Shown in pieces: positions 1 through 64,000 of a DNA stretch of 64,000 bases. The stretch's first letter is position 1, and the number at the start of each line of letters is the position of its first letter. This DNA comes from a virus. The notes below the pieces were generated by a model. The model worked only from the letters and a program-made list of their open reading frames with translations. It made no database searches and had not been told where the DNA came from. Both the position numbers and the translations under genes were made by a program. The stretch lies in the IMG/VR virus record IMGVR_UViG_3300024978_000122; one strand, written 5' to 3'.

Positions 1-124
1 AACTGCATAGTGAAGCCCGCGAGCAGCCTCACTGCCAAGGATTCCCGCCGAACGGCACCAAACGAGTGCAGGCTTGAAAGTTTTACACTATGCTGTACAC
101 ATTTGCTCACGTTTGGCCACAACC

Positions 125-331
125 ATGACAGCCAGTGCTGACGAGGGGGAAATCCTCACCCTCAAGCAGGTCGCGGACTTCCTGAAGGTCACGGAACGGA
201 CGATCTATCGGTTGGCCGCAGCCGGGAAGATTCCTGCGTTCAAGGTCGGCGGAACGTGGCGATTCTCCAGGGCGGAGATCAATCGATGGATTCAACGGCA
301 GCAAATAGACGGCAAAGCCGATAAGACGTAA
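125..331 (+). CDS. Excisionase-type (HTH_17/MerR-like) DNA-binding protein heading the chaperone operon
   Basis: EILTLKQVADFLKVTERTIYRLAAAGKIPAFKVGGTWRF pattern. ATG at 125 preferred over TTG at 74. Paralog at 12011. Confidence 0.85.
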   Translation: MTASADEGEILTLKQVADFLKVTERTIYRLAAAGKIPAFKVGGTWRFSRAEINRWIQRQQIDGKADKT

Positions 332-344
332 CTCACTGGAGGGC

Positions 345-719
345 TTGATGACTCAGCAGACCGAAGGCAGTGAACAGATGGAGCAATCGCTGATCGACAT
401 CGCGGTCGAGAGTTGGCGCTTTTCGCGTCTGTTCGGAAAAGTCGTCAGCAAACTCGATGCTGGAGAGTCAGGTCGTTACGCCAATCAGCTCCGCTACTTT
501 CAGAAAAAAGTCGAGGAAAGCCTCGAGTCGAGCGGTCTCAAGCTCGTCAATGTCGAAGGGCAGCCTTACGACCCGGGCATGGCGGCCTCCGCTTTGAACG
601 TGGGTGACTTCGGCCCCGACGACGTGCTTCTCGTTGATCAGATGGTCGAGCCAATCATCATGGGGGCGAACGGCCTACGCAAACAAGGCACGGTAATGCT
701 GAGGAAGGTGGAAGCATGA
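345..719 (+). CDS. Short GrpE-like protein (C-terminal GrpE domain only)
   Basis: LESSGLKLVNVEGQPYDPGMAASAL...PIIMGANGLRKQGTVML resembles the GrpE G..FDP...R...V beta domain. Stop overlaps the Hsp70 start (ATGA). Start is 345 or 348. Confidence 0.6.
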   Translation: MMTQQTEGSEQMEQSLIDIAVESWRFSRLFGKVVSKLDAGESGRYANQLRYFQKKVEESLESSGLKLVNVEGQPYDPGMAASALNVGDFGPDDVLLVDQMVEPIIMGANGLRKQGTVMLRKVEA

Positions 720-3205
720 AATACGTTGGGATTGACCTCGGCACGACCAACAGTGCCATCTGCTCCTTCGACGGGGAGAGGATTCAGCTCTACAAGAGCC
801 CGGAGCAGCACGACGTTACGCCTTCCGCGATCTTCATCGACCGGCGTAGCAACAAGTACATCGGGTCGCGCGCCTACATGAACGCCGCACGCAATCCGGA
901 CAACGCCGCGACGCTGTTCAAGCGCCTGATGGGCACCAGCACGCCAGTGAAACTGCCTGCGGTCAATCTAACCATGACGCCAGAGGAGTGCTCTGCCGAG
1001 GTGCTGCGCACTTTATTCGGCTACCTGCCGGAAGAAATTCGGGGGGATGGCGACACGGGCACCGTCATCACGGTGCCTGCCGCCTTCAACCAGATGCAGA
1101 AGGACTCGACGATGGCTGCTGCCGACGCGGCTGGCCTCGGGCGGGTCGCGCTGATGCAAGAGCCAGTCGCCGCCGTGATGAGCGTCATGCGCCAACGGAA
1201 GAACGATGGCGTGTTTGTCGTCTACGACCTCGGTGGCGGCACGCTCGACATTGCCATCGCGGAGAGCATCTCGGGGCGCGTGAACCTGCTGGCCCATGGC
1301 GGCATTGCCATGTGTGGTGGGCGCGATTTCGACCGCATCCTGTTCGACAACGTCGTCAAGCCGTGGCTACTGGAGAACTTCGACCTTCCCGAAGATCTGG
1401 CTGCGAACCCACAGTTCAAGTCTCTGCTGCGCATGGCCACATGGGCGACGGAAAAGGCCAAGATCGAACTCTCGCAGAAGGAGGAAGCGGTTGTCAGCCT
1501 TCCCGAGACTGAGCTGGGCGTCCGTGACCAGTCAGGCGAGGAGATCTACATCGACATCGCGGTTGATCGCAAACGCTACGACGGGCTGATTGCATCGAAG
1601 CTCGAGGAGTCCATCCAGTCCGCCCGCGAAACGCTCGAAAAGGCCGGATTGAGTCCGCACGATGTCGAACGCGTCGTCTTCGTGGGAGGCCCCACGCACT
1701 ACAAGCCCCTGCGCGACAAGGTCGCCTTCGAGCTGGGAATCGCCCCGTCCACCGACGTGAACCCGATGACGGCTGTTGCTGAAGGGGCTGCCGTTTTCGC
1801 CGAATCAATCGACTGGTCGTCGCAAAGCCGTGGGCGCAAAAGTGCTCGTGGCGCAATCAGCGCCGGTGGCTCACTCGACCTCTCGTTCAACTACATCGCG
1901 CGCACGCCAGACTCAAGAGCCAAGATCGTCGCCAAGCTGGGCCGCGCGCCCACGGGCATCGAGTTCCAGATCGACAGCCTTGATACAGGCTGGTCGTCTG
2001 GCCGCGTTGCGCTGAAGGATGGCGCGAGCATCGAACTCAGTCTGACCAAGCCCGGCGACAACACCTTCAAGGTGTTTGTGTTCGACTCCAACGGTGCGCC
2101 CGTCACGTTGGGTGAGGACAAGATCGTCATTGCACGTACCGCTGCCAGTATTGACGCGATTCCGGCGTCACATTCCATTGGCGTGGAAGCGCGCGACAAG
2201 GTCGGGGGTCGCTTGGTGCTGGACTACCTCGTGCGCGAAGGCGATCAACTTCCCAAGAAGGGCAAGAAGACCTTCAAAGCGGGCGAGTCGCTCAAAGCTG
2301 GAAGTGCGGGCTCGATCAAGTTCAAGCTATGGGAAGGCGAGATATCTGACCCGATCAACGACAACCGTTTCATCGGCATGTTCGAGATCAAGGGGTCGGA
2401 CTTCGATGACGGCGTCATCACCGCTGGCGCAGAGATGATCTGCGAGTACGAAGTGCTCGACTCCGGCAACATTCAGTTGGAAGTGTCGGTGCCTTCCATC
2501 AGTGGTTCGTTCAAGAGCGGACGCAACTACTACTCCAGCCAGGAGGGCAAGGTCGACTACACCAGTCAGGCCAAGAACATTCAGGAACAGTCCGAACACA
2601 CGCTGGAACGGCTCGAAGAAATGGCCTCCAAGGTGGACGATCCACGCCTGGAGCAAGCCCGCGAGAAACTGGAGCAGGCAAACACCATCGAGTCCGGGGA
2701 GACCGACCCTGAAACAGCGAAGCAGGCGATGGACAACGTACAGGAGGCCAAACGCCTGCTGGCGCTGACTCGCAAAGAGCACCTGAAGGACATCCGCCAA
2801 CTCGAACTGGACAGGACGGTCGGCTTCTTCGAGAAGGCTGTGCGTCAGCATGCCAGACCGACCGAGACATCGTCGTTCGATAGCTTGGTGAAGACGGCGC
2901 AGCGCGCCATCGACAACAACAGCAACGACTTCGAATCGCACCTAGACGACCTGCGGGGCCGCAACTTCATGATCCTGTGGCGTCAGGATTGGTTCGTGAT
3001 CGACCGCTTCAAGTGGCTGGCCCAGGACACCTACCTTTTCGCCGACCTCCACGAACACGCGCAGTGGGTGGCCGTTGGTACCGAGGCGCTAAAAGCCAAC
3101 GACATCGACAAGCTGCGCGCCGTCGTCGCCAATCTCGACTCCATCCGCATCGGCTCCGCAGGAGAGGACGACATGATGGCGGGCGCGAACATCGTTCGGA
3201 GCTGA
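716..3205 (+). CDS. Atypical Hsp70 (DnaK-family) chaperone ATPase
   Basis: GIDLGTTNS, FKRLMG, VITVPAAF, QEPVAA, YDLGGGTLD and FVGG motifs. 829 aa with an extra domain after the ATPase domain, so not a housekeeping dnaK. Confidence 0.95.
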   Translation: MKYVGIDLGTTNSAICSFDGERIQLYKSPEQHDVTPSAIFIDRRSNKYIGSRAYMNAARNPDNAATLFKRLMGTSTPVKLPAVNLTMTPEECSAEVLRTLFGYLPEEIRGDGDTGTVITVPAAFNQMQKDSTMAAADAAGLGRVALMQEPVAAVMSVMRQRKNDGVFVVYDLGGGTLDIAIAESISGRVNLLAHGGIAMCGGRDFDRILFDNVVKPWLLENFDLPEDLAANPQFKSLLRMATWATEKAKIELSQKEEAVVSLPETELGVRDQSGEEIYIDIAVDRKRYDGLIASKLEESIQSARETLEKAGLSPHDVERVVFVGGPTHYKPLRDKVAFELGIAPSTDVNPMTAVAEGAAVFAESIDWSSQSRGRKSARGAISAGGSLDLSFNYIARTPDSRAKIVAKLGRAPTGIEFQIDSLDTGWSSGRVALKDGASIELSLTKPGDNTFKVFVFDSNGAPVTLGEDKIVIARTAASIDAIPASHSIGVEARDKVGGRLVLDYLVREGDQLPKKGKKTFKAGESLKAGSAGSIKFKLWEGEISDPINDNRFIGMFEIKGSDFDDGVITAGAEMICEYEVLDSGNIQLEVSVPSISGSFKSGRNYYSSQEGKVDYTSQAKNIQEQSEHTLERLEEMASKVDDPRLEQAREKLEQANTIESGETDPETAKQAMDNVQEAKRLLALTRKEHLKDIRQLELDRTVGFFEKAVRQHARPTETSSFDSLVKTAQRAIDNNSNDFESHLDDLRGRNFMILWRQDWFVIDRFKWLAQDTYLFADLHEHAQWVAVGTEALKANDIDKLRAVVANLDSIRIGSAGEDDMMAGANIVRS

Positions 3206-3207
3206 TC

Positions 3208-4647
3208 ATGGCCTTGGAAGCGTGGCTACCTGTTGGATTCCAATTGCCGGATGGCGCACGGGTGCGCATCGCACTGTTCGATGGCGCGGACTGGCAGATC
3301 TGCGAAACGATGGGCGGCGGCCGCGCCCTGATCGCACAGGACACGCTGGCGCAACACTGGGTCGAGGCAGGACTGATCGACGAAGGGACGCTGGATGCCT
3401 TCCAGTTCGGTACCCGTCAACTTCGAACGATTTCCAGCGCGCCGAGCCAGACGCTTTGCCCCGTCAGCGAAGGCAAGTCTCCAGACAACAAGTCCGAGGC
3501 ATTGGCCTTCGCGCTGGCGTTGAAGGCCACGCGCGACATCGACCCAGAGTCGGCGCTGCAAGATGCCTTGTATGTCGAGAAGATCACGCGCTTGCTGCCG
3601 ACCTACAGCATCAGTTCCAGAACCGGCGACGATGTCGTGCTCGGCTACTGGCTGACGGGTGGCACCAACATTCCAGCCAGCTCATTCCGCCGCCTGCGTC
3701 AGTCGATGAGCTGGCTGGGCGCGAGCCACTTGAAGGATGTAGTGCAGGCAGCAGGCTTCGAGGTCGCCGAAATCATCCCGCTCGAACGCCAGCCGGACAC
3801 GCCGACCGAGAAGACCGAGGCTGTTCCCGCTGACGAAAAGACCGGGGCCAAACGCACCGCCCCAGAACCGAACAAGGTGTTCGAACTGGCGGGGCGACCA
3901 GAGTTGGCCGCCTTCTTCAACGAGCACATCGTTGACATCATCCTGCACCGCGAGCGCTACAAGGCACTTGGCATCGAGTTCCCCTCTGCGGTGATCCTGC
4001 ATGGCCCTCCGGGCTGCGGCAAGACCTTTGCTGTCGACAGACTGGTGGACTTCCTCGGCTGGCCGAGCTTCCAGATCGACGCCTCCAGCGTGGCCAGCCC
4101 CTACATCCACGAGACCAGCAAGAAGGTCGCGCAGGTGTTCGACAAGGCGATGGAAAACGCACCGTCTGTGCTCGTGATCGACGAGATGGAGGCGTTCCTC
4201 GCCGACCGCGAAATGGGCTCGGGCCATCACCGTGTGGAAGAAGTGGCCGAGTTCCTGCGTCGCATTCCGGAGGCAGTAAAGAACGACGTGCTGATCATCG
4301 CCATGACGAACCGCATCGAGATGATCGACCCGGCCATCCAGCGCCGGGGGCGCTTCGATCATGTCATCAAGGTGGACTTCGCCAGCGAGGTCGAAGTGCT
4401 GGCACTGCTGGACAAGTTGCTCGCCTCCTTGCCAAAAGAGTCGGATGTGGACGCCAAGCCGCTGGCGAAAGAACTGGCGGGCAGGCCCTTGTCCGACGTC
4501 TCTTTCGTGGTGCGCGAAGGTGCGAGGCTGGCGGCGCGCTCCGGCAAGGATCGCCTGGATCAAACCAGCCTTTTGTCCGCTCTGCGCTCGTCACCGGCGC
4601 GGGAGCGTGAAGGCGGTGAAACCAAGCGACGTATCGGATTTGTTTAG
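3208..4647 (+). CDS. AAA+ ATPase (FtsH/p97/SpoVK-like module) with an uncharacterised N-terminal domain
   Basis: Walker A GPPGCGKT, Walker B VIDEME, SRH MTNRIEMIDPAIQRRGRFD, C-terminal RIGF. ATG 3208 lies 2 nt after the Hsp70 stop. Confidence 0.9.
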   Translation: MALEAWLPVGFQLPDGARVRIALFDGADWQICETMGGGRALIAQDTLAQHWVEAGLIDEGTLDAFQFGTRQLRTISSAPSQTLCPVSEGKSPDNKSEALAFALALKATRDIDPESALQDALYVEKITRLLPTYSISSRTGDDVVLGYWLTGGTNIPASSFRRLRQSMSWLGASHLKDVVQAAGFEVAEIIPLERQPDTPTEKTEAVPADEKTGAKRTAPEPNKVFELAGRPELAAFFNEHIVDIILHRERYKALGIEFPSAVILHGPPGCGKTFAVDRLVDFLGWPSFQIDASSVASPYIHETSKKVAQVFDKAMENAPSVLVIDEMEAFLADREMGSGHHRVEEVAEFLRRIPEAVKNDVLIIAMTNRIEMIDPAIQRRGRFDHVIKVDFASEVEVLALLDKLLASLPKESDVDAKPLAKELAGRPLSDVSFVVREGARLAARSGKDRLDQTSLLSALRSSPAREREGGETKRRIGFV

Positions 4648-4659
4648 GGAGAGGCACTC

Positions 4660-5970
4660 GTGGTCGAGGGGGAAGACAAAAACAAGAAAGACGAAAGCAA
4701 AGGCTTCGCCGGCCTCTCGTCGCTCGTGTCCGATGTGGATACGTCGCCGCCTCCTGCTGCCAAGAGGGAGCCCACCAGCACGTCTGGCGCTTCTTCGAGT
4801 CCACATCCACATCCGCCTCCATCAGCGCAAACGGCACCGGCGCAGCCCCAGCCAAGGCAGCAGCAAACGTATCAAGAGCCTTCGCAACCGTCATCCGGAT
4901 CATCTGGCGGCAAGTGGGTGCTCGGCATCGCGGCTGTCATCGGCGTCCTTTGGTTGATCGGCCAGGCCGACAAGCCCACGACCTCGTCAGCGCCCACCTA
5001 CTCACCACCGGTGCAAAGCGCTGCGCCGAGCTATTCGCCGCCAGCGCAGCCGCAAGAGCCTTCTCGTCCGGCTGAATCTCAGCCGCCGGTTGGGCAAAAC
5101 ACCGTCCTGTCGACAGCGCAGATCCGGTATTGCATGGCCGAGGACATCCGTATGGATGGCGCGAAGGCCGCAGTCAATAACTACATCGACGCCGACGTGG
5201 AACGGTTCAACGCGATGGTGGCCGACTACAACAGCCGTTGCGGCAGCTTCCGCTATCGCAGCGGCGCGCTGGAAAGTGCGCGACGGGACATCGAGCCGTA
5301 CAGGGGCCAGCTTCAGTCTGAAGGCCGGAGCAGATTCGCTCGTCCGTCCACTGGCTCACCTTCGACGCCAGCACCAGTGCAATCCAATCCAAGTACAGCC
5401 GTATCCAGTGCTCAAAGTCGCACCGTCCCCGGCCTTGAGTCACTTACATACGACGAGAAGGATGCTATTGAAACCGCCTGCATCCTGAAACGCAGCGAGG
5501 GAGCAGCCAGCTACAACAGGTGCATATCTGCCCAGATTGCTGCTCTCGCCAATGCACCCCGTACACCTGATTTATCAAGTTTGTCCTATGACGAAAAAGA
5601 TGCCATAGAAACCGCGTGCATTCTGAAACGCAGTGAAGGAGCCGCCAGTTACAACCGCTGTCTAGCCTCTCAACTTAGTGCCCTTTCCAACGCTCCACGC
5701 AAACCTGATCTGTCGGGCTTGTCTTACGACGAAAAGGATGCCATCGAAACTGCATGCATCCTGAAACGTAGCGAGGGAGCCGCCAGTTATAACAGGTGTG
5801 TGGTTGCTCAACTTCGCGCTCTTGCCAATGCACCGCGACTACCCAGCTTGGCAGGGTTGTCCTATGACGAGAAGGATGCCATTGAAACTGCCTGCATCCT
5901 GAAACGCAGTGAAGGGGCCGCAAGCTACAACAGGTGTGTGGTTACTCAACTTCGCGCACTAGGCAGATAG
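4660..5970 (+). CDS. Single-pass membrane protein with Cys-containing extracytoplasmic domain and four C-terminal 46-aa repeats
   Basis: TM segment KWVLGIAAVIGVLWLIG flanked by Pro-rich linkers. GTG start after an AGGGAGAGG RBS. Confidence 0.85.
   Translation: MVEGEDKNKKDESKGFAGLSSLVSDVDTSPPPAAKREPTSTSGASSSPHPHPPPSAQTAPAQPQPRQQQTYQEPSQPSSGSSGGKWVLGIAAVIGVLWLIGQADKPTTSSAPTYSPPVQSAAPSYSPPAQPQEPSRPAESQPPVGQNTVLSTAQIRYCMAEDIRMDGAKAAVNNYIDADVERFNAMVADYNSRCGSFRYRSGALESARRDIEPYRGQLQSEGRSRFARPSTGSPSTPAPVQSNPSTAVSSAQSRTVPGLESLTYDEKDAIETACILKRSEGAASYNRCISAQIAALANAPRTPDLSSLSYDEKDAIETACILKRSEGAASYNRCLASQLSALSNAPRKPDLSGLSYDEKDAIETACILKRSEGAASYNRCVVAQLRALANAPRLPSLAGLSYDEKDAIETACILKRSEGAASYNRCVVTQLRALGR
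5434..5967 (+). repeat. Four tandem 138-bp (46-aa) coding repeats, last one partial
   Basis: Core YDEKDAIETACILKRSEGAASYNRC starts at 5449, 5587, 5725 and 5863, exactly 138 bp apart. Confidence 0.97.
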
Positions 5971-5984
5971 GAGCGATCATCGAT

Positions 5985-8009
5985 ATGGCAATGGCAATCT
6001 GCTTTAAATGCGGTTCTGCAAAATCCGGCGCACTGGTCGCCTGCCGGAGTTGTAATGCTGCGCCGCGCACGAACAGCGAGTATGCCGTTTCGCTCGCGCT
6101 CTCCGACCATCTGTCGTCCAAAGATCAACTGGCCCAGTACAGCCACGAACTTCGCAACGGTCAGAAACTGTCTGTGCCGCGTGAGGCGCTTGTTCAGGCG
6201 CTGGATGCACTGAAAGACCCACAGCTCCTGGCGATGCTCGGCGCGCAAGCAGCAGCTCCCGCTCCAGCACCATCCGCCCCAGCAGCAACCCGACAGCCTC
6301 CACCTGCACCGTCGGCAGCTTCGCAACGGTCAGCCCCGCCGCCACCGTCTATCAGGCCGGAGCGTCGACTCACCAAGACGGCCCTCCATCAGTCCCCGTT
6401 CGCCATCTTGGGCGTGACGACACGCGATGACCGCAGACGCATCGTCGAGCTTGCGGAAGAGAAGTCACTGGAACTGGATCACGAGGTTTGCCAGAAGGCG
6501 CGTTCTGATCTGACCAATCCACGCAACCGACTGAGCGTGGAAATGGCTTGGCTCCCCGGCGTCTCGCCTCGCAAGGCATCTCAACTTTTTGACAGCCTGG
6601 TTCACAACCCGATGGCGATTCGGGAAGAGTCTGGTCTGCCTACGCTGGCACACCTGAACCTGCTGGCCGCTGCATTTGAGGCTGTGGATGGTGAGCACGA
6701 TGCGGACGATTTGGCTGAGTTCATCATGGAGACCGCCTACCTTGCCGAAGAGCTAAGCCCCGAGGATGTCCTGCGCGACCTCAATGAGGATCGCGCCGTC
6801 TCCGGCTTTCCGGAAGTGCGTGCGCTCGACCAGATCGAAGCCGAATTGAACGAGCGCAAGCGGTACTACCGCATCGCCATCAAAGACGCCCTCGACAGAC
6901 TTCCGCCAATGACGCTGATCCAAGTGATGACGGAAGCCGTCGATGGCGTGACTTCGGGCGGTGAAGATCATGCACCGGGGCTGGTCGATGATCTCGTGGA
7001 CAGCTACGAGGTGGAAACCCAAGGCATCCTGCAAAAGGAAGCGGAAAACGTCCACAAGCTCATCAAGGTGGCCAGAGAGCATGCCGACTCCGGCGAAGCA
7101 GCCGTCAAGCCTTACGTGGACAAGCTTGATGTGGTTGCACGTAATTGGGACAAGATCGCCCAGCCCATTCAACTGAGTTCGAAGGCGCGCGGTATCGACC
7201 ACGAAGCGAGCCGTCACTTGGCCTATGAGATTCGTAGCCTCGCTATCGACTTATTCAACAAGCATGACATGTTGGCGCAGTCTCAGCGACTGACCGGTCT
7301 GATTCAGGAGCTTTTTTCTGAAGTACCGGAAATCGCAGATCGAGTTGAGGAAGATGCGGACGCGCTCGCGGACATCTTCCAACAGCGCCAGCAGGCTGTG
7401 GCCCGCAAAGATGAGTGGGCGCGCGAAATATCTTACCGTGCCGAGATTGGCGTCATGTTCAAGGACACTTTGAGCATCTCGCCCCAGGGCGTCTCATGGA
7501 AGGGGCAGAACTTTCCCCTCGACTCGATCACGCGCGTTCGTTGGGGCGGCGTCAGTCATTCTGTCAATGGCATCCCCACAGGAACGACCTACACGATTGC
7601 GTTCGGCAATCGAAGTTCCGAAGCAGTTGTGGAACTGAAGAAGCAGGACATCTACAGCACGTTCATCGACAAGCTCTGGCGTGCGGTCTGCGTGCGTCTG
7701 CTCACCGAAATGCTCGAAGCCCTGAAAGATGGTCGCGATCTGCACTTCGGTGATGCGCTCCTGCACGACGACGGCATCACGCTGGTGAAGCGCAAGTTCC
7801 TCGGCTCCAACGAGAAGGTGCGTTGTTCGTGGGGCCAGGTCCACGTATGGAGTGCTGATGGTTCTTTCTGTATCGGAGCCAAGGACGACAAGAAGGTGAA
7901 TGCCGGGATTTCCTATATTCACGGTGCGAACACGCACGTTTTGGAGCAGGCCATTCGCATGGGTTTCAAGAAGCCTGGGATGCGCCGTTTGAGCGAGCTG
8001 CTGCAGTGA
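5985..8009 (+). CDS. Multidomain protein: N-terminal Zn ribbon, degenerate J-like segment, helical region, C-terminal PH-like domains
   Basis: CFKC..CRSC. SPFAILGV...ARSDLTNPRNRL mimics J-domain helices I and III/IV but has no HPD. C-terminal LSISPQGVSWKG..FPLDSI and LHDDGITL..CSWGQV look bPH-like. Confidence 0.7.
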   Translation: MAMAICFKCGSAKSGALVACRSCNAAPRTNSEYAVSLALSDHLSSKDQLAQYSHELRNGQKLSVPREALVQALDALKDPQLLAMLGAQAAAPAPAPSAPAATRQPPPAPSAASQRSAPPPPSIRPERRLTKTALHQSPFAILGVTTRDDRRRIVELAEEKSLELDHEVCQKARSDLTNPRNRLSVEMAWLPGVSPRKASQLFDSLVHNPMAIREESGLPTLAHLNLLAAAFEAVDGEHDADDLAEFIMETAYLAEELSPEDVLRDLNEDRAVSGFPEVRALDQIEAELNERKRYYRIAIKDALDRLPPMTLIQVMTEAVDGVTSGGEDHAPGLVDDLVDSYEVETQGILQKEAENVHKLIKVAREHADSGEAAVKPYVDKLDVVARNWDKIAQPIQLSSKARGIDHEASRHLAYEIRSLAIDLFNKHDMLAQSQRLTGLIQELFSEVPEIADRVEEDADALADIFQQRQQAVARKDEWAREISYRAEIGVMFKDTLSISPQGVSWKGQNFPLDSITRVRWGGVSHSVNGIPTGTTYTIAFGNRSSEAVVELKKQDIYSTFIDKLWRAVCVRLLTEMLEALKDGRDLHFGDALLHDDGITLVKRKFLGSNEKVRCSWGQVHVWSADGSFCIGAKDDKKVNAGISYIHGANTHVLEQAIRMGFKKPGMRRLSELLQ

Positions 8010-8037
8010 TTTAATCAAGAAATATTGGGGAGTTTTT

Positions 8038-8682
8038 ATGGGGTTTCTGTCGAACCTGTTCGGGGGCAATAAAGAGGACAAGGCGCTGCGCGAGGCATTG
8101 GCGCAGATTCACCGCATCCTCGATGACGAAGCATTCCAGTTGGAACTCGTCCATCCTGCAATGAAGGCGATGCTGGAGTCGGCTCCCGCCTATGACAAAG
8201 ACCCGAACGGCAGCGGCCCTTTCGGCTTCACCGAGTCCAATCCGATTCCAGTCAACGGGCCAATCGGCCAGCTGGCGTATCTGTCCAAACTCGAAACCCA
8301 GTCTGGTCAGCGCATCCTTTTTCATCGTCTCGGTGCCATCGACACGGTAGACGTGTTCGAGGCCGTGACGTTCAACGGTGCAGAGTGGTTCATCCTGTTC
8401 GTTGATCTTTACCATCCGCGACGCTCGCGCCTCACCCCGGACGGTTTCCGTTTCACGAAAGAGGTCGCGCAGTTCTCCGGCTTCCACAAGTTTTGCGAGA
8501 ACTTTCCCTACGACTTCGTCGAGAAGAAGGCGTCCGAGCGCGAATCGGGACTGAGCATGGCCTACATCGCCATCAGCAAGGTGTCCGACCAAATCCAGAA
8601 TCGAGTCTTCAATCGGCCGCTGGCTCACAAGGCCAAGCTCGATCTCGTGAAGAGCCGGTTGTCGAGCTTCCAATCCCAATAG
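8038..8682 (+). CDS. Hypothetical protein with amphipathic N-terminus
   Basis: Clean in-operon ORF with MGFLSNLFG start and a GPFGFTESNPIPVNG...AYLSKL motif. Function unknown. Confidence 0.75.
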   Translation: MGFLSNLFGGNKEDKALREALAQIHRILDDEAFQLELVHPAMKAMLESAPAYDKDPNGSGPFGFTESNPIPVNGPIGQLAYLSKLETQSGQRILFHRLGAIDTVDVFEAVTFNGAEWFILFVDLYHPRRSRLTPDGFRFTKEVAQFSGFHKFCENFPYDFVEKKASERESGLSMAYIAISKVSDQIQNRVFNRPLAHKAKLDLVKSRLSSFQSQ

Positions 8683-8691
8683 GTGACGCCG

Positions 8692-9180
8692 ATGAAGAAA
8701 CCGCTTCTCGCGACGCTCGCCGCATTGATGGGCCTCCAGGCCGCACCCGCCCTGGCCGAGAACTACGAGGTGAACCTGACCCGCAAGGGCAGTAACGTTT
8801 ACAAGATTGACGGCAAGGACATCATCATCCAGACACGCTACTGCTACGTCTACGCCTACTCTGAGGAGGCGATCTTCAAGACGTCAGGCTACGGCGGCGA
8901 GGTGATTTTCTTCGACAGCAAGGACAAATGCGATGTGAAGGCGGTCTTTGGCGTGTCGAAGCAGAAGCCGGGGAAATACGTGGTGACAGTCAGCCATGAG
9001 GACGACGACTGGTATGAGGTTTTTGGAACCAGCTCGTACATCAAGACATCAAGCTGCCTGTCTCTTGCCCTTGGCGAGGAGGCTTACCTGACCATTGCGA
9101 ATTCCGGGTTCGGAAGACTGCGCTTCAAAGATGGCAACGACTGCATGGTCGAAGCCGTTTACACCAAGCTGCGGCTATGA
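8692..9180 (+). CDS. Secreted protein with two tandem beta-rich Cys-pair domains
   Basis: Signal peptide MKKPLLATLAALMGLQAAPALA. Internal duplication YEVNLTRKGSNVY..C..EEA..C versus YVVTVSHEDDDWY..C..EEA..C. Confidence 0.8.
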   Translation: MKKPLLATLAALMGLQAAPALAENYEVNLTRKGSNVYKIDGKDIIIQTRYCYVYAYSEEAIFKTSGYGGEVIFFDSKDKCDVKAVFGVSKQKPGKYVVTVSHEDDDWYEVFGTSSYIKTSSCLSLALGEEAYLTIANSGFGRLRFKDGNDCMVEAVYTKLRL

Positions 9181-9197
9181 GAGGGAGATGATGAACC

Positions 9198-10250
9198 GTG
9201 GCTGCTGCTGACGACAAACAAAAGGGAGGTGCCACAGGCTTCTCCGGTCTTTCGACACTCGTCTCCGATGTCGAAGACAACCGTCCTGCCAGCAAAACTG
9301 CGCCGGAAGTCGCCCCGCCGCCGAGCAACCCACCGCCTCCAGAACCTACGCCCACACGGGCCGAGGACGCCCCGGCTGCATCCACCGCACCTCAATCGCC
9401 CAACGGAAAAAGCGACAGTTCTTCCGATGTGACCACCGGCAAATGGATGGTCGGCATCGGGTTGGGAATCGGGCTTCTGCTCATCATCTTCGTCAACTCA
9501 AGCAAGAACGAGTCTACCCGCCCGGTTGCGGCTCCCGCCGCACAGACCCCGGTCGCTGCTGTCCCCGCCTATCAACCGCCACCTCCCCCGCCAGTCACGC
9601 CGAGGCAGCAGCCCACCCAAGAGGCGGTCATCCGGCGAAGCGCCGCCACGGAATCCGTGAACGTGCTCGGCCAGCAGGTTGTGTTCTCGAACCCAAGCGG
9701 CTACTGCACACCGGGCAAGTCGGCACGGGAAATCGAACTGATGGACATGGCACGGCGTTCCCTCGGAGAAGGTTCTCGCCTCGTGCATGCCGCAGTCCTT
9801 TGTTCAGAACTGAAGGACTACAGGCAGGGCCAGCGGGAAATGCTGGATCACTGGCTGCAAATCCAACTCATCGGGCCGAAGGGAAATTTCCAGCGAATCG
9901 AGGTACCGCGCGAGACGTTCCTGTCCGGCCTTTCCAAGTCGAGTCCGCGGGTGAATCCTGCCGAACTCAATCGACGGCTGAAGGCGTCGTTCGAGAACAG
10001 CGACATCAGCCTGTCCGACATGAAGTTTGAGCCGATTGGGCGGGACGGCAACGCGGTCTATTTTTCCATGCGAATGAACATGAGCATTGGGGAAACCAGC
10101 CGACCGATTTCCGGGATCAGCGGAATCACCCTTCTAAACTCTCTCCCTCTGTCGATCAACGTCTATGAAGGCACCGGCTCGCAGCAGAGCCGTGGCCAGT
10201 TGCAGGCCATCCAGCAGGAGTTGCTGAACAGCCTCCTCACCGAGAACTGA
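9198..10250 (+). CDS. Single-pass membrane protein, N-terminally paralogous to 4660..5970, with a different extracytoplasmic domain
   Basis: GFSGLSTLVSDV motif, Pro-rich linker, TM KWMVGIGLGIGLLLIIFV. Confidence 0.85.
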   Translation: MAAADDKQKGGATGFSGLSTLVSDVEDNRPASKTAPEVAPPPSNPPPPEPTPTRAEDAPAASTAPQSPNGKSDSSSDVTTGKWMVGIGLGIGLLLIIFVNSSKNESTRPVAAPAAQTPVAAVPAYQPPPPPPVTPRQQPTQEAVIRRSAATESVNVLGQQVVFSNPSGYCTPGKSAREIELMDMARRSLGEGSRLVHAAVLCSELKDYRQGQREMLDHWLQIQLIGPKGNFQRIEVPRETFLSGLSKSSPRVNPAELNRRLKASFENSDISLSDMKFEPIGRDGNAVYFSMRMNMSIGETSRPISGISGITLLNSLPLSINVYEGTGSQQSRGQLQAIQQELLNSLLTEN

Positions 10251-10903
10251 TGATGAACAGAGCAAGATCAACATTCGCCGCCCTGTACCTCTGCTTGCTG
10301 GCCGTGGTCGCCCTGCCAGTCGCCGCGCAGACGACGGGCCATACCAAGCTCAACGTCAAAGGCCGAGTGCAACTCGAAATCCCGAGCGACTGGACAATCA
10401 GCGATGCGGAACAGCGAAAGCGCGTCAAGGAGTTTGGAGAGAAGCTCGTCGGGATTCCAACTCAGCACACTGCCTCACTTGCGGCGCAGTCCTACCCCGC
10501 GCCGTCACGAACGATGGTCAGGGTGTCGTTCATCCCGATGGAGCCACCAATCACTCAGGCCGATGTGCGGCAGGAAGTCCAAGCGAACAAGCAGCAGGTG
10601 CTGAAGGACTTGGCTGATACCTGGCGGGAAGAGGCCCCGACGATGTGGGCGGGTTTGGCAAAGAACGGTGTGAAAGAAGTGGGCCGCGCCAGCGTTGCCG
10701 TCGAGCCACTTGGCGGCCAGCTCGCCCTGATTATTCGCTACGCGCGCACCTCGACTGCCAATCCGGCCGAGACCATGAGAGTGACCCAGTACCACGTGCC
10801 TCTGGGCGCTGAAAAGGCGCTGATCACGCTTTCGTACATTGAGAGCGATCCGCAAGCGACAGCAGCACACAACCGATTGAAGAACAGCATCGTGATCCGA
10901 TAA
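10250..10903 (+). CDS. Secreted/periplasmic protein, possibly PsbP/DcrB-like fold
   Basis: Signal peptide ending in AVVALPVAA. VQLEIPSDW, GGQLALIIRY and ALITLSY resemble the PsbP/DcrB pattern. Fold assignment is tentative. Confidence 0.6.
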   Translation: MMNRARSTFAALYLCLLAVVALPVAAQTTGHTKLNVKGRVQLEIPSDWTISDAEQRKRVKEFGEKLVGIPTQHTASLAAQSYPAPSRTMVRVSFIPMEPPITQADVRQEVQANKQQVLKDLADTWREEAPTMWAGLAKNGVKEVGRASVAVEPLGGQLALIIRYARTSTANPAETMRVTQYHVPLGAEKALITLSYIESDPQATAAHNRLKNSIVIR

Positions 10904-10921
10904 GAAGAGCAGGAACCGCCA

Positions 10922-11551
10922 ATGGCCTACGAAGATCCCAACGCACCGTCGCCCGCCTCCAACAACCAGGCCCAACAATCAACGTCGCCTGTTGATCAAA
11001 GCAAGAGCTTTCTTGGCGGGCAACATCACCCGTGGCGACGATTGTTCGCGCGCACGGTCGATATCTGCACGGCAGGATTCCTGCTGTTCCTGATCCTGAT
11101 ATTCGCTTTTAGCGCAACGATGCCCGAACAGGCGGCGGGCTTTGCAAAGGCAATAGAGAATCCGATTGTCGCCAGCGTCGTGCTGTATTTGATCTGGCTG
11201 CCTGCTGAGGCGGTGCTGCTGTCGTTGTTCGGGACGACTCCGGCCAAGTGGCTGTTCGGCATCAAGGTCGCGCACCCTGGAGGCGGCTTGCTGTCCTTTT
11301 CGGAGTCGCTGAACCGCTCGTTTCTGGTCTTTGTTCAGGGCGTCGGGTTCGGCATTCCATTCGTCGCACTGTTCACGCAGTTGTTCGCGTATCGGCGGCT
11401 GACGAAAACGGGCACGACGCTGTGGGATACATCGACAAGCGCGGAGGTGCTTCACAGAAAGTGGGGCGTGTTCCGCGCGCTCATGTGTACTGCCGCCGTG
11501 TTCGCCGTACTGATTCTGATGAGTGCCTTGAACGCGGCAGGCAATCGATAA
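10922..11551 (+). CDS. RDD family membrane protein
   Basis: HPWRRLFARTVD, GTTPAKWLFGIKV, RSFL and LWD..T.V motifs; multiple TM segments. Confidence 0.88.
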   Translation: MAYEDPNAPSPASNNQAQQSTSPVDQSKSFLGGQHHPWRRLFARTVDICTAGFLLFLILIFAFSATMPEQAAGFAKAIENPIVASVVLYLIWLPAEAVLLSLFGTTPAKWLFGIKVAHPGGGLLSFSESLNRSFLVFVQGVGFGIPFVALFTQLFAYRRLTKTGTTLWDTSTSAEVLHRKWGVFRALMCTAAVFAVLILMSALNAAGNR

Positions 11552-11569
11552 CGACAACAGGAGGAACCA

Positions 11570-11860
11570 ATGGCATACGAAGACCCCAACGCGCCGTCAC
11601 AGCCCCAGACGCGCGCGCCTGCCGCACCTGCAGCAGCACCAGCGGCCACACCCGAAAAGAAGTCCGGCTCATGGGACTGGCTGTGGCCGTCCATTGTTGC
11701 GGTCATCATCGTCAAGGTGTTCGGCCTCGTTGGCGGCCTGGTTACCTTTGGCTGCTACTACTGGCTCAAACCGAAGCTGGGAACGTGGGGCGCGGTTGCT
11801 GCCTCCGGCGTCATCGGCGTGGTGGTTGCCATCGGCCTCATGGCAATGATTCGTAGCTGA
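11570..11860 (+). CDS. Small 2-TM membrane protein sharing the N-terminal MAYEDPNAPS with the RDD protein
   Basis: GGAGGAA RBS, two hydrophobic segments, first 10 aa identical to those of 10922. Confidence 0.8.
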   Translation: MAYEDPNAPSQPQTRAPAAPAAAPAATPEKKSGSWDWLWPSIVAVIIVKVFGLVGGLVTFGCYYWLKPKLGTWGAVAASGVIGVVVAIGLMAMIRS

Positions 11861-11920
11861 TCCTTCCCGCTGCTCAGCGCACCGACTCGCTCGTAGCTGT
11901 TTCCCGCCACGCCACCGACT

Positions 11921-11935
11921 GACCGAGCCTCGGTC
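11921..11935. promoter_or_regulatory. Perfect 15-bp palindrome upstream of the RM operon, candidate operator
   Basis: GACCGAG-C-CTCGGTC about 75 bp upstream of the HTH gene at 12011. Function inferred only from position. Confidence 0.3.
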
Positions 11936-12010
11936 TGGCCGACGTCGCCCAAACGTGGGAGAATTGGCAGGATTTGGCAATCATATTTCAACGTCGGCAA
12001 GGGCAAGGCG

Positions 12011-12214
12011 ATGGCAGACGCAGAAGACGAAATCCTCACGCTGGATGAAGTCGCGGCCTACCTGAAGGCGGGCAAGCGCACGGTCTACCGGCTCGCGGCG
12101 GACAAGAAGATCCCGGCGTTCAAGCTCGGCGGCACTTGGCGGTTCCGCAAGGCCGATCTGGAGCAGTGGATTGCGCAGCAAACAACAGGCGGCCAACGCG
12201 AGGGGAACGCATGA
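12011..12214 (+). CDS. Excisionase-type HTH protein heading the RM operon (controller-like)
   Basis: EILTLDEVAAYLKAGKRTVYRLAADKKIPAFKLGGTWRF. Overlaps the hsdM start (ATGA). Confidence 0.88.
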   Translation: MADAEDEILTLDEVAAYLKAGKRTVYRLAADKKIPAFKLGGTWRFRKADLEQWIAQQTTGGQREGNA

Positions 12215-14604
12215 CAAAACACCAAGACCAAAGCCAGATCAAATGGGTCGCCGACTTCATCTGGAATATCGCCGACGACCGTCTGCGCGACGTCTATGTG
12301 CGCGGCAAATACCGCGACGTGATCCTGCCGTTCACCGTGCTGCGGCGGCTCGACGCCGTGCTGGAATCCACCAAGCAGGCGGTGCTGGAGCGAAAGCAGT
12401 TCCTTGACGCGCACAACGTGGCCGAGCAGGACGGCGCACTGCGCATGTCGGCGGGCCAAGCATTCTACAACGTCTCCGACTTCACGCTGGCCAAGCTGAA
12501 AGGAAGCAGCCAAGGGCAGCGCCTGCGCGACGACTTCATCGCCTACCTCGACGGTTTCTCGCCCAACGTGCAGGAAATCCTCACCAAGTTCAATTTCCGC
12601 AACCAAATCCAGAAGCTCGTGGATGCCCACGTCCTGGGCTACCTGATCGAGGACTTCCTTGATCCCGAGGTCAACCTCTCGCCGTTGCCCGTGAAGGACG
12701 CGGATGGTCGCGTCAAGCTGCCGCCACTGGACAACCACGGCATGGGCACCGTGTTCGAGGAGCTGATCCGCCGCTTCAACGAAGAGAACAACGAGGAAGC
12801 GGGCGAGCACTTCACGCCGCGCGACGTCGTCAAGCTCATGGCCAAGCTGCTGTTTCTGCCCGTGGCCGAGCGCATCCAGTCCGGCACCTATCTGCTCTAC
12901 GACGGTTCCTGCGGCACCGGCGGCATGTTGACCGTGGCCGAGGAAACCTTGCAAGAGCTGGCCGACGACCACGGCAAGGAAGTCTCCATCCACCTCTACG
13001 GGCAGGAAATCAGCGACGAAACCTACGCCATCTGCAAGGCCGACCTGCTGCTGAAGGGAGAAGGCGGCGCAGCGGAGAACATCGTCGGTGGCGCAGACAA
13101 ATCGACGCTATCCGCCGACCAGTTCCGCAGCCGCGAGTTCGACTTCATGATCTCCAACCCGCCCTACGGCAAGAGCTGGAAGACCGATCTGGAACGCATG
13201 GGCGGCAAGCAGGGATTCAACGACCCGCGCTTCATCGTCAGCCACGGCGACAACCCCGAACTGAAGCTCATCACCCGCTCCAGCGACGGCCAGCTCATGT
13301 TTCTCGTGAACAAGCTGTCCAAGATGAAGCTCAACGCGCCCGCCGACGGCGTGGGCAGCCGCATCGCCCTAGTCCACAACGGTTCGGCGCTGTTCACCGG
13401 CGACGCCGGACAAGGCGAAAGCAATATCCGCCGCTGGGTGCTGGAAAACGATTGGCTCGAAGCCATCATCGCCCTGCCACTCAACATCTTCTACAACACC
13501 GGCATCGCCACCTACATCTGGGTGCTGGCCAACCGCAAGGCCGCCGCGCGCCGTGGCAAGGTGCAGTTGATCGACGCCAGCCAATGGTTCCAGCCGCTGC
13601 GCCGCAATCTCGGCAAGAAGAACTGCGAGCTGGCGGAAGGCGACATCCAGCGCATCGTCGACCTCTACTTGGGCGAGGCGCAGGAAACCGCGCAGTCGAA
13701 ATGGTTCGACACCCAGGACTTTGGCTACTGGAAGATCACCGTCGAACGCCCCCTGCGCCTCAAGAGCCAGCTGAAGCCCGCCGCCATCGAAACCCTGCGC
13801 TTCGCGTCGGGTGACGAAGCCCTGCGCGCGGAGATTTACGCAACGCACGGCGACAAGCTCTACACCGACTTCGCCAAGCTGAAGCCTGAAATCGAGGCGT
13901 GGCTGAAAGGTGATGATAGCGGCGACGGTGATGATGCGGCGGACAGCAACGACGAGGATGGCGAGGACGGCGCACCCGCGAAGAAGGCAGTGCCGGAAAA
14001 GCGCCGCAAGAAGCTGCTCGACGCTGCCACATGGCAGCGCGACAAGGCGCTGCTCGATCTGGCGCTGTTGGCGCAGCAGGACTTGGGCGACGCCGTGTTC
14101 GACGACCACAACGTGTTCCGCGAACGGTTCGACGCGGCAATGAAAGCGCAGGGCCAGAAGCTCGGTGCTGCAGACAAGAAGGCCATCCTCAAGGCCGTGA
14201 GCTGGCGCGACGAAGCGGCCCCGCCGGTGATCGCCAAACGCAGCAAGCTGAAAAAGGGCGACTACTTTGAGCCTGGCTTCGACGGCGCGTATCTGCAAAC
14301 GGTGGGCAACGACCGCTTCATGGTGGAGTACGAACCAGACACCGACCTGCGCGACACCGAGCAGGTGCCTTTGACGGAGCCGGGGGGCATCGAGGCCTTC
14401 TTCCGGCGCGAGGTGCTGCCACACGCGAGCGATGCGTGGGTGGACGGCGAGAAGACGCAGATCGGCTACGAAATCTCCTTCGCCCGCTACTTCTACCAGC
14501 CCGCGCCCTTGCGTTCGCTCGCGGAAATCCGCGCCGACATCCTGAAACTGGAACAGCAGACCGAAGGCTTGCTGCACAAGATCGTGGGAGGCGTTCCGGC
14601 ATGA
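12211..14604 (+). CDS. hsdM: Type I RM methyltransferase subunit M
   Basis: FIWNIADDRLRD, AGEHFTPRDVV, SAM motif YDGSCGTGGML, catalytic NPPY, C-terminal IGYEISFARYFY. Confidence 0.97.
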   Translation: MTKHQDQSQIKWVADFIWNIADDRLRDVYVRGKYRDVILPFTVLRRLDAVLESTKQAVLERKQFLDAHNVAEQDGALRMSAGQAFYNVSDFTLAKLKGSSQGQRLRDDFIAYLDGFSPNVQEILTKFNFRNQIQKLVDAHVLGYLIEDFLDPEVNLSPLPVKDADGRVKLPPLDNHGMGTVFEELIRRFNEENNEEAGEHFTPRDVVKLMAKLLFLPVAERIQSGTYLLYDGSCGTGGMLTVAEETLQELADDHGKEVSIHLYGQEISDETYAICKADLLLKGEGGAAENIVGGADKSTLSADQFRSREFDFMISNPPYGKSWKTDLERMGGKQGFNDPRFIVSHGDNPELKLITRSSDGQLMFLVNKLSKMKLNAPADGVGSRIALVHNGSALFTGDAGQGESNIRRWVLENDWLEAIIALPLNIFYNTGIATYIWVLANRKAAARRGKVQLIDASQWFQPLRRNLGKKNCELAEGDIQRIVDLYLGEAQETAQSKWFDTQDFGYWKITVERPLRLKSQLKPAAIETLRFASGDEALRAEIYATHGDKLYTDFAKLKPEIEAWLKGDDSGDGDDAADSNDEDGEDGAPAKKAVPEKRRKKLLDAATWQRDKALLDLALLAQQDLGDAVFDDHNVFRERFDAAMKAQGQKLGAADKKAILKAVSWRDEAAPPVIAKRSKLKKGDYFEPGFDGAYLQTVGNDRFMVEYEPDTDLRDTEQVPLTEPGGIEAFFRREVLPHASDAWVDGEKTQIGYEISFARYFYQPAPLRSLAEIRADILKLEQQTEGLLHKIVGGVPA

Positions 14605-15635
14605 GCCAGCGCAACGAGCTTCTGGCGTCCATCGCCAACACGATCCAGGACTACCGGGGCGGCTCGCTCCCGCAGCCCATTCCCGACCATGTCGAGCGTT
14701 GGGTGCAGCAGTTCGACGCCGCCGTGCAGTTGCCCATCCTGCAAGAGATCGACCATGTCCTGAAGAAGATCTACTTCTCGAAGGAGGACGTGGCGAAGTT
14801 TCTCCGTGGCGCGATGCGCACCCAGAAACTCACCGGCGACAGACCCGACAAGTTCTGGCGATCCGCCAGCTTCCTCGACATCCAGGGCGGTGGCAGCAGC
14901 CAGACCGACATGCTCGCCCTGTTCTCCGAGCAGCTGGAGGAAGAGCATGGATTTGGCATCGACGACTGCGGGCAAGGCGACGAAGTCTTCATCTATCTGG
15001 ATGACGGCATCTTCACCGGCAACCGCGTGCGGCGCGACCTGGAGAATTGGATTCGTGATCACGCGCCCGCGCAGGCGAAGGTGCATGTGATCTGCATCGC
15101 CCAGCACAGTGGCGGGCAGTATTACGCAAGCGGCAAGATTCAAGACGCCATCAGAGCCTCGGGCAAGACCATTGGCATCACTTGGTGGCGTGCCATCGAG
15201 CTGGAGGACAGGCGGGCCTACAGCGCAACGGCGGACGTGTTGCGCCCGACGGCGATCCCGAACGATCCTGCGGTGCAAGCCCATGTGGCGGCCATGCGGT
15301 ACCCGCCCACGCTCAGAGCCGCTGGCAACCCCGGCGCTGCGGGTCTGTTCTCCAGCGACGCGGCCAAGATTCTGCTGGAGCAGGAGTTCCTGAAGGCCGG
15401 CGTCCACATCCGCCAGATTTGCCCCAACCTCGGTGACACCCAGCGCCCGCTGGGCCACATGACGTTGGAGACGCTGGGCTTCGGCTCGCTCATCGTCACT
15501 TACCGCAACTGCCCCAACAACGCGCCACTGGCGTTCTGGGTGGATGCACCGTGGTATCCGCTGTTCCCGCGCACCACGAATACGCAAACGGCAGTGCGCA
15601 GGATGTTTGCGAGTCTGACCGGAGACGATCTCTGA
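14601..15635 (+). CDS. Phosphoribosyltransferase-like protein (PRTase-CE type)
   Basis: PRPP-loop FIYLDDGIFTG at 14988-15020. C-terminal GFGSLIVTYRNCPNN.P.AFW..WYPLFPR. Coupled to hsdM (ATGA) and to the next gene (TGATG). Confidence 0.75.
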   Translation: MSQRNELLASIANTIQDYRGGSLPQPIPDHVERWVQQFDAAVQLPILQEIDHVLKKIYFSKEDVAKFLRGAMRTQKLTGDRPDKFWRSASFLDIQGGGSSQTDMLALFSEQLEEEHGFGIDDCGQGDEVFIYLDDGIFTGNRVRRDLENWIRDHAPAQAKVHVICIAQHSGGQYYASGKIQDAIRASGKTIGITWWRAIELEDRRAYSATADVLRPTAIPNDPAVQAHVAAMRYPPTLRAAGNPGAAGLFSSDAAKILLEQEFLKAGVHIRQICPNLGDTQRPLGHMTLETLGFGSLIVTYRNCPNNAPLAFWVDAPWYPLFPRTTNTQTAVRRMFASLTGDDL

Positions 15636-17635
15636 TGGCCGAGAGAGATCAAACCCGCACCTACAGCCGCAAGGAAAGCGTCGTCTTCCTCAAGACCGAC
15701 GAGCCGTTCGGCGGCCTGTCCAACATGGCGGGGGGCTACCCGATCCATGTGAACGGGGTGCGGATACTGACCTCCGAAGCGCTGTATCAGGTCTGCCGCT
15801 TTCCGCATCTTCCCGACGTGCAGAAGCTGATCATCGGCCAGGTCAGCCCGATGACGGCCAAGATGCGGAGCAAGCCTTACCGCAAGGACTCGCGCCCGGA
15901 TTGGGATCAGGTGCGCGTGCGCATCATGCGCTGGAGCCTGCGCATGAAGCTGGCCAACAACTGGAACACCTTCAGTGCGCTGCTGCTGAAAACCGGCGAC
16001 CGGCCCATCGTCGAGGAGTCGCGCAAGGACGCATTTTGGGGAGCCAAGGTCGTTGACGACGGCGACACCCTGGTCGGCATGAACGTCTTGGGCAGGCTGC
16101 TGATGGAGTTGCGCGAGCAGGTGAAGCAGCAGGGGCGCGACGCAGCCCTCGATATCGCACCGCCGGACATTCCGCAGTTCCTGCTGTTCGGGCGGCCGAT
16201 TGAAGTGGCAGTGGGCGTGCCAACGCCGCAGGCCGTCGAAGCACAGGAGCAAGGCTCCCTATTCGGTGCGGACACAGCCGCCGCCGTCGAGGCTGTGGCT
16301 GCTCGGGCACCGGTTGCTCAGGCCAAGACGGTCTATGAAGCCTATCGCGCATCGGGTCTGCCTTGGGTGCCGCATGTACCAGAAGGCTGGCAGGTGCTGC
16401 GCAATGGCCGCCTGTTCGGTCATCGCGTCGAAACCGGTTATCCCGACTTGCCGATTCTCGAAGTTTCGCTGCGCACCGGCGTGCGCGTGCGCGACATGGA
16501 ACATGGCAAGCGCAAGCAGGTGATGAGCCAGAAGGAGAACTACAAGCGCGCGGTCAAGGGTGACATCGCCTACAACATGATGCGCATGTGGCAAGGCGCG
16601 GTCGGCCCTGCTCCGGTCGACGGCTTGGTGAGTCCGGCCTATGTCGTGGTCAAGCCGTTCGCCGAAGCCAACAGCGCCTATTACAGCTACCTGTTCCGCA
16701 CGCAGGCGTACATGCGCGAGGTCAACAAGTTCTCGCGCGGCATCGTGGCCGACCGCAACAGGCTGTATTGGGAATCCTTCAAGCAGATGCCTTCGCTCGT
16801 GCCCCCGCGCCCGGAGCAAGACCAGATCGTCGCCTACCTGCGCGCGCAGGATGCCCACATCGCCCGCTTCATCAAGGCCAAGCGTGATCTCATCGCGCTG
16901 ATGGCCGAGAAACGAAGTGTCCTTGCAGAGCGTGCGATTTCATCAGCGGACACGCAATACCTTCGACTAGACCGAGTCGTCTCGCTTCTGGCAACGCCAA
17001 TCACCAGGGAGCCGAAGGCGACTTACACCCCGATTGGCATGTTCAACCGTGGGCGCGGCATCTTCCACAAGCCATTGACCGAAGGAAAGCATCTTGGGGA
17101 TTCGACATTCTTCCGAATCGGAAAGGGCGACCTGGTATTCAGTGGGCAGTTCGCTTGGGAAGGTGCTATTGCTGTCGCAAGTGCAGAAGATGAAGGGTGC
17201 ATTGCGTCCCATCGCTACCCGATTGCCAAGTGCAAACTGGATGCTGTCACGCCGGAGTATCTCTACACGTTCTTCTTGAGCAAGGCTGGCGACCTGATTC
17301 TCAACCATCATTCACGCGGCGCAGCGGGACGCAATCGCCCGCTGAATCCGCGCTCGCTGTTAAAGGAGAAGATTCCGGTTCCGCCGCTGCATCGGCAACG
17401 CGAAGTTTCCGATTTCCTCTATGAAGAACTATCGGTGCGCCGCGAGATAGAGAAGGAAATTGCCTTGATCCGCGAATACCGCGACCGCCTGATTGCTGAC
17501 GCCGTCACCGGCCAGGTTGACCTGCGCGGCTGGCGGCCCGGCCCGGACGATGCCGTCAGCGACGACGATCTTGCTGCGCTGGGCGACGATGAAGCCGCAC
17601 CCACCGAGGAGGATGCCGATGGCGAAGAAAACTGA
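15635..17635 (+). CDS. hsdS: NADAR (YbiA-like) domain fused to type I specificity subunit HsdS
   Basis: N-terminal LSNM..TSEALYQ..SPMTAK..DW..VM..TGDRPIVEES..DAFWG..GMNVLGRLLMELRE is NADAR. From about 16334, YRASGLPWVPHVPEGW, PPRPEQDQIV and REYRDRLIADAVTGQVDLR are HsdS. One continuous frame. Confidence 0.92.
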   Translation: MAERDQTRTYSRKESVVFLKTDEPFGGLSNMAGGYPIHVNGVRILTSEALYQVCRFPHLPDVQKLIIGQVSPMTAKMRSKPYRKDSRPDWDQVRVRIMRWSLRMKLANNWNTFSALLLKTGDRPIVEESRKDAFWGAKVVDDGDTLVGMNVLGRLLMELREQVKQQGRDAALDIAPPDIPQFLLFGRPIEVAVGVPTPQAVEAQEQGSLFGADTAAAVEAVAARAPVAQAKTVYEAYRASGLPWVPHVPEGWQVLRNGRLFGHRVETGYPDLPILEVSLRTGVRVRDMEHGKRKQVMSQKENYKRAVKGDIAYNMMRMWQGAVGPAPVDGLVSPAYVVVKPFAEANSAYYSYLFRTQAYMREVNKFSRGIVADRNRLYWESFKQMPSLVPPRPEQDQIVAYLRAQDAHIARFIKAKRDLIALMAEKRSVLAERAISSADTQYLRLDRVVSLLATPITREPKATYTPIGMFNRGRGIFHKPLTEGKHLGDSTFFRIGKGDLVFSGQFAWEGAIAVASAEDEGCIASHRYPIAKCKLDAVTPEYLYTFFLSKAGDLILNHHSRGAAGRNRPLNPRSLLKEKIPVPPLHRQREVSDFLYEELSVRREIEKEIALIREYRDRLIADAVTGQVDLRGWRPGPDDAVSDDDLAALGDDEAAPTEEDADGEEN

Positions 17636-18764
17636 CACCAAAATTGTGTCGACACCGCCGACACAATCTGCCGCCCTGCAAGCTGCGGGACAAATGGCCG
17701 CTCTACCCACCACCGGGCAAGGCGAGTTTCTGCTCTACCAGACCGAGGACGCCCAGACCCGCGTGCAGGTGCGCTTTGAGGCGGGTGACGTGTGGCTGAC
17801 CCAGCAGCAGTTGGCCGATCTTTATCAAAGCTCGCCACAGAACATCACCCAGCACATCCGCGCCATCTACCAGACCGGGGAATTGCAGGAGGCGGCAACT
17901 TGTAAGCCGTACTTACAAGTTCGGCAGGAGCGCGGTCGGCAGGTCAGCCGCAGCCTCAAGCACTACAACCTGGAGGTGGCGCTGGCCATCGGCTACCGGG
18001 TGAAGTCGCACCGTGGCACGCAGTTCCGCCGCTGGGCCACGGAGCAGCTCAAGACCTATTTGCGCAAAGGCGTGCTGCTGGACGATGAGCGCTTCAAGCG
18101 CGGTGACGACGCCGAGTATTTCGAGGAGCTGCTGGCGCGCATCCGCGACATTCGCTCGTCGGAAAAGGTGTTCTGGCGCAAGGTGCTGGACATCTACGCC
18201 ACCAGCCTGGACTACGACCCGCACACCGAAACCTCGCAGCAGTTCTTTGCCACGGTGCAGAACAAGATGCACTGGGCGGCGCACGGCCACACGGCGGCCG
18301 AGCTGATCGTGCAGCGTGTGGACGCCAAGGCGCAGAACATGGGCCTGACCAGCTGGGCCGCTGCCAGCAAGGGCGGGCCGGTACGCAAGGCGGACGTGGG
18401 CATCGCCAAGAACTACCTGAATGCCGAAGAACTGGACACGCTCAATCGCATCGTCACGGCCTATATCGAGGTGGCGGAATTGCAGGCGCAGGCGCATCAG
18501 CCCATGACCATGCGCGATTGGGCAACAGAGCTGGACAACTTCCTGCGCCTGACCCGCAAGGACATCCTGACTCACGCTGGCAAGGTGCCAGCCAAGTCGG
18601 CGCTGGCCAAGGCCGAAGCGGCCTATGCCGAATATCAGGCGCGGGTTCGCAACCTGCCGTCACCGGTGGAAAAGGACTTCGAGGCGGCCATCGCGCAGCC
18701 GGTGAAGCAGTTGGAGAAGGGCCGAAAAGCCCTGCCAAGGCCGAAAAAGAGAGGTGACGCATGA
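17619..18764 (+). CDS. rhuM: RhuM-family DNA-binding protein
   Basis: GEFLLYQTEDA..VWLTQQQLADLY..HYNLEVALAIGYRVKSHRGTQFRRWAT..FFATVQNKMHWA. Confidence 0.9.
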   Translation: MAKKTDTKIVSTPPTQSAALQAAGQMAALPTTGQGEFLLYQTEDAQTRVQVRFEAGDVWLTQQQLADLYQSSPQNITQHIRAIYQTGELQEAATCKPYLQVRQERGRQVSRSLKHYNLEVALAIGYRVKSHRGTQFRRWATEQLKTYLRKGVLLDDERFKRGDDAEYFEELLARIRDIRSSEKVFWRKVLDIYATSLDYDPHTETSQQFFATVQNKMHWAAHGHTAAELIVQRVDAKAQNMGLTSWAAASKGGPVRKADVGIAKNYLNAEELDTLNRIVTAYIEVAELQAQAHQPMTMRDWATELDNFLRLTRKDILTHAGKVPAKSALAKAEAAYAEYQARVRNLPSPVEKDFEAAIAQPVKQLEKGRKALPRPKKRGDA

Positions 18765-21700
18765 CCCGCCCCACCGACACCAGCGAATTGGGCCTGGAAC
18801 GGCTGATCGTGCGCCATCTGGCGGGCATCAGCGCACATCCGCCCGTTGCGCCCAACACGGCGCAGGAGCCGGTGTCGGTGTATGGGCCGGGTGGCTACGT
18901 GCTGGGCCGGGCGAGTGACTACAACCGCGACGTGGCGCTGGACGTGGCGAAGCTGCTGGAGTTCTTGCAAGCCACACAGCCCAGGGCGGTAGAAACGCTG
19001 AATCTGGCCAGCGAGGGCATCCAGCGCACGCAGTTTCTGCACCGACTGCAAGGCGAGATCGCCAAGCGCGGCGTAGTGGACTGTTTGCGCCGTGGCGTGA
19101 GCCACGGGCCGGTGACGGTCGATCTCTACAAGCTGCTGCCCACGCCGGGCAACGCCGCTGCCAGCGAAGCCTTCGCCAAGAACATCTTCAGCGTCACCCG
19201 GCAGGTGCGCTACAGCAACGACTCCGGCAACGAGCTGGACTTGGTGGTCTTCATCAACGGCCTGCCGGTGTTGACCTTCGAGTTGAAAAATTCGCTGACC
19301 AAGCAGACGGTGGCCGATGCCATCGTCCAGTACCAGACCACGCGCGATCCGAAGGAGTTGCTGTTCCAGTCCGGTCGCTGCGTTGCGCACATGGCGGTGG
19401 ACGACGCCGAGGTGCGCTTCTGCACCGAGTTGAAGGGCAAGGCCTCGTGGTTCCTGCCTTTCAACCAGGGCTGGAACAGCGGTGCGGGCAATCCACCAAA
19501 CCCCAACGGCATCAAAACCGACTACCTGTGGAAGCAGGTGCTGGCGAAGGAGTCGCTGGCGAACATCATCGAGAACTACGCACAGGTGGTGGAGGACGAG
19601 GAGGAAGACGCCAGCGGCAGGCGGCGCAAGACCCGCAAGCCGGTGTTTCCGCGCTTTCACCAGTTGCGCACAGTACGTGCCCTGCTGCGCCGTTCGCGCG
19701 CCGACGGTGTGGGCCAGCGTTACCTGATCCAGCACTCTGCGGGCAGCGGCAAGAGCAACACCATTGCATGGCTGGCACACCAGTTGGTGGAGCTGAAGAC
19801 GGCGGCGGATGCAATGCAGGCGCAGTTCGATTCGGTCATCGTCATCACCGACCGGCGTGCGCTGGACACCCAGATCCACAAGACCATCAAGGGCTACGAC
19901 CATGTGGCCTCGATCCTCGGCCATTCGGACAATGCGCAAGAACTGCGCGACTTCCTGCGCCGGGGCAAGAAGATCATCGTCACCACGGTGCAGAAGTTCC
20001 CCTTCATCCTCGACGAACTGGGCGACTTGGGCGACCGGAAGTTCGCGCTGCTGATCGACGAGGCCCATTCCAGTCAGGGCGGCAAGACCACGGCCAAGAT
20101 GCATCAGGCCCTTGGGGGCTCAGTGGGTGGTTCGGTCGGCGGCAAGACCGACGAGGAAGCGTTCGAGGAAGGCTCCACGCAGGATGCGGTGAATGCGGAA
20201 ATCGAAAAGCGCATTGCATCGCGCAAGCTGCTGACCAACGCCAGCTACTACGCCTTCACCGCCACGCCGAAGACCAGGACGCTGGAGTTGTTCGGCGAAC
20301 GGGTGACGGTGGGCGACAAGGTGCAGTTCCGCTCGCCGGAGGAACTGACCTACACCACCAAGCAGGCGATACAAGAGGGTTTCATCCTCGACGTGATCGC
20401 CAACTACACGCCGGTGGACAGCTTTTACCACGTCGCCAAGACCATAGAAGACGATCCGCAAGTGGACAAGCTGAAGGCGCTGAAGAAAATCCGGCGCTAC
20501 GTCGAGTCGCACGACAAGGCCATTCGCCGCAAGGCGGAGATCATGGTCGATCACTTCACCGCGCAGGTGATCGGCGCGAAGAAGGTCGGAGGCAAGGCGC
20601 GGGCGATGATCGTCTGCAACGGTATCGCGCGCGCCATCGACTACTTCCGCGAGGTGTCGGACTACCTTGCCGAGATCAAGAGTCCGTACATGGCCATCGT
20701 TGCGTATTCGGGTGACGTCGAGATGGGCGGATCGAAGAAGACCGAGGCAGACCTCAACGGCTTTCCAAGCAAGGACATTCCGGCCAAGCTGAAGCTCGAC
20801 CCGTATCGGTTCCTGATCGTCGCCAACAAGTTCGTCACCGGCTTCGACGAACCGTTGCTGCACACCATGTACGTGGACAAGCCGCTGGCGGGCGTACTGG
20901 CGGTGCAGACCTTGTCGCGCTTGAACCGGGCGCACCCGCAGAAGGCGGACACCTTCGTTCTCGACTTCGCCGACAACGCCGAAGCGGTGAAGGGGGCGTT
21001 TCAGGAGTACTACCGCGCGACGATTCAGGACGGCGAAACCGACCCGAACAAGTTGCACGACCTCAAGGGCGAGCTGGACGCGCAGCAGGTTTACAGCGGC
21101 AGCCAAGTGGACGACTTGGTGGCGCTGTATCTGTCCGGAGCCGACCGCGAAAAGCTCGACCCCATTCTCGATGTCTGCGTGGCCGAGTACGTCAGCAAGC
21201 TCGGCGAGGACGAACAGGTCAAGTTCAAAGGCAAGGCCAAGGCGTTCGTTCGCAGCTACGGCTTCCTCTCCGCGATCCTTCCCTACGGGCATCCGGCATG
21301 GGAGAAGCTGTCGATCTTCCTGAATTTCCTGACGCCGAAGCTACCCGCGCCGAAGGAGGAAGACCTCTCCAAAGGCGTGCTGGAGGCCATCGACATGGAC
21401 AGCTACCGTGCGCAGGCGCAGGCGGCGATGAAGATGGCGCTGGACGACGCGGACGCCTTGGTCGAACCGCCGCCGCCCGGCGGTGGCGGTGGCAGTGGCG
21501 AGCCGGACTTGGACAGGCTCTCGAACGTGATCAAACAGTTCAATGACCTGTTCGGCAACATCGAGTGGCACGACGCGGACAAGATCAAAAAGGTCATCAC
21601 CGAAGAAATCCCCGCGCGCGTGGCGCAGGACAAGGCGTATCAGAACGCACAGGCCCACTCCGGCAAGCAGAACGCGCGGCTGGAGCACGACCGGGCGCTG

Positions 21701-21862
21701 GGCCGCGTGGTGCTAGAGCTGCTGGACGACCACACCGAGCTGTTCAAGCAGTTCAGTGATAACCAGAATTTCAAACGCTGGCTGGCGGACATGGTGTTCG
21801 ACTCCACCTATCGCCCCGGTGCAACGCCGCCAGCGCGGCCGCAGCCCGACGCTCCGGCGTGA
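18761..21862 (+). CDS. hsdR: Type I RM restriction subunit R
   Basis: Nuclease DLVVFINGLP..ELKN, Walker A QHSAGSGKS, DEAH box, FTATPK, TGFDEP, QTLSRLNR. Confidence 0.97.
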   Translation: MTRPTDTSELGLERLIVRHLAGISAHPPVAPNTAQEPVSVYGPGGYVLGRASDYNRDVALDVAKLLEFLQATQPRAVETLNLASEGIQRTQFLHRLQGEIAKRGVVDCLRRGVSHGPVTVDLYKLLPTPGNAAASEAFAKNIFSVTRQVRYSNDSGNELDLVVFINGLPVLTFELKNSLTKQTVADAIVQYQTTRDPKELLFQSGRCVAHMAVDDAEVRFCTELKGKASWFLPFNQGWNSGAGNPPNPNGIKTDYLWKQVLAKESLANIIENYAQVVEDEEEDASGRRRKTRKPVFPRFHQLRTVRALLRRSRADGVGQRYLIQHSAGSGKSNTIAWLAHQLVELKTAADAMQAQFDSVIVITDRRALDTQIHKTIKGYDHVASILGHSDNAQELRDFLRRGKKIIVTTVQKFPFILDELGDLGDRKFALLIDEAHSSQGGKTTAKMHQALGGSVGGSVGGKTDEEAFEEGSTQDAVNAEIEKRIASRKLLTNASYYAFTATPKTRTLELFGERVTVGDKVQFRSPEELTYTTKQAIQEGFILDVIANYTPVDSFYHVAKTIEDDPQVDKLKALKKIRRYVESHDKAIRRKAEIMVDHFTAQVIGAKKVGGKARAMIVCNGIARAIDYFREVSDYLAEIKSPYMAIVAYSGDVEMGGSKKTEADLNGFPSKDIPAKLKLDPYRFLIVANKFVTGFDEPLLHTMYVDKPLAGVLAVQTLSRLNRAHPQKADTFVLDFADNAEAVKGAFQEYYRATIQDGETDPNKLHDLKGELDAQQVYSGSQVDDLVALYLSGADREKLDPILDVCVAEYVSKLGEDEQVKFKGKAKAFVRSYGFLSAILPYGHPAWEKLSIFLNFLTPKLPAPKEEDLSKGVLEAIDMDSYRAQAQAAMKMALDDADALVEPPPPGGGGGSGEPDLDRLSNVIKQFNDLFGNIEWHDADKIKKVITEEIPARVAQDKAYQNAQAHSGKQNARLEHDRALGRVVLELLDDHTELFKQFSDNQNFKRWLADMVFDSTYRPGATPPARPQPDAPA

Positions 21863-21884
21863 GTGACATCCGAGGAGTGATGCA

Positions 21885-22826
21885 ATGGCATTGAATCTGG
21901 CGAAAGTTCTGATTGCCTACTTGAAGGATCGGCCCGAGGAGAAGTTCACCGCAAGGCAGATCGCCGAGTGGGTGTTCGCCACGTTTCCGGCCGAGTGTCA
22001 GGCAAAGAAGGCAAGCAGCAAGTTCATCACCAACGATGCCGAGCTGGTGCAGCAGTTGGTCGCCGAGATCAGCTCGCAGCGCCCCGTCTTGCAAAAACGT
22101 CACCTGGAGTTGAAAACGACCGAAGGACGGCCGCGTAAGTACTACTACTCGGAGCGGACGGACAGTGCCGAGGTGGCAGCGGTCGAAAGCGCAGGAACGA
22201 CGTCGGCAGCGGATGCGAGCGCATCGAAGGTCGACGAGCACGCCTTGTATCCGCTGCTGTCGCAGTATCTGTGGGAGGAGTTCGGTGTGTTCTCCAAACG
22301 CATCGACGAGAAGCGTTCGTCGAACAAGCGCGGCCCCAACGGCAACCGCTGGTTGTACCCGGATGTGGTCGGCATGGAAGATCTGGGCGCGGACTGGCAC
22401 CAGGAGGTGCGCGACTGCGTTAACCAGTATTCCGACAAGCGCACCAAGCTGTGGTCGTTCGAGGCCAAGCTGCTGATCAACCGTTCGAACGTGCGTGAGT
22501 GCTTTTTTCAGGCGGTGTCGAATTCGTCGTGGGCCAATTTCGGCTATTTGGTCGCGGCGGAGATCGGCGGCACCGATACGCTGAAGGAACTGCGGATGCT
22601 GTTCGCCGCCCACGGCATCGGCTTCATCAAGCTGGACGTGGACAACCCTGCCGACAGTCAGGTGCTGATTCCGGCGCGCGAGCGCGACGAGATCGATTGG
22701 GACATGGCCAATCGGCTGGCCACGGAGAACCGAGATTTTCTGGAATACGTGAAGCTGGTGAAGCAGTTCTACCAGACCGGCGAGGCGCGCCCAGCGGACT
22801 GGGACGTTCCCGAACTGGACGATTGA
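21885..22826 (+). CDS. COG2958/HrgA-like protein: wHTH plus restriction-endonuclease-like domain
   Basis: N-terminal wHTH (TARQIAEW..TTEGRPRKYYY). C-terminal EHALYP..WLYPDVVG..SFEAK..FFQAVSNSSWANFGYLVA. Confidence 0.75.
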   Translation: MALNLAKVLIAYLKDRPEEKFTARQIAEWVFATFPAECQAKKASSKFITNDAELVQQLVAEISSQRPVLQKRHLELKTTEGRPRKYYYSERTDSAEVAAVESAGTTSAADASASKVDEHALYPLLSQYLWEEFGVFSKRIDEKRSSNKRGPNGNRWLYPDVVGMEDLGADWHQEVRDCVNQYSDKRTKLWSFEAKLLINRSNVRECFFQAVSNSSWANFGYLVAAEIGGTDTLKELRMLFAAHGIGFIKLDVDNPADSQVLIPARERDEIDWDMANRLATENRDFLEYVKLVKQFYQTGEARPADWDVPELDD

Positions 22827-22830
22827 CCGC

Positions 22831-23121
22831 CTATTCCAGGTGGCCGACGACGTCGAGGCGTTCGTCGCCGCGCTGAAACGCGCCGAACCAGCCGTCACGC
22901 GAGTCGGCGCGGGTGCGGCTCACCAGCAGCGTGAACCCCTCGCAGCCGCGCCCTTTGGCGGTGGCGAAGTCGGTGGTGTCGAATTTGGCCTCGCGCACCA
23001 ACGTCGTGGCCACCGACTTCATGGCCGATTCGAACAGGTCGAGCAGATGGTCTTGCAGGCTGGCGTCGATGTTGCGCGAGGTCACGTCGTCGATGACGGC
23101 ATGCTTGAATCGGTTACTCAT
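22831..23121 (-). CDS. Hypothetical moron-like protein downstream of the lysis cassette
   Basis: 96-aa ORF with GGAG RBS, preceded by a copy of the recurrent phage promoter-like motif. Confidence 0.65.
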   Translation of the reverse strand: MSNRFKHAVIDDVTSRNIDASLQDHLLDLFESAMKSVATTLVREAKFDTTDFATAKGRGCEGFTLLVSRTRADSRDGWFGAFQRGDERLDVVGHLE

Positions 23122-23151
23122 GGTCAATGCTCCGTGGTGGGTACGGATGTC

Positions 23152-23182
23152 ATGAACGCGCTGTTCGAGATGGAAGCCAAGC
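23152..23182 (-). promoter_or_regulatory. Recurrent promoter-like motif, copy 1
   Basis: Minus strand GCTTGGCTTCCATCTCGAACAGCGCGTTCAT, matching copies at 48735, 49037 and 49653. Confidence 0.6.
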
Positions 23183-23228
23183 GCATTCGGATGGAACGAT
23201 CAGGTGTTGCGAAGTCGCCCAGCGCTGA

Positions 23229-23726
23229 CTACTTGGCGGTGGATGCCATCTCGCTGACCCACGCCTGCAACGCCCTCAGTTGCTCGGCGTTCTCATGGCA
23301 GGTCTGGTAGTTGGCGGCAACGGTTGCAGCGACGGCAGAGAGCGCAATGCCTGCGGCGGCCGCATCAGCATCTCGGGCGGGCTCGGGCAGTCGACCTTCG
23401 GCGGCAGCGTCGTGCAGGCGCACAAAGCCACGGTTGATAGTGCAAGCAGCATCGGCTTGTACTGGCACATAGACGGGAATCTCCTTGATGATGGTGTCGC
23501 CGTTCTCGCGGACGATGCGGACGCGGTCGACGTACCGGGTGACGACCTTGACGGTGGCCTGCGCTTGTCGCTCGCGGACTTCGGCGGCCTGCAAGGTTTG
23601 CTTCTGGACGGCGGCGTCCCACCGGGCCTGAACGTGACCCGCGCCCTTGATCCAGCCGAAGCCGATCAGTGCGGCGGCGAGCAGGACGAGAGCCAGCCAG
23701 CGGTACGGCCACGGAATCAAGTTCAT
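23229..23726 (-). CDS. Rz: Rz-like inner-membrane spanin
   Basis: N-terminal TM (WLALVLLAAALIGFGW), coiled-coil periplasmic part, directly after the endolysin (ATGA). Confidence 0.75.
   Translation of the reverse strand: MNLIPWPYRWLALVLLAAALIGFGWIKGAGHVQARWDAAVQKQTLQAAEVRERQAQATVKVVTRYVDRVRIVRENGDTIIKEIPVYVPVQADAACTINRGFVRLHDAAAEGRLPEPARDADAAAAGIALSAVAATVAANYQTCHENAEQLRALQAWVSEMASTAK
23276..23470 (-). CDS. Rz1: Rz1-like lipoprotein (o-spanin) embedded out of frame in Rz
   Basis: KPMLLALSTVALCAC lipobox followed by Pro-rich CPSPPEMLMRPPQAL, like lambda Rz1. Confidence 0.65.
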   Translation of the reverse strand: MCQYKPMLLALSTVALCACTTLPPKVDCPSPPEMLMRPPQALRSLPSLQPLPPTTRPAMRTPSN

Positions 23727-24223
23727 GGCGCTTCTCCGACGCACTGGCGGTACTCGGACTGCCGACGCGTGGCCAGTCCGCCGCACTGGCGCGCATTGGC
23801 AGGCAGCGCGCAGTCCTTACCCTGGAAGAAGCGCCAGCGCAGCAGCTCGGCACAGGCTCCGGCGTAGTCATCGGCGTTGAGTTTCCTCACCAGCGTGGAC
23901 TGGCAGAACGCCCGGCTGCCGACGTTGTAGGAGAAGCTCACCAGCGCGTCGTACTCGTGCTGGGCCAGCGGCACGGTCACGCAAGCCTTCAGGGCACCCT
24001 CGAATTGCTGTACGTCGGTGAGCGCGCGGGCCAGCGCCTTCGGCGGCGTGGTGGTGTCGCCCAGCTTCACACCTGTGGTGGTGCCAAAGCCGATGGTCGG
24101 CACATCGCCCTTGACCGGGATCACCGCGCGGTCGGTGTAGCCCTCGTGCAGCACGATGCCGACCAGCGCGGCGGCGGAGAGCGTCAGCGCGGCCACGGTG
24201 CGCCTTTGCGGTGGCCGGATCAT
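23723..24223 (-). CDS. GH24 lysozyme endolysin with N-terminal SAR segment
   Basis: RRTVAALTLSAAALVGIVLH-EG..GDVPTIGFGTT, EYDALVSFSYNVG, GLATRRQSE. Confidence 0.92.
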   Translation of the reverse strand: MIRPPQRRTVAALTLSAAALVGIVLHEGYTDRAVIPVKGDVPTIGFGTTTGVKLGDTTTPPKALARALTDVQQFEGALKACVTVPLAQHEYDALVSFSYNVGSRAFCQSTLVRKLNADDYAGACAELLRWRFFQGKDCALPANARQCGGLATRRQSEYRQCVGEAP

Positions 24224-24459
24224 CGGTGCATCTCCGGCTGCGCCACGATACGTGCCACGGTCGCACCGATGCTGGCAGCGAAGGCCAGCAGCACGAATGC
24301 GCCCCTTGGCATAACGTCCAGCAGCACGTCGCCAAACAGCGGCACCACCACTTCCGCCGCCGTGAAGGCAGCGGCCAGCAGCGAGAAGCGAATACTCCAG
24401 GCCCGTCGCAACACGCGCCGCCAGTCGTCCAGAAGGCAGATCTTCGGCTTGGCGATCAT
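24220..24459 (-). CDS. Putative holin (2 TM)
   Basis: 79 aa, WRRVLRRAWSIRF then two hydrophobic segments, immediately before the endolysin. Confidence 0.6.
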   Translation of the reverse strand: MIAKPKICLLDDWRRVLRRAWSIRFSLLAAAFTAAEVVVPLFGDVLLDVMPRGAFVLLAFAASIGATVARIVAQPEMHR

Positions 24460-24761
24460 TGGACGCCTCCCATCAACTTCAACTTTATGGCGGCCCCCAC
24501 CAGCAGCGCGGCCAGGATGCCGGTGGTCACGACCTTGATGGTGGTCTGCCAAGCCGTTCGGCGGGCATCGCGCCACGCCTCCAGCAGATCGCGCAGTTCG
24601 CGGATGTCCTTCGCGGCGCTGTCGTTCTCCAACCCGAGGTGGGCGAGGCAACGCTCAGCTCCACGCTCGGCGGCACGGTCGAGTAGTTCGTCGAAGTCCT
24701 CGCGGCGCAGCAAGAGCATGTTTTCCACCAGTGCGGCGGGTTGATGTTCGGGTTCAGTCAT
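24456..24761 (-). CDS. DUF6127-like membrane protein (lysis-associated)
   Basis: AAERGAERCLAHLGLEND..DIRELRDLLEAWRDAR, C-terminal TM. Confidence 0.7.
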   Translation of the reverse strand: MTEPEHQPAALVENMLLLRREDFDELLDRAAERGAERCLAHLGLENDSAAKDIRELRDLLEAWRDARRTAWQTTIKVVTTGILAALLVGAAIKLKLMGGVQ

Positions 24762-24770
24762 TGCAGGTCT

Positions 24771-24816
24771 CCAGAAAAGCGAAACCCGCCTGATGCACGT
24801 GGCACCAAGGCGGGTT
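24771..24816 (-). terminator. Candidate intrinsic terminator between tail and lysis genes
   Basis: AACCCGCCT/AGGCGGGTT inverted repeat (24783-24791, 24808-24816) followed on the minus strand by TTCGCTTTT. Confidence 0.5.
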
Positions 24817-24840
24817 CAGGGGTGATCAGGAAGATGGGTT

Positions 24841-25062
24841 TCAGATTTCGATGATTTCCAGCGTCAGGCTGGGTGCGTCGCCTTCGATGACGTCGTCTCG
24901 CACGAACACCTTCTGGCCGATGGCGGCGCTGCCGCGCGCGCGGATCAGGCCACCACCGGGCAAGGCGACGGTCACGACGCCGGAGCCGACGCTCACCACC
25001 GTGCCCGCCTGCAATGGCGGATCAGGGATAAGTTGGCGGAACTGCTCGTAGAGGTTATGCAT
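24841..25062 (-). CDS. Small tail-associated hypothetical protein
   Basis: In-operon ORF with OB-like GTVVSVGSGVVTV pattern. Confidence 0.6.
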   Translation of the reverse strand: MHNLYEQFRQLIPDPPLQAGTVVSVGSGVVTVALPGGGLIRARGSAAIGQKVFVRDDVIEGDAPSLTLEIIEI

Positions 25063-27067
25063 GGCTCTGCACCCCCAAGGTCTGCCAGACCTCCGGCATT
25101 CCTGCCTCGACTTGCGTCGAGCGCACGATGCCCAGCCTCGTCACGCTGCCGTCCTGGTACTCGACGAACGCACCCGGCTCGATGATCCCCGTCTCGGCCA
25201 GCACCGGCAGGCGCAGGCTCACCTCGATCTGCTGCCCCGTGTCGGCGAGCACAGCGATACCCCGCTGACGTGCCGCAGCGGCTTCGGTGATGAGCGCATC
25301 GACCACCATCGGCGCCAGCACATCGCCCGCCGTGCCTGCGCGCGTGACCTGACCGAGCACACCGACATCCTGCCCTGACACGAACACGCGGTTGTAGCCG
25401 GGCTTCTCCACCCAGCGCAGCGACTCGCGGGCCACGGCATCGACGGGCAGCACGAAGTCGGGCGTGACGGTGCTCCACTCCCACGGGGCGGCCGGATAGC
25501 GATGGCGCACGCGGATGCTCTGGTCGGACGGATGCGGGATCAGGTAGCCCCCGGCGGCGCTGGCAATCGCAACCAAGGCTTCCATCCACGTGCCCTGCTG
25601 GGTGAACACCCCGGCCGGGACATTCCAGTCCGTCAGGCCCCAATCGATGTTCCAGCCCAGCGGGATGCCGTTGAGCGTCAGCACGTCGTCCATCAACTGC
25701 CGCGCCGTGCGCGCCTGCGGTTGCTGGAAGTACATCACCGGCGCGTAAGGCGCGGCCAGCACAGCGTTGCGCCCACGGCCCGAGATGCGGATGCTGGCGT
25801 CGCCAAACACCCGCTCGCGGCTGATGCTCTCGGCCAGCACCCGGAAGGCTGTGCCGTTGACGCTGGCCACCAGTTCGACCGGGCCGCCGTTGCTGCCGGG
25901 CGCGACGAGGCTTTTTGCGGCGGCGGGAAGCAGTGCCTCGAAGCCCCACGTCCAGGACGCGGCATCGAGCGACAGCGAGAGATTGAACACCGGCACGGGC
26001 AAGCCATCGGGCAGCCGGTGCAGGGTCACGTTGTTGATCACGAAGTAGACCCTCCGGATGGGAACGACCACCGGCTCGCCATCGGGCGGCTCGATGTGGT
26101 TTTCGCAGAAGAACAGCAGGTGGGCACTGGCCGGAGCCAGCGCAGCGAACAGCAGGTGGCCGCTGGGCGTGTAGCAACGCGGCGGGTCGGGCGGCTCGGG
26201 GATCACCCACACGCTGATACCGGGCGGTGGCCGCATCGCGTCCTGGTACCGCCCGCGCCAGCCGACCTGTCGGCGGCTTGCGCTCTGGAAGTCTGAACCC
26301 TGGCGCTGCGTCAGCGGTCGGGCGTTCTGCCAGAGGGCGAGCCGACCGGCGCGCTTGCTGCGGTCACCGTCCTGATGCGCGAAGCGCGTGGCGTCGCGCA
26401 AACGGGTGGCGTTCTGGAACACGCCCGTCCGAATCTGCGCGATGGGCGTCGCGTTCTCGTGGGTGAACCCGGTTGCGCCGTGCAAGCGCGTCGCCTGCTG
26501 CTGGCCGGTGCGCCGCAGCAGCGGCGTGGCCACCAAGATTGGCGGCAGGCGGTGCGCGATGCCGTGAACCGACACACCCCCACGCTGCCACGCCGCGCCC
26601 CAGCCTGCGGGCGTCGCCGTCGCATCCTGCTGGCGCTGCGCTGCGCCGTCCTCGCGCTGCACGGCCTGTTGCCACTCGTGCGCCGTTTGGCCCACCGTCG
26701 GGCGCTGCGTGCGCGAGGCGTAGCGCACCTCGCTGGTGAATACCACGCCGGGCAGGCTGGCCACGCCGACGTTGAGCGGTACGCTCGGGCGCAGGATGAG
26801 CGTGCTGACCGTCAGGCCCGGCAGTTCTGCCAGCAACTCGGCTCGGGCCGGAGGGATGAACTTGATCACGACGACCGGCAGCGGCAGCGTGGCACGCACC
26901 GTCACATCGTCGCGCGGGGCGATGTAGTTCGCCCCGAACACCAAGTTGGCGTCGGCGGCCGCCGGTTGATCGAACAACAGATCGACCAGCGGGGGGCCGA
27001 CCAACACGGTCGCGGCGGGCACGGGCAACGTGGCGACCAAGGTCACCTCGTCGGGAGCGGCAGGCAC
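25055..27067 (-). CDS. Tail/baseplate hub-like virion protein
   Basis: C-terminal hub-like segment (WNIDWGLTDWNVP..YNRVFVSG..PGAFVEY); position in the tail module. Confidence 0.65.
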   Translation of the reverse strand: MPAAPDEVTLVATLPVPAATVLVGPPLVDLLFDQPAAADANLVFGANYIAPRDDVTVRATLPLPVVVIKFIPPARAELLAELPGLTVSTLILRPSVPLNVGVASLPGVVFTSEVRYASRTQRPTVGQTAHEWQQAVQREDGAAQRQQDATATPAGWGAAWQRGGVSVHGIAHRLPPILVATPLLRRTGQQQATRLHGATGFTHENATPIAQIRTGVFQNATRLRDATRFAHQDGDRSKRAGRLALWQNARPLTQRQGSDFQSASRRQVGWRGRYQDAMRPPPGISVWVIPEPPDPPRCYTPSGHLLFAALAPASAHLLFFCENHIEPPDGEPVVVPIRRVYFVINNVTLHRLPDGLPVPVFNLSLSLDAASWTWGFEALLPAAAKSLVAPGSNGGPVELVASVNGTAFRVLAESISRERVFGDASIRISGRGRNAVLAAPYAPVMYFQQPQARTARQLMDDVLTLNGIPLGWNIDWGLTDWNVPAGVFTQQGTWMEALVAIASAAGGYLIPHPSDQSIRVRHRYPAAPWEWSTVTPDFVLPVDAVARESLRWVEKPGYNRVFVSGQDVGVLGQVTRAGTAGDVLAPMVVDALITEAAAARQRGIAVLADTGQQIEVSLRLPVLAETGIIEPGAFVEYQDGSVTRLGIVRSTQVEAGMPEVWQTLGVQSHA

Positions 27068-27070
27068 GGC

Positions 27071-27466
27071 TTACCCCAAGATGGCCGACACCATCCGTGC
27101 ATCTCCACCGAGATACAGATTGGTGCTGGCCAGTTTCACGTCGCCACTGCCATCGGTGCCGCTGCAATCCAGATCCAGGGCATTGACCTCGTTGCCGTTG
27201 ACCAGCCGGGCCCAGGTGGCGATGCCGGTGGCCGCAATCAGCCCATCCTCCTGCTGCGTCAGTGTGAGCAGCCCACCCGCAATCGTGCCCGCAGGCTTGG
27301 TCAGCCTGATCTCCACCAGCATCGCACTGGTCGGCGTCGTGGACGGCGTGGCAGGCCGCGTGCCACCGTAGATGCGCAGTCGCGCCGGGCTGGCCCCCGC
27401 GTCGAGGAAGGCCAAGGTGCCCGCCAGCCGCGCCTCGTTGTGTTCGACAGTGATGGCGACGGTCAC
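27071..27466 (-). CDS. Virion structural protein (tail)
   Basis: RLRIYGGTRP..GIATWARL..LDLDCS pattern; GTG start overlaps the previous stop. Confidence 0.6.
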   Translation of the reverse strand: MTVAITVEHNEARLAGTLAFLDAGASPARLRIYGGTRPATPSTTPTSAMLVEIRLTKPAGTIAGGLLTLTQQEDGLIAATGIATWARLVNGNEVNALDLDCSGTDGSGDVKLASTNLYLGGDARMVSAILG

Positions 27467-28548
27467 GGCATCAACTCCGGGCGTAGGTTGTCCGCGATCA
27501 CGGCGCGGTACATCTGCTTGTGGTCGTAGCTGACCACGGTGTAGCGCTGGGACAGATCGATCAGGTCGAACCGGTAAGCGCCCGTGGGGTCGCTCCAGGT
27601 TTCGGCCACCAGGACGCGGGTGTTCTCGCTGATGAGCTGCACCCGCCGCATCAGGGGCTGGTCGGGCTGCCCCTTCTCCTTGACCGTTCCGGCGATGAAG
27701 CCGTGGCCGCTGAAGTGGATGTCCTTGCGGCCGTTCGGAATCGGATGGAAGTGCCAGTCGTAGCCACCACCTCGGTTCCACAACTCCGAGTTGGGACTGT
27801 TCAAGCGCATCAGGTCGCAGTCGGCGTTGACGCCGATGTTGGCGGCGGGATCGGGCAGCACCGAGGTCGATCCACCGGCCAGCGGCAGCAGATCGTCGGC
27901 GGCGTTCACGCCCACCGCCGCTGGAAACGCAGGCAAGCCCGAAGGCGTGTCACCCGCAATGACGTGGACGCGGGCCGTGGCCCCGTACAGAAAGACGCCC
28001 GGAATCAGCTTGCCCCGGTAGGCAGCGTCTCCGACCTGGAACATCAGCACGCCACCGGCCTTGAACTGGATCAGGCGCGCCCACGGCACCCCGTTGGCAT
28101 CGAAGGCCCCGACGATCACCTCGCAGCGCAGAATCATCCGTTGGCCGACGTTGAAGGTCGGGGCCACGTCGCCCAGACCGGCAATGGGCTTCGCGCCATC
28201 GTTGACGCCGCCCGTCACCGCTGCCCCGTCGCCGAAGCCGCTGTTCCAGCGGGAAACACTCCACCCACCGTCGAGATGGGCGAATCGGTAGCCCTCGGCA
28301 CCGTTGCCCGTGGTCATCCACAGACCGATGTGCTTGCGGGCGCTTGGGTCGGTCAGGAGCTCGACATCGGCCTCGAACCAGAAGTCACCGTGCGCCGTCT
28401 CGTTGAAGCGCAGGATCGATTGGGCGTTCGGAGCCGAGAGGTCGATGGCCTGCTGGGCGCTGTTGTGGCTGGCGGACATGCTGCCCAGCACCGTGGTGTA
28501 GCCGCTCAAAGGGGCGGCGGCGAAGGTGTCGCTCAACGGGTAGGCCAC
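27463..28548 (-). CDS. Tail-associated protein, lectin-like N-terminal part plus small C-terminal beta domain
   Basis: Beta-sandwich-like N-terminal part; C-terminal RRVQLI..ETWSDPTGAYRF..YTVVSYD. Confidence 0.6.
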   Translation of the reverse strand: MAYPLSDTFAAAPLSGYTTVLGSMSASHNSAQQAIDLSAPNAQSILRFNETAHGDFWFEADVELLTDPSARKHIGLWMTTGNGAEGYRFAHLDGGWSVSRWNSGFGDGAAVTGGVNDGAKPIAGLGDVAPTFNVGQRMILRCEVIVGAFDANGVPWARLIQFKAGGVLMFQVGDAAYRGKLIPGVFLYGATARVHVIAGDTPSGLPAFPAAVGVNAADDLLPLAGGSTSVLPDPAANIGVNADCDLMRLNSPNSELWNRGGGYDWHFHPIPNGRKDIHFSGHGFIAGTVKEKGQPDQPLMRRVQLISENTRVLVAETWSDPTGAYRFDLIDLSQRYTVVSYDHKQMYRAVIADNLRPELMP

Positions 28549-28551
28549 GGA

Positions 28552-29817
28552 TCACCTCCACGGCCCGGTGATGTCGAACGCGATCTGCGCGCCTTCGGTT
28601 TCCGAGCTGTACTGCGTCCTGACCAGCAGGAAGCGCTTGCCCGCCTGACCGACCACGTTGTCGACGATGGTCTGATCGCTATAGGGGCGGTCTTGGGGCA
28701 TCCACAGCATCCCCGGCAGGATGCCGCGCATATGGCCGTCCTCTTGCCTCACGTAGGTGGGCAGCAGCCACAGGCTGTAGTCCGCCCCGTTCGGGAACGG
28801 CGTCGGGCCACGACCGCAGATCTGCTGGCCATTATTCGTGTTCAGGGAGGTCAGCCCGAAGCGCACCGGGTTGCCGAGCTGGGTGTGATTGCGCAGCAGC
28901 ACCTTGCCCGTGAAGTCCAGCGACGAGACCAGACCGTAGCCGCTGAACTGCCCGGGATAGCTCCAGTAGTTGCTCATGCCCGAGTAGTTGTCGTCGGCAG
29001 CCAGCACCGTGGCGTAGTTGTCGCCCGGCTTGAAGCTCGTGATGTCGCCGAAGCAGTAGCAATTGCGGCCATACCAGCCGTAGCCCGCTGCATTGGTGCA
29101 GAACAGGAAGAACAGGCGGTCGTCACCGATCAGCACCCAGTTACGGCCACCTCCGCCGCTGTCGCCGTTGCTCTCGTACTGATTGCTTCGGGCGTGGAAC
29201 CATTTGTACCAACCCCACTGGCTGGCAGTGACCTGCTTCCAGTTCTGCGTCGGGTTGTTCGGGTCATAGGGGGCCTGCGCGCCAACGATGGTGTCGATGT
29301 CCGACAGGTCTTCGACGATGCCGACGTTGGCCCACTTGGCCCAGCCCGTCGTGTAGTTGGGCGTCTTGAGGCTGTTGTCGATCAGCAGGATGTTCTGCGG
29401 CGACTGCGGGTTCTTGCTGCGGTAGGCGGCCTTGCTCGTTCCCGCGAACGGCTTCTCCCAGCCGAGTGAAGCCACCTTGGCACTCAGGTTCGTGGTCGTC
29501 GTCGCGGGCGACACCGGTGCTCCCGTCACCGCGTAGGTGAAGGCGGTCGTGGTCGTCGTCAGTACGCGGAACGATCCGTTGTACTCGGGCTGCTCGGCTC
29601 CTGCGATCTCGACCACCTGAAATGGCCGATAGGCGTGGCCGCTGGAAATGGTGGCCGTAGCGATGCCATCGGCGAAGGTCAGCGTGTCGATGGCCTTGAG
29701 GGCGAAGCCGTTGACGAGGCAGGCGTCGAGCATCGTCACCAGATCGCCCCAGTTGTTGGAGATCTGCGGCGCGCCGGTCATGCCGCTGTTGAAGTATTTG
29801 ACGGTGAGGTCAGCCAT
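28552..29817 (-). CDS. Tail fibre / receptor-binding candidate
   Basis: MTGAPQISNNWGDLVTMLDACLVNGF..GWEKPF; Trp/Tyr/Gly-rich distal part. Confidence 0.65.
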   Translation of the reverse strand: MADLTVKYFNSGMTGAPQISNNWGDLVTMLDACLVNGFALKAIDTLTFADGIATATISSGHAYRPFQVVEIAGAEQPEYNGSFRVLTTTTTAFTYAVTGAPVSPATTTTNLSAKVASLGWEKPFAGTSKAAYRSKNPQSPQNILLIDNSLKTPNYTTGWAKWANVGIVEDLSDIDTIVGAQAPYDPNNPTQNWKQVTASQWGWYKWFHARSNQYESNGDSGGGGRNWVLIGDDRLFFLFCTNAAGYGWYGRNCYCFGDITSFKPGDNYATVLAADDNYSGMSNYWSYPGQFSGYGLVSSLDFTGKVLLRNHTQLGNPVRFGLTSLNTNNGQQICGRGPTPFPNGADYSLWLLPTYVRQEDGHMRGILPGMLWMPQDRPYSDQTIVDNVVGQAGKRFLLVRTQYSSETEGAQIAFDITGPWR

Positions 29818-29835
29818 TGCATTGATTCCTTATGG

Positions 29836-32800
29836 TCAAGGGGTGTCGACGTCGCCGCGAATCAGCAACGTGAAGTGGTCGTCGGGAACGGACTCCGGGC
29901 CCTGCTGGACGGTGCGCACCACCCACACCGGGAACTGGCTTCCGATGGTGTTGAAGCGCAGCACGTTGCCGGTGGCCCAGCCGTTGCCCCAGCCGAGCGC
30001 GGGCAGGCGGAAGTACGGCACCCCGGTCGCCGGGTTGTTGGGCGCGCAGTCGGCACTGGTGTTGCCGGTGGCGATCACGCCGACGTTCTCGCCGATGACC
30101 TCGAACGAGGTGCTGTTGGTCATCCGCACCACCCAGCGCTCGGTCAGCGCCCCGCGATTGCTGACCGTGATCGGGTACTGCGTGTGGTTGAAGGTGGCGG
30201 TGGCGGCGCTGCCCACCAACTCATCCGACCAGCCGCCGTTCCAGGTGCTCTGGTCGAACACGAGGTTCACGCGGGCGAACAGGTCTCCGGCCACCAGCGC
30301 ACTGGAGACGAAACTGCCGGAGACCGGATCGCCGGGACTGGCCAGCGGATAGGCGTGCGTCAGAGGCCGCGTGAAGCTGATCTCGCCGTTGATCTGCACA
30401 TCGCGCACCACGGCCATATCCTCGATGCGGTGCTCAATGGTCACCGGCTGGCTGTAGCCCGCCACGTTGGTGAAGGTAACCGTGCCCGCTTCCAGATCGG
30501 TGACGTAGCCGGTGTGGATGACCACGCCGTCGTTGCCGACCACGCGCACCCGCGACAGGCGCACCCGCGCGCAGTCGATGGTCTGGCCGTTGCTGACCGA
30601 CGTCGTGATGCGACCGGTGTGGCCGACCACCGCAAAGCCACCGGGCCGGAAGATCGGCACCCGCCCGTCGCTGGGCAGGCGCACTGGGTCGATGCCCAGC
30701 AGCGCCGCGTCCAGGGGCAGATAGCTGTAGGCCACGGCGCTATAGCGCAGGCTGGAGGCCGCCACCGGCTCGGGCCGGAAGATCTTGCCGTCAGCGCGGA
30801 CGTTCTCGGCATCGAACCACGGCTCCGTCTCGTTGCCCGCCGCCGTGACCACGGTGCCAAAGCGCACGCGCACGAGGCCGGTGTCGTAATCGACATTGCC
30901 GCTGACGCCGGACGCGCTGATCGTGCCGTCGATGCCTGCCGTCACGGTCTGCGTGCCACCCACGGCACGGGCGAACTGGATGGACAGCGATCCCGGGCGC
31001 AGCGGCGCGGCACCGGTGCGGAACACGTACTCGCTGGATATGTTCTCGCCAACGGTGGTCACGCAACTGGCGCGCGTGATGCTGTTGGCCGCGCCCGCCG
31101 ACCAGGAGCTGAGCGTCACCGCGCCCGAGAGGTAGTTGATGCTGCCGCGCGTGATCCAGCCGCTGGGCGTGAACTCACGCAGCGTGCCCTGACCGTTGTC
31201 GCCCCAGGGCTGGCTGCCTGCGATGGCGAGCAGCACCGTGCCGGTCACCACCTGCGCGTTCACGCCCGGCACCAGCCGAAACGACGGGCTAAACGCGAAC
31301 GTCTCGCTGTGGTTGCTGGTCGAGCCCGCGCTGTTGTAGCGCAGCTTGACGTAGCCGGACTCGTCGTTCGGGTACAGCGACGGTGCATCCACGTAACTGA
31401 TGCCGCCGTAGTTGAGGCGGAACATCTGGCCCACGCCCGCAGCCCAGCCGAGGCGTTGCGCGCCATAGACGGGGCTCGGAATCTTGACCGTGACGTCGGG
31501 CTGGAACTGCACCGCCCCGGTGGCGTAGTTGACGCTGCCGATGACGACGCCGGAGCGCAGCACGTTGCCCGCACCATCGTCGCGGGCGTATTGCGTGGGA
31601 TCGACGCCGTTCCACAGGCCCAGCCCCATCGCCTGAATCTGCTGCAACGTGTAGACCCCGAGCACGGCGGTGTCGGTCAGGGTGTTCCATTCGATCTCCA
31701 GCGAACCCGGCTCGATGGAGCCCAGGGTCGCGGTCACCGGCACCTTGCCCTGACCGTCGCGCGAGGGGTGCGCGAAGCTGTCTTCCTGCTTGGGGCCCGC
31801 GACGTAGTCCACCGTCAGCAGCGCGCCGACAGGCGGCAGCACGTTGGGTGCGAAGCTCAAGAGGTTCTGCGCGACGTTCAGATTGCCGGTGGCGGCTCCA
31901 CTGAGCATGCCGGAGGTGGCGGCGGACGCCGTGCATGTGCCGGTGCCGCTCTCGTGCGGCCAGGTGATGGTGAGCGTTCCCGGCTGCACACTCTTGCCTT
32001 CTGGCGGGGCGAGCTGCAAGGCCTGCGAGATCTTCAGGGCGGCGGTCGGCTGCTGCGTTTCCTGCGTCGGCACATTCCACGTCAGGATCAAGGACGAGCC
32101 CACGTCGGGCAGCGCGCCCAGCGTTACCACGAAGGCCCCGGTGTTCTTGTTGAAGGTGCCCGCGCCGTAGCTGGCGTCCAGCCCCTTGAGCGAGCCGTTG
32201 CCACCATCCGACAGCACGTACCAGCGGCCCTGCGCCATGTAGCTGATGGAAAGCGTGCCGGGCTGCGGCACCGGGTTCACGGTGCCGACGTAGGACTGGC
32301 TGCGCGACTCCGGCGTGACCGCGATCTCCGAGCTTTGCGGCGCGCGCTGCAAAGACGCGGCGGGCGTGTAGGTGATGGACTTCGCTGAAGACATCGAGCC
32401 CGAGTTCAAGCTCAGGATGCCGTTGGCGTAGTCGATGGTGCCCAGCGTGCCGCTGGCGGTCTTGAGCAGGCCCGCGTCGTCGAAGATCGTGACGCCGTCG
32501 GTGACGATGGACAGCGATCCGGGCAGGCAGCCGCCCGGCAGATTGAACTTGAGGGTGGTGTTCCAGGCGTGGCTGGCCGTGTAACTCACGGGTGCCGCGC
32601 CCGGCACCGGCAAGCCCGCTGCGGCATACGGCGGCACGAACGAGATCGGCGTCTCGGTCTGGGCGCTGGGCACGAGCTGCGTGTAGATGGACGCGCCCTT
32701 GAGGGTGAAGTCGCCCACATTGGCCGCTTGCGTCAGCGGCACCACGCCGACGTAGGTGCCCGCATCGGCGACCACCGTGTCGCGCGTTCGGGTGGCGTTG

Positions 32801-33444
32801 TTGGCGCGCGTGAAGGTACGCGTCGCGGGCGAGCCGGTGAAATCGAAGCGCAGCGCGTCGCTGATCGCCACCGTGACGACCGCCGCCTTGTAGTCCTGGT
32901 CGGTGTTGTAGGTGAAGGTGCGCTCGACCACCGACACGGCGGTGGCGCGGATGTACTGCTCCTTCTGCGTCGGCAGGCCTTCGTTCTCGATCAGGACGAG
33001 GGTCTGGCCGACGTTGGGCACGGCGTCGCTCGGGCGCTGGAACAACTGCACCACGCGCTGGCCCGCGATGTGGTTCTCGAACAGATAGCCCGCCCACTCG
33101 GGGCCCTTGTTGAGGTAGGCCTCGATGCGGGTCTGCGCCTGCTCGCGGGTGTCGAAGGTCTTCTTGGTGGAGAACAGCGTGACGCTGACGCGCGCGTCCT
33201 GCGGCGGCTCGGCCACGATGACGTTGGCCCCGAAGTAGGTGTCGGTGTCGTCGGTGGCCACCTGCACGAAGCTCTTGCGCAGGTTGACGCGGCCTCCGGC
33301 GCGATCCAGCTCGGAGATGTCGGGGAAGATGGCATTCGAGACGCCGTCGGCGATCACGAGGCCCGTGGGTGCGCCGCCGCCTTCGGGCACGTCCGCCATC
33401 ACGGCGGACTTCAGCAGTTTCACGTCGCCGGATTGAATCGGCAT
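29836..33444 (-). CDS. Large tail-tip virion structural protein (1202 aa)
   Basis: DVKLLKS..GGG..SNAIFPDISELDRAGGRVNLRK N-terminus; repeated GTIDYANG/GSVNYATG/GNVDYDTG motifs. Confidence 0.75.
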   Translation of the reverse strand: MPIQSGDVKLLKSAVMADVPEGGGAPTGLVIADGVSNAIFPDISELDRAGGRVNLRKSFVQVATDDTDTYFGANVIVAEPPQDARVSVTLFSTKKTFDTREQAQTRIEAYLNKGPEWAGYLFENHIAGQRVVQLFQRPSDAVPNVGQTLVLIENEGLPTQKEQYIRATAVSVVERTFTYNTDQDYKAAVVTVAISDALRFDFTGSPATRTFTRANNATRTRDTVVADAGTYVGVVPLTQAANVGDFTLKGASIYTQLVPSAQTETPISFVPPYAAAGLPVPGAAPVSYTASHAWNTTLKFNLPGGCLPGSLSIVTDGVTIFDDAGLLKTASGTLGTIDYANGILSLNSGSMSSAKSITYTPAASLQRAPQSSEIAVTPESRSQSYVGTVNPVPQPGTLSISYMAQGRWYVLSDGGNGSLKGLDASYGAGTFNKNTGAFVVTLGALPDVGSSLILTWNVPTQETQQPTAALKISQALQLAPPEGKSVQPGTLTITWPHESGTGTCTASAATSGMLSGAATGNLNVAQNLLSFAPNVLPPVGALLTVDYVAGPKQEDSFAHPSRDGQGKVPVTATLGSIEPGSLEIEWNTLTDTAVLGVYTLQQIQAMGLGLWNGVDPTQYARDDGAGNVLRSGVVIGSVNYATGAVQFQPDVTVKIPSPVYGAQRLGWAAGVGQMFRLNYGGISYVDAPSLYPNDESGYVKLRYNSAGSTSNHSETFAFSPSFRLVPGVNAQVVTGTVLLAIAGSQPWGDNGQGTLREFTPSGWITRGSINYLSGAVTLSSWSAGAANSITRASCVTTVGENISSEYVFRTGAAPLRPGSLSIQFARAVGGTQTVTAGIDGTISASGVSGNVDYDTGLVRVRFGTVVTAAGNETEPWFDAENVRADGKIFRPEPVAASSLRYSAVAYSYLPLDAALLGIDPVRLPSDGRVPIFRPGGFAVVGHTGRITTSVSNGQTIDCARVRLSRVRVVGNDGVVIHTGYVTDLEAGTVTFTNVAGYSQPVTIEHRIEDMAVVRDVQINGEISFTRPLTHAYPLASPGDPVSGSFVSSALVAGDLFARVNLVFDQSTWNGGWSDELVGSAATATFNHTQYPITVSNRGALTERWVVRMTNSTSFEVIGENVGVIATGNTSADCAPNNPATGVPYFRLPALGWGNGWATGNVLRFNTIGSQFPVWVVRTVQQGPESVPDDHFTLLIRGDVDTP

Positions 33445-33445
33445 C

Positions 33446-33853
33446 TCAAATCTCCAGGAATCGAAGGGTCAGGCGGTAGAAGTCGGAGCCGGATCGCGCC
33501 GGAATGCCCAGCACGGGTTCGGCCTCGATGGCTGTCTCCGCGTGGCGGAAGGCGACCGTGAAGACGCGGCCATCGGTGAAGCTCAGTTCGAAGCGGCCCG
33601 TGGTGCCGCCCACCGGGATCGCCGCCCACGCACGCAACTGCTCGACGGTGGCGCGCGTCACCCACGCCATGTCGGGTGCGCCCGCCAAGGTGATCGGGCG
33701 ACCGGCCTGCCGGGTGGCGGACTGGATCAACAAGGCACCCGTGATGAGGTAGGACGTGGACGCCACGGCGGGCGACCACGCGTGCTCGTCGCTCCACAGC
33801 AAGTCGTCGGGCAATGGCAGAGACACCCCGGTGGTGAGGTTCTTCAGTTGCAT
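33446..33853 (-). CDS. Distal-tail-like protein
   Basis: LPDDLLWSDEHAW..YLITGALLIQ..GRPITL, directly after the tape measure gene. Confidence 0.65.
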   Translation of the reverse strand: MQLKNLTTGVSLPLPDDLLWSDEHAWSPAVASTSYLITGALLIQSATRQAGRPITLAGAPDMAWVTRATVEQLRAWAAIPVGGTTGRFELSFTDGRVFTVAFRHAETAIEAEPVLGIPARSGSDFYRLTLRFLEI

Positions 33854-33888
33854 CGGGAAATCTCAGACGAAGAAACAGGAATGCACGG

Positions 33889-36800
33889 TCAAGACGTGCG
33901 GGTGCGGGCCGTGGCCAGCAGTTGCAGAAGGCGGGATTCGTCGCGAGCGTCCACGGTGACGTTGACCGTGCTGTGGCCTGCGGCCAGTTCCACGCGCACG
34001 GTGCGCGCGGGGCTGGCATCGGACAGCTGCGGGCGCGCGAGGTTCGCGGCTGCAGGCTGCACCAGGCCACCGGTGGCAAAACCCTGGATGCTGGCCAATG
34101 CGTTCCCGGCCAGCACCCGCGCTGGGGCGCTCAGGTTGTTGATGGCCTCGAAAAAGCCCACACCCAGGCGCGCCACCGCCGAGCGGTTGACCACGTATTC
34201 GCCCGGCGTGAGCATCGCGGGCACGGTGTCGGACTTCGACAGCCCGCCGCGCCGGTAGAACTCGCCCTGGTTCTCTTCCATGTAGTCGATCAGCTCGCGC
34301 TCCAGGTCTTGCTTGCTGTTGTTCATGGCCCATTGCCAGCGCTCGGCAATCGTCGTCAGCGCCCCCTTCTCCCGGCTCGTCAAGGTCTTGAGTGCCTCCA
34401 TGCGTTCGAGCACAGGCTTGTCCAGGTTCCACAGCTTCGACCAGTGATTGCGCGTGGCCTGATTGGCAATCGGACCGCCCCAACTGCCGGTGTTGATGCT
34501 CTGCATGCCCAGTTCCATCATCTTTTGCGCCTGGACGACTTCGCGGTTTTTCTTGGGCGTTCCACCACCCACAAAGCCACCGGTGGCAAAGCGCGCGACA
34601 CCACTGGCCAACCGCGAGAGCGCGCCGCTGCCGTACTTCTGCACGGCTGCCTTGCGGATCACGAAGGCACCGGCGTCCAGCGTGCGCGGCACGGTGTCGT
34701 GGTGGCCGGAGCCGGGCACCGAGCCACCGCTCATCCGGGGAAAGGCCGGAGCCACCGCGCCACCGTCGGCAAAGTGACGGACACCACCACCCGCGCCACC
34801 GACCAGACCGCCCGTGGCATTGGTTTCCACCTTGGTCACATAGATGGTGTGGGTGCTGGAGGTGTTGCGCCCGTTGAGGCTGTCGATCTCCGCGCGTACC
34901 GCACCGACGTTGCTGGCCACCTGATGCTGAGATTCGGTCTGAATGCGATCCAGCGCCTTGATCATCCCCTCGACATTGGTGATGGCCGCCTGCGCCTTCT
35001 CGGTCGCCACCTTCAGCTCGAATTGCGCGTTCTGGTCGGCGTAGGTCTTGAGCTTGTCCAGCGCTTCCTTCGCCTTGGACACGTCGGCATCGACCGGCAG
35101 CGTCTTGCCTTCCTTCAGGAGCGCCTCGTATTCCTTGAGCTTCTTCTCCGCTTCCTGCAGGTCGGCCTGGATCTGGAGCAGGTACTCCTTTTCCGCCAGG
35201 GCCTTGTCCAGATCGGCGATGGCCTTGTCGAAGCGCGTGGTGTCGGCGTCGAGCGTGACCTTCAGACCGTCCTTGAGCTTGGCGGTGATGTCGTCGATCT
35301 GGCGTGTGGTCTCGGTCAGCGTGCGCTGAATCTCATCGCGTGCGATGATCGCCGAGCGTGCCGCCGTCTGGTGCGCCTTCGCTTCGGCGTCCAGCGTCTG
35401 GTTGAGGATTTCCTCGGACTGGCGGATGCGGTCGATGGCGTCGCGCACGCCCTGTTTGCCTTGCGCGGCCTGCGCATCGGCGTCCTTGGCCTTCTGCGCC
35501 AGTTCGGCGCGCAGCTGATCGGCCTGCCGCATCAGGTCGGCGGCCTGCTGGTATTCCTGCCTGCGGTAGGCCTCGCGCGACTGCGCTTCCAGTTGCGTGA
35601 CCTGTGACACCGCCTGTTCGGACTGCTTGCGCGCTTCCTCGCCGCGCTTGGCCTCGTTGGTCTGGCTGGTGGCCACCTGCGCGGCCATGTCCATCGCCTT
35701 CTGCGCGAGCTGACGGGCAAGCTCCAACTCGCCGTTGGCCAGCGCCCGGCGCGCCTGCTCCTGCATCTCGGCGATCTGGCGCTTGCGATCCTCGGTGGCC
35801 TCGTACTCCGTCATGCCCTGACGGCGGATGTCGCGGATGCGCTCCTCCGTGGACATCGACAACTGGCGCTTGGCTTCCTCGATGCGCTGCACTTCGGCCA
35901 GATGCCGGTTGGCTTCGGCGTTGAGCGCGTCGATGTGCTGGCGGTACTCGGAGAGCGCCTGCGTCAAGGTCTGGCGCTTGGTGGCGAGGATGTCGTTCTC
36001 GACCCGCTGCACGTTGGCGCGGCGCTCTTCCTCGGTCTGGCCTTGCCGGGCAGCGGCGTCCTTGCGCGCCTGCGTTTCCTGATCGATCAGGCCGAGCGTC
36101 TCGGTCGTGGCCTGACGGCGCAGGGTGGCCTGCTGCGTCAGCGCCTCGGTGAGCAGCTGGGTGGATTTGGTGATCTTGGCGGTTTCGGACTGCTGGGTGA
36201 GGTCGAGCGCCGCCTTCTCCTGCTCGTAGCGGTTCTTCACCGCCTGCACCTGCTGCGCGAGGCTGGCCTCGACGATGGAGGTCAGCCCCTTGTAGGCCTC
36301 GGCCATCTTGGCGGTGGCGTCGTTGACCACGCCTTGGGCCTTGCCCACCGCCTGTTCGACCTCGCCCAGCCGGGACTTGAGCTTTTCCAGCGCGGCGTGC
36401 ACCGCCTCGATGCCGCGTCCGACCGCTTCCTGCGTGCCCTGGCGCACGGCTTCGAGCCGCTTGGCGATCTCCTCGGCGGCGGTCGCGGCGGTGTTCATCG
36501 CGCCCTTGGCCGCGTTCGCGCCTTCGGTGGCGTCGGCGTACATCTCGGCGAAGATGCGATTCATCTCCGCGAGCCGCTGCTCGTGGCGCTTCGTGGCTTC
36601 GGCGATGGTGTCGGAGCTGAAGATGGCTGCGAACACTTCCCACTGGAAGCGCAGGTGCTCGATGCCCTTCATCAGCACCTCGACCATGAAGATGCCCGCC
36701 TTGCGGACGATCTCGAACTTCTCCGACAGCCACGTGCCGATCTCCCAGCCGATGATGGCCGCGCCGAGGACGCCGAAAGCCACGCGCAGCTTGCCCACCG

Positions 36801-37857
36801 GGGCGATGGCATTGGAGAGCGACAGGTTCGCCGTCGCCCACGCCGCCGCCGTGGTGCTGGCCGCCGTCACTGCTGCCGCGCCCGCCGTCTGCCACGCGAT
36901 GATCAGCGCCGGGATCAGGCGGTAGACCAGCACCGCGAGCCCGACCTCGGCGATGCGCCCCAGCCACTTCATCACCGTGTCCAGATTCTCCGACAGCCAC
37001 GTCAGCGCCTCGGCGAACCTCTTGGTGAAGCCGGTCGATTCGTCGAGTTTGCTGATCCACTGGCCGAAGGCGTTCGACAGGCGCGTGAAGGCCTGGCTGA
37101 CGGTCATCGGCAGTTGCGCGTACTCAGCGGCCAGCTTGTCCTTCTGGCTCATCAGCGCGTTGACCACCACGTCGGCGGTGAGCCGCCCTTCCTCGGCGAG
37201 CTTGCGCAGCCGTCCGATGGGAACGTTCAGGCCATCGGCGAGCGCCTTGGCCAGACGCGGGCTGTTCTCGACGACGGAGTTGAATTCCTCGCCGCGCAGC
37301 ACGCCCGAGGCCAAGGCCTGCCCGAACTGCAGCAGGGACGACTGCGCCTCGGTGGCCGATGCGCCGGAGATGCGCAGCGCCTGCGAGATGCTCTCGGTGA
37401 GCGAGAGCGCGTCCTTCTGCTCGCCGCCCAGCATCCGCACGGCCTGCTGGAGCTTGCCGTAGAGCGTGGCCGTCTCCTGGATCGGCACGCCGATGCGCTG
37501 CGCGATGGCGAACAGCTCCTTCTGCGCGACCGCGTATTCGCGCTGGCCTGCGGTGGCGAGCTTGAGGCGCGCGGACATCATGTTCCAGGCGTCGGCGATC
37601 TGGACGATCTCCTGCACCTTGCCCGCCGCCCAGTTGAGGGTGAGGAAGGCCAGCAACTGCGTCTTGGCCTTGGCGACCTGATCGCCGAAGGCGTTCATTC
37701 CGGCCTTGACCTCGGCCATCCCGGCGGCGGCCTTGTCGCCTGCGGTCTTGGCGCTGGAGCCGAACCCGCCGAGGCTGCGTTCGGCCGAGGTGATGGCGCG
37801 TTTGAGCCCCTCGTCGGCCCCTTCGAGCGCGACGAGGATGGAAATGCGGTTCGCCAT
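33889..37857 (-). CDS. Tail tape measure protein
   Basis: 1322 aa, Ala-rich coiled coil, ADAWNMMSARLKLA..QFGQALASGVLRGEEFNS tape-measure domain. Confidence 0.95.
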   Translation of the reverse strand: MANRISILVALEGADEGLKRAITSAERSLGGFGSSAKTAGDKAAAGMAEVKAGMNAFGDQVAKAKTQLLAFLTLNWAAGKVQEIVQIADAWNMMSARLKLATAGQREYAVAQKELFAIAQRIGVPIQETATLYGKLQQAVRMLGGEQKDALSLTESISQALRISGASATEAQSSLLQFGQALASGVLRGEEFNSVVENSPRLAKALADGLNVPIGRLRKLAEEGRLTADVVVNALMSQKDKLAAEYAQLPMTVSQAFTRLSNAFGQWISKLDESTGFTKRFAEALTWLSENLDTVMKWLGRIAEVGLAVLVYRLIPALIIAWQTAGAAAVTAASTTAAAWATANLSLSNAIAPVGKLRVAFGVLGAAIIGWEIGTWLSEKFEIVRKAGIFMVEVLMKGIEHLRFQWEVFAAIFSSDTIAEATKRHEQRLAEMNRIFAEMYADATEGANAAKGAMNTAATAAEEIAKRLEAVRQGTQEAVGRGIEAVHAALEKLKSRLGEVEQAVGKAQGVVNDATAKMAEAYKGLTSIVEASLAQQVQAVKNRYEQEKAALDLTQQSETAKITKSTQLLTEALTQQATLRRQATTETLGLIDQETQARKDAAARQGQTEEERRANVQRVENDILATKRQTLTQALSEYRQHIDALNAEANRHLAEVQRIEEAKRQLSMSTEERIRDIRRQGMTEYEATEDRKRQIAEMQEQARRALANGELELARQLAQKAMDMAAQVATSQTNEAKRGEEARKQSEQAVSQVTQLEAQSREAYRRQEYQQAADLMRQADQLRAELAQKAKDADAQAAQGKQGVRDAIDRIRQSEEILNQTLDAEAKAHQTAARSAIIARDEIQRTLTETTRQIDDITAKLKDGLKVTLDADTTRFDKAIADLDKALAEKEYLLQIQADLQEAEKKLKEYEALLKEGKTLPVDADVSKAKEALDKLKTYADQNAQFELKVATEKAQAAITNVEGMIKALDRIQTESQHQVASNVGAVRAEIDSLNGRNTSSTHTIYVTKVETNATGGLVGGAGGGVRHFADGGAVAPAFPRMSGGSVPGSGHHDTVPRTLDAGAFVIRKAAVQKYGSGALSRLASGVARFATGGFVGGGTPKKNREVVQAQKMMELGMQSINTGSWGGPIANQATRNHWSKLWNLDKPVLERMEALKTLTSREKGALTTIAERWQWAMNNSKQDLERELIDYMEENQGEFYRRGGLSKSDTVPAMLTPGEYVVNRSAVARLGVGFFEAINNLSAPARVLAGNALASIQGFATGGLVQPAAANLARPQLSDASPARTVRVELAAGHSTVNVTVDARDESRLLQLLATARTRTS

Positions 37858-37858
37858 T

Positions 37859-38503
37859 TCAGTCCACCAACCGCAACTGCTTCTCGATGCGCGCGGAGAG
37901 GCGCGGGATGCGAGCGGCGACGATGCGCTCGACGTTCAGGCGCTTCTTGAGCACGACCTTGGGCACCAGCACGGCGATGGGCACGTCCGCGCCGCGCTTG
38001 AGGCGCTTGACGCCCTCGGCCTTGCGGTAGCGGCGCTTGAAGCCCGACAGTGGCCGGTCGTGTTCCTTGATGTTCTCGGCCATCAGCACGATGTTCCCCT
38101 TGGCGTTCTTGATGAAATAGGCATTGCCGCCGCGCATCAGCTCGGCGATCTGCGCCTTGAAGCGTTTGCTGCCCACGCGCCCGTGCAGCGGGATCAGCAT
38201 CCGGCCACCGATGACGCCGCCACGCTCGTGGATGCCAGACCACGGGATGCGCGAGCCGACGTAGAGCGCGGGCAGCCGACTCCGATCCTTGTCCAGCACC
38301 TTGGCGGTGAAGCCCTTGACGAAGGACTTCTTGACCACCGCCATCTGGCCCGCGACGTGGCTGCGCACGTCCTGCTTGAGCTCGGCGGCCTCGCTGGCGA
38401 TGCCGCGCGCGACCGCCTGCTTGACCTTGTCGCGGAACTCGCCGCCCCAGCGGCGCAGTTGCGCCTGCGCGGCCTTGCTATCGATGCGAACCGAGATGCG
38501 CAT
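37859..38503 (-). CDS. Tail-region protein (DUF6441-like, neck/tail completion)
   Basis: PWSGIHERGGVIGGRMLIPL motif; located before the tape measure gene. Confidence 0.6.
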   Translation of the reverse strand: MRISVRIDSKAAQAQLRRWGGEFRDKVKQAVARGIASEAAELKQDVRSHVAGQMAVVKKSFVKGFTAKVLDKDRSRLPALYVGSRIPWSGIHERGGVIGGRMLIPLHGRVGSKRFKAQIAELMRGGNAYFIKNAKGNIVLMAENIKEHDRPLSGFKRRYRKAEGVKRLKRGADVPIAVLVPKVVLKKRLNVERIVAARIPRLSARIEKQLRLVD

Positions 38504-38798
38504 GGCTGATTGCCTGATCGGTGAGCCTGTCGAGGGTCTGGTCAAGGTGACGGGCTTCGCCGCGTGCGCCGATGGCGATCAGCGAGAGCAGCCGCGCATC
38601 GCGTGCGGCGTCCTCCCGCGCGGCGGCGGCGGCGAAGCCGCGCACCTGCGCCAAGGTGTAGCCGAAGATGTCCGGCAACCGGTGGCCGTGGGCGATCAGG
38701 TGCTGGACGGTGTCGAACCAGCCGTGGCCATTGCTGCCGTCGCGCCCGTCTGCGCGATCAGCCCGTCGAGCCGAGGCATCACCGTCCGGGTAAAAAAA
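38478..38798 (-). CDS. gpT-like C-terminal extension of the tail assembly chaperone, reached by -1 frameshift
   Basis: The -1 frame is open from the T7 tract at 38798 to the stop at 38478 and contains WFDTVQHLIAHGHRLPDIFGYTLAQVRGF. Confidence 0.6.
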   Translation of the reverse strand, partial: FFYPDGDASARRADRADGRDGSNGHGWFDTVQHLIAHGHRLPDIFGYTLAQVRGFAAAAAREDAARDARLLSLIAIGARGEARHLDQTLDRLTDQAISHAHLGSHR

Positions 38799-39094
38799 TC
38801 GGCGTTGACCTCGATCACCTTGGCCGCGAGCAGAATCGCCTCGTCGGCGGCCAGCTCATCGACCCACGCGCGCGGTTTGCCGACGGCAATCGACACCGCC
38901 GTCAGCAGGTCGTCGCCGCGCTCGCCGAACAGCGCCAGCCAGTCGATACCATCGCCTCCGATCTGTTGCATCACCGGCGTGATGGCGCGCAGGAAGGCGG
39001 GCATCTGGCCGACCTTGAGCGGCTTGATGGCCAGCGGCTCGCCGTCGATGACCAGTTCCACCGCCTGCGGGATGAGGGTTTCCAGATCGCTCAT
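38696..39094 (-). CDS. Tail assembly chaperone (gpG-like)
   Basis: Between the major tail and tape measure genes; VIEVNADFF motif. Alternative start at 39106. Confidence 0.8.
   Translation of the reverse strand: MSDLETLIPQAVELVIDGEPLAIKPLKVGQMPAFLRAITPVMQQIGGDGIDWLALFGERGDDLLTAVSIAVGKPRAWVDELAADEAILLAAKVIEVNADFFTRTVMPRLDGLIAQTGATAAMATAGSTPSST
38792..38798 (-). other. Candidate -1 slippery heptamer T-TTT-TTT
   Basis: GAT TTT TTT ACC (D-F-F-T) in the chaperone gene; fits X XXY YYZ. Confidence 0.55.
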
Positions 39095-39105
39095 GGCAGC
39101 CCCCA

Positions 39106-39858
39106 TCACAGTTGCACGATGCGGCCGAACTGGCCGAGCACCGCGTCATAGGGTTTGGTGGTGTCGGCCAGCAGCGAGCCTTCCAGCTCGAACTTGTTGT
39201 ACTCGTCCGAGATGAAGGAGATCTCCTTCAGCGGATCGAAGGCCACGCGGTACAGCTCCACCAGCACCTTGGCGTTGCCCTGCGCGGTGTTGACGCCTTC
39301 CAGGCGCAGGAACCGTTCGGGCAGCGCCTGCGTGAAGATGCCGATCTCGGTGGCAACACCGTAGCTGTAGGCCGCCTTGAACGGCGCGGTGAAGCCGGTG
39401 GTATCCAGAAACTGGAGGGCACCGAAGTCGGTGTCGGCGGTGTAGTGCGTGCCTGCGGTCAGCGTCGCGGGCGTGCCCGCCGAGTCGGTCACCACCAGCG
39501 CCGACACCTTCGGGTGCGCGAAGAAGTAGCGGTCGCCGACCACGGGCGCAGCACCGCCGATGGGTTCGGCGGTCACCGTGCCGGTGCTGCCGGTGACGTG
39601 GTTGCCGTAGAGGGCCAGGGCGAGGTTTTCTTTTGTGAACTCCTCGATGGTGAGGTTCACGGTGGCCGACTTCTGCTTGACCATCCGGTGGTCGAGCGAG
39701 CGCTGGCCGGTCTGGCTCTCGTAGTGCTCCAGCACGTCGGTCTTGAGCGAGAGCTTCAACTCGGCGACGTTGCCGGGCGAGCGCACTTCGATGGGCAGGC
39801 CGTCGATATCGCGCTTGCCGAGGAAGACGCGGCCTTGGAACGATGCATAGGTGCTCAT
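39106..39858 (-). CDS. Major tail (tube) protein
   Basis: YASFQGRVFLG..GNVAELKL..VELYRVAFDP..FELEGSLLAD. Confidence 0.85.
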   Translation of the reverse strand: MSTYASFQGRVFLGKRDIDGLPIEVRSPGNVAELKLSLKTDVLEHYESQTGQRSLDHRMVKQKSATVNLTIEEFTKENLALALYGNHVTGSTGTVTAEPIGGAAPVVGDRYFFAHPKVSALVVTDSAGTPATLTAGTHYTADTDFGALQFLDTTGFTAPFKAAYSYGVATEIGIFTQALPERFLRLEGVNTAQGNAKVLVELYRVAFDPLKEISFISDEYNKFELEGSLLADTTKPYDAVLGQFGRIVQL

Positions 39859-40076
39859 GATTTGGATTCCTTGCGTTGGGTGGTTTTGGGTTCGATGGGG
39901 GTGCCGTCGCCTTCCGGCTGCGGCACGGGTGCGGGCTGGCGGTCGTGGCGGGCGATGCCATTGGCGATGAGCCAGTCGGCGGTGCCGCTTTCCACGTCAA
40001 GCCGTTCGCCCGGCTGGAGCGGCATGCCCGCGTGGGTGTGTGGGCGGATCAAAACGAGTGATGTCATGGGTGTCAT
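39855..40076 (-). CDS. Small hypothetical head-tail region protein
   Basis: LIRPHTHAG..GERLDV..ADWLI, overlapping both neighbours by 4 nt. Confidence 0.65.
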   Translation of the reverse strand: MTPMTSLVLIRPHTHAGMPLQPGERLDVESGTADWLIANGIARHDRQPAPVPQPEGDGTPIEPKTTQRKESKS

Positions 40077-40519
40077 CCCTTGGTTGAAAGATCGGTGCCG
40101 AGCGTCCGGTAGGTGATCGCGTAGCGCGCGGGAATAGCGGCGGCCACCGCGTCGGCGTCCTCGACGTCCCATTCGCATTCCTGCTCGCGGATGCCAAGGC
40201 ACAAGCCGCCCAGATTCCGGTCGGCCAGCAGCGCGGCGTGAGCGGCGGTGAGCAGCCGGTCGGCTTCTGTCTCCGGAATCGCGGGCGGCACCGCGCGTGC
40301 CAGCGCGACGAGGCGCACGATCAGTTCGCGCGTGACGCGGTCGTTGGCGCGCTCGGTGATGGATTCGGACTCGGGGAACACCACCAGCGCCGGGCATTGC
40401 TCCCGGCTGATGGCCACCGTGGGCGAGCGGTGCAAGGTCGCCCCAAGCGATTCCACCGGCGTGCGGACGGCCGCCATCACCGCGAGCAGAATCTGTTCGC
40501 GGATCGAGTTGCCGGACAC
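40073..40519 (-). CDS. Tail terminator-like protein (gpU position)
   Basis: IREQIL..PALVVFPESE..ADRLL..HAALLAD; synteny. Confidence 0.7.
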   Translation of the reverse strand: MSGNSIREQILLAVMAAVRTPVESLGATLHRSPTVAISREQCPALVVFPESESITERANDRVTRELIVRLVALARAVPPAIPETEADRLLTAAHAALLADRNLGGLCLGIREQECEWDVEDADAVAAAIPARYAITYRTLGTDLSTKG

Positions 40520-40522
40520 GGG

Positions 40523-40825
40523 TCAGAGTCTCGTGAGCTTGGCGCGCATCTCCGAGCCATCGCCCACGGCCCGGATGTCGCGCACCTGATAGATCACGCT
40601 GCCGATCTCCACCGTGTCGCGCGGGGCCAGACCCATAAACACCGACGCCGGATACGACATCTGGTGGTCGGTGGTCGAGGCCAGCCCATCGAACACGGTG
40701 TCGTCGGGCGCGGCGAAGCCCACTGGATGCTGCTGGGCGAGACTGCCATCCGACGGTTGCCAGCGGCACTCCCTGAGCAGCCCAGCGTTACCCGCTGAGG
40801 CGTAGATCTGTTCCACGATGCCCAT
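40523..40825 (-). CDS. Head-tail joining protein (gpFII-like)
   Basis: DTVEIGSVIYQVRD..DGSEMRAKL; follows the capsid gene. Confidence 0.7.
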   Translation of the reverse strand: MGIVEQIYASAGNAGLLRECRWQPSDGSLAQQHPVGFAAPDDTVFDGLASTTDHQMSYPASVFMGLAPRDTVEIGSVIYQVRDIRAVGDGSEMRAKLTRL

Positions 40826-41829
40826 CACGCCACCGTCAGCTTGACCAACACGCCGGGGCGATGGCACATCGGCAGCGGGTTGGACTGCGTGTGCAGGTCG
40901 GTGCCCCGGTCGAACTTGCGCGGCTCCTGCTTGGCGTACAGCGGCTGGCCCACCGTGTTGACGGTCTCGTTGAAGTCCGCCGGTGCGAAGTAGGTGCCGA
41001 AGGTGTCGATGGTGCCCAGCGGGAAAGCGTGGGCCTCACCGGCGGCGATGAAGCGGCGGGCGGTGCCACTGGCATCGGTGGCCTGGCCCCGGTACTCCTC
41101 GAAGGTGATTCCGCCGTAGGTGAAGCCGCGACGCACGTCGTTGATGAGGATGGCCCCGTTCTGCCAGTTCTCGAACGCCTTCTCGACCTTGGCGTGACCG
41201 GTGAGCGCAGCGAAGAACTCCGCCGAACACAGGCAATGGACGCCGTTCATGAACTCGCCCTTGAGGTTCTCCTCGATGGTCGCCAGCACCGTGGTGCATT
41301 TGGCTTTGACGTTGGTTCCCGCCGTGCCCAACTCGAAGGCCACGGTCTGCTGGGCGATCTCGAAGGCATCGAACAGGTCGTAGAGCACCGAGCCATCGGC
41401 ATCGAGGATCACGCCCTTGAGCGCGCCGACGCGCAGGTGCTCCAAGGTGATCGCGTGCTTGTTGCGCATCGTCTCCAGATGGCGCGCGACGACGCCCGCG
41501 ACCGTCTCGGTTTCGGTTTCCGAACCGAAGGCGCGGATGCCTTGCACTTCCTCGGGCAGCACCACGTCGTCGTGCGGGATGTGCGGCACGACGAAGGAAC
41601 GCAGCTTGCGCTTGCCGCGCACGCCGACCGTGCCGGGCGAGCCCGGCGGCAGCGTGGGCAGCAGGTTGAGCACGCCGTTCATTTCCTCGACGACGATCTG
41701 GCGCTGGCGCACCGGCTTGGGCGGCATCAGGTTCAGTTCTTCCAGACGGCCGTAGCGGTTGGGTAGGATGTTGATGGCGGCGGTCAGCGCGGCCATCGAG
41801 AAGGCGGGATTGCTGAAGGGGTTGTTCAT
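40825..41829 (-). CDS. Major capsid protein (lambda gpE family)
   Basis: LTAAINILP..PHIPHDDVVLPEEVQGIRAFG..EHLRVGALKG..QSNPLPMCHRP. Confidence 0.92.
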   Translation of the reverse strand: MNNPFSNPAFSMAALTAAINILPNRYGRLEELNLMPPKPVRQRQIVVEEMNGVLNLLPTLPPGSPGTVGVRGKRKLRSFVVPHIPHDDVVLPEEVQGIRAFGSETETETVAGVVARHLETMRNKHAITLEHLRVGALKGVILDADGSVLYDLFDAFEIAQQTVAFELGTAGTNVKAKCTTVLATIEENLKGEFMNGVHCLCSAEFFAALTGHAKVEKAFENWQNGAILINDVRRGFTYGGITFEEYRGQATDASGTARRFIAAGEAHAFPLGTIDTFGTYFAPADFNETVNTVGQPLYAKQEPRKFDRGTDLHTQSNPLPMCHRPGVLVKLTVA

Positions 41830-41831
41830 GG

Positions 41832-42209
41832 TCAGGCTCCTTGACGGACGAGGACGCCCAGCGCCTTGAGCTGCGCAATGGCGGTGAGTTGTTCGGCGGT
41901 GGTGATGGCATCGGGCCACGCGAGCGCGTGATGGGCGACGACGGCGTGGCGCGCGACGACGAGGCCGTCATCGCGGTCGATCAAAGTGGCATCGCAGGCT
42001 TGCAGCAGCACGCCTGCGGCGACCTGCGTGCCGTCCTCGGCGGACGGATCGATCTGCTTGTATTTGCCACTGGCGGTGACGATGCCGAGCACCGTTCCCA
42101 GCGGCAGGTTTTGACCCGATGCGACCGTGACGCGGTCGCGCGAGTAGAGGTTGGGTGCTTCGTACTTGAGCAGGTCGCCCAGGTTCAGGGGTTCGGCGAG
42201 AACGGACAT
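41832..42209 (-). CDS. Head decoration protein (gpD-like)
   Basis: SRDRVTVASGQNLPLGTVLG..DGTQVAAGVL. Confidence 0.85.
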   Translation of the reverse strand: MSVLAEPLNLGDLLKYEAPNLYSRDRVTVASGQNLPLGTVLGIVTASGKYKQIDPSAEDGTQVAAGVLLQACDATLIDRDDGLVVARHAVVAHHALAWPDAITTAEQLTAIAQLKALGVLVRQGA

Positions 42210-42210
42210 T

Positions 42211-43461
42211 TCAGATCTCCTTCTTGAAGGCGGTGGATTGCGCCGCGATCTGCTTTGCTGCATCGATCAGCGGATTGCTGGCCGAAGGGCGAACGGCATC
42301 GGGCGTGATGCGACTGGTGATTTCGGGACTGGCGTCGGCCTGCGCGGCCAGGAGCTGGCTGCGCACCTTGGCGGGCGAGGCCTGCGCTTCGAGGAAGCCC
42401 GCGATCAGGTCGGTGCGCCCAGCCAACGTGCAGGTCTGGGCGATTTCGACGGCGTCGGCCACGGTCATTGCCGTGGCGGTGGAGGCGGTGGCGGAGGGTT
42501 GAGGAGGATTGCCAGCAGGATCAGCAAGAGGCCGATCAAGAGCAGCGGGGTCGGTTCGATCATTCATGGATGACTCCATCTGGTGGTTGCGAAAAAGGCC
42601 CGCTTGGCTGGCCGAAGCCACCTGAGTCGGGAGTGGGGAAAGCGATTGGGTGAGCTGCGAGAGCGCGTCGTCGAAGCCGCCGACCGCATCGGCCAGACCA
42701 GCGCCGACGGCATCCGGGCCGAAGAACAGGCCCGCTTCGGTGGCGCGCACGGCGTCGGCGTCGAGGCCGCGATGGCGAGCGACCGTCTCGACGAAGAGGT
42801 CGTAGACGCGATCCACCTCGGCCTTCAGGACGGCATGCGCCTCGTCGGAGATCGGTTCGTGCGGGTTGAGGTCGTTCTTGCGCTCGCCCGCGAACACGGC
42901 GGTATAGCGAACGCCATCCTTCGCGTCCTTCACCGACTGATCGATGTGCATGGCGATGACGCCAATCGAGCCGACGCCGCCGGTGCGCGCGACGAACACT
43001 CGGCTCGCGGCGGACGCCAGTGCGTAGGCCGCCGAGAACGCCATGTCGTTGGCCACGGCCCAGACCGGCTTGACTTGCACGCCCGCGCGGATGCGGTCGG
43101 CCAGGTCGAACACGCCGCCGGATTCGCCGCCGGGCGAATCGACATCGAGCAGGATCGCGGCGACCTCAGGGCTGGCCAACGCCGCGTCCAGTTGCGCGGC
43201 GATGCTGGTGTAGCTGGCGAGGCCCGACACGGCTTCGAGGCCGGAGGTGCGGCGCACCAGCGTGCCGTGGATCGGGATGACGGCGACCTTGCCGGTCGCA
43301 GGCGACAGTGGGCGTGTGGTCGGCGCGTAGTCCGCGGGCACGACCATGTCGGTCAGGCCAATGCGCGCACCGAGCACGGACAGGATGACGTCGAGTTTCG
43401 GGCGATGGATCGCCAGCGGCACGCCAAAGAGGCGCGCCGCCAGATGTGGCAGCACGGTCAT
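42211..43461 (-). CDS. S49 capsid maturation protease (gpC-like) with C-terminal scaffold region
   Basis: LLDVDSPGGE, AFSAAYALASAA, GSIGV, AGERKND; low-complexity C-terminus. Confidence 0.92.
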   Translation of the reverse strand: MTVLPHLAARLFGVPLAIHRPKLDVILSVLGARIGLTDMVVPADYAPTTRPLSPATGKVAVIPIHGTLVRRTSGLEAVSGLASYTSIAAQLDAALASPEVAAILLDVDSPGGESGGVFDLADRIRAGVQVKPVWAVANDMAFSAAYALASAASRVFVARTGGVGSIGVIAMHIDQSVKDAKDGVRYTAVFAGERKNDLNPHEPISDEAHAVLKAEVDRVYDLFVETVARHRGLDADAVRATEAGLFFGPDAVGAGLADAVGGFDDALSQLTQSLSPLPTQVASASQAGLFRNHQMESSMNDRTDPAALDRPLADPAGNPPQPSATASTATAMTVADAVEIAQTCTLAGRTDLIAGFLEAQASPAKVRSQLLAAQADASPEITSRITPDAVRPSASNPLIDAAKQIAAQSTAFKKEI

Positions 43462-43494
43462 GGGAATCCTTCTGGAAAACGGTCAGGCGACGAG

Positions 43495-45033
43495 TCAGGA
43501 AATCGACTGGCTGCCGGTGGCGTCGGGTGTGACGGCGTTGCGGTTGGGTTCCGCGCTGCCGCCGTCCTTCGACGTGTAGCGAGGGTCGGAATCAAAGATC
43601 AGGCCGAGGTCGTCGGCGCGCTGGTTGTCGGCGGCGATCTCGCGGTCGACGTCTTCGGCGTCGTAGCCGTTGGCCGAGATGGCTTCCGAGCGCGACATCA
43701 AGCCCGCGCGGATGGCCAGCAACATCGCCTTGAATTCCTTCTCCGGATCGACCCACTGCCAGCCCTGCGGAATCCACTTCACGGCGAGGTACTGACGACG
43801 ACGGGCGGGCCCGCCACGCGCGAAGCCCGGCGCTTCGAGCGCCCCGGCGAGCACGGCCTGCTTCATCCACGCCGCCCACACCGGACGGCACAGCTGATGC
43901 ACCAGCACGCCGTGCTGCAGCATCTCGCAGCGCCGCCGGAACTCCAGCATCCCGGCACGGATGGACGAGTAGTTCACGCCGGTCAGATCGCCGGTCAGTT
44001 GTTCGTAGGTGATGCCGATGGCGGCGGCAACCGCGCGGAACTGCGTGCGCAGGAACTCGGAGTACGAACCGCCCACGTCGGCGGGATCGGAGAACTTGAT
44101 GTCCTCGCCGGGCTCCAGAATCTGCAGCGTTCCCGGCTCCAGCCCGGCGAACGCAATCCCTTCGGCGTCGGCTGCGCCTTCGCCCATCAGGTTGTCTTCC
44201 GGGTTGGCGCGCGTGACGAAGCCCGCGAACATCGCGGCGGTCTTCTTGCGCACCAGTTCGGCGTCGTCGTACTGGTCGAGTTCGTTGAGCTTGACGAGCG
44301 CCCGCGACAACCACGGCTCGCCGCGAATCTGGCCTGGGCGCAGCACGCGGAACAGATGGATGATTTCCGCAGCCGGGATGCGCACCGTGTCCATCCCGCC
44401 CTGGCCCGACATCGGCGCAAGACGCCCGTCCTCGGGATGCGAGCGGTACAGGTGGTAGGCGACGCGCCGCCCCAGGCTGTCGAACTCGATGCCGGAGCGC
44501 ACGACGTTGCCCGAAGGAAGATCGGTGTTCAGATTGATCGGCAGGTGCTCGGGCTCCAGCAACTGAAGCTGCAGCGGCACGACCAGCCCGTCCTCCGGGC
44601 GTCGCGGCCGCAAGCGGATCAGGCATTCGCCGCCTTCGAGCATTGCGCGGCAGGCCAGCGCCTGCAAACCGTAGAAGTCAGTCTGACCGGCGGCGTCGGC
44701 TTCCGCCGTCCAGTCGCGCCACAGCGCCTGCACTTCGGCCTTGAACGCCTCGTCGGGCGACAGGCTCTGCGGCTTGATGCCGGTGCCGACCGCGTTGGCC
44801 ACGAAGGCTTCGATGCCTGCCTGCGCCCAGGCATTGCGGCGCACGAGGTCACGGCTCTTGCCGCGCAGTTCGTTGCTGGTCGCCAGCATCGCGGCGACCG
44901 CGCCGGGGTTGCCGGGCATCCACGCCAGCGAGCGACGACCACGCCCCGCTGCCTCGTGGACGGGAGGCTGACCGAAGAGGCTACGGAGTTTGCCTAGCCA
45001 GCTTGCTGGCGTTCGTGATGTTGTCCAGGCCAT
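43495..45033 (-). CDS. Portal protein, lambda family
   Basis: RDLVRRNAW, GECLIRLR, RPGQIRGEPW, GITYEQLTGDLTGVNYSSIRAG, WVDPEKE. Confidence 0.96.
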   Translation of the reverse strand: MAWTTSRTPASWLGKLRSLFGQPPVHEAAGRGRRSLAWMPGNPGAVAAMLATSNELRGKSRDLVRRNAWAQAGIEAFVANAVGTGIKPQSLSPDEAFKAEVQALWRDWTAEADAAGQTDFYGLQALACRAMLEGGECLIRLRPRRPEDGLVVPLQLQLLEPEHLPINLNTDLPSGNVVRSGIEFDSLGRRVAYHLYRSHPEDGRLAPMSGQGGMDTVRIPAAEIIHLFRVLRPGQIRGEPWLSRALVKLNELDQYDDAELVRKKTAAMFAGFVTRANPEDNLMGEGAADAEGIAFAGLEPGTLQILEPGEDIKFSDPADVGGSYSEFLRTQFRAVAAAIGITYEQLTGDLTGVNYSSIRAGMLEFRRRCEMLQHGVLVHQLCRPVWAAWMKQAVLAGALEAPGFARGGPARRRQYLAVKWIPQGWQWVDPEKEFKAMLLAIRAGLMSRSEAISANGYDAEDVDREIAADNQRADDLGLIFDSDPRYTSKDGGSAEPNRNAVTPDATGSQSIS

Positions 45034-45254
45034 CAGAACCCCTTCGACGTCGTGACCCGGATCTGGCGCGGCGCACCGGGCAGCAGCCCGGTTTCAGCCG
45101 CCTGCTGCAGCAGTCCGCGCCTGACCTCGCGGATCGCGGCCATCAGTTCGTCGACCGAGCGGTACTCGACCGTCTTGTCGGCAAAGGTCACGCGCCGTTC
45201 GCCCTTGGCGAGCGCGCTCTCCAAGGCCTGGAGTTGGATTTCTGTGTAGGCCAT
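45033..45254 (-). CDS. Head-tail connector (gpW-like)
   Basis: LESALAKGERRVTFADKTVEYRSVDEL. Confidence 0.85.
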   Translation of the reverse strand: MAYTEIQLQALESALAKGERRVTFADKTVEYRSVDELMAAIREVRRGLLQQAAETGLLPGAPRQIRVTTSKGF

Positions 45255-45646
45255 CAACGGTACACCACGAGATTGATTTCGGAGGAGTCGTCGAACGACG
45301 TTGCAGTCGTCGCACAGGAGATGTCGACGTACTGGGCCGTCTTGAGGTCGGAGCTGGCGCGCACGACGGCCACTCGTTGCTGGCCGCTGTTGACGCTGCT
45401 GCGTGCGAGCGCCGTCCAGCAGTAGTTCGCATCCGGCATCGCCACGGCGAAATGCACGCGATATCGGCCCGCCGCCGTGCGCACGACGCTGGCCACGTTG
45501 CGCGCGCTGGCGATCACGACCTGACCGCCCTCGTAGCCGAAGCTCACCCACACCCGGGCGAGACCAGGATGTGTGGCGTCGATCTTGGTCTTGACCTCGA
45601 AGCCGATGCGCGCCGCAAGAGCGGCGATGCTGGACGCGAGGCTCAT
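45254..45646 (-). CDS. Fibre-tip-like protein between terL and portal
   Basis: ARVWVSF..RNVASVVRTAAGRYRVHF..MPDANY resembles phage fibre distal domains. Confidence 0.55.
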   Translation of the reverse strand: MSLASSIAALAARIGFEVKTKIDATHPGLARVWVSFGYEGGQVVIASARNVASVVRTAAGRYRVHFAVAMPDANYCWTALARSSVNSGQQRVAVVRASSDLKTAQYVDISCATTATSFDDSSEINLVVYR

Positions 45647-46137
45647 CAGGCCAGCGCCCCGTCGAAGACCACGACGAAGTCGGTGTCGGTGTTCCCGACA
45701 TCGGCGGCCGCCACCGCGCCGATGTTGGTGCGGGCCTGCAGTTGCTCGGCAACCGTCAAGGTCTGCGCCGCGTCGAAGCGCACCCGCAGACTGACGGCGG
45801 CCAGGAGCGCGTCCAGACCCGTCGTGCCGTTCTGCAGCAACTGCTGGATTTCCACCAGAGTGTCGTAGGCGGCGTCCGCGCCACCCAGGATGTCGGCCTT
45901 GAGCGCGTCGAGCAGCGACACGATCTTGTTCGACGAGTAAGTGCTGGAGGCGGCGATCTGGCTGTCGTCGATGGCGGTGGCGGACAGCACCGCCGCCTTC
46001 AGCTCGTTGACCGCCGCGACCAGACTCGACTTGTCGGTGGTGGACAGGTTGGCGAGATTGCCTGCGGTGGCCCGGACGTCGTTGAACTCCTGCGCGACGC
46101 GGATGACCAGACTCTCGATGCGGGTGGCAAGACTCAT
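45646..46137 (-). CDS. Fibre-shaft-like protein between terL and portal
   Basis: LSTTDKSSLVAAVNEL, AYDTLVEI and QARTNIGA are motifs seen in phage fibres. Confidence 0.55.
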   Translation of the reverse strand: MSLATRIESLVIRVAQEFNDVRATAGNLANLSTTDKSSLVAAVNELKAAVLSATAIDDSQIAASSTYSSNKIVSLLDALKADILGGADAAYDTLVEIQQLLQNGTTGLDALLAAVSLRVRFDAAQTLTVAEQLQARTNIGAVAAADVGNTDTDFVVVFDGALA

Positions 46138-46166
46138 GTGTTCTCCTTGGTTTGAAGCGGCCGCCG

Positions 46167-48122
46167 TCAACGAAGCCAACGGCTTCGGATGACGCGCCGA
46201 CCGGAATTGCGGGTTCCAGAAGCAGCGAGGCCACCGCGTCGGGTGGCCTCGTTCAATTCGATGTCGTGGATGGGCGGTGGCTCATCCGGTGGGGGTGCTA
46301 CCCCCAGTTGCCGCTCCAGTTCGCGCCAGTGGCGTTCCTCGAAGCGATCCAGTCCCGTGCTGGATGCGGCCGCGCGGGCGTAGACGTAGCAGTCCAGGGC
46401 CTCGTTGCGCTCGCGCATCTTTTGCCACTCGCGCACCGGGAAGCCGTTGCGGTCGCGGCGGGTGATCAATTGCTCCGCGCAGAGCTGCTGGATGAACTCG
46501 GCGTCGATCTTCGGCAGATGGACGAACCCGGCCGGAAACACCGGGGTCAAGCCGTCCTCGCCGACGTCCGCGCTCTTACGCAGGTTGTTGTAGAACTCCA
46601 ACTTGGCGATGCCGACCGCCACCGTGAACACCTTGATGCCCCGGCGCAGCTTCTTGCCGCCCTGCGAGACATCGATGGCAGTCGGCGTGCCGATCAGGGC
46701 AGCACCGCGTGGCACGCCCTTGACCGCCATCACGCGCGGATCGTGGCAGGCACGCACGAAGGCGTAGGCTTCCTGCGTGGCAAAGCCGGTGTCCAGCGCG
46801 AAACGCGCCAGTGGCATTGCCACGCCCGAGGCGTGCGTCCAGTTCTCGGCCAGCATCGCGGCCAGCGCCCTCCACACTGCGTCCCGGGCGGTGTCACCCA
46901 TCAGCACGCGGTGCTCGACCAGCCACGATTCCTTGCCGCGCCCGAAGGCCCAGACCGAGGCCTCGATGCGATCTTTCTGCACGTCCGCGCCGCCAACCAG
47001 CAGCAGACCGCCTTGCGGCACGCTGCCGATGCGGTACTCCTCGCGGCGCTCGACCAGCCGTTGCCAGTCGGGCGCTTCGCCTTCCTCGACCCAGGTCTCG
47101 CCCAGCTCGGTGTTCTTGAAGGTCTTGATCGCGGCGGCCGATCCCGATTCCTTGTTGACGGCGGCTTCCCACGCGGCGGCGATGTCGCGCCACGAGCGCC
47201 AGCCCACCGGGCTGTACAGCGACGACAGGTGAAATCCCGCCGTCTTGCCCTCGGCCATCGCGCGCCATTCGCCGTGCTCCAGCATCCACGTCTTGTGATG
47301 CTCGGCAATCGCCGTGTCGCAGGATTCGCAGATGTAGGCGGCGGTTTCCGGTTGCCCCTTGTCCCAGCGCAGTTGCTCGAAGCGCAACCACTGCGGGTGG
47401 TTGCAGTGCGGGCACGGCACGAAGTAGCGGCGCTGGTCGCTGGCCTCGTACTCGCGTTCGATGGCGCTCGCCCCGGAGATCGTCGGCGTCGACACGATGA
47501 AGATCTTGCGGCGCGCGAAGGTGCGCGTGCGCGCCTCGGCCAGCGAGATCGCATCGCCTTCGCCCTCGACGTCCAGCGGGTAGCCGTCCACTTCGTCGAG
47601 GAACAGGTAGCGCACCGGCATCGAGCGCAGGCCCACCGCGCTGTTCGCGCCGGTCATCACCAGCACGCCGCCCCGGAACTCCTTGGCCAGAATCGTGTTG
47701 CCCGAATCCCGGCTGCGCGCGGGCGCGATCAATTCCGCCAGCGCCGCCGACTCCTCGATCAGCGGGTCGATTCGCTGCTTCGAGTTGCGCTTGGCCATCT
47801 CCACCGTCGGCCAGACCGCCATCATCGGGCCCGGTGCGTGGTGGATCACGTAGCCGATCCAGTTCGATCCCATTTCGGTCGCGCCGAGCTGAGCGGCCTT
47901 CATGAACGCCACGCGCTCAACCGGCGAGGTCGGCGACAGGCAATCCATGATCGCCTTCAGGTACGGCGTGCGGCTGGTGCGCCAGCGCCCGGGTTCGGCG
48001 GAGGCCTTGCTGGAGAGCATCCGATGGCGATCCGACCATTCCGACACGGTGAGTAGCGGATCAGGCGTCAAGCCGTCGCGCCACGCGCGTTCGATCTCAA
48101 CAGCGCCTTCGTAATCGTCCAT
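46167..48122 (-). CDS. terL: Terminase large subunit, lambda gpA family
   Basis: PGRWRTSRTPY, MKAAQLGATE, YLFLDEVDGY, CPHC Zn motif, DVQKDRIE, RNEALDC. Confidence 0.96.
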   Translation of the reverse strand: MDDYEGAVEIERAWRDGLTPDPLLTVSEWSDRHRMLSSKASAEPGRWRTSRTPYLKAIMDCLSPTSPVERVAFMKAAQLGATEMGSNWIGYVIHHAPGPMMAVWPTVEMAKRNSKQRIDPLIEESAALAELIAPARSRDSGNTILAKEFRGGVLVMTGANSAVGLRSMPVRYLFLDEVDGYPLDVEGEGDAISLAEARTRTFARRKIFIVSTPTISGASAIEREYEASDQRRYFVPCPHCNHPQWLRFEQLRWDKGQPETAAYICESCDTAIAEHHKTWMLEHGEWRAMAEGKTAGFHLSSLYSPVGWRSWRDIAAAWEAAVNKESGSAAAIKTFKNTELGETWVEEGEAPDWQRLVERREEYRIGSVPQGGLLLVGGADVQKDRIEASVWAFGRGKESWLVEHRVLMGDTARDAVWRALAAMLAENWTHASGVAMPLARFALDTGFATQEAYAFVRACHDPRVMAVKGVPRGAALIGTPTAIDVSQGGKKLRRGIKVFTVAVGIAKLEFYNNLRKSADVGEDGLTPVFPAGFVHLPKIDAEFIQQLCAEQLITRRDRNGFPVREWQKMRERNEALDCYVYARAAASSTGLDRFEERHWRELERQLGVAPPPDEPPPIHDIELNEATRRGGLAASGTRNSGRRVIRSRWLR

Positions 48123-48124
48123 CG

Positions 48125-48691
48125 TCAATCCACGCGCGGGCGCAGCTCGCCCAGTTCGATCAGGTGCTCGCGCACGGCGGCTTCCAGCGTGACGTGCATC
48201 GTGTGCGCGTCGATGCCAAGCGCTGAGGCCATCTGCCCCGAGATGCGCGCGGGCCAGTTCAACCACGCGTCGCGCTCGATGCGTGCGAGCTTGAAAACGT
48301 GGGCCACGGCCTGCGCCCGATCCACCAGTTCCTTCTTGCGGTGCGCCAGCTCCAGGTTGTTGAGCTTGGCCTTGAGCACCTCGTTGACCGTGCGCGCCTG
48401 CAAGAGCGAGGTACCGCCCGCCGACATCGGCGCTGTGCTGGTGTCGGAGACATCGCGCTGCGGTGTCGCTTCGGCGGGCGCGAGCGCGGGTCGCGCCTTC
48501 GTGGTGCCGACCTTCTCCTGCGCAGCGGCGCGGCGCGGCTGCAATGTGTTTTGTGCCCACTGGGCGTCCGCCGCATCCGGATCAATCGTGCCGTCAGGCA
48601 GTGCGGTGATCCGCCCGGTGTCGATGGCCTTCTTCACGGCCACGTGCGACACGCCACGGTGGCGCGCGTAGGCGCGAATCGAGAGTCCCAT
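48125..48691 (-). CDS. terS: Terminase small subunit (Nu1-like)
   Basis: N-terminal HTH SIRAYARHRGVSHVAVKKAI, coiled coil, directly upstream of terL. Confidence 0.8.
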   Translation of the reverse strand: MGLSIRAYARHRGVSHVAVKKAIDTGRITALPDGTIDPDAADAQWAQNTLQPRRAAAQEKVGTTKARPALAPAEATPQRDVSDTSTAPMSAGGTSLLQARTVNEVLKAKLNNLELAHRKKELVDRAQAVAHVFKLARIERDAWLNWPARISGQMASALGIDAHTMHVTLEAAVREHLIELGELRPRVD

Positions 48692-48734
48692 CGTCACCTT
48701 CTTCAATCATCTGTTCGTCATTCCTGCGGATTGA

Positions 48735-48765
48735 GCTTGGCTTCCATCGGGAACAGCGCGTTCAT
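48735..48765 (+). promoter_or_regulatory. Recurrent promoter-like motif, copy 2
   Basis: GCTTGGCTTCCATCGGGAACAGCGCGTTCAT, 35 nt upstream of 48801. Confidence 0.6.
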
Positions 48766-48800
48766 CACGTCACGCCAACCACACCCCGAAAGGAAACGCC

Positions 48801-49007
48801 ATGAGCCAGATCGACACCATCCTCACCCTGATCGCCCAGAAGCATCTGGGCATCGACACCCTGCAAACCCGCCACGCCGACAGCCTGGACTTCCACGACA
48901 CGGCGGTGTGGTGCATCCGGGACGCGCTGGAAGCGGCCTTCAAGGCGGGCGTCGAACTCGGCGCGTCGAGCCCGAAAGCCACGGAAGCGGAGATCGCCAA
49001 GGACTGA
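48801..49007 (+). CDS. DUF6900-like small protein
   Basis: LQTRHADSLDFHDTAVWCIRDALEAAFKAG. Confidence 0.75.
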   Translation: MSQIDTILTLIAQKHLGIDTLQTRHADSLDFHDTAVWCIRDALEAAFKAGVELGASSPKATEAEIAKD

Positions 49008-49036
49008 TCGGAAACCCACGAAACCAAGCGGAAAGC

Positions 49037-49067
49037 GCTTGGCTTCACTCCCGAACAGCGCGTTCAT
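49037..49067 (+). promoter_or_regulatory. Recurrent promoter-like motif, copy 3
   Basis: GCTTGGCTTCACTCCCGAACAGCGCGTTCAT, overlapped by hairpin CCAAGCG-GAAAG-CGCTTGG. Confidence 0.6.
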
Positions 49068-49102
49068 CACATCGTCATCCACCACCCCCGAAGGAGCAGC
49101 CC

Positions 49103-49624
49103 ATGACCACCACCCAACTCACCCCGGCCCAGCACGCCATCCTCGCCAAGGCCATCAACACCAGCGGCGGCAAGATCGACTGGTTCCCCGACAACATCAA
49201 AGGCGGCGCGCGCAAAAAGGTGCTCGACGGCCTGTTCAACCGCGCCCTGATCACGCCCGATGGCGAGGGCTGGTGCGTCGCCGCCGAGGGCTACGACGCC
49301 TTGGGCATGAAACGCCCCACGATCCCGCAGCCGACGCCGGAAGTCGATGCCGAACTGGAGCAGGCTGTTGCCGCCGCCGAAGCGACGTGGACGCAAGCGC
49401 CGACACCGGCCAAGCCGCGCACGCGCGACAACAGCAAGCAGGCCGAAGTGATCCGGATGCTGCAACGCCCCGAGGGCGCAACCATCGGCCAGATCTGCAC
49501 CGCCACCGGCTGGCAGGCGCACACGGTGCGCGGCACCTTTGCCGGAGCCTTCAAGAAAAAGCTCGGCCTGACCATCGTCTCGGACAAGCCGCAGGGCGGC
49601 GAGCGGGTCTACCGCATCGCCTGA
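49103..49624 (+). CDS. DUF3489 wHTH protein
   Basis: SKQAEVIRMLQRPEGATIGQICTATGWQAHTVRG..KKKLGL..RVYRI. Confidence 0.88.
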   Translation: MTTTQLTPAQHAILAKAINTSGGKIDWFPDNIKGGARKKVLDGLFNRALITPDGEGWCVAAEGYDALGMKRPTIPQPTPEVDAELEQAVAAAEATWTQAPTPAKPRTRDNSKQAEVIRMLQRPEGATIGQICTATGWQAHTVRGTFAGAFKKKLGLTIVSDKPQGGERVYRIA

Positions 49625-49652
49625 AAAAAGATCGAGAAAGAAGCCAAGAACA

Positions 49653-49683
49653 GCTTGGCTTCTCAATCGGACAGCGCGTTACT
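49653..49683 (+). promoter_or_regulatory. Recurrent promoter-like motif, copy 4
   Basis: GCTTGGCTTCTCAATCGGACAGCGCGTTACT, overlapped by the 10-bp inverted repeat AGAAGCCAAG/CTTGGCTTCT (49639-49663). Confidence 0.55.
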
Positions 49684-49721
49684 ACGGGTGTCGCAACGAT
49701 CAACCCGAAGGAGAAAGCACC

Positions 49722-50087
49722 ATGACCAGCATCCCGATCCCCGCCACCCAGAACGAAGCCTGGGGCTTTTGGGGCACGATGAACGAGCACGCCAGCGGCG
49801 CGTGGCCCCTGGCGATGAGCGCCATCTCGGACGCCACCGGCCAGCCCCTCGAATCGGTACGGGTCTTCCTCGACAGCCGCCACGGCCGCCACTTTGCCGA
49901 CGACGTCCAGAACGGGCTTTACGAGGGCAAGGCCCTGGCGAATGCGATCAACGCCGCCACCCAACGCTGGATGGGCTGGACGATTGGCCGCCAGACCAGC
50001 AAGCAGTACGGCATCCCGCGCGGCCTGCCTTACCTGACGGGCTTCGTGATTCACTGCGAGATCCTCGACGAGTCGCTGGCCGCCTGA
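49722..50087 (+). CDS. Hypothetical phage protein
   Basis: AAGGAG RBS; FLDSRHGRHFADDV..YGIPRGLPYLTGF. Confidence 0.75.
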   Translation: MTSIPIPATQNEAWGFWGTMNEHASGAWPLAMSAISDATGQPLESVRVFLDSRHGRHFADDVQNGLYEGKALANAINAATQRWMGWTIGRQTSKQYGIPRGLPYLTGFVIHCEILDESLAA

Positions 50088-51313
50088 TCGAGCACCGCGC
50101 CATCCGCCTCGCGGGTGGCCTGCTTGCCGGTGAAATCCTCCCACCGGCGCACGATCACGTCCACGTACTTCGGATCGAGTTCGATCAGCCGCGCGACGCG
50201 GCCTGACTTTTCGGCTGCAATCAACGTCGTGCCGGAGCCACCAAACGGGTCGAGCACCACGTTGCCGGGGCGGCTCGAATTGCGGATCGCGCGCTCGACC
50301 AGTTCCACCGGCTTCATCGTCGGGTGCAGGTCGTTCTTCTGCGGCTTTTTGATTGCCCAGACGTCGCCCTGATCGCGGTCGCCGCACCAATGGCGTGTCG
50401 CGCCCTCGGGCCAGCCGTACAGGATCGGCTCGTACTGGCGCTGGTAGTCGGCGCGACCCAGCGTGAACGTGTTCTTGGCCCAGATGATGAACGTCGACCA
50501 CTTGCCCCCGGCGGCGCGGAACGCGGCCTGCAGCACATCCAGTTCGCTGGACGACATCGCCACATAGATCCCGCCCCGGCAGTTCGCCACCGTCGGCGTC
50601 AGTGCCGCCAGCAGGAAGTCGTAGAACCCGTCGCCCAAGTTGTCGTTCAGGATCGCGCGGTCCTTGCCGCGCATCTTGTCCTTGGCGCTGTTGGCGTAGT
50701 TCACGTTGTACGGCGGGTCTGTGAAGACCATGTCGACCGGCTCGCCTTGCAGCAAGGCCTCGTAGCTTGCCGCCACGGTGGCATCGCCGCACAGCAGCCG
50801 GTGTGGGCCCAGCACCCAGACATCGCCCGGGCGCGAGATCGGCGTCTCGCCAACCTCCGGCACCGCATCCTCATCGGTCTGACCCTCGTTGTCCGGCTCG
50901 TCGCCCGCGATCAGTTCCGCCAGCGCGTCGGCGTCGAAGCCGGTGATGTCGAGGTCGAAGCCGTCCAGTTGCAAGGCTTCCAGTTCGATGCGCAGCATCG
51001 CGTCGTCCCAGCCCGCGTTCTCGGCGATGCGGTTGTCCGCGATGACCAGGGCCCGGCGTTGGGTTGGGCTCAAGTGATCGAGTACGACCACCGGCACGAC
51101 CTTCAGCCCAAGTTTCTTGGCGGCGGCCAGCCGTCCGTGGCCAGCGACGATGATGCCGTCGCTGCCCGCCAGGATCGGATTGGTGAATCCGAACTCCGCG
51201 ATGCTGGCAGCGATCTGCGCCACCTGCTCCTCGGAGTGGGTGCGCGCGTTGCGGGCGTAGGGCAGCAGCTTGCCGGTCGGCCACTGCTCGATCTTGTCGG
51301 CCAGCCAGTTCAT
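50051..51313 (-). CDS. ParB-N domain plus DNA methyltransferase (DPPY, probably m6A)
   Basis: YARNARTHSEEQV..IIVAGHGRL; VFTDPPYNV; HPTMKP; LDPFGGSGTT. Confidence 0.92.
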   Translation of the reverse strand: MNWLADKIEQWPTGKLLPYARNARTHSEEQVAQIAASIAEFGFTNPILAGSDGIIVAGHGRLAAAKKLGLKVVPVVVLDHLSPTQRRALVIADNRIAENAGWDDAMLRIELEALQLDGFDLDITGFDADALAELIAGDEPDNEGQTDEDAVPEVGETPISRPGDVWVLGPHRLLCGDATVAASYEALLQGEPVDMVFTDPPYNVNYANSAKDKMRGKDRAILNDNLGDGFYDFLLAALTPTVANCRGGIYVAMSSSELDVLQAAFRAAGGKWSTFIIWAKNTFTLGRADYQRQYEPILYGWPEGATRHWCGDRDQGDVWAIKKPQKNDLHPTMKPVELVERAIRNSSRPGNVVLDPFGGSGTTLIAAEKSGRVARLIELDPKYVDVIVRRWEDFTGKQATREADGAVLDQAASDSSRISQ

Positions 51314-52725
51314 GCCATCACCTCGATGTCAGAGGTGGTAGCGCGCTCGGCGGCGACCTGCTCGAAGGACTGACCGGTGGCGATCAAGCTGACCGGCACA
51401 CCGGGGTGGTTCTGCTGGAAGCGTTTGATGGCAACGTCCACGTACTCCGGCGCGATTTCCACGCTGCGGCAGACGCGGCCCGTGCGCTCGGCCGCCAACA
51501 TCGTGGTGCCGCTGCCGCCGAAGGGTTCGAACACGATGTCGCCAGCGTCGCTGTAGGCCTCGATCACGAACTCCGGCAGCGCGACCGGGAACACGGCGGG
51601 GTGGTCGATGTCCTGACCGATCTTGCCCTTGTGGCGCATCACGCGGATCACGCTGTCGGGGATGCGCGTGTCCTGCGTCGGCAGGCCCTTGTGCGTCCAG
51701 CCGCCGACTTCGCCGTCCTTGCCCCGCATCGCCGTGGACGAGCCATCGGCGCGCAGGTGCGATTCCTGCCCGGCGTGCTTGCAGGGCACGATCTTGTTCG
51801 GCTTGCGGCTTTCGCGGTTGAAGTGGAAAACGAACTCGAAGCTCGGGGCGAAGCGGCCTGCCCAGTCGCCGGGCATCCCCGGCCCCTGATCCCAGACGTA
51901 CCACGCGAAGCGCCGCCAGCCCTGGCTGCGCATCCAGCCGAGCCAGGCGTCCCAATACGGGATCACCTCGTTGTCGCGGTGGATGAGCCCGAGGTTGACC
52001 AGCACCTGACCCTCGCCCGCCATCGGCAGGTGCGCGAACACGCCGCGCATCAGGCCATCCCAATCGGTGATGCCGCCCGAGGTGTAGTCGCGCTGGTTGC
52101 CGTAGGGCGGCGAGGTGAAGCACAGGCGAGCGGTATCGCCTTGCATCAGCGCAGCGACCATGGCCCGGTCGGTGGCGTCGCCGCAGATCAGGCGGTGCGC
52201 GCCGATGGCCCAGATATCGCCCGGGCGGGACACCGCCACGACGGGGGCGTCGGGCACGTCGTCCGCCGCATCCGGTTCGTCGGCATCAGGCTCCGGGTCG
52301 GTACCGGCGTCGGTCACATCACCCGTGAGCAGCGCCTCGATCTCGGCATCCTCGAAACCCGTCAGCGCAAGGTCGTACCCCGCCTCGGACAGGTCGGCCA
52401 ACTCCAACGCCAGCATCTCCTCGTCCCAGCCCGCATCGAGCGCCAGCCGGTTGTCGGCGATCACCAGCGCGCGCTTCTGCGCGACGGTCAGATGGGCCAG
52501 TTCGATCACCGGCACCTGATCCAGCCCAAGCTTGCGCGCGGCAGCCAGACGCCCGTGCCCGGCAATGATGCCGTTGTCGCCATCGACCAGGATCGGATTC
52601 GTCCAGCCATACTCGACGATGCTGGCCGCGATCTTGGCGATCTGACCCTCGGCGTGCGTGCGCGGATTGCGGGCGTAGGGAATCAGCGCCTCGACCTTGC
52701 GGTACTCGACGTTGAGTGTGTTCAA
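51310..52725 (-). CDS. ParB-N domain plus DNA methyltransferase (SPPY, probably m4C)
   Basis: YARNPRTHAEGQI..IIAGHGRL; CFTSPPYG; HPAVFP; FEPFGGSGTT. Confidence 0.92.
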   Translation of the reverse strand: MNTLNVEYRKVEALIPYARNPRTHAEGQIAKIAASIVEYGWTNPILVDGDNGIIAGHGRLAAARKLGLDQVPVIELAHLTVAQKRALVIADNRLALDAGWDEEMLALELADLSEAGYDLALTGFEDAEIEALLTGDVTDAGTDPEPDADEPDAADDVPDAPVVAVSRPGDIWAIGAHRLICGDATDRAMVAALMQGDTARLCFTSPPYGNQRDYTSGGITDWDGLMRGVFAHLPMAGEGQVLVNLGLIHRDNEVIPYWDAWLGWMRSQGWRRFAWYVWDQGPGMPGDWAGRFAPSFEFVFHFNRESRKPNKIVPCKHAGQESHLRADGSSTAMRGKDGEVGGWTHKGLPTQDTRIPDSVIRVMRHKGKIGQDIDHPAVFPVALPEFVIEAYSDAGDIVFEPFGGSGTTMLAAERTGRVCRSVEIAPEYVDVAIKRFQQNHPGVPVSLIATGQSFEQVAAERATTSDIEVMA

Positions 52726-52740
52726 AGTGGAAATCCCAAA

Positions 52741-52775
52741 TGCAAAACCCGCCGAGCGTTGCCGCCGGGCGGGTT
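52741..52775 (-). terminator. Intrinsic terminator just upstream of the first late gene (tR'-like)
   Basis: Minus strand AACCCGCC-C-GGCG-GCAA-CGCT-C-GGCGGGTT-TTGCA: long stem, GNRA loop, U tract. Confidence 0.65.
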
Positions 52776-52800
52776 GAGTGAATGAAGACTCTGGTGGGGT

Positions 52801-52927
52801 GGTAACCGCGCCTGGGGGTGGTAACCGGGGCCGGTAACCTGGCCGACTGGTAACCTTGCCCGCGCCCTGACGCTAAAAAAGCGTCGCGCTCGCGCCCCCT
52901 GCATGGGACTTTCGGCAGGAAGGACCC
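52801..52927 (-). other. Lambda-like cos site (cosQ, cosN, cosB-like repeats)
   Basis: Minus strand GGGTCCT (52927-52921), 23 nt, then GGGCGCGAGCGC (52897-52886), then GACGCTTTTTT. Four GGTAACC repeats at 52801, 52820, 52833 and 52849. Confidence 0.7.
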
Positions 52928-53083
52928 CTTTCGCCTCGGGCCGCTCGCCGAACCGTCACCGCTGTCCAGAAGATAGCTCGAATACTACGCTCGACCGGGT
53001 TGATTTGTTGCAGGGTCAAAAACCGCGCATCGCCGCTGACATGCTCGCACTGCAAACCACGCGCGCCAATTCACGCCAAAACC

Positions 53084-53479
53084 CTACGCTGTGACGACAC
53101 CATTGAGTTGGTCGGCGACGGTCTGCAAGGCGCGGTGCCAGCGCCGCCACGCCGTCGTTCGGTCGCAGGCAAAACGGATCGTGATGTCGCGCCAGCCGTA
53201 GCGCTTGGCCCTCATCCACACCAGATGGCGCTGCTCGACCTCCAGCCACTGCACCCACTTCATCGTCTCCAGCATCCGGTCGATAGCCTCTGGGTCGGGT
53301 GGGAAAGGTCGGTAGACGTGCTCGTCGGCAGCGAACGTTTCCCACTCCTTGCGCACGATGATGGGCCAAGTGTTGAAGTAGCCCTGCACACGCACGGGTG
53401 GCAGGCGTCGTCCGGTGCTGGCCGCCTCCTCGAAGCGTGCGGCCACGTCGTCGATTGTCCAAGTGCGGGGATCAGCCAT
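53084..53479 (-). CDS. DUF6362-like protein with sigma-region-4-like HTH, candidate late-gene activator/antiterminator
   Basis: VAARFEEAA..AIDRMLET..LVWMRA..DRTTAWRRW; last gene before cos. Confidence 0.65.
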   Translation of the reverse strand: MADPRTWTIDDVAARFEEAASTGRRLPPVRVQGYFNTWPIIVRKEWETFAADEHVYRPFPPDPEAIDRMLETMKWVQWLEVEQRHLVWMRAKRYGWRDITIRFACDRTTAWRRWHRALQTVADQLNGVVTA

Positions 53480-53681
53480 GACGTGCCCCTCCCTGTCCGT
53501 AGAGGCGTTCGCCGATGCGCCGCACGAACTCGCGCTCGATGAAGTCCAAGCGTTCGTCGGCAGCGTTGACCACGAGGATGTGCTGATCGCGCCAGCCGCG
53601 TTGCTTCATCGCGTCGAGATCTGTGGTCTCGGGCTGGAGGCGACCCAAGGGGCAGCGATAGGTGGGCGTCGAAATCTTCAT
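53472..53681 (-). CDS. Hypothetical phage protein
   Basis: CPLGRLQP..MKQRGWRDQHILVV; coupled to both neighbours. Confidence 0.65.
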   Translation of the reverse strand: MKISTPTYRCPLGRLQPETTDLDAMKQRGWRDQHILVVNAADERLDFIEREFVRRIGERLYGQGGARHG

Positions 53682-53682
53682 C

Positions 53683-54159
53683 TCACACCTCCCGTTCCAG
53701 TACGTGCTGCTCGATGGCCCAGTGCAGCAGGGCCAGTGCGTCGGCTTCGTTGTCGTCGGCCGGAGCGTGACCACGGGCACGGGCGGTCGCCACCATCTCG
53801 TCCTTGCTGGCGTTGCCCTTGCCGGTGGCGTGCTTCTTGATCGTTCCCACGGGCACGCCCTGGTACGGGATCTGGTGGTGCTCGCACCACGCGGTGAGCG
53901 TGGCAAGGAACCCGCCGTAGGCGTGGGCAGCATCCGTGGAGACGTGGCGTCGCACCTCCTCGAAGTGCAGGCAGTCGATCTCGTCGCAGGACTGTTTGAT
54001 CTCGGTGAGCCAGCGTTTGAATCGCAGGAAGCGCATTCCGCCGCCTTCGAAGCGCTGCGGCCGGAAGCTCTCGGAACCGCTGGTGATGTGGCCGTCACTG
54101 CCGCGCAGCGCCCAGCCGGTGGTGGTGCCCAGATCGAGGGCGAGGATGGTGGTGGTCAT
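53683..54159 (-). CDS. RuvC-like Holliday junction resolvase
   Basis: ILALDLGTTTGWA, FEEVRRH, DDNEADALA. Confidence 0.85.
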   Translation of the reverse strand: MTTTILALDLGTTTGWALRGSDGHITSGSESFRPQRFEGGGMRFLRFKRWLTEIKQSCDEIDCLHFEEVRRHVSTDAAHAYGGFLATLTAWCEHHQIPYQGVPVGTIKKHATGKGNASKDEMVATARARGHAPADDNEADALALLHWAIEQHVLEREV

Positions 54160-54182
54160 GGTGTCAGTCCTTGTTTTGGCTG

Positions 54183-54278
54183 GTCTGACGGATCGGACGG
54201 GTCGTATCGAAACCTTCCATGAAGCGCGCGCACGCGCACGTGTAAGAGTTACGACGTAGTCCGTCCGATCCGTCAGAC
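54183..54278. repeat. 18-bp perfect inverted repeat enclosing a 21-nt alternating purine-pyrimidine tract; candidate replication origin
   Basis: GTCTGACGGATCGGACGG (54183-54200) and its reverse complement (54261-54278); GCGCGCGCACGCGCACGTGTA at 54224-54244. Confidence 0.8.
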
Positions 54279-54287
54279 GCGGCTGTG

Positions 54288-56570
54288 TCAGTCATCGGCG
54301 TAAGGGGTGTAGGTGGGTGCTGGCGGGTACTTGAGGCCAATGCCCTGAAACCCGCGCAAGCCCATGCCGTTGCGCCATTTATCCAAGCCCCGGTTGAGCA
54401 GCAGATCGGCAAAGCGCTTCTGCGAACCGGTGAACTCACCCGCTGCCTCTGCCCACGGCTTCCAGTCGTTGAACAGTTCTGCCGTCAGCGACTTGGCGTT
54501 GGCCTCGCGCACGCAACGCTCATCGAGCCAGCGGCCCAACGCATCCTCGGCTTCGAAATACTCCTCGGTGGCGTCCACCACCCGCTGCGGCGGGGAGAGT
54601 CGTCCGTGGCGTTGCCAGTCGAGGCAACCCTGCACGGCCCACGCCAAGATGCCGTCACGTTCGGCCAGGAGCTTCTGCTGCAGGTTCTTGTCACGGCGCT
54701 CGGGCGGCACGGTGATCGTGAAAGGGATCAGGTGCAGCCTGCGTTTCATCGCCTCGTCGATGTTGCGAATGGCGGGCCTGTGGTTGCCCGCCACGAATAA
54801 CTTGAACTGCGGGAAGAACTCGAAGAAGTCCTGGCGCATGAAGCGCGCAGAGATCTTGTCGCCACCGGTCAGGTTCTTGAGCTTGGATTCGGCCCAGCGC
54901 TTGCCTTGTTCGGTTTCGATGGCCGCCACGAAGCGTGCGCCGCGCAGCCCCGCCATATCGGTCGGGTGCCGGTCGGTGCGCGTCTCCATGAAGGTGTCCA
55001 TCGGCGCATTGGTCGCGTAGTCGCCGAGGATGGTGGCCAAGGTGTTCACGAACACCGACTTGCCGTTCGCGCCCGTTCCGTACAGGAAGAACAGCGCGTG
55101 CTCCTGCGTCGAGCCAGTCAGCGCGTAGCCGACCATTCGTTGCAGGTAGGACTGAAGTTCCTTGTCGCCACCCGTGACCTCGTCGATGAACTGCTTCCAC
55201 GTCGGGCAGTCGCCGCTGGGCGTTGCTGTGGTGATCTTGGTCATCCGGTCGGCGCGCTCGTGCGGGCGCATCCGGCCTGTCTTGAGATCAACCACGCCGC
55301 CCGGCGTGTTGAGCAGCCACGGATCGGCGTCCCACTCGTCGGTGGTGGCCGCGTGCCTGCGGTCAGCGCGCGCCAGCCGCTCTACACCGCCGACCGTGCT
55401 GGCGCTGGCGAGCTTCGCCGCGACCTTGGGGTTGTCGGCGCGCACAGCCGTCTGGCGGCAGACGCTGCGGATCAAGTCCGTGGCGGCCAGCGTGTCCTCG
55501 GTGCGCCAGCGTTGCCCGTCCCACACCAGCCATTTGCCCCAGCCAGCCACGTAACGCCAGTCGCGGTGGTAGCGGCGGGTGAAGGACAGCGCCAGCGCGT
55601 CCTCCGTACCCCAGACGGACTCGTCGCTGCTGACCACCGGATCAACGTCATCGGCCACGTCGTGCATCTGCAAGCGTGGGCCGTGGGTGAGAAAGGCGGC
55701 GACATCGAAGCCCTCGGCGATGGCGTCCGCCACGTCCCAGCCCTCGGCGGCCTCCTCGGGCGGATAGAGAACGTGGCAGGACTTGGCTCCCGCCGACAGG
55801 ATGACCTGTGCTGCCTGCGTCGCATACTCCCAGCCCGGCTTGTCACGGTCGGGCCAGATCAACACCGCCTTACCGGACAGCGGCGACCAGTCGGTCTTGT
55901 CGACCGGGGCGTTCGCGCCGTGCATCGCCGTGGTGGCCACGATGCCCGCGTCGATCAGGGCCTGCGCGCATTTCTCGCCCTCGACCAGAACCACCTGCGC
56001 GGCACTGGTCATCCCTGGCTGGTTGTAGAGCGGGCGCGGGTCGGGCGGTGCCATCTTGCGCCGCTTCGCATCCCAGGGCCGGAACTGCTTCTTCTGCCCG
56101 GGCGGGTCGTAGCGGTAGACGACGGCGATGAGATGGCCTGCCGCATCGAGGTAGTCCCACTTCGCGGTGGCCGGGCCGAGGTCATCGACGGGAGCATCCT
56201 TCTTGCTCCTGCGCGCCAGAGTCGCCGGAGCACGCCCGACCAGTTCGGTCGCGGTATCGAGCACGCGTGGGAAGTCGGTGTGCGCATCGATGCCGAGGTG
56301 GGCCGCGATCAGGGAGAAAATGTCGCCGCCGTCGCCAGTGGCGCGATCCGTCCACAGGCCGGTCTTGTCACCGGTGAGCACGACTTCCAGGCTGTCGCCC
56401 GGACTACCGAGCACGTCGCCGATCAGGAATTTGCCACCGCGCTTCTTGCCTGCAGGGAACAGCGTTGCCAGTACCGATTCCAGCCGCGAGAGCAATGCCT
56501 CGCGGATTGCGTCGCGTTCGGCATCGAGGTCACGAGGAGCGGGCTTTTGCGTGTCGTTGAAATCAAGCAT
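54288..56570 (-). CDS. Phage primase-helicase, P4/D5 family (TOPRIM plus SF3 helicase)
   Basis: VLVEGEKCA, IWPDRDKPG, WDADPWLLN, YGTGANGKS, LTGGDKISARFM. Confidence 0.93.
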   Translation of the reverse strand: MLDFNDTQKPAPRDLDAERDAIREALLSRLESVLATLFPAGKKRGGKFLIGDVLGSPGDSLEVVLTGDKTGLWTDRATGDGGDIFSLIAAHLGIDAHTDFPRVLDTATELVGRAPATLARRSKKDAPVDDLGPATAKWDYLDAAGHLIAVVYRYDPPGQKKQFRPWDAKRRKMAPPDPRPLYNQPGMTSAAQVVLVEGEKCAQALIDAGIVATTAMHGANAPVDKTDWSPLSGKAVLIWPDRDKPGWEYATQAAQVILSAGAKSCHVLYPPEEAAEGWDVADAIAEGFDVAAFLTHGPRLQMHDVADDVDPVVSSDESVWGTEDALALSFTRRYHRDWRYVAGWGKWLVWDGQRWRTEDTLAATDLIRSVCRQTAVRADNPKVAAKLASASTVGGVERLARADRRHAATTDEWDADPWLLNTPGGVVDLKTGRMRPHERADRMTKITTATPSGDCPTWKQFIDEVTGGDKELQSYLQRMVGYALTGSTQEHALFFLYGTGANGKSVFVNTLATILGDYATNAPMDTFMETRTDRHPTDMAGLRGARFVAAIETEQGKRWAESKLKNLTGGDKISARFMRQDFFEFFPQFKLFVAGNHRPAIRNIDEAMKRRLHLIPFTITVPPERRDKNLQQKLLAERDGILAWAVQGCLDWQRHGRLSPPQRVVDATEEYFEAEDALGRWLDERCVREANAKSLTAELFNDWKPWAEAAGEFTGSQKRFADLLLNRGLDKWRNGMGLRGFQGIGLKYPPAPTYTPYADD

Positions 56571-56790
56571 CCGCAGACTCCTCGCCAGACGCTTGCTGCC
56601 CGACGATCCACGCTTCCAGCTCTGCAGGCTTGAACCGCACGAGCTTGCCGACGCGGTAATGGGGAATGCGACGCTGCTTGCGTTCCTTCGCTTGCGAGAG
56701 CCAGTACGAGGGCAGGTTGAACATCAGTGCAGCCTGGCGTACGTCGATCAGTTGCTCGCCGAGCACATGATTCAAAGTCGTGGTGTTCAT
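56563..56790 (-). CDS. Excisionase-like HTH protein
   Basis: LIDVRQAA..IPHYRVGKLVRFKPAELEAW. Confidence 0.8.
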   Translation of the reverse strand: MNTTTLNHVLGEQLIDVRQAALMFNLPSYWLSQAKERKQRRIPHYRVGKLVRFKPAELEAWIVGQQASGEESADA

Positions 56791-57524
56791 GCTTTTGTTC
56801 TCCAGCACCGGTCTTGCCACGCGCACATCCGGCACTCGAAGTGGGTCGGGTCATTGAAGGCACGAGGCAGGAGATCTCCCGCCTCGGTGGCCGTGATGAC
56901 CTTCACCGCCCGATCCGACATGCGCTGGGCCAGGGCTGCATCAAAGGGAACGGCCTCGGTGTAGATCTCCATCGTGTCGGCGTTGAGGGCCGTGAAGATC
57001 GCCGGGTGCTCGTGCAGTTCGAGATAGGCTTGGTAGATCGCCACTTGCGCGGCGTAGATGGGCTTGGAGATGGCCAGCCCCTTTTTTTCCAGATCGCTCC
57101 AGGACTTGTTGCCCAGACATTTGCATTCCCAGAGCGCGGGATAGGCGAAGCCCTCGGGGCCCGCGACGATGACGCCGTCGACGTGGCCTTGCAGGCGACC
57201 GTCGGCCACCGAGAAGCCGAACTGCTCACCGTCTGACTTGCGGGTGCGCAGGTCGAAACCCGCGTCCCGCAGCCACGCAACCATGCAGTCTTCCATGACG
57301 TGGCCACGTTCGAAGATGCGCAACATCCGCCCCGGGGTGTCGCGCCCGTGGTCGATGGGAGCCTTGGCGTACTCGAACTGCAGCGCGCGCTCGCAGGCCA
57401 CGCCCAGACGCGAGGCACCAAGGTACTGGCGCTCGGACTGGCGGGCGCGGGCCTGCTGTATCCCGGCGTCCACCAGGGCGGTGACCTGGCCCGAGATGCT
57501 CGATGAGGAGTTGAAGTCGATCAT
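56787..57524 (-). CDS. PD-(D/E)xK exonuclease, Cas4/RecB-like with Cys cluster
   Basis: YLGASRLGVAC, GHVDG, WECKCL, QVAIYQ, C-terminal CRMC..RC. Confidence 0.85.
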   Translation of the reverse strand: MIDFNSSSSISGQVTALVDAGIQQARARQSERQYLGASRLGVACERALQFEYAKAPIDHGRDTPGRMLRIFERGHVMEDCMVAWLRDAGFDLRTRKSDGEQFGFSVADGRLQGHVDGVIVAGPEGFAYPALWECKCLGNKSWSDLEKKGLAISKPIYAAQVAIYQAYLELHEHPAIFTALNADTMEIYTEAVPFDAALAQRMSDRAVKVITATEAGDLLPRAFNDPTHFECRMCAWQDRCWRTKA

Positions 57525-58021
57525 GGCTTCTTCCCCCTCGGTTCTTCCCAAGGCAGGTCGTCCTCCAGATCCGCGAACGGATTGGCGGCGTCGGGTGCCA
57601 ACGGATCGGGTGCAGGCGTCATGCGTCGCACCGGTGGGTACTTGGTGGCCTCGTGGTGCGCGACCATCGCGTCCGACCAGCAGGTGACGATGGCATCGAT
57701 CACCCGCAGCGCTTCCGCTTCGGAGTAGTCGCCCAGCGGCTTAGTGAAGCCGATCTCGCCCGCTGCCTCGCCGAAAGCCTTGAGGCACTGGCGCATCGCG
57801 GCCAGCTCGACATCAGACGGATCGATCATGGCGACCCCCTTGATATCGGTGCGACCTTCCTTGACTCGCAGCCAATTGCCGTACAGCGCATGAAACGCGT
57901 TCTGACAGCGTTGCGAGCAGAACACCCAGTCGATGGGGTAGCGCCGGGGATTGCCGACACCGTGTCGGTTGTCGGTGTGGCCGAATCCCCGGGCCTGTCG
58001 TTTGCAGACCCAGCATTTCAT
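57521..58021 (-). CDS. DUF6511-like Zn-binding phage protein
   Basis: CWVC..FCSQRC; IGFTKPLGDYSEAE. Confidence 0.7.
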   Translation of the reverse strand: MKCWVCKRQARGFGHTDNRHGVGNPRRYPIDWVFCSQRCQNAFHALYGNWLRVKEGRTDIKGVAMIDPSDVELAAMRQCLKAFGEAAGEIGFTKPLGDYSEAEALRVIDAIVTCWSDAMVAHHEATKYPPVRRMTPAPDPLAPDAANPFADLEDDLPWEEPRGKKP

Positions 58022-58028
58022 CGCCCCC

Positions 58029-58652
58029 TCACTGCGCCCACGACGGTTTGCCCGTCACGGGTGCGCGTTGCGGAGCGGGTGCCTGGTACGCGGGCGCTGC
58101 CTGCGCCGGAGCGCCGGACGTGCCGCCGCCCGACGCCTTGGGCGGCACGCCCATCAACTTGGCGTAGTCGGGGTGATCCGGTTCGACCGCCACCTTCACC
58201 ACGTTGCGGTCTTGGCCCTTGCCGTCCTTCTCGATATCGACGCGGGCGAGGAACTCCAGGCCGTCCAGTTCGTGGAAGCCCTGGATGCGGCGCGCGGCGG
58301 CGGCCTGCGGGCCGTTGTCCTGCGGGTGGACGTTGCGGGCGCTGTTCAGCGCGGCGCGAATGAAGCTGCGCCCCATCTGGCCCCAGGTCGGGCCCTTCTT
58401 GGAGTGCAGGCCGATGTTCGACCACATCTTGCGTTTGGCATGGTCGCCAGCGGTGACCACGAATTCGGCGGCCAGATAGATGGAACCGGTCTCGAAGGAC
58501 TCGGTGGCGTAGCCGCCGCCCCAGCCTTGCGCGGGATCGTCGTAGCCACCGGGCTTGATGGTCATGCGCACCGCGACAGTGGTGCCCTTGGGGATCAGAT
58601 CGAAGCCGGATTGCTGGGCGTCGGCGTCGTTGAAGTCATTCCATGCGGTCAT
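58029..58652 (-). CDS. Phage ssDNA-binding protein (DUF669-like)
   Basis: DFNDA..FDLIPKG, OB-fold pattern, flexible Pro/Ala tail ending PSWA. Confidence 0.7.
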   Translation of the reverse strand: MTAWNDFNDADAQQSGFDLIPKGTTVAVRMTIKPGGYDDPAQGWGGGYATESFETGSIYLAAEFVVTAGDHAKRKMWSNIGLHSKKGPTWGQMGRSFIRAALNSARNVHPQDNGPQAAAARRIQGFHELDGLEFLARVDIEKDGKGQDRNVVKVAVEPDHPDYAKLMGVPPKASGGGTSGAPAQAAPAYQAPAPQRAPVTGKPSWAQ

Positions 58653-58657
58653 TGCGA

Positions 58658-59503
58658 TTACTCCTGGGATTCGATGTGTGTGGGGGTGGCGGCGCTGGCA
58701 GGCGCGGCGGATGCGCCCGCGCACTTGGCGATCAGCGCGCCGAGATGCGGCGGCTCCAGCAGGTCGAGGCGACCGCTGCGGTCTTTGGCCGGAAAGCCGT
58801 AGGGATTGACGGTGTGCGTGACGAAGGCGCGGTAGGCGCTGCCGTCCTCGGCCTTGATCTCGGCCAGCGTCACGACCTCGTCGACGATGCCGGGCAGCTC
58901 CAGGCTGGTCTTGCTACCTTCGATCTGCGGCACGAACACCTTGCGGTTGTAGTCATCGAGGCGTTCGTCGAGGATGGCCACGAACACCACGTTCTTGCCG
59001 CGTGCGTGCTGCAGGTGGGTCAAGGCACTCACCATTTCCTGGCCCAGCAGGCCGTAGGCACCGCGCAGGTCAGGCTTGCCGGAGCGGTCGCTGGTTGCAC
59101 CGGGCTGTGTCTTGCACCACGCGAAGCACTGGCGAGACAACTGCGTGATCGAGTCGAGGAAGAAGGTCTGGTAGCGGTCGAGCTGCGTCGCGTCGCCGAA
59201 CTTCTCGATGACGTGGTCGTAGTGCGCCTGCGAGAAGGCTGACTCCGGCGGCAGCGACTTGTCCGGGCCCGCGAGGAACACGAAGAAGTCGCGGCTCTCG
59301 GGCCACGATGCCGGTCGGATGGTGTCGCCCGGCCAGTCGGCCACTGCCAAGTCCCCGGCCTCGATGTCGAGGAAAAGCGTGGTGGCAGGATCGAGGTCTT
59401 TGAGCCGGGTGGTCTTGCCGATGCCGGACTTGCCGAGCATCAGCAGCTTGACGCCCTTGCGCTCGGCCATGCGCTGCTTCGCGGAGATGATGGGGAGGCT
59501 CAT
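58658..59503 (-). CDS. AAA_24/Sak4-like ATPase (recombination)
   Basis: LGKSGIGKTT, LFLDIEAG, FLDSITQL, PAKDRSGRLD. Confidence 0.88.
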   Translation of the reverse strand: MSLPIISAKQRMAERKGVKLLMLGKSGIGKTTRLKDLDPATTLFLDIEAGDLAVADWPGDTIRPASWPESRDFFVFLAGPDKSLPPESAFSQAHYDHVIEKFGDATQLDRYQTFFLDSITQLSRQCFAWCKTQPGATSDRSGKPDLRGAYGLLGQEMVSALTHLQHARGKNVVFVAILDERLDDYNRKVFVPQIEGSKTSLELPGIVDEVVTLAEIKAEDGSAYRAFVTHTVNPYGFPAKDRSGRLDLLEPPHLGALIAKCAGASAAPASAATPTHIESQE

Positions 59504-60261
59504 CACGCGGCCTCCTTCAACTGCTCGGCGACGGCGGGATTCCAGAGAATCTGGTAGCCACTGTGGCCGTTGCGCGAGTACGGCATAGCCTCGGCCCACG
59601 CCTCACCGGCCTCGGTCAGCTCCCATTCGTCGCGCTCGTTGCGGAACTGAAAGCCGCCTGCCGCCAGCATCTGGTTCGTGGCCTTCGCCGAGCGGTTGAG
59701 CAGTTTGCCGAGCTGCGTGGCGTTCAGGGCGCAGATCGGTTCGTTGGCCGATGGCAGCGCGCGGCGCAGCACCTCGGTGGTGATGCCCGTGTTCTCCTGA
59801 ATGCAGGTCAGCGTCGCCGCCGCCGCGATGCCCGGTTTCACGCCCGGCACCTTCGCCACGGCCTCACCGATCAGCAGGATCGCGGAAACCCGGTCGTGGG
59901 TCGGCGCGGGCAAGGTCGCCAGTGCGCCGGGCACGGTGTAGCCGCCGGTCTTGCGGATCGCGGGCAGCACCTCGCTGGTCACCCAGCGCTTGAAACGCTT
60001 GGCTGCGTCCTTGGTACTGCCGAGGATCAGGGCGTAGAGGCCCGATTCGTTGACGTGGTTCTGGCGCTGACGGCCACCCGCCGTAAGGGTCTCCAGTTTC
60101 TGGAGATCCTCGGCATCGACGTGCGTCTTGATCGCCTGAGACGGATTGCCCATTTCCAGGGCATCGCAGACATCGGTGGCGTTGAACCACGGCTGCCCCT
60201 GATCATCGACCTGGACGCGCACGGCGTGCGCTTCGAACTGGAAGGGAATGATCGCGCTCAT
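59503..60261 (-). CDS. BRO-N family antirepressor-like protein
   Basis: PFQFEAHAVRV..PWFNATDVC..VNESGLYALI..FKRWVTSEVLPAIRKTG. Confidence 0.9.
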   Translation of the reverse strand: MSAIIPFQFEAHAVRVQVDDQGQPWFNATDVCDALEMGNPSQAIKTHVDAEDLQKLETLTAGGRQRQNHVNESGLYALILGSTKDAAKRFKRWVTSEVLPAIRKTGGYTVPGALATLPAPTHDRVSAILLIGEAVAKVPGVKPGIAAAATLTCIQENTGITTEVLRRALPSANEPICALNATQLGKLLNRSAKATNQMLAAGGFQFRNERDEWELTEAGEAWAEAMPYSRNGHSGYQILWNPAVAEQLKEAA

Positions 60262-60263
60262 GA

Positions 60264-60551
60264 TCAGCCCTCCCACGACACGTCGGCGATGCGGTCCGCC
60301 CCACGCGCGGCGCGCTTGCGCACCTCCGTGTGGAGTTCTTCCAGCGCGGTACGGCGGCGGCCGAGCGCCAGCGATTCCGCGTTGGCCGTCTGGATGGCGA
60401 AGGCCAGTTCGTCGACCGTGGCGGCATCGAGCGGGACGACGACGTCCTGGCCGTCCGCGCGGCGATACCGGATTTCGTCGGGAAGGTGTTCGCCGTAGAT
60501 GGACGGCAGCTGTTGACGCAGCGAAGCGATGAGGTTGGTGCTCATGGTCAT
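60264..60551 (-). CDS. Hypothetical phage protein
   Basis: In-operon 95-aa ORF coupled to the upstream gene (TAATG). Confidence 0.6.
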   Translation of the reverse strand: MTMSTNLIASLRQQLPSIYGEHLPDEIRYRRADGQDVVVPLDAATVDELAFAIQTANAESLALGRRRTALEELHTEVRKRAARGADRIADVSWEG

Positions 60552-61027
60552 TACTCCGAATCGATGGAAAGGGTGAAAGACGGCTTGCCGGAATCCACAG
60601 TGCGAGCGGCGGCGAACTGCTGCTGCAAGGCAGGCGGCCAGTTCGTGAAGCGGGATTCGGAGACGGACAACTTGATGTCGAGGTAACCCTCGACCTTCTC
60701 GCCTGAGGCGACGATGCGTTCGGCGATTTCAGCCAGTTGCTTCTGATCCCAGCTGACCTTCTTGGGCAGCTCGAACTTCAGGTGCAACGGGCCATCGCTG
60801 ATGTGGGCGGTGCCGAAGTCCCGGCCGGATTCACGCAGCGCGGTACGGGCCTGCTCGCCGTAGCACTGATCCAGCGCCGCATCGAACTTGGCGCGGGCCT
60901 TCTTCAGCCAGTCGATGGCGGCATCGAGGTTTTGGTCGATCTCGTGTTTCTGCGCGGGCGGCAATGCGGCTAGCTGGCTGACGGACATCTCTGCGATGTC
61001 AGCGGGGAAGATGGTGAGGTCGTTCAT
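60551..61027 (-). CDS. Conserved hypothetical phage early protein
   Basis: RDFGTAH..PKKVSWDQ..VSESRFTNWP..GKPSF; GGAG RBS. Confidence 0.75.
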   Translation of the reverse strand: MNDLTIFPADIAEMSVSQLAALPPAQKHEIDQNLDAAIDWLKKARAKFDAALDQCYGEQARTALRESGRDFGTAHISDGPLHLKFELPKKVSWDQKQLAEIAERIVASGEKVEGYLDIKLSVSESRFTNWPPALQQQFAAARTVDSGKPSFTLSIDSE

Positions 61028-61038
61028 GGCATCGCTCC

Positions 61039-61302
61039 TCAGCCCACCGCGCGCTCGGACGTCGAGTCGTGCAGCGCCTCGCGCTCGAACTGGATGACCG
61101 CGTCCACGGGGTAGCCGACGCGCTTGGACAGCTTCAGGTAGCGCGGGCCGCGACCTTCGCTGCGCCAGCGCTGCAAAGTCTTGGGGCTGACGCCCCACCG
61201 CTGGGCCAGTTCGTTTTCGTTGAGCACCCGGCGATCACCGGGTGACATGGTGTTGATCGCCTGCTGGGGCGACCGGGGAATGCTGCTGGTTGGTGTCTGC
61301 AT
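61039..61302 (-). CDS. AlpA/MerR-like HTH regulator heading the early operon
   Basis: LNENELAQRWGVSPKTLQRWRSEGRGPRYLKL..VGY. Confidence 0.88.
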   Translation of the reverse strand: MQTPTSSIPRSPQQAINTMSPGDRRVLNENELAQRWGVSPKTLQRWRSEGRGPRYLKLSKRVGYPVDAVIQFEREALHDSTSERAVG

Positions 61303-61343
61303 GGAATGCTCCTGTGACGTTGTTGGGGAACAGGTGTCATTCC

Positions 61344-61408
61344 AAACTTCGGGTGGCGAACCTTTAAGGGACGCAATGGCGAACCACGCGGAAACTTCGG
61401 GTTCGCCA
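61344..61408. promoter_or_regulatory. Operator-like repeat array upstream of the early operon
   Basis: AAACTTCGGGT at 61344 and 61392; TGGCGAACC at 61354 and 61377; its reverse complement GGTTCGCCA at 61400. Confidence 0.55.
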
Positions 61409-61486
61409 ATCCGCCAGCTCCCGCCCAAAAGCAGACGGCGAGCACATGGCTCGCCGTCGTCATTGGGGAAGTAGGGGATGAAAGGA

Positions 61487-61951
61487 TCAGGCGCCGGGGA
61501 AGCCGAGCAGCCGACGCTGCTCGCCCCAGTCGCGCGGCAGCAGGTCTTCGCGGCCACGCAACGTGTGCAGGTTCAGCTGCCGGGGCTGGCGACCTTCGAA
61601 AATTGCCTCGACGATGTCCGGGGCCAGCATGGTCATGCGCAGCACCTCGGCCGCCCAGCCCGGCTCCAGTTTCAGCGCACGTGCCAGATCCGAGGTTGTC
61701 GGATGGGTGCCGTCGTCGATCAGCCGCTTCCAGTAGAACGCCTTGCCGAGCGTCTTGATCATCGGCACGTCGAAGCCGCCCGTCGCAGCGGCGGCGTCGG
61801 GCGTGGGCGGAATCAGCAACTTGCGGTTCTGGCGGCGCTTGATGGTCAGCGGCACCAGCGTGACGCGCTGCCCATCGCTGACATAGCTGCGGGCATCGAC
61901 TCCGACCTCAATGTGGACTGTGCGTTTGCGCGGGTTCACCGAGGTGGTCAT
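61487..61951 (-). CDS. Recombinase-associated hypothetical HTH protein
   Basis: VPLTIKRRQNRK..LGKAFYW..SDLARAL..LAPDIVEAI; coupled to the recombinase. Confidence 0.75.
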   Translation of the reverse strand: MTTSVNPRKRTVHIEVGVDARSYVSDGQRVTLVPLTIKRRQNRKLLIPPTPDAAAATGGFDVPMIKTLGKAFYWKRLIDDGTHPTTSDLARALKLEPGWAAEVLRMTMLAPDIVEAIFEGRQPRQLNLHTLRGREDLLPRDWGEQRRLLGFPGA

Positions 61952-63372
61952 GCCAGTGCCTCCTCAGGGTTCTCACGGGCTTCCTCGACCAGCGGATGCG
62001 CGCTGATGTCGGCACGGAATCCGATCCAACCGTCCTCGCGCCAGACGATATCCAGTCCATGCCCGTGCAACTGCACCCGCTCGATCAGCAGTCGTGTGAT
62101 GCGTTGCTGTTCGGTGGGGAATAACTGCGCCCACACGTCGCCGATGCGCTGCATCGCCACCACCACCTGCGCTTCGTCGAGCGTGCTACCTGCGGGGTGC
62201 TGCTGGCAGGCTCGCCAGACCGCGATCAGCATCTGGGGAGCCGAGAGTGCCGCGTGGATTTGCGCCAGCACCGCGTTCTCGATTTCGGCGGCGGGCAGAT
62301 GTCCCACGTCCGGTGTACCGGACGACAGGCTCGCGCCCGCGTTTCGCCGCTTGTGCAGGTACGGGACGTAGTAGCGGTACTGCCGTCCGTTCTTCTTCTT
62401 GACGAAGGAGTGCAGCATGCGTTGCCCGTCAGGCGCGAACAGCAGACCCGCCAGCAGTGCCGGATGCTTGGCTGCGTGCTCGCGCGGCGCTTGCTTGCGT
62501 CGTTCGATGAAGGCATATACAGCGTCCCATAGGGCCGGGGGGACGATGGCCTCGTGCTGACCCGGATACCACTGCTCGTTGTGAGAAATTTCGCCGAGGT
62601 AGATACGGTTGCGCAGCATCGTGAAGAGGTACTGCTGGTCGATGGTGCGGCCCGAGCGTTCGCGCCCGGTCTGCGTCACCCACGTCTTGGTGGTGTGGCC
62701 TTCGATGACCAGTTCGCGCACGAGCCGCGCCGCCGAGCCATGCTCGCCGTAGCGCCTGAATATGTCGCGCACCAATGCCGCCTCGCGTTCGTTGACGACG
62801 AGCTTGCGCTCGACCACGTCATAGCCCAGGGGCGGCACGCCGCCCATCCACATGCCCTTGGCCTTGCTGGCGGCGATCTTGTCGCGGATGCGCTCGCCGG
62901 TGACTTCGCGCTCGAACTGTGCGAAGGACAGCAGGATGTTGAGCGTCAGCCGTCCCATTGAGGTCGTGGTGTTGAACTGCTGTGTGACCGAGACGAAGGA
63001 CACGCCGTTGCGGTCGAACACCTCCACCAGCTTGGCGAAATCTGGCAGGCTGCGTGTGAGGCGGTCGATCTTGTAGACGACCACGGTGTCGATCTTCCCG
63101 GCTTCGATGTCGACCATCAGGCGGCGCAAGGCGGGACGATCCACGTTGCCGCCAGAGTAGCCGCCATCGTCGTAGCCGTCGCCGACGGCGATCCAGCCTT
63201 CGTGCCGTTGGCTGGCGATGAAGGCGAGGCCTGCGTCGCGCTGGGCTTCGAGACTGTTGTATTCCTGATCCAGCCCTTCGTCGGTGGATTTGCGGGTGTA
63301 GACGGCGCAGCGCTTCTTCGGCGTGATGCTCTGGCTGCCCGGGGGCAGCGGATTGGCGCGCGGCGACCTCAT
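61948..63372 (-). CDS. Large serine recombinase (integrase)
   Basis: RCAVYTRKS (catalytic Ser), YDDGGYSGG, VYKIDRLTRS, FAQFEREVTGERIRDK, GGVPPLGY. Confidence 0.95.
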   Translation of the reverse strand: MRSPRANPLPPGSQSITPKKRCAVYTRKSTDEGLDQEYNSLEAQRDAGLAFIASQRHEGWIAVGDGYDDGGYSGGNVDRPALRRLMVDIEAGKIDTVVVYKIDRLTRSLPDFAKLVEVFDRNGVSFVSVTQQFNTTTSMGRLTLNILLSFAQFEREVTGERIRDKIAASKAKGMWMGGVPPLGYDVVERKLVVNEREAALVRDIFRRYGEHGSAARLVRELVIEGHTTKTWVTQTGRERSGRTIDQQYLFTMLRNRIYLGEISHNEQWYPGQHEAIVPPALWDAVYAFIERRKQAPREHAAKHPALLAGLLFAPDGQRMLHSFVKKKNGRQYRYYVPYLHKRRNAGASLSSGTPDVGHLPAAEIENAVLAQIHAALSAPQMLIAVWRACQQHPAGSTLDEAQVVVAMQRIGDVWAQLFPTEQQRITRLLIERVQLHGHGLDIVWREDGWIGFRADISAHPLVEEARENPEEALA

Positions 63373-63839
63373 GCCATCACCTTCTTCGATGCCGGCGACT
63401 TGAGGCCGAAGAACACGGGACCCGACCAGTGGCTGCCCGTGATGTGGCCCGCAATCGCGGACAGGCTCTTGAAGCGTTGCCCTTGGTATTCGAAATCGTT
63501 CGAGCCGCGCACCAGCACGCGATGCTCGACGTCGTCGTAGATGCGCGTGAGGATGGTGCCGGGCAGCAGGCGCTGGCTGTCGCTGCGCAGTTGCTTGGGC
63601 AGGATTCCGGTTTCGCCGACTTCCTCGAGCTTCTTGCGCAGCGAAGGTCTCAGGCCACCGAAGGCACGTTCCTGAATCCGGTAGGCCAGTCGGCTCTCCA
63701 GCCAAGTGCGATGGTGATGGCCGGGGCGCTCATCAAAGTGGTCATCCCAGAGGGCCCAGAGGTCGTCCATCGAAAGATGGGGAAGCGCCGCGACACGTGC
63801 GGCGACCGAGGTGGTGGATGGTTGTGCGTGTGCCGTCAT
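63369..63839 (-). CDS. DUF2924 protein
   Basis: LAYRIQERAFGGL..PGTILTR..YQGQRFKSLSAIAGHITGSHWSGPVFFGL. Confidence 0.9.
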   Translation of the reverse strand: MTAHAQPSTTSVAARVAALPHLSMDDLWALWDDHFDERPGHHHRTWLESRLAYRIQERAFGGLRPSLRKKLEEVGETGILPKQLRSDSQRLLPGTILTRIYDDVEHRVLVRGSNDFEYQGQRFKSLSAIAGHITGSHWSGPVFFGLKSPASKKVMA

Positions 63840-64000
63840 GGGCGAACTCCGTTGTTGTGATCGGGGTTCGCATTCACGCGCTGTTGGCCGGGGAAGCCAA
63901 GGCGAACGCACTCGCTGGTTTCGATGGTGTCGCGCGACGGACGCGCGCGCAGGCGCAGGAGTGCAGCGGCCAGCAGGTCGGCGATTTCCTGCTGCGCGTG
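63836..64000 (-). CDS. 3' part of a small hypothetical gene, truncated by the window edge
   Basis: Open frame ..QQEIADLLAAALLRLR..LGFPGQQRVNANP ending in a TGA that overlaps the DUF2924 ATG. Confidence 0.6.
   Translation of the reverse strand, partial: HAQQEIADLLAAALLRLRARPSRDTIETSECVRLGFPGQQRVNANPDHNNGVRP

Follow-up and report, generated by a model that had tools for sequence, protein, structure and literature searches.

A mobile Hsp70 cassette coupled to a Cdc48-like AAA+ ATPase and tagged envelope proteins

Gene Content and Extent of the Cassette

The IMG/VR virus record IMGVR_UViG_3300024978_000122 (64,000 nt, here called the window) opens with a run of chaperone and envelope-protein genes, which raises the question of whether these genes form one system and what that system might do. 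The first-pass annotation had described 12 co-directional genes at 345–11860. ORF calls gave 12 tightly packed genes, all on the + strand, at 74–11860, with intergenic gaps of −4 to +28 nt (Table 1). The co-direction and close spacing were thus as described, but only 11 of the genes lie within 345–11860, and the twelfth is the HTH gene upstream of them. The start of the AAA+ gene, previously placed at 2977 where the long ORF begins, was corrected to 3208, and g5 most likely starts at 5985, judging from its orthologues. TM segments and signal-peptide-like N-termini were assigned from a hydropathy scan; together with Pfam, this recovered the two secreted proteins, the RDD protein and the small membrane protein of the earlier description as g7 and g9, g10, and g11, respectively.

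Table 1. Positions of genes, domains and motifs of the cassette in the window.
Feature	Position (nt)	Strand	Basis
HTH_17 (AlpA/excisionase-type) small regulator, first gene of the block	74..331	+	Pfam HTH_17, E 3e-19
g1, 124-aa predicted GrpE-like nucleotide-exchange factor	345..719	+	weak GrpE matches, complex model
Hsp70, 829 aa	716..3205	+	Pfam Hsp70 NBD, E 4e-57
Hsp70 NBD, aa 1–365	716–1810	+	Pfam HSP70 covers only aa 4–363
Hsp70 inserted beta-rich segment, ~115 aa	1811–2155	+	
Hsp70 SBD-beta-like region, starting at IPASHSIGVE	2159–~2500	+	consensus conserved in 43 representatives
Hsp70 long helical tail	to 3205	+	
AAA+ ATPase, 479 aa	3208..4647	+	Pfam AAA, E 7e-30
AAA+ Walker A	4003–4026	+	
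AAA+ pore loop, SPYIHE	4096–4113	+	
AAA+ Walker B	4168–4191	+	
AAA+ RRGRFD	4342–4359	+	
g4, single-pass inner-membrane protein	4660..5970	+	hydropathy scan; tag comparison
g4 N-terminal tag GFAGLSSLVSDV	4702–4737	+	
g4 four identical 27-aa Cys repeats	5443–5937	+	
g5, 674-aa adaptor	5985..8009	+	start common to orthologues
g5 Zn ribbon (a Pro-rich linker follows)	6000–6053	+	
g5 HPD-less J-like segment	6393–6560	+	
g5 helical body	to ~7430	+	
g5 tandem PH-like domain	7431–8006	+	
g6, 214-aa cytoplasmic protein	8038..8682	+	L024 homologue at 53% identity
g7, 165-aa protein, signal-peptide-like N-terminus	8683..9180	+	weak lipoprotein-signal hint
g8, second tagged single-pass membrane protein, TM aa 78–96	9198..10250	+	hydropathy scan; tag comparison
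g8 tag GFSGLSTLVSDV	9237–9272	+	
g9, 217-aa protein with signal peptide	10250..10903	+	hydropathy scan
g10, RDD-family four-TM membrane protein	10922..11551	+	Pfam RDD, E 3.5e-18
g11, 96-aa two-TM protein, last gene of the block	11570..11860	+	hydropathy scan

This gene order is also seen in P. aeruginosa and in Shewanella, at 77–96% amino acid identity per gene except for g4 (56–68%), and in one further genome. The HTH_17 gene accompanies the cassette in the P. aeruginosa ICE, the Shewanella Tn7-like element and genome G123 (74–79% amino acid identity). Such recurrence of the block is far beyond chance, and the coupling of an Hsp70/GrpE-like/J-like/AAA+ set to envelope proteins, noted in the first-pass annotation, is borne out; the set is preserved as a unit across genomes. 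The right boundary is sharp: at the nucleotide level, homology with the copy in the P. aeruginosa ICE stops at window position 11853, and a type I RM operon (Pfam) lies immediately downstream.

The Cassette Is Layered

Comparison of ~15 loci, in which core and variable genes could be told apart, showed that the genes do co-occur elsewhere and fall into three layers. The universal triad, consisting of the GrpE-like protein, the ~830-aa Hsp70 and the HPD-less J-like protein, was present in every examined locus with this Hsp70 type, over a range of Hsp70 identity from 37% to 93%. The mobile five-gene core further contains an AAA+ ATPase with a single p97/Cdc48-like module and a GFxGL-tagged membrane protein that spans the membrane once. 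Genes g6–g11 are accessory and co-occur only in the 11-gene cassette type; g6 was found without the other accessory genes in one other variant (L024). The distribution is patchy (3/400 and 5/400 genomes, or ~1%). Several copies have decayed, so the cassette is dispensable; some of these have lost the Hsp70 or AAA+ gene and kept the membrane-protein genes.

The Hsp70 and Its Partners

The Hsp70 had been called atypical with intact ATPase motifs, an accurate description: none of the catalytic residues D7, K69, E149, D171 and T176 varies among 43 family representatives, and family members align over their full length at identities as low as 27%. Among PDB structures, the DnaK NBD is the best match (E 2.5e-52).

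In every examined locus with this Hsp70 type, a homologue of g1 lies upstream of the Hsp70 gene, in one case as part of a fusion with a larger protein; in the window, the g1 stop codon overlaps the Hsp70 start (ATGA). The g1 protein lacks the long N-terminal helix of GrpE. It matches Pfam GrpE in the correct register with E 0.18, and its profile matches GrpE from PDB 4ANI with E 0.38, values that are not significant alone; one Atlas cluster reached in the g1 search carries GrpE in part. A model of the g1–NBD complex scored 0.63, compared to 0.00 for the best control; 58 of 80 solved complexes attained such a mark, as did 2 of 110 mismatched pairs. Contacts agreed between runs to at least 66%, the partner pLDDT was 83 or higher, and the modelled interface comprised NBD residues 29–63 and 235–280. 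This supports a GrpE-like mode of binding between g1 and the ATPase domain, in agreement with its initial designation as a mini-GrpE. The pass of this complex may partly reflect the model's memory of DnaK–GrpE structures.

The third member of the triad, g5, had been described as a J-like/PH-like protein. The second half of this description held up: the AF2 model of aa 125–674 (pLDDT 89.6) consists of a helical body and a tandem PH-like domain, with PH/PTB structure matches at Z 7.9–8.6. The first half did not pass its defining test, since the HPD position is not conserved in the J-like head anywhere in the family, and the g5 sequence profile matched no J domain in the PDB. Relatives in AFDB include proteins named "J domain-containing protein", DUF304/bPH proteins, a PG-binding fusion and a fusion of DnaK to this PH-like tail. 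A g5 family member was present in every examined locus with this Hsp70 type. We propose that g5 may be a specificity co-chaperone with an HPD-less J-like head; because the HPD is missing throughout the family, stimulation of the ATPase by g5 is only putative.

The AAA+ ATPase and the Tagged Membrane Proteins

The AAA+ ATPase comprises an N-domain (aa 1–~230) followed by one p97/Cdc48-like AAA module. Its identification, made at first pass, is secured by the Pfam match and by intact Walker A, Walker B, sensor-1 and Arg-finger motifs. The best PDB matches are the D1 and D2 modules of p97/VCP/Cdc48 (E 1.7e-50).

In g4, the N-terminal tag is followed by a Pro-rich linker, a TM segment (aa 82–100) and a conserved periplasmic Cys-containing module (QIRYC, YNSRC). 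PG_binding_1 is present in the g4 orthologues but absent from the window copy; it occurs in 68/80 members of the tagged family. Proteins g4 and g8, previously regarded as paralogues, are indeed both single-pass and have the N-terminal tag in common, but their ectodomains are unrelated, and the g4 ectodomain is swapped between close relatives. Tag residues G14, F15, G17 and L18 are invariant in eight membrane proteins sharing 26–62% identity. Among 11 loci, the GFxGL tag was found in 6/7 AAA+ variants, compared to 0/4 AAA-less variants; L016, an AAA+ locus, has no tag on its contig.

Of the accessory proteins, g10 and g11 begin with a common decapeptide, MAYEDPNAPS, and g7 is restricted to the 11-gene cassette type. 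No match to g6 was found in Pfam, PADLOC, PHROG or NCBIfam, and its Atlas neighbours are unnamed; g9 had no family match.

Mobile Carriers

The block is carried by P. aeruginosa ICEs, by Tn7-like transposons on Aeromonas and Shewanella plasmids, and by other genomes, and has moved as a unit between three unrelated carriers. Homologues had been expected near mobile or defence genes. The first holds for all AAA+ variants with informative flanks, which lie on or beside mobile-element genes (L008, L016 and L024 lack such flanks and stand outside this tally); the settings are an ICEclc-type ICE, a Tn7-like transposon, an ICE with an F-type T4SS, a MobA element and an IS-flanked site. Known defence genes, on the other hand, are adjacent to AAA+ variants only sometimes. 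PDC-S06, AIPR and PglZ genes are present in the same P. aeruginosa ICEs as the cassette; the flanks of L012, L013 and L023 contain no known defence genes and have mobility genes instead. The AAA-less triads sit among housekeeping genes in ordinary chromosomal neighbourhoods, and the wider Hsp70 family is therefore not intrinsically a defence family.

A Model for the Machine and Its Role

On these data, the block is very probably a self-contained Hsp70 machine that is tethered to the membrane and travels as mobile-element cargo. In the model we envisage, g1 would act as a truncated GrpE-type exchange factor across ATPase subdomains IB and IIB, while the tandem PH-like (bacterial PH/PTB-like) tail of g5 would direct it to the membrane or to a peptide. 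The mobile subfamily would bring in a single-ring p97/Cdc48-like unfoldase, together with at least one single-pass inner-membrane protein. Each tagged protein would present a free N-terminal GFxGL tag and a flexible, Pro-rich tail of ~60 aa to the cytoplasm; its periplasmic domain would be stabilised by Cys residues and would usually bind peptidoglycan. The tagged proteins, as the machine's own clients or sensors, would receive Hsp70 on their tails by way of g5; the AAA+ ring could then grip the free N-terminus and pull, reset or extract the protein, thereby coupling the state of the cell wall to an ATP-driven switch in the cytoplasm. That the tagged proteins are clients is rather more probable than the contrary. 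The products of g6–g11 (two secreted proteins, a second tagged receptor, and the RDD and small proteins with a second common N-terminal peptide) may add inputs or outputs.

The benefit to element and host would most plausibly lie in envelope-level conflict or in defence, whether against phage or against DNA entering the cell. This anti-phage reading is suggested by the status of the cassette as mobile-element cargo and by its occasional adjacency to RM or candidate defence genes; we hold it tentatively. For architecture, mechanism and role taken together, we would put the explanation just short of an even chance.

As noted at the outset, no nuclease or classical toxic effector is apparent: the five-gene core contains no recognised nuclease, protease, pore-former or other effector. 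All recognisable parts are chaperone/unfoldase and envelope proteins, as would also be expected of an envelope-proteostasis or stress-tolerance cargo that maintains, inserts or recycles its own wall-anchored membrane proteins or repairs the envelope, with no role against phage or foreign DNA, and that benefits the host under envelope stress in the manner of transmissible protein-quality-control islands. The Tn7 copies adjoin mercury and cadmium resistance genes on wastewater and clinical plasmids, operon contigs are present in metatranscriptome libraries that four studies made from wastewater and sludge, and the AAA-less relatives occupy the housekeeping contexts described above. We nevertheless consider this explanation unlikely, since the clients of the Hsp70 appear to be dedicated, tagged proteins and not general substrates; small heat-shock proteins, ClpK/ClpG and protease partners are absent; the rarity of the cassette and its swapped ectodomains look more conflict-like; and an RM operon is adjacent in the window.

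A function in establishment or transfer of the element, such as entry or surface exclusion or wall remodelling for the conjugation apparatus, is improbable. The cassette does lie among transfer genes in two ICE types, with the helicase region on one side and TraG/DUF2859 genes on the other in P. aeruginosa and flanked by TraW and TraU in L023, and its tagged membrane proteins usually carry a predicted PG-binding domain (PG_binding_1); but these ICEs use unrelated T4SS types, the L023 cassette is inverted relative to the tra genes, the Tn7-like copies place it directly after tnsE in an element without its own conjugation machinery, and in the window it is followed by the RM operon, not by transfer genes. 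Equally little probability attaches to an addiction module that stabilises the element because one of the membrane proteins (a tagged one, RDD or g11) becomes toxic when not continuously held or extracted by Hsp70/AAA+: the tight translational coupling, the conserved N-terminal peptides as potential degron-like handles and the existence of chaperone-dependent TA systems (TAC) speak for it, but the decayed copies described above would be lethal under strict addiction, and the 11-gene block far exceeds known addiction modules in size.

Comparison with Known Systems

A full-text literature search found no description of the cassette, which is not matched to any described system in the searchable literature. 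It is likewise unnamed in PADLOC, which has no model for the cassette as such; the only signal is a partial match of the AAA+ protein to IetA (PADLOC E 5e-26; NCBIfam 88 bits, cutoff 510). The likeness to IetAS extends only to the generic AAA module, and the cassette has no IetS-like protease.

Hsp70 paralogues also occur in other multi-gene systems that are variable and spread horizontally. Among the conflict systems predicted by comparative genomics, GAP1-N2 GTPase systems combine HSP70 with GrpE and the J-domain partner DnaJ-FNIII (PMC7159879), and CoCoNuT has an Hsp70, CnuD, whose ATPase motifs are degenerate (PMC11090510). Unlike the cassette, in which Pfam detected no GTPase, McrB or HEPN genes, these systems are built around GTPases, McrBC or nucleases, and they lack a Cdc48-like AAA+ protein, a tandem-PH adaptor and GFxGL-tagged PG-binding proteins.

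The pairing of an Hsp70 with a substrate-threading AAA+ protein resembles DnaK–ClpB, Cdc48/p97 and Msp1-type extraction. The AAA module is closest to p97/Cdc48 D1/D2 and has the pore-loop aromatic residue, and the candidate clients are membrane proteins whose cytoplasmic terminus is free and flexible; that the cassette extracts proteins is our inference. It differs in having one AAA module instead of two, no ClpB M-domain, and no recognisable ubiquitin-like or adaptor system.

A further parallel is HscC of E. coli with DjlB/DjlC, where an Hsp70 outside the housekeeping set likewise has a membrane-associated co-chaperone dedicated to it. At 556 aa, HscC is short, and DjlB/DjlC keep the HPD; HscC is not known to have a private GrpE, an AAA+ partner or tagged PG-binding proteins. 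We saw no sequence relationship between the two Hsp70s beyond the NBD.

With DnaK–DnaJ–GrpE the cassette shares the actin-fold NBD and its complete set of catalytic residues, as well as an SBD-beta-like region and a helical lid; a GrpE-like partner is encoded directly upstream and modelled on the IB/IIB face of the NBD, and a third partner starts with a J-like helical segment. Compared to DnaK, the hydrophobic interdomain linker is replaced by the ~115-aa insert and the helical tail is long, while the exchange factor is without the long N-terminal helix and the J-like partner has a tandem PH-like tail in addition to lacking the HPD. Rather than a housekeeping set, the cassette is a rare, mobile one with membrane proteins of its own.

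Organization and Expression of the Cassette

The cassette comprises 12 ORFs on the + strand of the window (74-11860), spaced by -4 to +28 nt. Within it, Pfam matches were limited to the HTH_17 regulator, the nucleotide-binding domain (NBD) of the Hsp70 (aa 4-363), the AAA+ ATPase and the RDD protein. A hydropathy scan placed one membrane (TM) segment each in g4 and g8, and the N-termini of g7 and g9 were signal-peptide-like. PHROGs, NCBIfam and Pfam at E ≤ 10 returned nothing useful for g4-g9 and g11, and Atlas feature searches with g1, g5 and g6 gave unnamed clusters only. The AAA+ gene most likely starts at the ATG that lies two bases past the Hsp70 stop. On the strength of the ORF layout, the Pfam matches and the hydropathy results, the co-directional 12-gene cassette described in the first-pass annotation was correct in substance. 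Its interpretation as a trans-envelope sensing and remodelling system was partly supported.

Genes of the cassette and their positions in the window
Feature	Position	Strand	Basis
HTH_17 regulator	74-331	+	Pfam HTH_17
g1	345-719	+	ORF
Hsp70, 829 aa	716-3205	+	Pfam, NBD aa 4-363
AAA+ ATPase, 479 aa	from ATG at 3208 (most likely start)	+	Pfam AAA
g4	4660-5970	+	one TM segment (hydropathy scan)
g5	5985-8009	+	ORF
g6, g7, g8, g9	between g5 and RDD, in order	+	ORFs
RDD protein (g10)	between g9 and g11	+	Pfam RDD; four TM segments (hydropathy scan)
g11	11570-11860	+	two TM segments (hydropathy scan)

Contigs of four metatranscriptome libraries from four studies (bioreactor, sludge and two wastewater) span most of 121-12200 at ~95-99% identity. 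Transcription of the operon in situ is weakly supported by this, since DNA carry-over is possible and presence in an RNA library is no proof. In the assembly (626 contigs, 83% complete), the window is represented only from 4093 on, a point inside the AAA+ gene at the pore-loop codons, and one metatranscriptome contig likewise stops at 4093. Because the AAA+ gene is continuous and matches its orthologues across this junction, the latter looks like a strain-variant assembly break.

The Hsp70 and Its GrpE-Like Partner

The NBD of the Hsp70 has the actin fold of PF00012 (Pfam E = 4e-57) and matches the DnaK NBD structures in the PDB at E = 2.5e-52. Its catalytic residues, D7, K69, E149, D171 and T176, are invariant in 43 representatives, bearing out the earlier description of an atypical Hsp70 with intact ATPase motifs. 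The short hydrophobic linker that in PF00012 leads straight to the β part of the substrate-binding domain (SBD-β) and the helical lid was not found. Instead, the Pfam and PDB alignments end at aa ~363 and are followed by a ~115-aa segment, a family consensus (IPAxHSIGxEV...LWEGE...NxxIG...SGxIxxxVxVP) and a long helical tail. Recognised by eye in the family alignment, this consensus reads like the SBD-β of DnaK.

The likeness of g1 to GrpE was less direct. Its match to the Pfam GrpE family (PF01025; aa 38-78 to profile positions 83-123) had an E-value of 0.18, below significance, as was the match of an eight-sequence g1 profile to G. kaustophilus GrpE (PDB 4ANI; E = 0.38), which fell in the same register; the single sequence had no match in the PDB. 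With 124 aa, g1 lacks the long N-terminal paired helices of GrpE, and the alignment begins at the four-helix-bundle region.

In the DnaK-GrpE crystal structure, GrpE uses subdomains IB and IIB of DnaK. The NBD, modelled together with two g1 chains, gave an ipSAE of 0.63, compared to 0.00 for the best control and judged by a mark that 58 of 80 solved complexes and 2 of 110 mismatched pairs reached; because a family with a solved complex may pass from model memory, we take this as a GrpE-like likeness and a plausible interface, not as binding. The partner pLDDT was at least 83, and contacts agreed between runs to at least 66%. The modelled contacts join NBD residues 29-63 and 235-280, which we take to be subdomains IB and IIB by offset from the DnaK numbering, to residues 24-31 and 76-117 of g1, and the invariant W-R pair of g1 is located at this interface. 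The proposed mini-GrpE is favoured by the exchange-factor face that g1 occupies in the model, and the sequence matches are weak hints to it.

The g5 Adaptor

An AF2 model of g5 from its single sequence was unusable (pLDDT 49.7) and was replaced by one from a 15-row alignment, with a mean pLDDT of 89.6 for residues 125-674. The model consists of a short helical head, a helical body of ~290 aa and two beta-sandwich-plus-helix units. These units form a tandem of PH-like (DUF304) folds, with strands at 360-427 of the model and a helix at 430-457 in the first, and strands at 462-519 and a helix at 526-537 in the second (pLDDT ~90). Structural matches were of moderate Z (VIA-align: Sin1 PH, 8.6; MTMR6, 8.1; IRS-1 PH-PTB, 7.9), and the fold searches were dominated by the larger domains of the model. 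Tandem-PH histone chaperones were matched among the Swiss-Prot models; in AlphaFold-DB, the C-terminal units resemble DUF304 (bacterial PH) proteins and a DnaK fused to a like tail. Foldseek found nothing in the PDB at E ≤ 0.001.

AlphaFold-DB relatives of g5 whose alignment begins at their residue 3 carry the name "J domain-containing protein", and one relative is a PG-binding protein bearing the g5 helical domain. The J domain (PF00226) had no Pfam match in g5, and a PDB profile search gave designed coiled coils only. In the 15 family members, the position of the HPD motif reads LDHE, LDPQ, YDHD, IDQE, LNAH, SDAD, DTSG or LDDE. This position is unconserved in all 15, so that by the defining criterion g5 is not a J-domain protein, although it may have descended from one. 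Of the earlier label "J-like/PH-like", the PH-like half stands in the tandem units of the model, but the J-like half lacks its HPD.

The AAA+ ATPase and the Tagged Membrane Proteins

The AAA+ protein carries a Walker A motif (GPPGCGKT), a Walker B motif (VLVIDEME), sensor 1 (AMTN) and arginine fingers (RRGRFD), and its pore loop, SPYIHE, supplies an aromatic residue. The best PDB matches were p97/VCP/Cdc48, to both the D1 and D2 modules (E = 1.7e-50), but there is a single AAA module (aa ~237-451) where Cdc48 proper has D1 and D2 in tandem and a double-psi-barrel N domain. For the N-terminal 230 aa, no family match or relatives were detected in Pfam (E ≤ 10), the PDB or PHROGs.

Both g4 and g8 carry an N-terminal GFxGL peptide, here called the tag, of which residues G14, F15, G17 and L18 are invariant in eight membrane proteins of 26-62% identity. 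All eight also have a single TM segment, a linker rich in Pro and, in the periplasm, a module with a conserved Cys. Among homologues of a divergent tagged member, 68 of 80 have a PG_binding_1 domain, several together with Cys-rich repeats. In the window, g4 has lost PG_binding_1 and kept four 27-aa Cys repeats (5443-5937), which do not differ in amino acid sequence.

The P. aeruginosa orthologue of g4 has PG_binding_1 followed by four repeats that are related to those in the window but different (…EAACSTDKYVNGPAAYNRC…). A second N-terminal peptide is shared within the cassette, beside the tag of g4 and g8: g10 and g11 begin with the identical decapeptide MAYEDPNAPS (10922-10951 and 11570-11599).

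Distribution of the Hsp70 Family and Its Partners

A search of 1.84 billion representatives showed the ~830-aa Hsp70 family to be large, with end-to-end alignment down to 27% identity. The Hsp70 was found in 3 genomes when 400 of the phylum were sampled, and in 5 when 400 of the class were. Besides the window and its near copies, 15 loci were compared. In every examined locus with this Hsp70 type, a g1 homologue lies directly upstream of the Hsp70 gene, fused in one locus (L009) to the C-terminus of a 590-aa protein. Each of these loci further encodes a protein that starts with the J-like segment of g5 (NPFxxL...RD...NPRxRxxAExxWLPG); in L010 this protein has 313 aa and was overlooked by tblastn. 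These three genes thus form a universal triad.

The AAA+ gene is found in seven variants with 43-87% Hsp70 identity (the window type and loci L008, L012, L013, L016, L023 and L024) and is absent from four (L009, L010, L014 and L015). Of the seven AAA+ variants, six encode a membrane protein that starts with GF[AS]GL and has its TM segment 50-90 residues further on; none of the four variants without the AAA+ gene does so. We refer to the triad together with the AAA+ and the tagged protein as the five-gene core. As for the remaining genes, g6 recurs in one other variant (L024), and g7-g11 are confined to the 11-gene cassette type (g1-g11) to which the window copy belongs. The division into core and variable genes is therefore a layered one, with the triad in every examined locus, the AAA+ gene in seven variants and g7-g11 in one type.

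On the ENA contig P0161, a 1544-aa protein consists of a second Hsp70 fused to an Hsp70 of the ~830-aa family. It is encoded next to a 162-aa protein, TPR/SH3_3 proteins and a TPR-repeat Ser/Thr kinase, which suggests that the partner sets are quite different in distant branches.

Mobile Carriers and Genomic Neighbourhood

Near-identical relatives (84-100%) of the Hsp70 and g5 number in the hundreds, in metagenomes and in genomes labelled Pseudomonas aeruginosa, Bordetella, Ottowia, Xanthomonas, Stenotrophomonas, Thiobacillus and Hydrogenophaga. All twelve genes recur in P. aeruginosa within an ICEclc/PAGI-2-like backbone, with DUF3577, DUF3275, DUF6094 and SNF2 helicase genes upstream and DUF2859, TraG and DtrJ-like genes downstream. 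Copies of the block with ~80% nucleotide identity stand directly behind tnsABCDE of a Tn7-like transposon, one on an IncP plasmid of Aeromonas caviae and one on a megaplasmid of Shewanella xiamenensis. The block recurs as a unit. Per gene, the window shares 77-96% amino acid identity with the P. aeruginosa and plasmid copies, except for g4, in which the ectodomain is swapped. Nucleotide homology to the P. aeruginosa copy stops at 11853, beyond which a type I RM operon follows in the window and transfer genes in the ICE.

All AAA+ variants with informative flanks lie in or beside mobile-element genes; the flanks of L008, L016 and L024 were uninformative. Two of these settings are the ICEclc-type ICE and the Tn7-like transposon; the others are an F-type T4SS ICE, with the copy placed between traW and traU and oriented against them, a MobA-relaxase element and an IS-flanked site. 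The AAA-less triads are set among ordinary chromosomal genes.

The RM operon immediately downstream in the window (12136-17635) contains hsdM (N6_Mtase and HsdM_N), followed by a PRTase-CE protein (E = 5e-61) and a single ORF in which NADAR (E = 4e-23) is joined to a Methylase_S specificity domain. A PADLOC scan of the genes flanking L008, L012 and L016 gave one weak SNase-type match only.

Several loci have further genes or lesions of their own. The P. aeruginosa cassette ICEs have a separate variable slot after the DtrJ-like gene (17249-20627 in L020; 19439-20627 in L021) that holds a PDC-S06 candidate defence ATPase (E = 1e-209) and an AIPR protein, or in other strains PglZ (BREX-type). Downstream of the core in L008 (10611-12159) are genes for a secreted SNase-like nuclease (Pfam SNase; PADLOC "SNc+LTD", E = 1e-7) and an HD_4 protein, which may be local add-ons. 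In L012, from the Marinobacter-like genome G259, five co-directional genes without family assignment (939-5366) lie upstream of the core and are separated from it by an IS (rve); the last has a weak MotA/ExbB match (E = 9e-4). A decayed copy in P. aeruginosa CP159308 (L018, 1-9982) has fragmented Hsp70, AAA+, g4, g5 and g8 genes, and on A. caviae pKAM471_1 (L017, 12603-15100) the Hsp70 gene is split in two.

Proposed Mechanism and Role

The system is built on a conserved Hsp70 with intact catalytic residues. It is always accompanied by a GrpE-like partner, modelled on the exchange-factor face, and by the g5 adaptor with its tail of membrane- or peptide-binding type. In the mobile subfamily, a threading-type AAA+ co-occurs with membrane proteins in which a long flexible tail exposes an invariant, free N-terminal peptide. 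We propose that the tagged membrane proteins are clients or sensors, to which g5 would recruit the Hsp70. The AAA+ ring would then grip the free N-terminus and pull on or extract the tagged protein, which could make an ATP-driven switch in the cytoplasm depend on the state of the peptidoglycan. The main support for this scheme is the co-occurrence of the tag and the AAA+ gene (six of seven against none of four, a small sample), together with the fusions in relatives, which join a J-like body to a PG-binding domain and a DnaK to a PH tail.

A role in conflict or defence is quite possible, if short of probable. In its favour are the carriage as cargo on four kinds of mobile element, the rarity and patchiness of the system, the swapped ectodomains, the RM operon adjoining the cassette here, and the PDC-S06, AIPR and PglZ genes in the P. 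aeruginosa cassette ICEs. Against it, no effector is recognisable in the cassette, as the first-pass annotation had stated for classical toxic effectors, the adjacency to defence genes is inconsistent, the Tn7 copies lie near metal-resistance genes, and some copies are decayed. More specifically, and only tentatively, the core may be a chaperone/unfoldase immune system of a new class, in which tagged, PG-bound proteins report a breach of the wall and the triad and AAA+ pull on or extract them, with no nuclease or nucleotide signal. The trigger would be an infecting phage, or a conjugation or injection apparatus on its way in, that breaches or remodels the wall, and the output would be blocked DNA entry or collapse of the membrane. 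Such a defence system would add a mechanism without a nucleic-acid-targeting component.

The cassette could instead serve envelope maintenance or stress tolerance, which we consider rather unlikely; the cassette would then be a bacterial analogue of AAA+-driven membrane-protein extraction. A function in transfer of the element is improbable, and we would give addiction just as little weight.

On ICEs, plasmids and Tn7-like transposons, the cassette is shared at >85% identity by Pseudomonas aeruginosa, Stenotrophomonas, Xanthomonas, Bordetella, Aeromonas, Shewanella and wastewater communities. It thus circulates among clinical and environmental bacteria, and its function is therefore under current selection there.

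Comparison with Known Systems

A scan of ten cassette proteins against PADLOC-DB 2.0 yielded no system model that fits the cassette; the AAA+ alone gave partial IetA and TRIP13 matches. IetAS was rejected, since there is no protease and the AAA+ score is sub-threshold, and so was a generic heat-resistance island, since there is no sHSP, ClpK or FtsH. The full-text literature searched held no description of the cassette, most subscription journals lying outside the search, so that an earlier report is possible. Within this scope, the earlier remark of not being aware of a characterised system with such a composition holds: the cassette is a real, widespread, mobile-element-borne Hsp70/AAA+ module for which we found no published description.

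To our knowledge, bacterial Hsp70 paralogues beyond DnaK and HscA are almost unstudied. The cassette offers a compact, transferable and testable example, with a private exchange factor, an HPD-less J-like partner, a domain in place of the allosteric linker, a single-ring Cdc48-like unfoldase and candidate clients marked by a tag.

Hsp70 proteins also occur in predicted conflict systems, namely the GAP1-N2 GTPase systems, with HSP70, GrpE and DnaJ-FNIII (PMC7159879), and CoCoNuT, as CnuD (PMC11090510). These systems centre on GTPases, McrBC or nucleases, none of which the cassette has, and membership in either was rejected because there is no GTPase, McrB or HEPN gene. In its proposed workings the cassette resembles a DnaK/GrpE/J-protein cycle coupled to an AAA+ unfoldase, on the pattern of DnaK-ClpB or of Hsp70 with Cdc48. 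It departs from these in a g1 that, compared to canonical GrpE, is without the long helices and matches below threshold, in a g5 that, unlike J-domain proteins, has no HPD, and in an AAA+ protein that has a single module compared to Cdc48 proper.

What the first reader, a model, noticed from the sequence alone, without database searches (positions are those of the whole stretch)
4660..10250. Two receptor-like proteins share a cytoplasmic peptide (GFxGLSxLVSDV) and TM pattern but have unrelated ectodomains
Seen: 4660 has K..GFAGLSSLVSDV (4702-4737), a Pro-rich linker, GKWVLGI..IG.L TM, a linker and ectodomain A. 9198 has K..GFSGLSTLVSDV (9237-9272), a Pro-rich linker, GKWMVGI..IGL TM, a linker and ectodomain B. 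The motif is the only conserved cytoplasmic part. Established: Hsp70s bind short Leu-rich peptides flanked by basic residues, and AAA+ proteins engage short terminal tags. Inference: a constant docking tag with swappable sensors, i.e. a polymorphic receptor array wired to the Hsp70/AAA+ core.
Basis: partly seen in the sequence, partly recalled or inferred. Interest (0 to 1): 0.72.

Follow-up and report, generated by a model that had tools for sequence, protein, structure and literature searches.

The report
Shared peptide tag on Hsp70-operon membrane proteins
Two inner-membrane proteins carry the same short cytoplasmic peptide, which is found almost only next to one unusual, mobile Hsp70/AAA+ gene cluster and is joined to changeable cell-wall-binding outer domains; it looks like a docking tag for an undescribed chaperone machine, but what binds it is not known.

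Summary
ORFs 4660-5970 (A) and 9198-10250 (B) share GF[AS]GLS[ST]LVSDV at residues 14-26, a Pro/Ser-rich spacer and a GKW transmembrane helix. Nothing else aligns.

The tag is selected as a peptide. In 59 distinct modules the invariant residues use all synonymous codons. A profile search finds 649 clusters at 50% identity.

The tag is tightly linked to one operon: GrpE-like, atypical Hsp70, AAA+, A and a Zn-ribbon/J-like protein, with or without p214, p165, B, p217, RDD and p96. Of 35 informative motif-first loci, 34 hold the Hsp70. Both Hsp70-first loci hold the tag.

The operon travels on ICEs, plasmids and a Tn7-like element. I found no description of it.

"Swappable sensors" holds for A only. 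Its distal domains are PG_binding_1, SH3_3, SLT, Sel1 or Cys repeats, so the theme is the cell wall. B's outer domain is constant.

"Docking tag" is plausible but not shown. The Hsp70 keeps an SBD fold. The one complex prediction gave no answer.

The parts
74..331 (+). HTH_17 (AlpA/excisionase-like) small regulator gene directly upstream of the operon
   Evidence: Pfam HTH_17 E 3e-19. The same gene sits upstream in the P. aeruginosa ICE copies.
345..719 (+). g124, a 124-aa protein read as a GrpE-like exchange factor; always the first gene of the core
   Evidence: Translation. Only a weak Pfam GrpE match, E 0.18. Present in 31 of 35 informative loci. The GrpE reading is inference.
716..3205 (+). 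Atypical Hsp70 (829 aa): canonical ATPase domain, an extra beta-rich insert, a divergent substrate-binding domain and a long helical lid
   Evidence: Pfam HSP70 covers residues 4-363 only. AF2 model of residues 364-829 has mean pLDDT 68. All top Foldseek PDB hits are Hsp70 SBDs (DnaK, HscA, BiP), probability 1.00 but TM-scores low.
3208..4647 (+). Classical AAA+ ATPase (479 aa from MALEAW) with an uncharacterised ~250-aa N-domain and a conserved C-terminal RRIGF[VI]
   Evidence: Pfam AAA E 6.7e-30. Nearest NCBIfam and PADLOC models are PAN, FtsH, Cdc48 and IetA, all far below their cut-offs. Start checked.
4660..5970 (+). Protein A (436 aa): tag-bearing type II membrane protein
4699..4737 (+). 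Tag of A: KGFAGLSSLVSDV (residues 14-26)
   Evidence: G15, F16, G18, L19, V23 and S24 are invariant across divergent members.
4738..4911 (+). Cytoplasmic low-complexity spacer of A (about 58 aa; Pro, Ser, Ala, Gln and Thr rich)
   Evidence: Length from motif to helix has median 54.5 aa and IQR 52-58 in 136 cluster representatives.
4912..4965 (+). Transmembrane helix of A (KWVLGIAAVIGVLWLIGQ)
5080..5337 (+). Constant periplasmic 'proximal' domain of A (PPVG..QIRYC..DYNSRC..FRYR, two Cys); no Pfam family
   Evidence: Nearly invariant columns in 120 homologues. It is all that remains outside the membrane in minimal 206-257-aa forms. Present in 119 of 146 profile hits. No family found.
5434..5967 (+). 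Variable distal part of A in this genome: four Cys-pair repeats. There is no PG_binding_1 here, unlike most orthologues.
   Evidence: The Alba match is below its cut-off and I read it as spurious.
5985..8009 (+). ZnJ (675 aa from MAMAICFKCG): Zn ribbon, Pro-rich linker, J-like domain without HPD, helical region and a beta-rich C-terminus; always adjacent to A
   Evidence: No Pfam family. ZnJ-A pairs are duplicated together in L039.
8038..8682 (+). p214, cytoplasmic, with a conserved N-terminal MGFLSNLFGG; first gene of the optional extension
8683..9180 (+). p165, with a signal peptide, so periplasmic
9198..10250 (+). Protein B (350 aa): second tag-bearing type II membrane protein with a constant ectodomain
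9234..9272 (+). Tag of B: TGFSGLSTLVSDV (residues 13-25)
9441..9494 (+). Transmembrane helix of B (KWMVGIGLGIGLLLIIFV)
9645..10247 (+). Ectodomain of B: alpha/beta, no family, unrelated to A's
   Evidence: The AF2 model is poor, with mean pLDDT 49. Weak fold hits to lipoprotein, DUF1795 and PsbP-like entries. T2SSM_b E 0.003, below its cut-off.
10250..10903 (+). p217, with a signal peptide; called DUF1795 domain-containing in UniRef
   Evidence: Not related to the B ectodomain by hhalign.
10922..11551 (+). RDD-family membrane protein with N-terminal MAYEDPNAPS
   Evidence: Pfam RDD E 3.5e-18.
11570..11860 (+). p96, a small single-pass membrane protein with the same N-terminal MAYEDPNAPS

Best explanation
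A and B are N-in/C-out single-pass inner-membrane proteins. They belong to a conserved, horizontally mobile operon built around a dedicated Hsp70 cycle (GrpE-like g124, atypical Hsp70, J-like ZnJ) plus a classical AAA+ ATPase. Their shared N-terminal module has three parts. The first is a short linear motif, [KR]-G-F-[AS]-G-L-S-x-[LM]-V-S-[DE]-[VI]-[DE], starting at residue 13-15. The second is a disordered spacer of fixed length, about 55 aa. The third is a GKW transmembrane helix. I read the motif as a cytoplasmic docking peptide. It would couple cell-wall-directed periplasmic domains to the operon's cytoplasmic ATPase machine. Those domains are PG_binding_1, SH3_3, SLT, Sel1 or Cys repeats on A, and a constant alpha/beta domain on B. 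The favoured reader is the Hsp70 substrate-binding domain, with ZnJ as the pairing adaptor. This would work in the way that HscA reads the invariant LPPVK of IscU with HscB's help (comparison from my knowledge). Shown here: the architecture, selection on the peptide, the fixed spacer length, the linkage to the operon, the variation of A's distal domains, and the mobility. The purpose of the whole system is unknown. Its carriage on ICEs, plasmids and a Tn7-like element, beside restriction and other defence genes, and its wall-directed ectodomains make envelope surveillance or defence the leading guess.
For: (1) The motif and module are real and under protein-level selection. (2) The family is large. 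There are at least 400 close hits with the tag at residues 13-17. A profile search finds 649 clusters at 50% identity at E<=1e-3 and 195 at E<=1e-10. Of the 146 retrieved, 133 carry GF[AS]GL, nearly always within the first 40 residues. (3) Linkage is tight. Of 35 informative motif-first species loci, 34 hold the Hsp70, 34 the AAA+ and 32 ZnJ. Both Hsp70-first hits among 400 genomes of the class carry a tagged A. The two divergent profile hits with enough contig lie in the same core. (4) Only the motif and K-W survive divergence down to 62% Hsp70 identity. The spacer keeps its length (median 54.5 aa, IQR 52-58) but not its sequence. (5) The motif behaves as an autonomous unit. Two representatives carry two tandem copies about 48 aa apart, and it is unstructured in the AF2 model of B. 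(6) The Hsp70 keeps an SBD-type fold: all top PDB fold hits are Hsp70 SBDs, including peptide complexes. (7) ZnJ and A are always adjacent and are duplicated as pairs while Hsp70, AAA+ and g124 stay single. (8) The C-terminal parts are periplasmic in kind: PG_binding_1, SLT, SH3_3 and paired Cys. Cys is 0.1% of the tail against 1.9% outside, and the number of Cys is even in 111 of 136. (9) A second pair of membrane proteins in the same operon shares another N-terminal peptide, MAYEDPNAPS. This suggests that N-terminal peptide handles are a design rule of the system.
Against: No result here shows that the peptide binds anything. Two features argue against a canonical Hsp70 client. The motif has acidic residues on its C-terminal side, which canonical DnaK sites disfavour (my knowledge). 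It can also be drawn as a three-turn amphipathic helix (F16, L19, L22, V23, V26 on one face), whereas Hsp70 SBDs bind extended peptides. The Hsp70 SBD is so divergent that Pfam does not see it, and the beta parts of the model reach only pLDDT 55-75. ZnJ lacks the HPD tripeptide needed to stimulate a canonical Hsp70 (read from the sequence). The positive-inside rule does not help: there are 189 K/R before the helix and 191 after. B has no ZnJ partner next to it.
Confidence: 0.55

Rival explanations
1. The tag and spacer form an initiation site for the AAA+ unfoldase. A and B would then be substrates. The classical AAA+ ring would grip the free, disordered N-terminal tail and thread it, so that the membrane protein is extracted, unfolded or pulled on. 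FtsH, Cdc48/Msp1 and TRIP13 engage terminal tails in this way (my knowledge). The Hsp70 would be an accessory or a regulator.
For: The tail is a free N-terminus about 80 aa long and disordered. That suits pore-loop engagement. The AAA+ is of the unfoldase clade, nearest PAN, FtsH, Cdc48 and IetA, and is present in 34 of 35 informative loci. The fixed spacer length would suit a ring held at a set distance from the membrane. A second N-terminal peptide, MAYEDPNAPS at the very terminus, is shared by two other membrane proteins of the operon.
Against: No protease or obvious effector is encoded to give extraction a purpose. Pore loops need little sequence specificity, so an invariant 13-aa motif with two fixed glycines points to a folded binding site instead. 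That site could still be the AAA+ N-domain, whose fold I could not determine.
Confidence: 0.2
2. The tag is an assembly motif read by a non-ATPase partner. That partner could be ZnJ's C-terminal beta-rich domains or p214, or the tails of A and B could bind each other. The tag would then build a membrane complex, and the chaperones would act on something else.
For: A and ZnJ are always adjacent and are co-duplicated. Tandem tags occur. p214 has its own conserved N-terminal G-F-rich peptide.
Against: In L039, three A paralogues that sit next to different ZnJ paralogues keep nearly the same tag. This fits a single-copy reader better than paralogue-specific ZnJ binding. B carries the tag without an adjacent ZnJ. 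The minimal five-gene cores lack p214.
Confidence: 0.15
3. The tag acts on the membrane itself. It would be an amphipathic helix lying on the inner leaflet, or a signal for insertion or localisation. In that case it is linked to the operon only because A and B are operon genes.
For: The hydrophobic residues fall on one face if the motif is drawn as a helix (read from the sequence).
Against: The two invariant glycines and the many Ser make a weak membrane helix. The motif lies about 55 residues from the transmembrane helix, behind a Pro-rich spacer of fixed length. Membrane-surface helices tolerate substitution, whereas this motif is nearly invariant in 59 modules.
Confidence: 0.07
4. The resemblance is chance, low-complexity sequence, or recent gene conversion between two neighbouring genes.
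For: The tails are compositionally biased.
Against: The two copies differ at 7 of 36 nucleotides. Synonymous codons vary freely around an invariant peptide. The A and B modules are only about 33-37% identical outside the motif. The motif recurs in hundreds of clusters and nowhere else in this genome.
Confidence: 0.01

Closest known systems
HscA-HscB-IscU: a specialised Hsp70 that reads the invariant LPPVK peptide of its dedicated client (HscA SBD-peptide structure 1u00)
   Same: A dedicated, non-housekeeping Hsp70 is encoded with its own J-type partner and with proteins that carry an invariant short peptide. The HscA SBD-peptide complex is among the fold hits of this Hsp70's C-terminal part.
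   Different: Here the candidate clients are membrane proteins with periplasmic wall-binding domains. An AAA+ and a GrpE-like gene are added. The J-like domain lacks HPD. The motif is unrelated to LPPVK. Binding is not shown. The comparison rests on my knowledge of the Isc system.
Receptor-like type II single-pass proteins of conflict systems, with a constant cytoplasmic N-terminal module and a variable extracellular domain directed at peptidoglycan (TIR-ParA 'receptor-like subtype', bioRxiv 10.64898/2026.10.19.760177)
   Same: Both have a constant cytoplasmic N-terminus, one transmembrane helix and interchangeable outer domains such as PG-binding domains, bacterial SH3 and PG-processing enzymes. 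That paper reads these as sensors of a breach of the wall.
   Different: There the constant part is a folded ParA NTPase fused to the receptor. Here it is a 13-aa peptide, and the NTPases are separate proteins. A also carries its own constant periplasmic domain.
Terminal tags and tails read by AAA+ machines (ssrA-type tags; free cytoplasmic tails needed by FtsH; the MAD2 N-terminus engaged by TRIP13)
   Same: A short or disordered terminal segment of a substrate lies next to a classical AAA+ unfoldase. The PADLOC TRIP13 and IetA models match the ATPase domain.
   Different: There is no protease, HORMA or IetS partner. The motif is internal, starting at residue 13-15, and far more conserved than pore-loop recognition needs. 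The comparison is from my knowledge.
Hsp70-containing NTPase conflict systems (GAP1-N2 GTPase neighbourhoods with Hsp70, GrpE and DnaJ fusions, Kaur et al. 2020, PMC7159879; Hsp70-like CnuD of CoCoNuTs, PMC11090510)
   Same: Non-housekeeping Hsp70 genes sit in variable operons that neighbour defence genes, sometimes with their own GrpE and J-domain partners.
   Different: Those systems are built on GTPases or on McrBC. None has this AAA+, ZnJ, the tagged PG-binding membrane proteins or the motif. The text passages I read do not describe this gene set.
TonB-type envelope spanners (N-terminal membrane anchor, Pro-rich periplasmic linker, C-terminal domain that binds an outer-layer partner)
   Same: There is one N-terminal transmembrane helix, then a Pro-rich periplasmic linker of about 40-45 aa, then a globular domain that reaches the wall.
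   Different: TonB has almost no cytoplasmic tail and is energised by ExbBD and the proton gradient. Here an 80-aa cytoplasmic tail faces ATP-driven machines. The comparison is from my knowledge.

Membership tests
Dedicated Hsp70 client of the HscA-IscU kind | An Hsp70 with a peptide-binding SBD is encoded in the same operon | tested here: met
   Pfam HSP70 on residues 4-363. In the AF2 model of residues 364-829, all top Foldseek PDB hits are Hsp70 SBDs at probability 1.00, although TM-scores are low.
Dedicated Hsp70 client of the HscA-IscU kind | A J-domain co-chaperone with the HPD tripeptide | tested here: not met
   ZnJ has a J-like stretch (SPFAILGV...LELDHE...LTNPRNRL) with DHE where HPD should be. 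No Pfam DnaJ match even at E<=10.
Dedicated Hsp70 client of the HscA-IscU kind | The invariant client peptide binds in the SBD cleft | not testable with these tools
   It needs peptide binding assays or a structure. The one complex prediction allowed gave no answer and is listed only under Tried and rejected.
PG_binding_1 peptidoglycan-binding proteins (the database name of most A orthologues) | A PF01471 domain above the gathering score | tested here: not met
   P0001 of this window has no PF01471 match. Most orthologues do, at E 1e-12 to 1e-24.
Known anti-phage defence systems (PADLOC-DB v2, NCBIfam defence models) | Operon proteins match the models of a defined system above their cut-offs | tested here: not met
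   Only the AAA+ domain matches IetA/IteA and TRIP13 models: 88 bits against a cut-off of 510 for IteA. The other eight proteins have no match.
Type II (N-in/C-out) single-pass membrane proteins | One hydrophobic helix, no N-terminal signal peptide, C-terminal domain of periplasmic kind | tested here: met
   There is a single helix of hydropathy 2.2-2.6, about 80 residues from a charged N-terminus. Wall-binding or wall-cleaving domains and paired Cys lie C-terminal of it. The orientation itself is not measured, and the positive-inside count is neutral.
GrpE nucleotide exchange factors (for g124) | A PF01025 match above the gathering score | tested here: inconclusive
   GrpE E 0.18, 11.9 bits against a cut-off of 25.8, over residues 39-78. 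The C-terminal G.PYDP... stretch resembles the GrpE beta domain when read by eye.

The most novel reading that the evidence does not exclude
The operon is a new class of mobile envelope-surveillance (immune or stress) system. In it, a universal 13-residue cytoplasmic tag lets interchangeable wall-binding membrane proteins plug into one Hsp70/J-like/GrpE-like/AAA+ machine. A change in the state of the peptidoglycan-bound ectodomain would be passed across the membrane as a change in how the chaperone or unfoldase engages the tail, or the machine would pull on the wall through the tail. That would be signal or force transduction across the inner membrane driven by a cytoplasmic chaperone, not by a kinase, a protease cascade or the proton gradient.
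Probability: 0.2. Interest if true: 0.85.

Novelty: new variant of a known kind. Interest (0 to 1): 0.64.

Why it matters
Specialised bacterial Hsp70 systems with a defined client peptide are very few; HscA-IscU is the textbook case.

This finding offers a large family that is easy to recognise. An almost invariant peptide marks the membrane proteins that belong to a dedicated Hsp70/AAA+ machine. The profile search finds 649 clusters at 50% identity.

The machine moves between Pseudomonas, Aeromonas, Shewanella, Bordetella, Comamonas, Acidovorax and others on ICEs, plasmids and a Tn7-like transposon.

The tag gives a direct experimental handle through peptide binding, point mutants and pull-downs. 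It can show what the machine does and how a cytoplasmic chaperone is wired to the cell wall.

If the system proves to be a defence or envelope-stress module, it would add a chaperone-based way of signalling across the membrane.

Tried and rejected
(1) Complex prediction of Hsp70 residues 364-829 with A residues 1-45, both as alignments. The verdict was 'no answer', score 0.00 against a mark of 0.32, and the controls were not run.

(2) AF2 of B with a 20-row alignment gave a poor model, mean pLDDT 49 and 50-80 in the ectodomain. Foldseek against AFDB clusters gave weak hits to lipoprotein, DUF1795 and PsbP-like entries, TM 0.2-0.44. I treat this as a lead only. hhalign of B against the neighbouring DUF1795-named p217 found nothing, probability 0.1.

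(3) Sequence searches of A, B and ZnJ against PDB chains found nothing meaningful.

(4) ESM Atlas look-ups gave only unnamed clusters or scores below 0.8. I tried the B ectodomain, the AAA+ N-domain and the A proximal domain.

(5) Lenient Pfam scans (E<=10) of the unassigned parts gave only sub-threshold matches: GrpE 0.18, T2SSM_b 0.003, DUF6585 0.03.

(6) Literature. The exact motif strings returned no paper. Four keyword searches on Hsp70, AAA+, J-domain, GrpE, defence, peptidoglycan-binding, RDD and ICE returned no paper that appeared to describe this gene set. Of these I read only passages of three. The library lacks most subscription journals, so prior description is not excluded.

(7) The Hsp70 C-terminal part was not found in the held draft of the window's own genome. 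That draft's contig starts at window position 4093 and the genome is 83% complete. This is an assembly matter, not absence.

(8) P0366, an apparent fusion of the AAA+ and the tag, looks like a frameshifted, poorly assembled sequence. I rejected it as a Rosetta-stone fusion.

(9) The Pfam 'Alba' match on A's Cys repeats is below its cut-off and covers 20 residues, so I read it as spurious.

Thirty representatives were scanned instead.
Full report
**What is in the window**

Positions 1 to about 22,000 have lower G+C than the rest of the window, 0.58-0.63 against 0.64-0.69. On the + strand they hold a tightly spaced gene row:
- an HTH_17 gene (74-331);
- g124 (345-719);
- an 829-aa Hsp70 (716-3205);
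- a classical AAA+ ATPase (3208-4647);
- protein A (4660-5970);
- ZnJ, a Zn-ribbon/J-like protein (5985-8009);
- p214 (8038-8682);
- p165, which has a signal peptide (8683-9180);
- protein B (9198-10250);
- p217, which has a signal peptide (10250-10903);
- an RDD-family membrane protein (10922-11551);
- p96, a 96-aa membrane protein (11570-11860).

A second HTH_17 gene and a Type I restriction operon follow.

**Check of the observation**

A has KGFAGLSSLVSDV at residues 14-26. B has TGFSGLSTLVSDV at residues 13-25.

Each protein then has a 56-59 aa spacer rich in Pro, Ser, Ala and Gln, followed by one hydrophobic helix that starts with GKW. BLASTP aligns only residues 2-89 of the two proteins (E 3e-6). 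The C-terminal parts do not align.

A six-frame scan of the window and of the held 3.5 Mb draft genome finds the pattern at these two places only.

The shared peptide is not a DNA repeat. The two 36-nt stretches differ at 7 positions. In 59 distinct modules from other loci, the invariant Gly, Phe, Leu and Ser are written with all their synonymous codons. Pairwise codon differences within the motif are 9664 synonymous against 2414 non-synonymous. Selection therefore acts on the peptide.

**How far the module reaches**

A word-indexed search with A residues 1-105 returned at least 400 proteins of 240-760 aa. In the 120 proteins retrieved the tag starts at residue 13-17 in nearly all, and GKW lies near residue 80.

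I built a profile of 24 A-type and B-type modules, including distant ones. Searched against 1.84 billion cluster representatives, it found 649 clusters at E<=1e-3 and 195 at E<=1e-10.

Of the 146 retrieved, 133 have GF[AS]GL, nearly always within the first 40 residues. Most of the rest have near variants such as GFGGL or GFAGI.

Across divergent members only six tag residues are invariant: G15, F16, G18, L19, V23 and S24. L22, V26 and the K-W at the start of the helix are nearly so.

The spacer loses its sequence but keeps its length. It has a median of 54.5 aa and an IQR of 52-58, and is 16% Pro, 15% Ser and 12% Ala.

Two representatives carry two tandem tags about 48 aa apart. The tag is unstructured in the AF2 model of B. 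These are the properties of a short linear motif on a disordered tail.

**Linkage to the Hsp70/AAA+ core**

A scan of one genome per species with the module's two most conserved peptides gave 41 loci. These are mostly Burkholderiales, Xanthomonadales, Pseudomonas and Aeromonas.

Of the 35 loci with enough flanking DNA, 34 hold the Hsp70, 34 the AAA+, 32 ZnJ and 31 g124. Most of the missing genes fall at contig ends. The one locus without the Hsp70 (L012) is a remnant: its AAA+ gene is cut at residue 299 and its p214 at residue 27.

I also searched in the opposite direction. The family-specific C-terminal half of the Hsp70 was found in 2 of 400 genomes sampled from the class. Both loci carry a tagged A, with variants GFAGLSSFITNSD and GFSGLSDLVSQVS.

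Three divergent profile hits were looked up. Two lie in the same core, and the third contig was too short to tell.

The core is g124-Hsp70-AAA+-A-ZnJ, or with ZnJ before A in the most distant loci. About half of the loci add p214-p165-B-p217-RDD-p96. Loci carry one to three tag genes.

In L039, ZnJ and A are duplicated as pairs while Hsp70, AAA+ and g124 stay single.

**What is attached to the tag**

It follows a Pro-rich periplasmic linker, has two Cys, and reads PPVG..QIRYC..DYNSRC..FRYR. It is nearly invariant in 120 homologues. It is all that minimal 206-257-aa forms have outside the membrane. It matches no family.

Distal to it, the protein varies from genome to genome:
- PG_binding_1, by far the most common, sometimes doubled;
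- arrays of Cys-rich repeats;
- SH3_3;
- an SLT lytic transglycosylase domain;
- Sel1 repeats with Lcl_C;
- nothing at all.

This window's A has four helical Cys-pair repeats and no PG_binding_1. The shared theme of the recognisable domains is the cell wall.

B is different. Its 200-aa ectodomain is 87-100% identical in the 120 best of 372 hits, and its length is fixed at 345-350 aa. So "swappable" applies to A only.

**Topology**

There is no signal peptide and only one hydrophobic helix. The C-terminal parts carry wall-binding or wall-cleaving domains.

Cys makes up 0.1% of the tails but 1.9% of the C-terminal parts. The C-terminal part has an even, non-zero number of Cys in 111 of 136 proteins.

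This strongly favours N-in/C-out. The positive-inside count is neutral, with 189 K/R before the helix and 191 after, and no experiment exists.

**The cytoplasmic machine**

Pfam recognises only the ATPase domain of the Hsp70.

An AF2 model of residues 364-829 has mean pLDDT 68. It shows a beta-rich insert, a second beta domain and a confident helical lid. All of its top PDB fold hits are Hsp70 substrate-binding domains, including DnaK-peptide and HscA-peptide complexes. Their probability is 1.00 but their TM-scores are low. A peptide-binding domain is therefore probably present.

The AAA+ is of the classical unfoldase clade, nearest PAN, FtsH, Cdc48 and IetA. All of these lie far below their family cut-offs. 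Its N-domain is uncharacterised.

ZnJ has a J-like stretch with DHE in place of HPD. g124 resembles the GrpE beta domain only weakly.

**Mobility and setting**

The operon is 80-95% identical in protein across distant genera. It occurs in several kinds of mobile element:
- as cargo of P. aeruginosa ICEs, between DUF3275 and DUF2859/TraG genes;
- in Aeromonas, beside DndE, IS21 and Type I restriction genes;
- directly downstream of tnsABCDE on the IncP plasmid pKAM471_1 of A. caviae, and on a Shewanella plasmid;
- next to a Shedu-type SduA_C gene in a metagenomic contig.

In this window a Type I restriction operon follows it. It was not found in the phage collection. It is rare, 0.5% of the genomes sampled from the class.

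These neighbours suggest a defence or conflict role. They are anecdotes, not a count.

**Mechanism**

The best-supported reading is that the tag is a cytoplasmic docking peptide. It would connect wall-directed membrane proteins to the operon's ATPase machine.
- it is a peptide binder by fold;
- it is single-copy, like the tag's invariance demands;
- a dedicated Hsp70 that reads an invariant client peptide has a precedent in HscA-IscU (my knowledge).

The rivals remain open:
- an AAA+ initiation site, with A and B as substrates;
- an assembly motif read by ZnJ, by p214 or by other tails;
- a membrane-surface helix.

Nothing I could run shows binding. The single complex prediction allowed gave no answer (see Tried and rejected). 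The purpose of the whole system is unknown.

**Comparison with what is known**

No operon protein matches a defined defence system beyond a generic AAA+ resemblance. Databases call the proteins hypothetical, 'Hsp70 family', 'ATP-binding' or 'peptidoglycan-binding'.

Searches for the motif strings and for combinations of the components found no description. The Hsp70-containing conflict systems I read about are built on GTPases or McrBC and lack these parts.

The nearest architectural parallel is the receptor-like type II proteins with variable PG-binding ectodomains described for TIR-ParA systems. There the constant part is a fused NTPase, not a peptide.

I class the finding as a new variant of known kinds, namely dedicated Hsp70 with a client peptide and receptor-like type II proteins. 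There is a real chance that the system as a whole is new.

**Verdict**

- The tag's linkage to the operon and its selection as a peptide are solid.
- The tag's binding partner and the system's role remain to be shown.

Noticed in passing
window 10922-10951 and 11570-11599: The RDD protein and the 96-aa membrane protein that follows it share an invariant N-terminal MAYEDPNAPS. In both, a Pro/Ala-rich stretch and a transmembrane helix come next. The pair keeps this peptide in at least 10 other loci. It is a second shared N-terminal handle in the same operon.
   Followed up: partly
window 8038-8067: The cytoplasmic p214 starts with MGFLSNLFGG. This is kept even in a 53%-identical homologue from a low-GC genome (L049). 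It could be a further peptide handle.
   Followed up: partly
window 4630-4647; L049 near 5600: The AAA+ ends in RRIGFV, or RRIGFI in a distant low-GC homologue. The conserved C-terminal tail is faintly reminiscent of the HbYX tails that dock proteasomal ATPases. No partner ring is encoded.
   Followed up: no
L039:6943-15152: One Rhodocyclales locus has three tagged A genes and extra ZnJ paralogues arranged as ZnJ-A pairs. The tag variants are GFAGLNQLVSDVE and GFAGLGSMVSEID. Hsp70, AAA+ and g124 are single-copy there.
   Followed up: partly
P0386 residues 14 and 63; P0405 residues 13 and 61: Two cluster representatives carry two tandem copies of the tag in one cytoplasmic tail, about 48 residues apart.
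   Followed up: partly
L055 (NZ_AP026371.1, A. caviae plasmid pKAM471_1) 1-19756: The whole 11-gene operon lies directly downstream of tnsA, tnsB, tnsC, tnsD and tnsE. It is therefore the cargo of a Tn7-like transposon on an IncP plasmid. In that record the Hsp70 is annotated as two pieces.
   Followed up: partly
L012:9431-13423; L010; L031: Some copies are decayed or rearranged. L012 lacks g124, the Hsp70 and the first 298 residues of the AAA+. L010 (Achromobacter sp. M1) shows frameshifts in nearly every gene, which may be assembly error. L031 has the Hsp70 and g124 inverted 7 kb away and lacks the AAA+ and ZnJ.
   Followed up: partly
L051 (GCA_000404445.1) 3200-19049: A divergent copy of the core, with two extra small genes between ZnJ and a 626-aa A that has two PG_binding_1 domains. 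It lies near a DUF87/HerA-like ATPase and a Cdc6/ORC-like gene. I did not identify the organism.
   Followed up: no
window 74-331 and 12011-12214: The Hsp70 operon and the following Type I restriction operon are each preceded by their own small excisionase-like gene. The first is a Pfam HTH_17 match. The second I read as HTH_17-like from its sequence only.
   Followed up: no
window 9645-10247: The constant ectodomain of B has a sub-threshold match to T2SSM_b, the periplasmic domain of type II secretion protein M (E 0.003). It also has weak fold hits to lipoprotein, DUF1795 and PsbP-like models. The fold is unresolved.
   Followed up: partly

Follow-up and report, generated by a model that had tools for sequence, protein, structure and literature searches.

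What does a NADAR domain do on the specificity subunit of a restriction enzyme? The question is raised by a 64,000-nucleotide stretch of viral DNA (IMG/VR record IMGVR_UViG_3300024978_000122; the window), in which six plus-strand genes overlapping by 1-17 nt encode, in order, an HTH_17 protein, HsdM, a phosphoribosyltransferase-like (PRTase) protein, a NADAR::HsdS fusion, RhuM, and HsdR (Table 1). A preliminary description had listed hsdM-PRTase-NADAR::hsdS-rhuM-hsdR as translationally coupled, with NADAR and HsdS in a single frame that lacked a good internal start. The overlaps and domain calls bear out this layout and add the HTH_17 gene, which was absent from the earlier list; the fusion frame runs uninterrupted for 666 codons, and ahead of its HsdS part there is no conserved in-frame start that has a ribosome-binding site.

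A DS-32 cassette inserted into a Type I operon

The hsdM start (ATG 12211) was taken from the sequence. Its TGA stop and the PRTase start share ATGA, the PRTase TGA stop and the fusion start share TGATG (15633-15637), the rhuM ATG lies 17 nt ahead of the hsdS stop and is preceded by GAGGAGGA, and the hsdR start shares ATGA with the rhuM stop. The HTH_17 gene is the first of a conserved module; it also lies 5' of hsdM in two related loci (L034 and L036), whose DNA similarity to the window starts at 11956. At the other end, a 313-aa gene without a match in Pfam, NCBIfam, or PHROG travels with hsdR in relatives, and its membership of the system is uncertain.

Table 1. Operon features, with positions in the window and the matches on which each call rests.
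Feature	Position	Strand	Evidence
HTH_17 (AlpA-like), 67 aa	12011..12214	+	Pfam HTH_17 1.7e-19; ATGA overlap with hsdM
hsdM, Type I methyltransferase subunit, 797 aa from ATG 12211	12211..14604	+	HsdM_N 4e-23; N6_Mtase 7e-52; PADLOC MTase_I 5e-255
DS-32A, PRTase-CE phosphoribosyltransferase-like, 344 aa	14601..15635	+	NF053875; PF24390
NADAR::hsdS, one uninterrupted 666-codon frame	15635..17635	+	NADAR residues 18-163; Specificity_I from residue 233
NADAR domain (DS-32B), residues 1-190 of fusion	15635..16204	+	NF053876; PF08719
Ala/Pro/Val-rich disordered spacer, residues 191-235 of fusion	16205..16339	+	Low pLDDT
HsdS part, residues 236-666: TRD1, central conserved helix, TRD2, C-terminal conserved helix	16340..17635	+	PADLOC Specificity_I 1.5e-66
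rhuM, accessory gene in variable hsdS/hsdR slot	17619..18764	+	Virulence_RhuM 1.4e-107; PADLOC PDC-S05 1e-136
hsdR, Type I restriction/translocase subunit, 1033 aa	18761..21862	+	HSDR_N, SWI2_SNF2, ResIII, T1R_D3-like; TIGR00348 2e-57
313-aa gene after hsdR	21885..22826	+	78-84% DNA identity to post-hsdR gene in L120 and L121

The operon is a predicted Type I restriction-modification system, in which NADAR::HsdS is the only HsdS: HsdM combines HsdM_N with an N6 adenine methylase, HsdS, which matches PADLOC Specificity_I in two stretches, has two target-recognition domains (TRDs) and two conserved helices, and HsdR joins an N-terminal nuclease domain to an SF2 motor. In an AlphaFold2 (AF2) model, the HsdS part was predicted with pLDDT values of 70-95 and contained a pair of long helices (392-435 and 585-625). 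The fusion retains the native N-terminus of HsdS from approximately residue 229, and unfused HsdS relatives that are 86% identical reside in plain hsdM-hsdS-hsdR operons. One insert-free relative (L120) aligns to window positions 12216-14588, 16340-17640, and 18890-22963. Such relatives place the insertion at 14589-16339. The slot between hsdS and hsdR is likewise variable, being empty in L120 and holding yhcG/DUF1016 or nothing in L034-L036, and cargo in related Type I operons includes RhuM, YhcG, GmrSD, Fic, ThsB-TIR, HicA, and a Macro-domain gene.

The preliminary description had proposed a candidate new system. Its PRTase and NADAR pair is instead the known DS-32, as both proteins exceed NCBIfam equivalog cut-offs, whereas the NADAR-HsdS fusion stands as a feature for which we found no description in the searchable literature. 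The PRTase matched NF053875 over its full length (residues 1-322) with 420.8 bits (curated cut-off 250) and PF24390 (PRTase-CE) at 3e-61, and the NADAR domain matched NF053876 over residues 8-189 with 276.6 bits (cut-off 240), PF08719 at 4e-23, and YbiA (2b3w) at 3e-17. The AF2 model of DS-32A (pLDDT 85) has a Type I PRTase fold (UPRT, Z 9.1; PyrR; OPRT; HGPRT). Its PRPP loop, YLDDxxFTGN (residues 129-141, nt 14985-15023), is intact, with Tyr132, Asp134, Asp135, and Gly140 invariant in 40 homologues, and a PNNxP motif lies at residues 305-309. The earlier assignment of both enzyme families was correct, and the NADAR glutamates that it named, Glu48 (SEALYQ) and Glu127 (IVEES), are invariant in 54 homologues together with Trp135, Gly136, and Asn150.

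DS-32 is a two-gene anti-phage pair validated in E. coli (DefensePredictor; bioRxiv 10.1101/2025.01.08.631726; Science 2026 PMC13092281). The locus studied here shares with it the adjacent co-directional genes, PRTase first, with overlapping stop and start codons and with the PRPP loop and NADAR glutamates intact. However, the E. coli pair, for which phage protection was shown, is a standalone unit with a 203-aa NADAR, whereas the NADAR here is no standalone protein of ~200 aa but makes up the N-terminal domain of the 666-aa fusion with HsdS.

Comparison with related defence systems

Other systems resemble parts of this arrangement. In DarT1-NADAR (DarTG1), a NADAR glycohydrolase is also encoded next to a base-modifying transferase and removes a ribosyl adduct from an exocyclic nitrogen of a DNA base (PMC11543638), but DarT is an NAD-dependent ADP-ribosyltransferase, whereas the partner here is a PRPP-type PRTase, and a domain search found no ART domain in any operon gene. 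By a count of positions against the published numbering rather than by alignment, the DarT1-type catalytic aspartate would correspond to Ile125 here, and the YbiA-type glutamate (Glu127) is kept. Like DS-32A, the PRTases of retron type III-A (Retron-Eco11) and ShosT belong to the PRTase-CE family and carry PNNxP, and PADLOC PRTase_III-A matches residues 268-335 of DS-32A. The partner here is instead a NADAR; no reverse-transcriptase domain was found in the six operon genes, nor any DNA_processg_A (DprA-like antitoxin) domain in the operon. The ShosTA PRTase also carries an N-terminal pyrophosphatase domain; the stretch before the DS-32A core was modelled as six helices and one short strand. 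In another fusion, to the DUF1156 methylase of Hma-type systems, a DS-32-type NADAR likewise forms the N-terminus of a subunit that modifies DNA and follows a PRTase gene, but host system and fused partner differ.

Defence cassettes embedded in Type I operons are already known, including PrrC/EcoprrI and TgvAB of the V. cholerae island VPI-2 (PMC11411939), and a figure legend in the 'guilt by embedding' study (Payne 2024; 10.1101/2024.01.29.577857) lists a NADAR domain among embedded multi-gene candidates. In these cases cargo lies between hsd genes, as here, and GmrSD, RhuM, and YhcG fill the same slots in relatives. In all of them the cargo consists of separate proteins, however, whereas here one cargo protein and the specificity subunit form a single covalent chain.

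The fusion is widespread and maintained

A survey of PRTase and NADAR pairs and of NADAR-HsdS fusions, proposed in the preliminary description, returned 916 long proteins with a DS-32-type NADAR. Among the 80 top-ranking loci of species-representative genomes, NADAR ran into HsdS in 59, spread over many phyla, and the PRTase lay directly upstream of NADAR in 78. NADAR identity among fused representatives falls as low as 57%. In an identity profile of 116 fusions, TRD2 (~16908-17466) was hypervariable, at 22-31% identity compared with more than 90% for NADAR. These TRD swaps, the in-frame indels in the spacer, and the many phyla involved show, at the level of sequence comparison, that the fusion is kept under selection.

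The preliminary description had allowed that the fusion could be a one-off stop-codon loss or an assembly error, and the genome is indeed a fragmented metagenome bin of 626 contigs. We rejected a single-strain stop loss, frameshift, or misassembly, the probability of which we regard as negligible. The fusion is old and widespread, with homologues by the hundreds, which speaks against a one-off event; and it is no assembly error, because identical or near-identical fusion proteins occur on dozens of contigs and the identical DNA stretch was recovered in 14 runs of seven metagenome studies.

A flexible spacer carries a clamp-like motif

NADAR and HsdS are joined by a spacer of 45 residues, with AF2 pLDDT values below 35 across residues 172-234; its length varied from 37 to 80 aa among 50 fusions, with indels in frame only. 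Within it, Gln206-Gly-Ser-Leu-Phe210 (nt 16250-16264) fits the β-clamp-binding consensus (QL[S/D]LF or QxxLF) and lies in a disordered region, one of the two settings (disordered or terminal) expected of such a pentapeptide. Gln206, Leu209, and Phe210 were invariant in 41 fusions, and Q..LF was present in 82 of 208 NADAR tails compared with a mean of 1.7 after shuffling, a contrast that relatedness inflates. QxxLF is also conserved in standalone DS-32B proteins. From its resemblance to the consensus, it may be a β-clamp-binding motif; alternatively, so short a motif could dock the PRTase.

A proposed DNA-tethered antidote and its alternatives

We propose that a DS-32 cassette inserted at the hsdM/hsdS junction of a Type I operon, that its NADAR became fused to HsdS, and that the two proteins act as a PRTase effector and a DNA-tethered NADAR antidote. 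Taken whole, this statement seems to us slightly better than an even bet; we hold the architecture with high confidence, whereas the DNA-tethering step, read from fusion partners and motifs, is tentative and falls somewhat short of even. In this scheme, DS-32B would have lost its stop codon and would be made as the N-terminal domain of HsdS on the spacer. DS-32A, a PRPP-dependent PRTase whose conflict-effector clade is also the source of retron type III effectors, would be the effector, attaching ribose-5-phosphate to the nitrogen of a base, probably one on DNA or close to it, and the NADAR N-glycosidase would strip that adduct, by analogy with the toxin-antidote logic of DarT1-NADAR. Through its fusion to HsdS, the antidote would reach host DNA along with the M2S1 methylase complex, and QxxLF may additionally place it on the sliding clamp. 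If the restriction complex were driven off DNA, or its synthesis halted, the PRTase would be freed.

Several observations bear on this model. The recurrence of the HsdS fusion across phyla suggests that NADAR acts on DNA. Also counted for DNA targeting were recurrent fusions that join DS-32-type NADAR with five or more further DNA-related partners (DUF1156 DNA methylases and HHH_3, HTH_17, DprA-like, and helicase-like modules) and the conserved QxxLF tail. An effector role for the PRTase is supported by PRTase-CE being a terminal domain in many multidomain conflict proteins, by its intact catalytic motifs, and by the toxicity of the Retron-Eco11 PRTase, whose activation lowers PRPP (PMC12746101), and of ShosT, which disturbs purine metabolism (PMC11961720). 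Single-chain PRTase::NADAR proteins argue for a functional link between the two enzymes. The data favour a variant of an earlier suggestion that HsdS delivers NADAR to adducts on phage DNA: NADAR would be brought to DNA, but as an antidote to the neighbouring PRTase and not against phage-made adducts.

Other observations were counted on the opposite side. The Type I PRTases known so far have small-molecule substrates, and Retron-Eco11 draws down PRPP instead of marking DNA. Some NADAR fusion partners do not bind DNA (TIR and M78 peptidase), standalone DS-32B proteins lack a DNA-binding domain, and QxxLF is missing from both PRTase::NADAR fusions.

Three other readings differ in what they ask of the fusion. 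It might, as the preliminary description also suggested, serve to monitor the restriction enzyme rather than to reach DNA, as with PrrC/EcoprrI, so that anti-restriction proteins such as DNA mimics, or host shut-off, inactivate or deplete NADAR-HsdS and a stable PRTase kills the infected cell. The translationally coupled cassette inside the operon, the near-exclusive occurrence of PrrC within Type I operons, the NADAR on an Hma-like methylase as a second restriction-type partner, and the triggering of ShosT by instability of the ShosA antitoxin all fit such a guard, yet it leaves the generic DNA-binder fusions (HHH_3 and DprA-like) and QxxLF in standalone proteins unexplained, and a NADAR hanging on a 45-residue spacer modelled as floppy may not be altered when a mimic binds HsdS; we consider this account unlikely. 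Quite improbable, in our judgement, is that DS-32 and restriction are separate and that the fusion is a tolerated by-product of the stop/start overlap, securing co-expression and co-inheritance. The Type I operons in this family serve as landing sites for cargo of unrelated kinds, E. coli DS-32 works as a standalone pair, and the spacer is long and disordered, but mere neighbours would hardly stay joined in different phyla while TRDs were repeatedly swapped and the spacer changed by indels, nor would the other DNA-related fusions recur. Moreover, against the 59 fused loci, the only unfused NADAR with hsdM nearby among the loci examined was L077, where no downstream hsdS or hsdR was found.

The two enzymes might also form a futile cycle, in which the PRTase loads ribose-5-phosphate, NADAR strips it, and the burning of PRPP starves phage nucleotide synthesis, so that neither is an antitoxin. 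Single-chain PRTase::NADAR proteins do resemble consecutive enzymes of one pathway, and the metabolic effects of Retron-Eco11 and ShosT point the same way, but cell survival would require an extra switch and the cycle gives no reason for NADAR on DNA-binding subunits or for a clamp-like motif, making it very unlikely.

Implications

The tethered-antidote model has a stronger form, in which DS-32 marks DNA: the PRTase would phosphoribosylate bases as a PRPP-driven analogue of DarT, NADAR, recruited by a clamp-binding QxxLF motif and, in this lineage, also by its covalent link to HsdS, would be a repair-like antidote, and phage anti-restriction that removes the complex from DNA would lead to abortive infection. 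We think this form improbable, but if true it would mean a new nucleic-acid modification and a hard-wired coupling of restriction and abortive infection. The recurrent joining of NADAR to HsdS, DUF1156 methylase, HhH, and DprA-like partners, together with the clamp-like tail motif, is the first concrete clue to the DS-32 site of action. The fusion is also a natural case in which restriction and a putative toxin-antidote module, as two layers of defence, are wired physically in one protein, and it bears on whether defence systems found inside restriction operons work together or simply share a locus.

A published defence pair inserted into a Type I restriction operon

The two enzymes encoded between hsdM and the specificity sequence are DS-32. 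The PRTase scored 420.8 bits against NCBIfam model NF053875 (DS32_1_antiphage; cut-off 250), and residues 8-189 of the NADAR domain scored 276.6 bits against NF053876 (DS32_2_antiphage; cut-off 240). DS-32 was validated in E. coli in the DefensePredictor study as two genes encoding a 343-aa PRTase and a 203-aa NADAR, about which the authors remark solely that the NADAR structurally resembles the DarTG antitoxin (10.1101/2025.01.08.631726; PMC13092281). The DS-32 model is absent from PADLOC-DB 2.0.0, and PADLOC gave only weak PRTase_III-A matches. The preliminary description had proposed a new system. As regards the PRTase + NADAR pair this did not stand, but our literature searches found no published description of a NADAR-HsdS fusion. 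Cargo embedded in Type I operons is likewise already known, as for PrrC, TgvAB (PMC11411939), and the candidates of a 'guilt by embedding' survey, where a figure legend lists a NADAR domain among embedded multi-gene candidates (10.1101/2024.01.29.577857).

As read from the sequence, the operon comprises six mutually overlapping genes, and Pfam, NCBIfam, and PADLOC recovered every domain named in the layout first proposed. The HTH_17/hsdM, hsdM/PRTase, and rhuM/hsdR junctions are ATGA, the PRTase/NADAR::HsdS junction is TGATG, and NADAR::HsdS and rhuM overlap by 17 nt, preceded by GAGGAGGA. A promoter/terminator scan of the operon found no terminator-like sites on the + strand and no promoter-like sites above chance. 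RNA-library contigs covered most of the operon and bridged the hsdM/PRTase and PRTase/NADAR junctions, with no contig bridging 16288-16801; such contigs are weak evidence of expression and no proof of transcription. The operon has no second hsdS, and the NADAR of the fusion is the sole one found in its own genome (83% complete). That genome, G000, also contains an 850-aa open frame with two Methylase_S matches, far longer than a usual HsdS, which may be another fused specificity subunit.

Positions of features in the window and in related loci
Feature	Location	Strand
HTH_17 gene, 67 aa	12011-12214	+
hsdM	12211-14604	+
PRTase, 344 aa	14601-15635	+
NADAR::HsdS, 666 aa	15635-17635	+
rhuM	17619-18764	+
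hsdR	18761-21862	+
Restriction module	11956-21863	
Segments aligned with unfused locus L120	12216-14588, 16340-17640, 18890-22963	
DS-32 cassette, inserted relative to L120	14589-16339	
rhuM insertion relative to L120	17641-18889	
313-aa gene	21885-22826	+
Relatives of the 313-aa gene	L120 12332-13273; L121 13725-14672	
Seven upstream ORFs	4660-11551	+
850-aa frame, own genome	G000 contig C87 1722-2879	-
GmrSD-family / Macro-domain genes, related loci	L059 6115-7911; L113 6062-7903 and 12805-14118; L035 2841-4559	
Other NADAR architectures (PRTase::NADAR; NADAR with DprA-like, TIR, M78, DUF4365, HHH_3 or helicase-like domain)	Proteins P0182, P0187, P0180, P0220, P0225, P0172, P0204; loci L119 8986-9924, L091 449-2350	
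Tails bearing Q-x-x-L-F	L080, L085, L116-L118, P0210, P0232 and others	

Standalone DS-32 pairs occur in E. coli (10.1101/2025.01.08.631726; PMC13092281), in a Tn7-like element of Thiomicrospira, and in genomes G094 and G182. Unfused HsdS proteins of 439-441 aa, located in plain hsdM-hsdS-hsdR operons, share up to 86% identity with the entire HsdS part of the fusion, which keeps the native HsdS N-terminus (M-x4-AYPxYR...W) from about residue 229. Relative to the unfused locus L120, the window has two insertions, the DS-32 cassette and rhuM. With the exception of TRD2 and the accessory slot, the restriction module has 82-92% DNA identity to loci of P. aeruginosa, Acidithiobacillus, and a Porticoccaceae genome, all within integrase-flanked islands.

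Downstream of hsdR lies a 313-aa gene that belongs to no known family; it has 78-84% DNA identity to a gene near hsdR in L120 and in L121, another locus without the DS-32 insert. Directly upstream of the module are seven closely packed, co-directional ORFs (436, 691, 214, 165, 350, 217, and 209 aa), which may be another cassette of unmatched genes: Pfam, NCBIfam, and PHROGs searches of the neighbouring genes gave no match, barring an RDD domain in the last of these ORFs, and the first had a sub-threshold Alba match (24.8 bits; cut-off 25). Related operons that carry the fusion contain a GmrSD-family Type IV restriction gene, located between hsdM and the PRTase gene or ahead of hsdM; in one such locus, a Macro-domain gene separates hsdS from hsdR.

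The NADAR-HsdS fusion is real and widespread

Several lines of evidence establish that the fusion is real. First, a search of long proteins only, scored on NADAR alone, gave 916 matches. The best 120 were almost all 660-705 aa, all of these with NADAR and most with a recorded Methylase_S domain, from sources including Ottowia, Stenotrophomonas, Acidithiobacillus, Pseudomonas aeruginosa, and Achromobacter. Second, 116 full-length fusions were >90% identical to the window protein in NADAR, 60-80% in TRD1, 96% in the central helix, and 67-84% in the C-terminal helix, but just 22-31% in TRD2; judged from these alignments, the profile is that of classic HsdS domain shuffling on a persisting fusion. 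Third, the spacer differs in sequence and length between fusions, with every indel in frame. Fourth, a search of species-representative genomes found at least 585 relatives. Among the best 80 of these loci, the NADAR frame continues into HsdS in 59 (50 near-complete), the PRTase gene lies immediately upstream of NADAR in 78, and nearly all fused loci are flanked by hsdM and hsdR. Phyla with fused loci include Pseudomonadota, Acidobacteriota, Chloroflexota, Planctomycetota, Verrucomicrobiota, Myxococcota, Thermodesulfobacteriota, and more. Finally, in a set of cluster representatives at 50% identity, the best 150 NADARs included 34 joined to HsdS, at NADAR identities as low as 57%.

A one-off stop-codon loss or assembly error, raised earlier as a possibility, is contradicted by these long proteins and by the occurrence of the identical window stretch in 14 runs from seven bioreactor and wastewater studies. 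Nor did a good internal HsdS start emerge, as initially noted: the aligned loci have no conserved Met, the sole in-frame GTG common to all four (window 16205) has no upstream ribosome-binding site, and an AGGAG within the QEQG codons is not followed by an in-frame start. In a poorly resolved, incompletely searched NADAR-domain tree of 148 rows, blurred by truncated metagenome proteins, the HsdS label required at least six changes on supported branches.

NADAR partners and a conserved tail motif

DS-32-type NADARs are recurrently joined to HsdS, DUF1156 DNA methylases (Hma-type systems), HHH_3, HTH_17, DUF4365, a helicase-like domain, and a DprA-like domain, the last having the fold of the ShosA antitoxin; rarer partners are TIR and M78 peptidase, and single-chain PRTase::NADAR proteins also occur. 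Most of these partners bind DNA.

Behind the NADAR core, a disordered tail carries a conserved Q-x-x-L-F (window Q206-G-S-L-F210; 16250-16264), often at the extreme C-terminus of standalone proteins and mid-spacer in fusions. Q..LF was present in 82 of 208 distinct tails compared with a shuffled mean of 1.7, figures inflated by shared descent, although the flanking sequence has diverged freely. The bacterial clamp-binding consensus is QL[S/D]LF or QxxLF, which the DS-32B sequence matches, making it a putative motif for binding the beta sliding clamp; alternatively, the peptide could serve to dock the PRTase.

The enzymes and their likely roles

The PRTase is a member of the PRTase-CE family; many multidomain conflict proteins carry an effector domain of this family at a terminus. 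The model of the DS-32 PRTase (pLDDT 85) shows the core of a Type I PRTase, with UPRT (Z 9.1), PyrR, OPRT, and HGPRT as best structural matches. A PDB sequence search gave no match and Foldseek against the PDB gave weak PRTase rows only; VIA-align then confirmed the fold. AF2 modelled the HsdS part of the fusion well and NADAR poorly, from a shallow, near-invariant alignment. Both enzymes look active, because PRPP-loop residues Y132, D134, D135, and G140 do not vary among 40 homologues, nor do NADAR residues E48, E127, W135, G136, and N150 among 54. Operons at alphaproteobacterial loci L058-L114 encode HsdM (about 66%) and HsdR (about 62%) that do not differ in their distance from the window, and their NADARs are alike, but their PRTases fall into two identity classes, 43-47% and 59-65%, a hint that the PRTase is exchanged within the cassette.

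The related defence PRTases ShosT and Retron-Eco11 are toxic effectors, and a PNNxP motif is common to the DS-32 PRTase and retron type III effectors. ShosT toxicity depends on its PRPP-loop aspartates (PMC11961720). Characterised NADARs cut ribosyl bonds to base nitrogens; YbiA acts on riboflavin intermediates, and the DarT1-associated NADAR acts on N2-ADP-ribosyl-guanine in DNA (PMC11543638). Most likely, we infer, the DS-32 PRTase would be the effector and NADAR its antidote, working at DNA. In the window lineage, the covalent link to the methylase/restriction complex would bring NADAR to DNA.

Three rival readings compete with this effector-antidote arrangement. The pair might guard the restriction complex in the manner of PrrC, or DS-32 and restriction might merely cohabit. 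PRPP falls on activation of Retron-Eco11 (PMC12746101), and the remaining rival is a futile cycle in which DS-32 would burn PRPP. The NADAR-HsdS fusion is of interest because it offers a handle on how DS-32 works.
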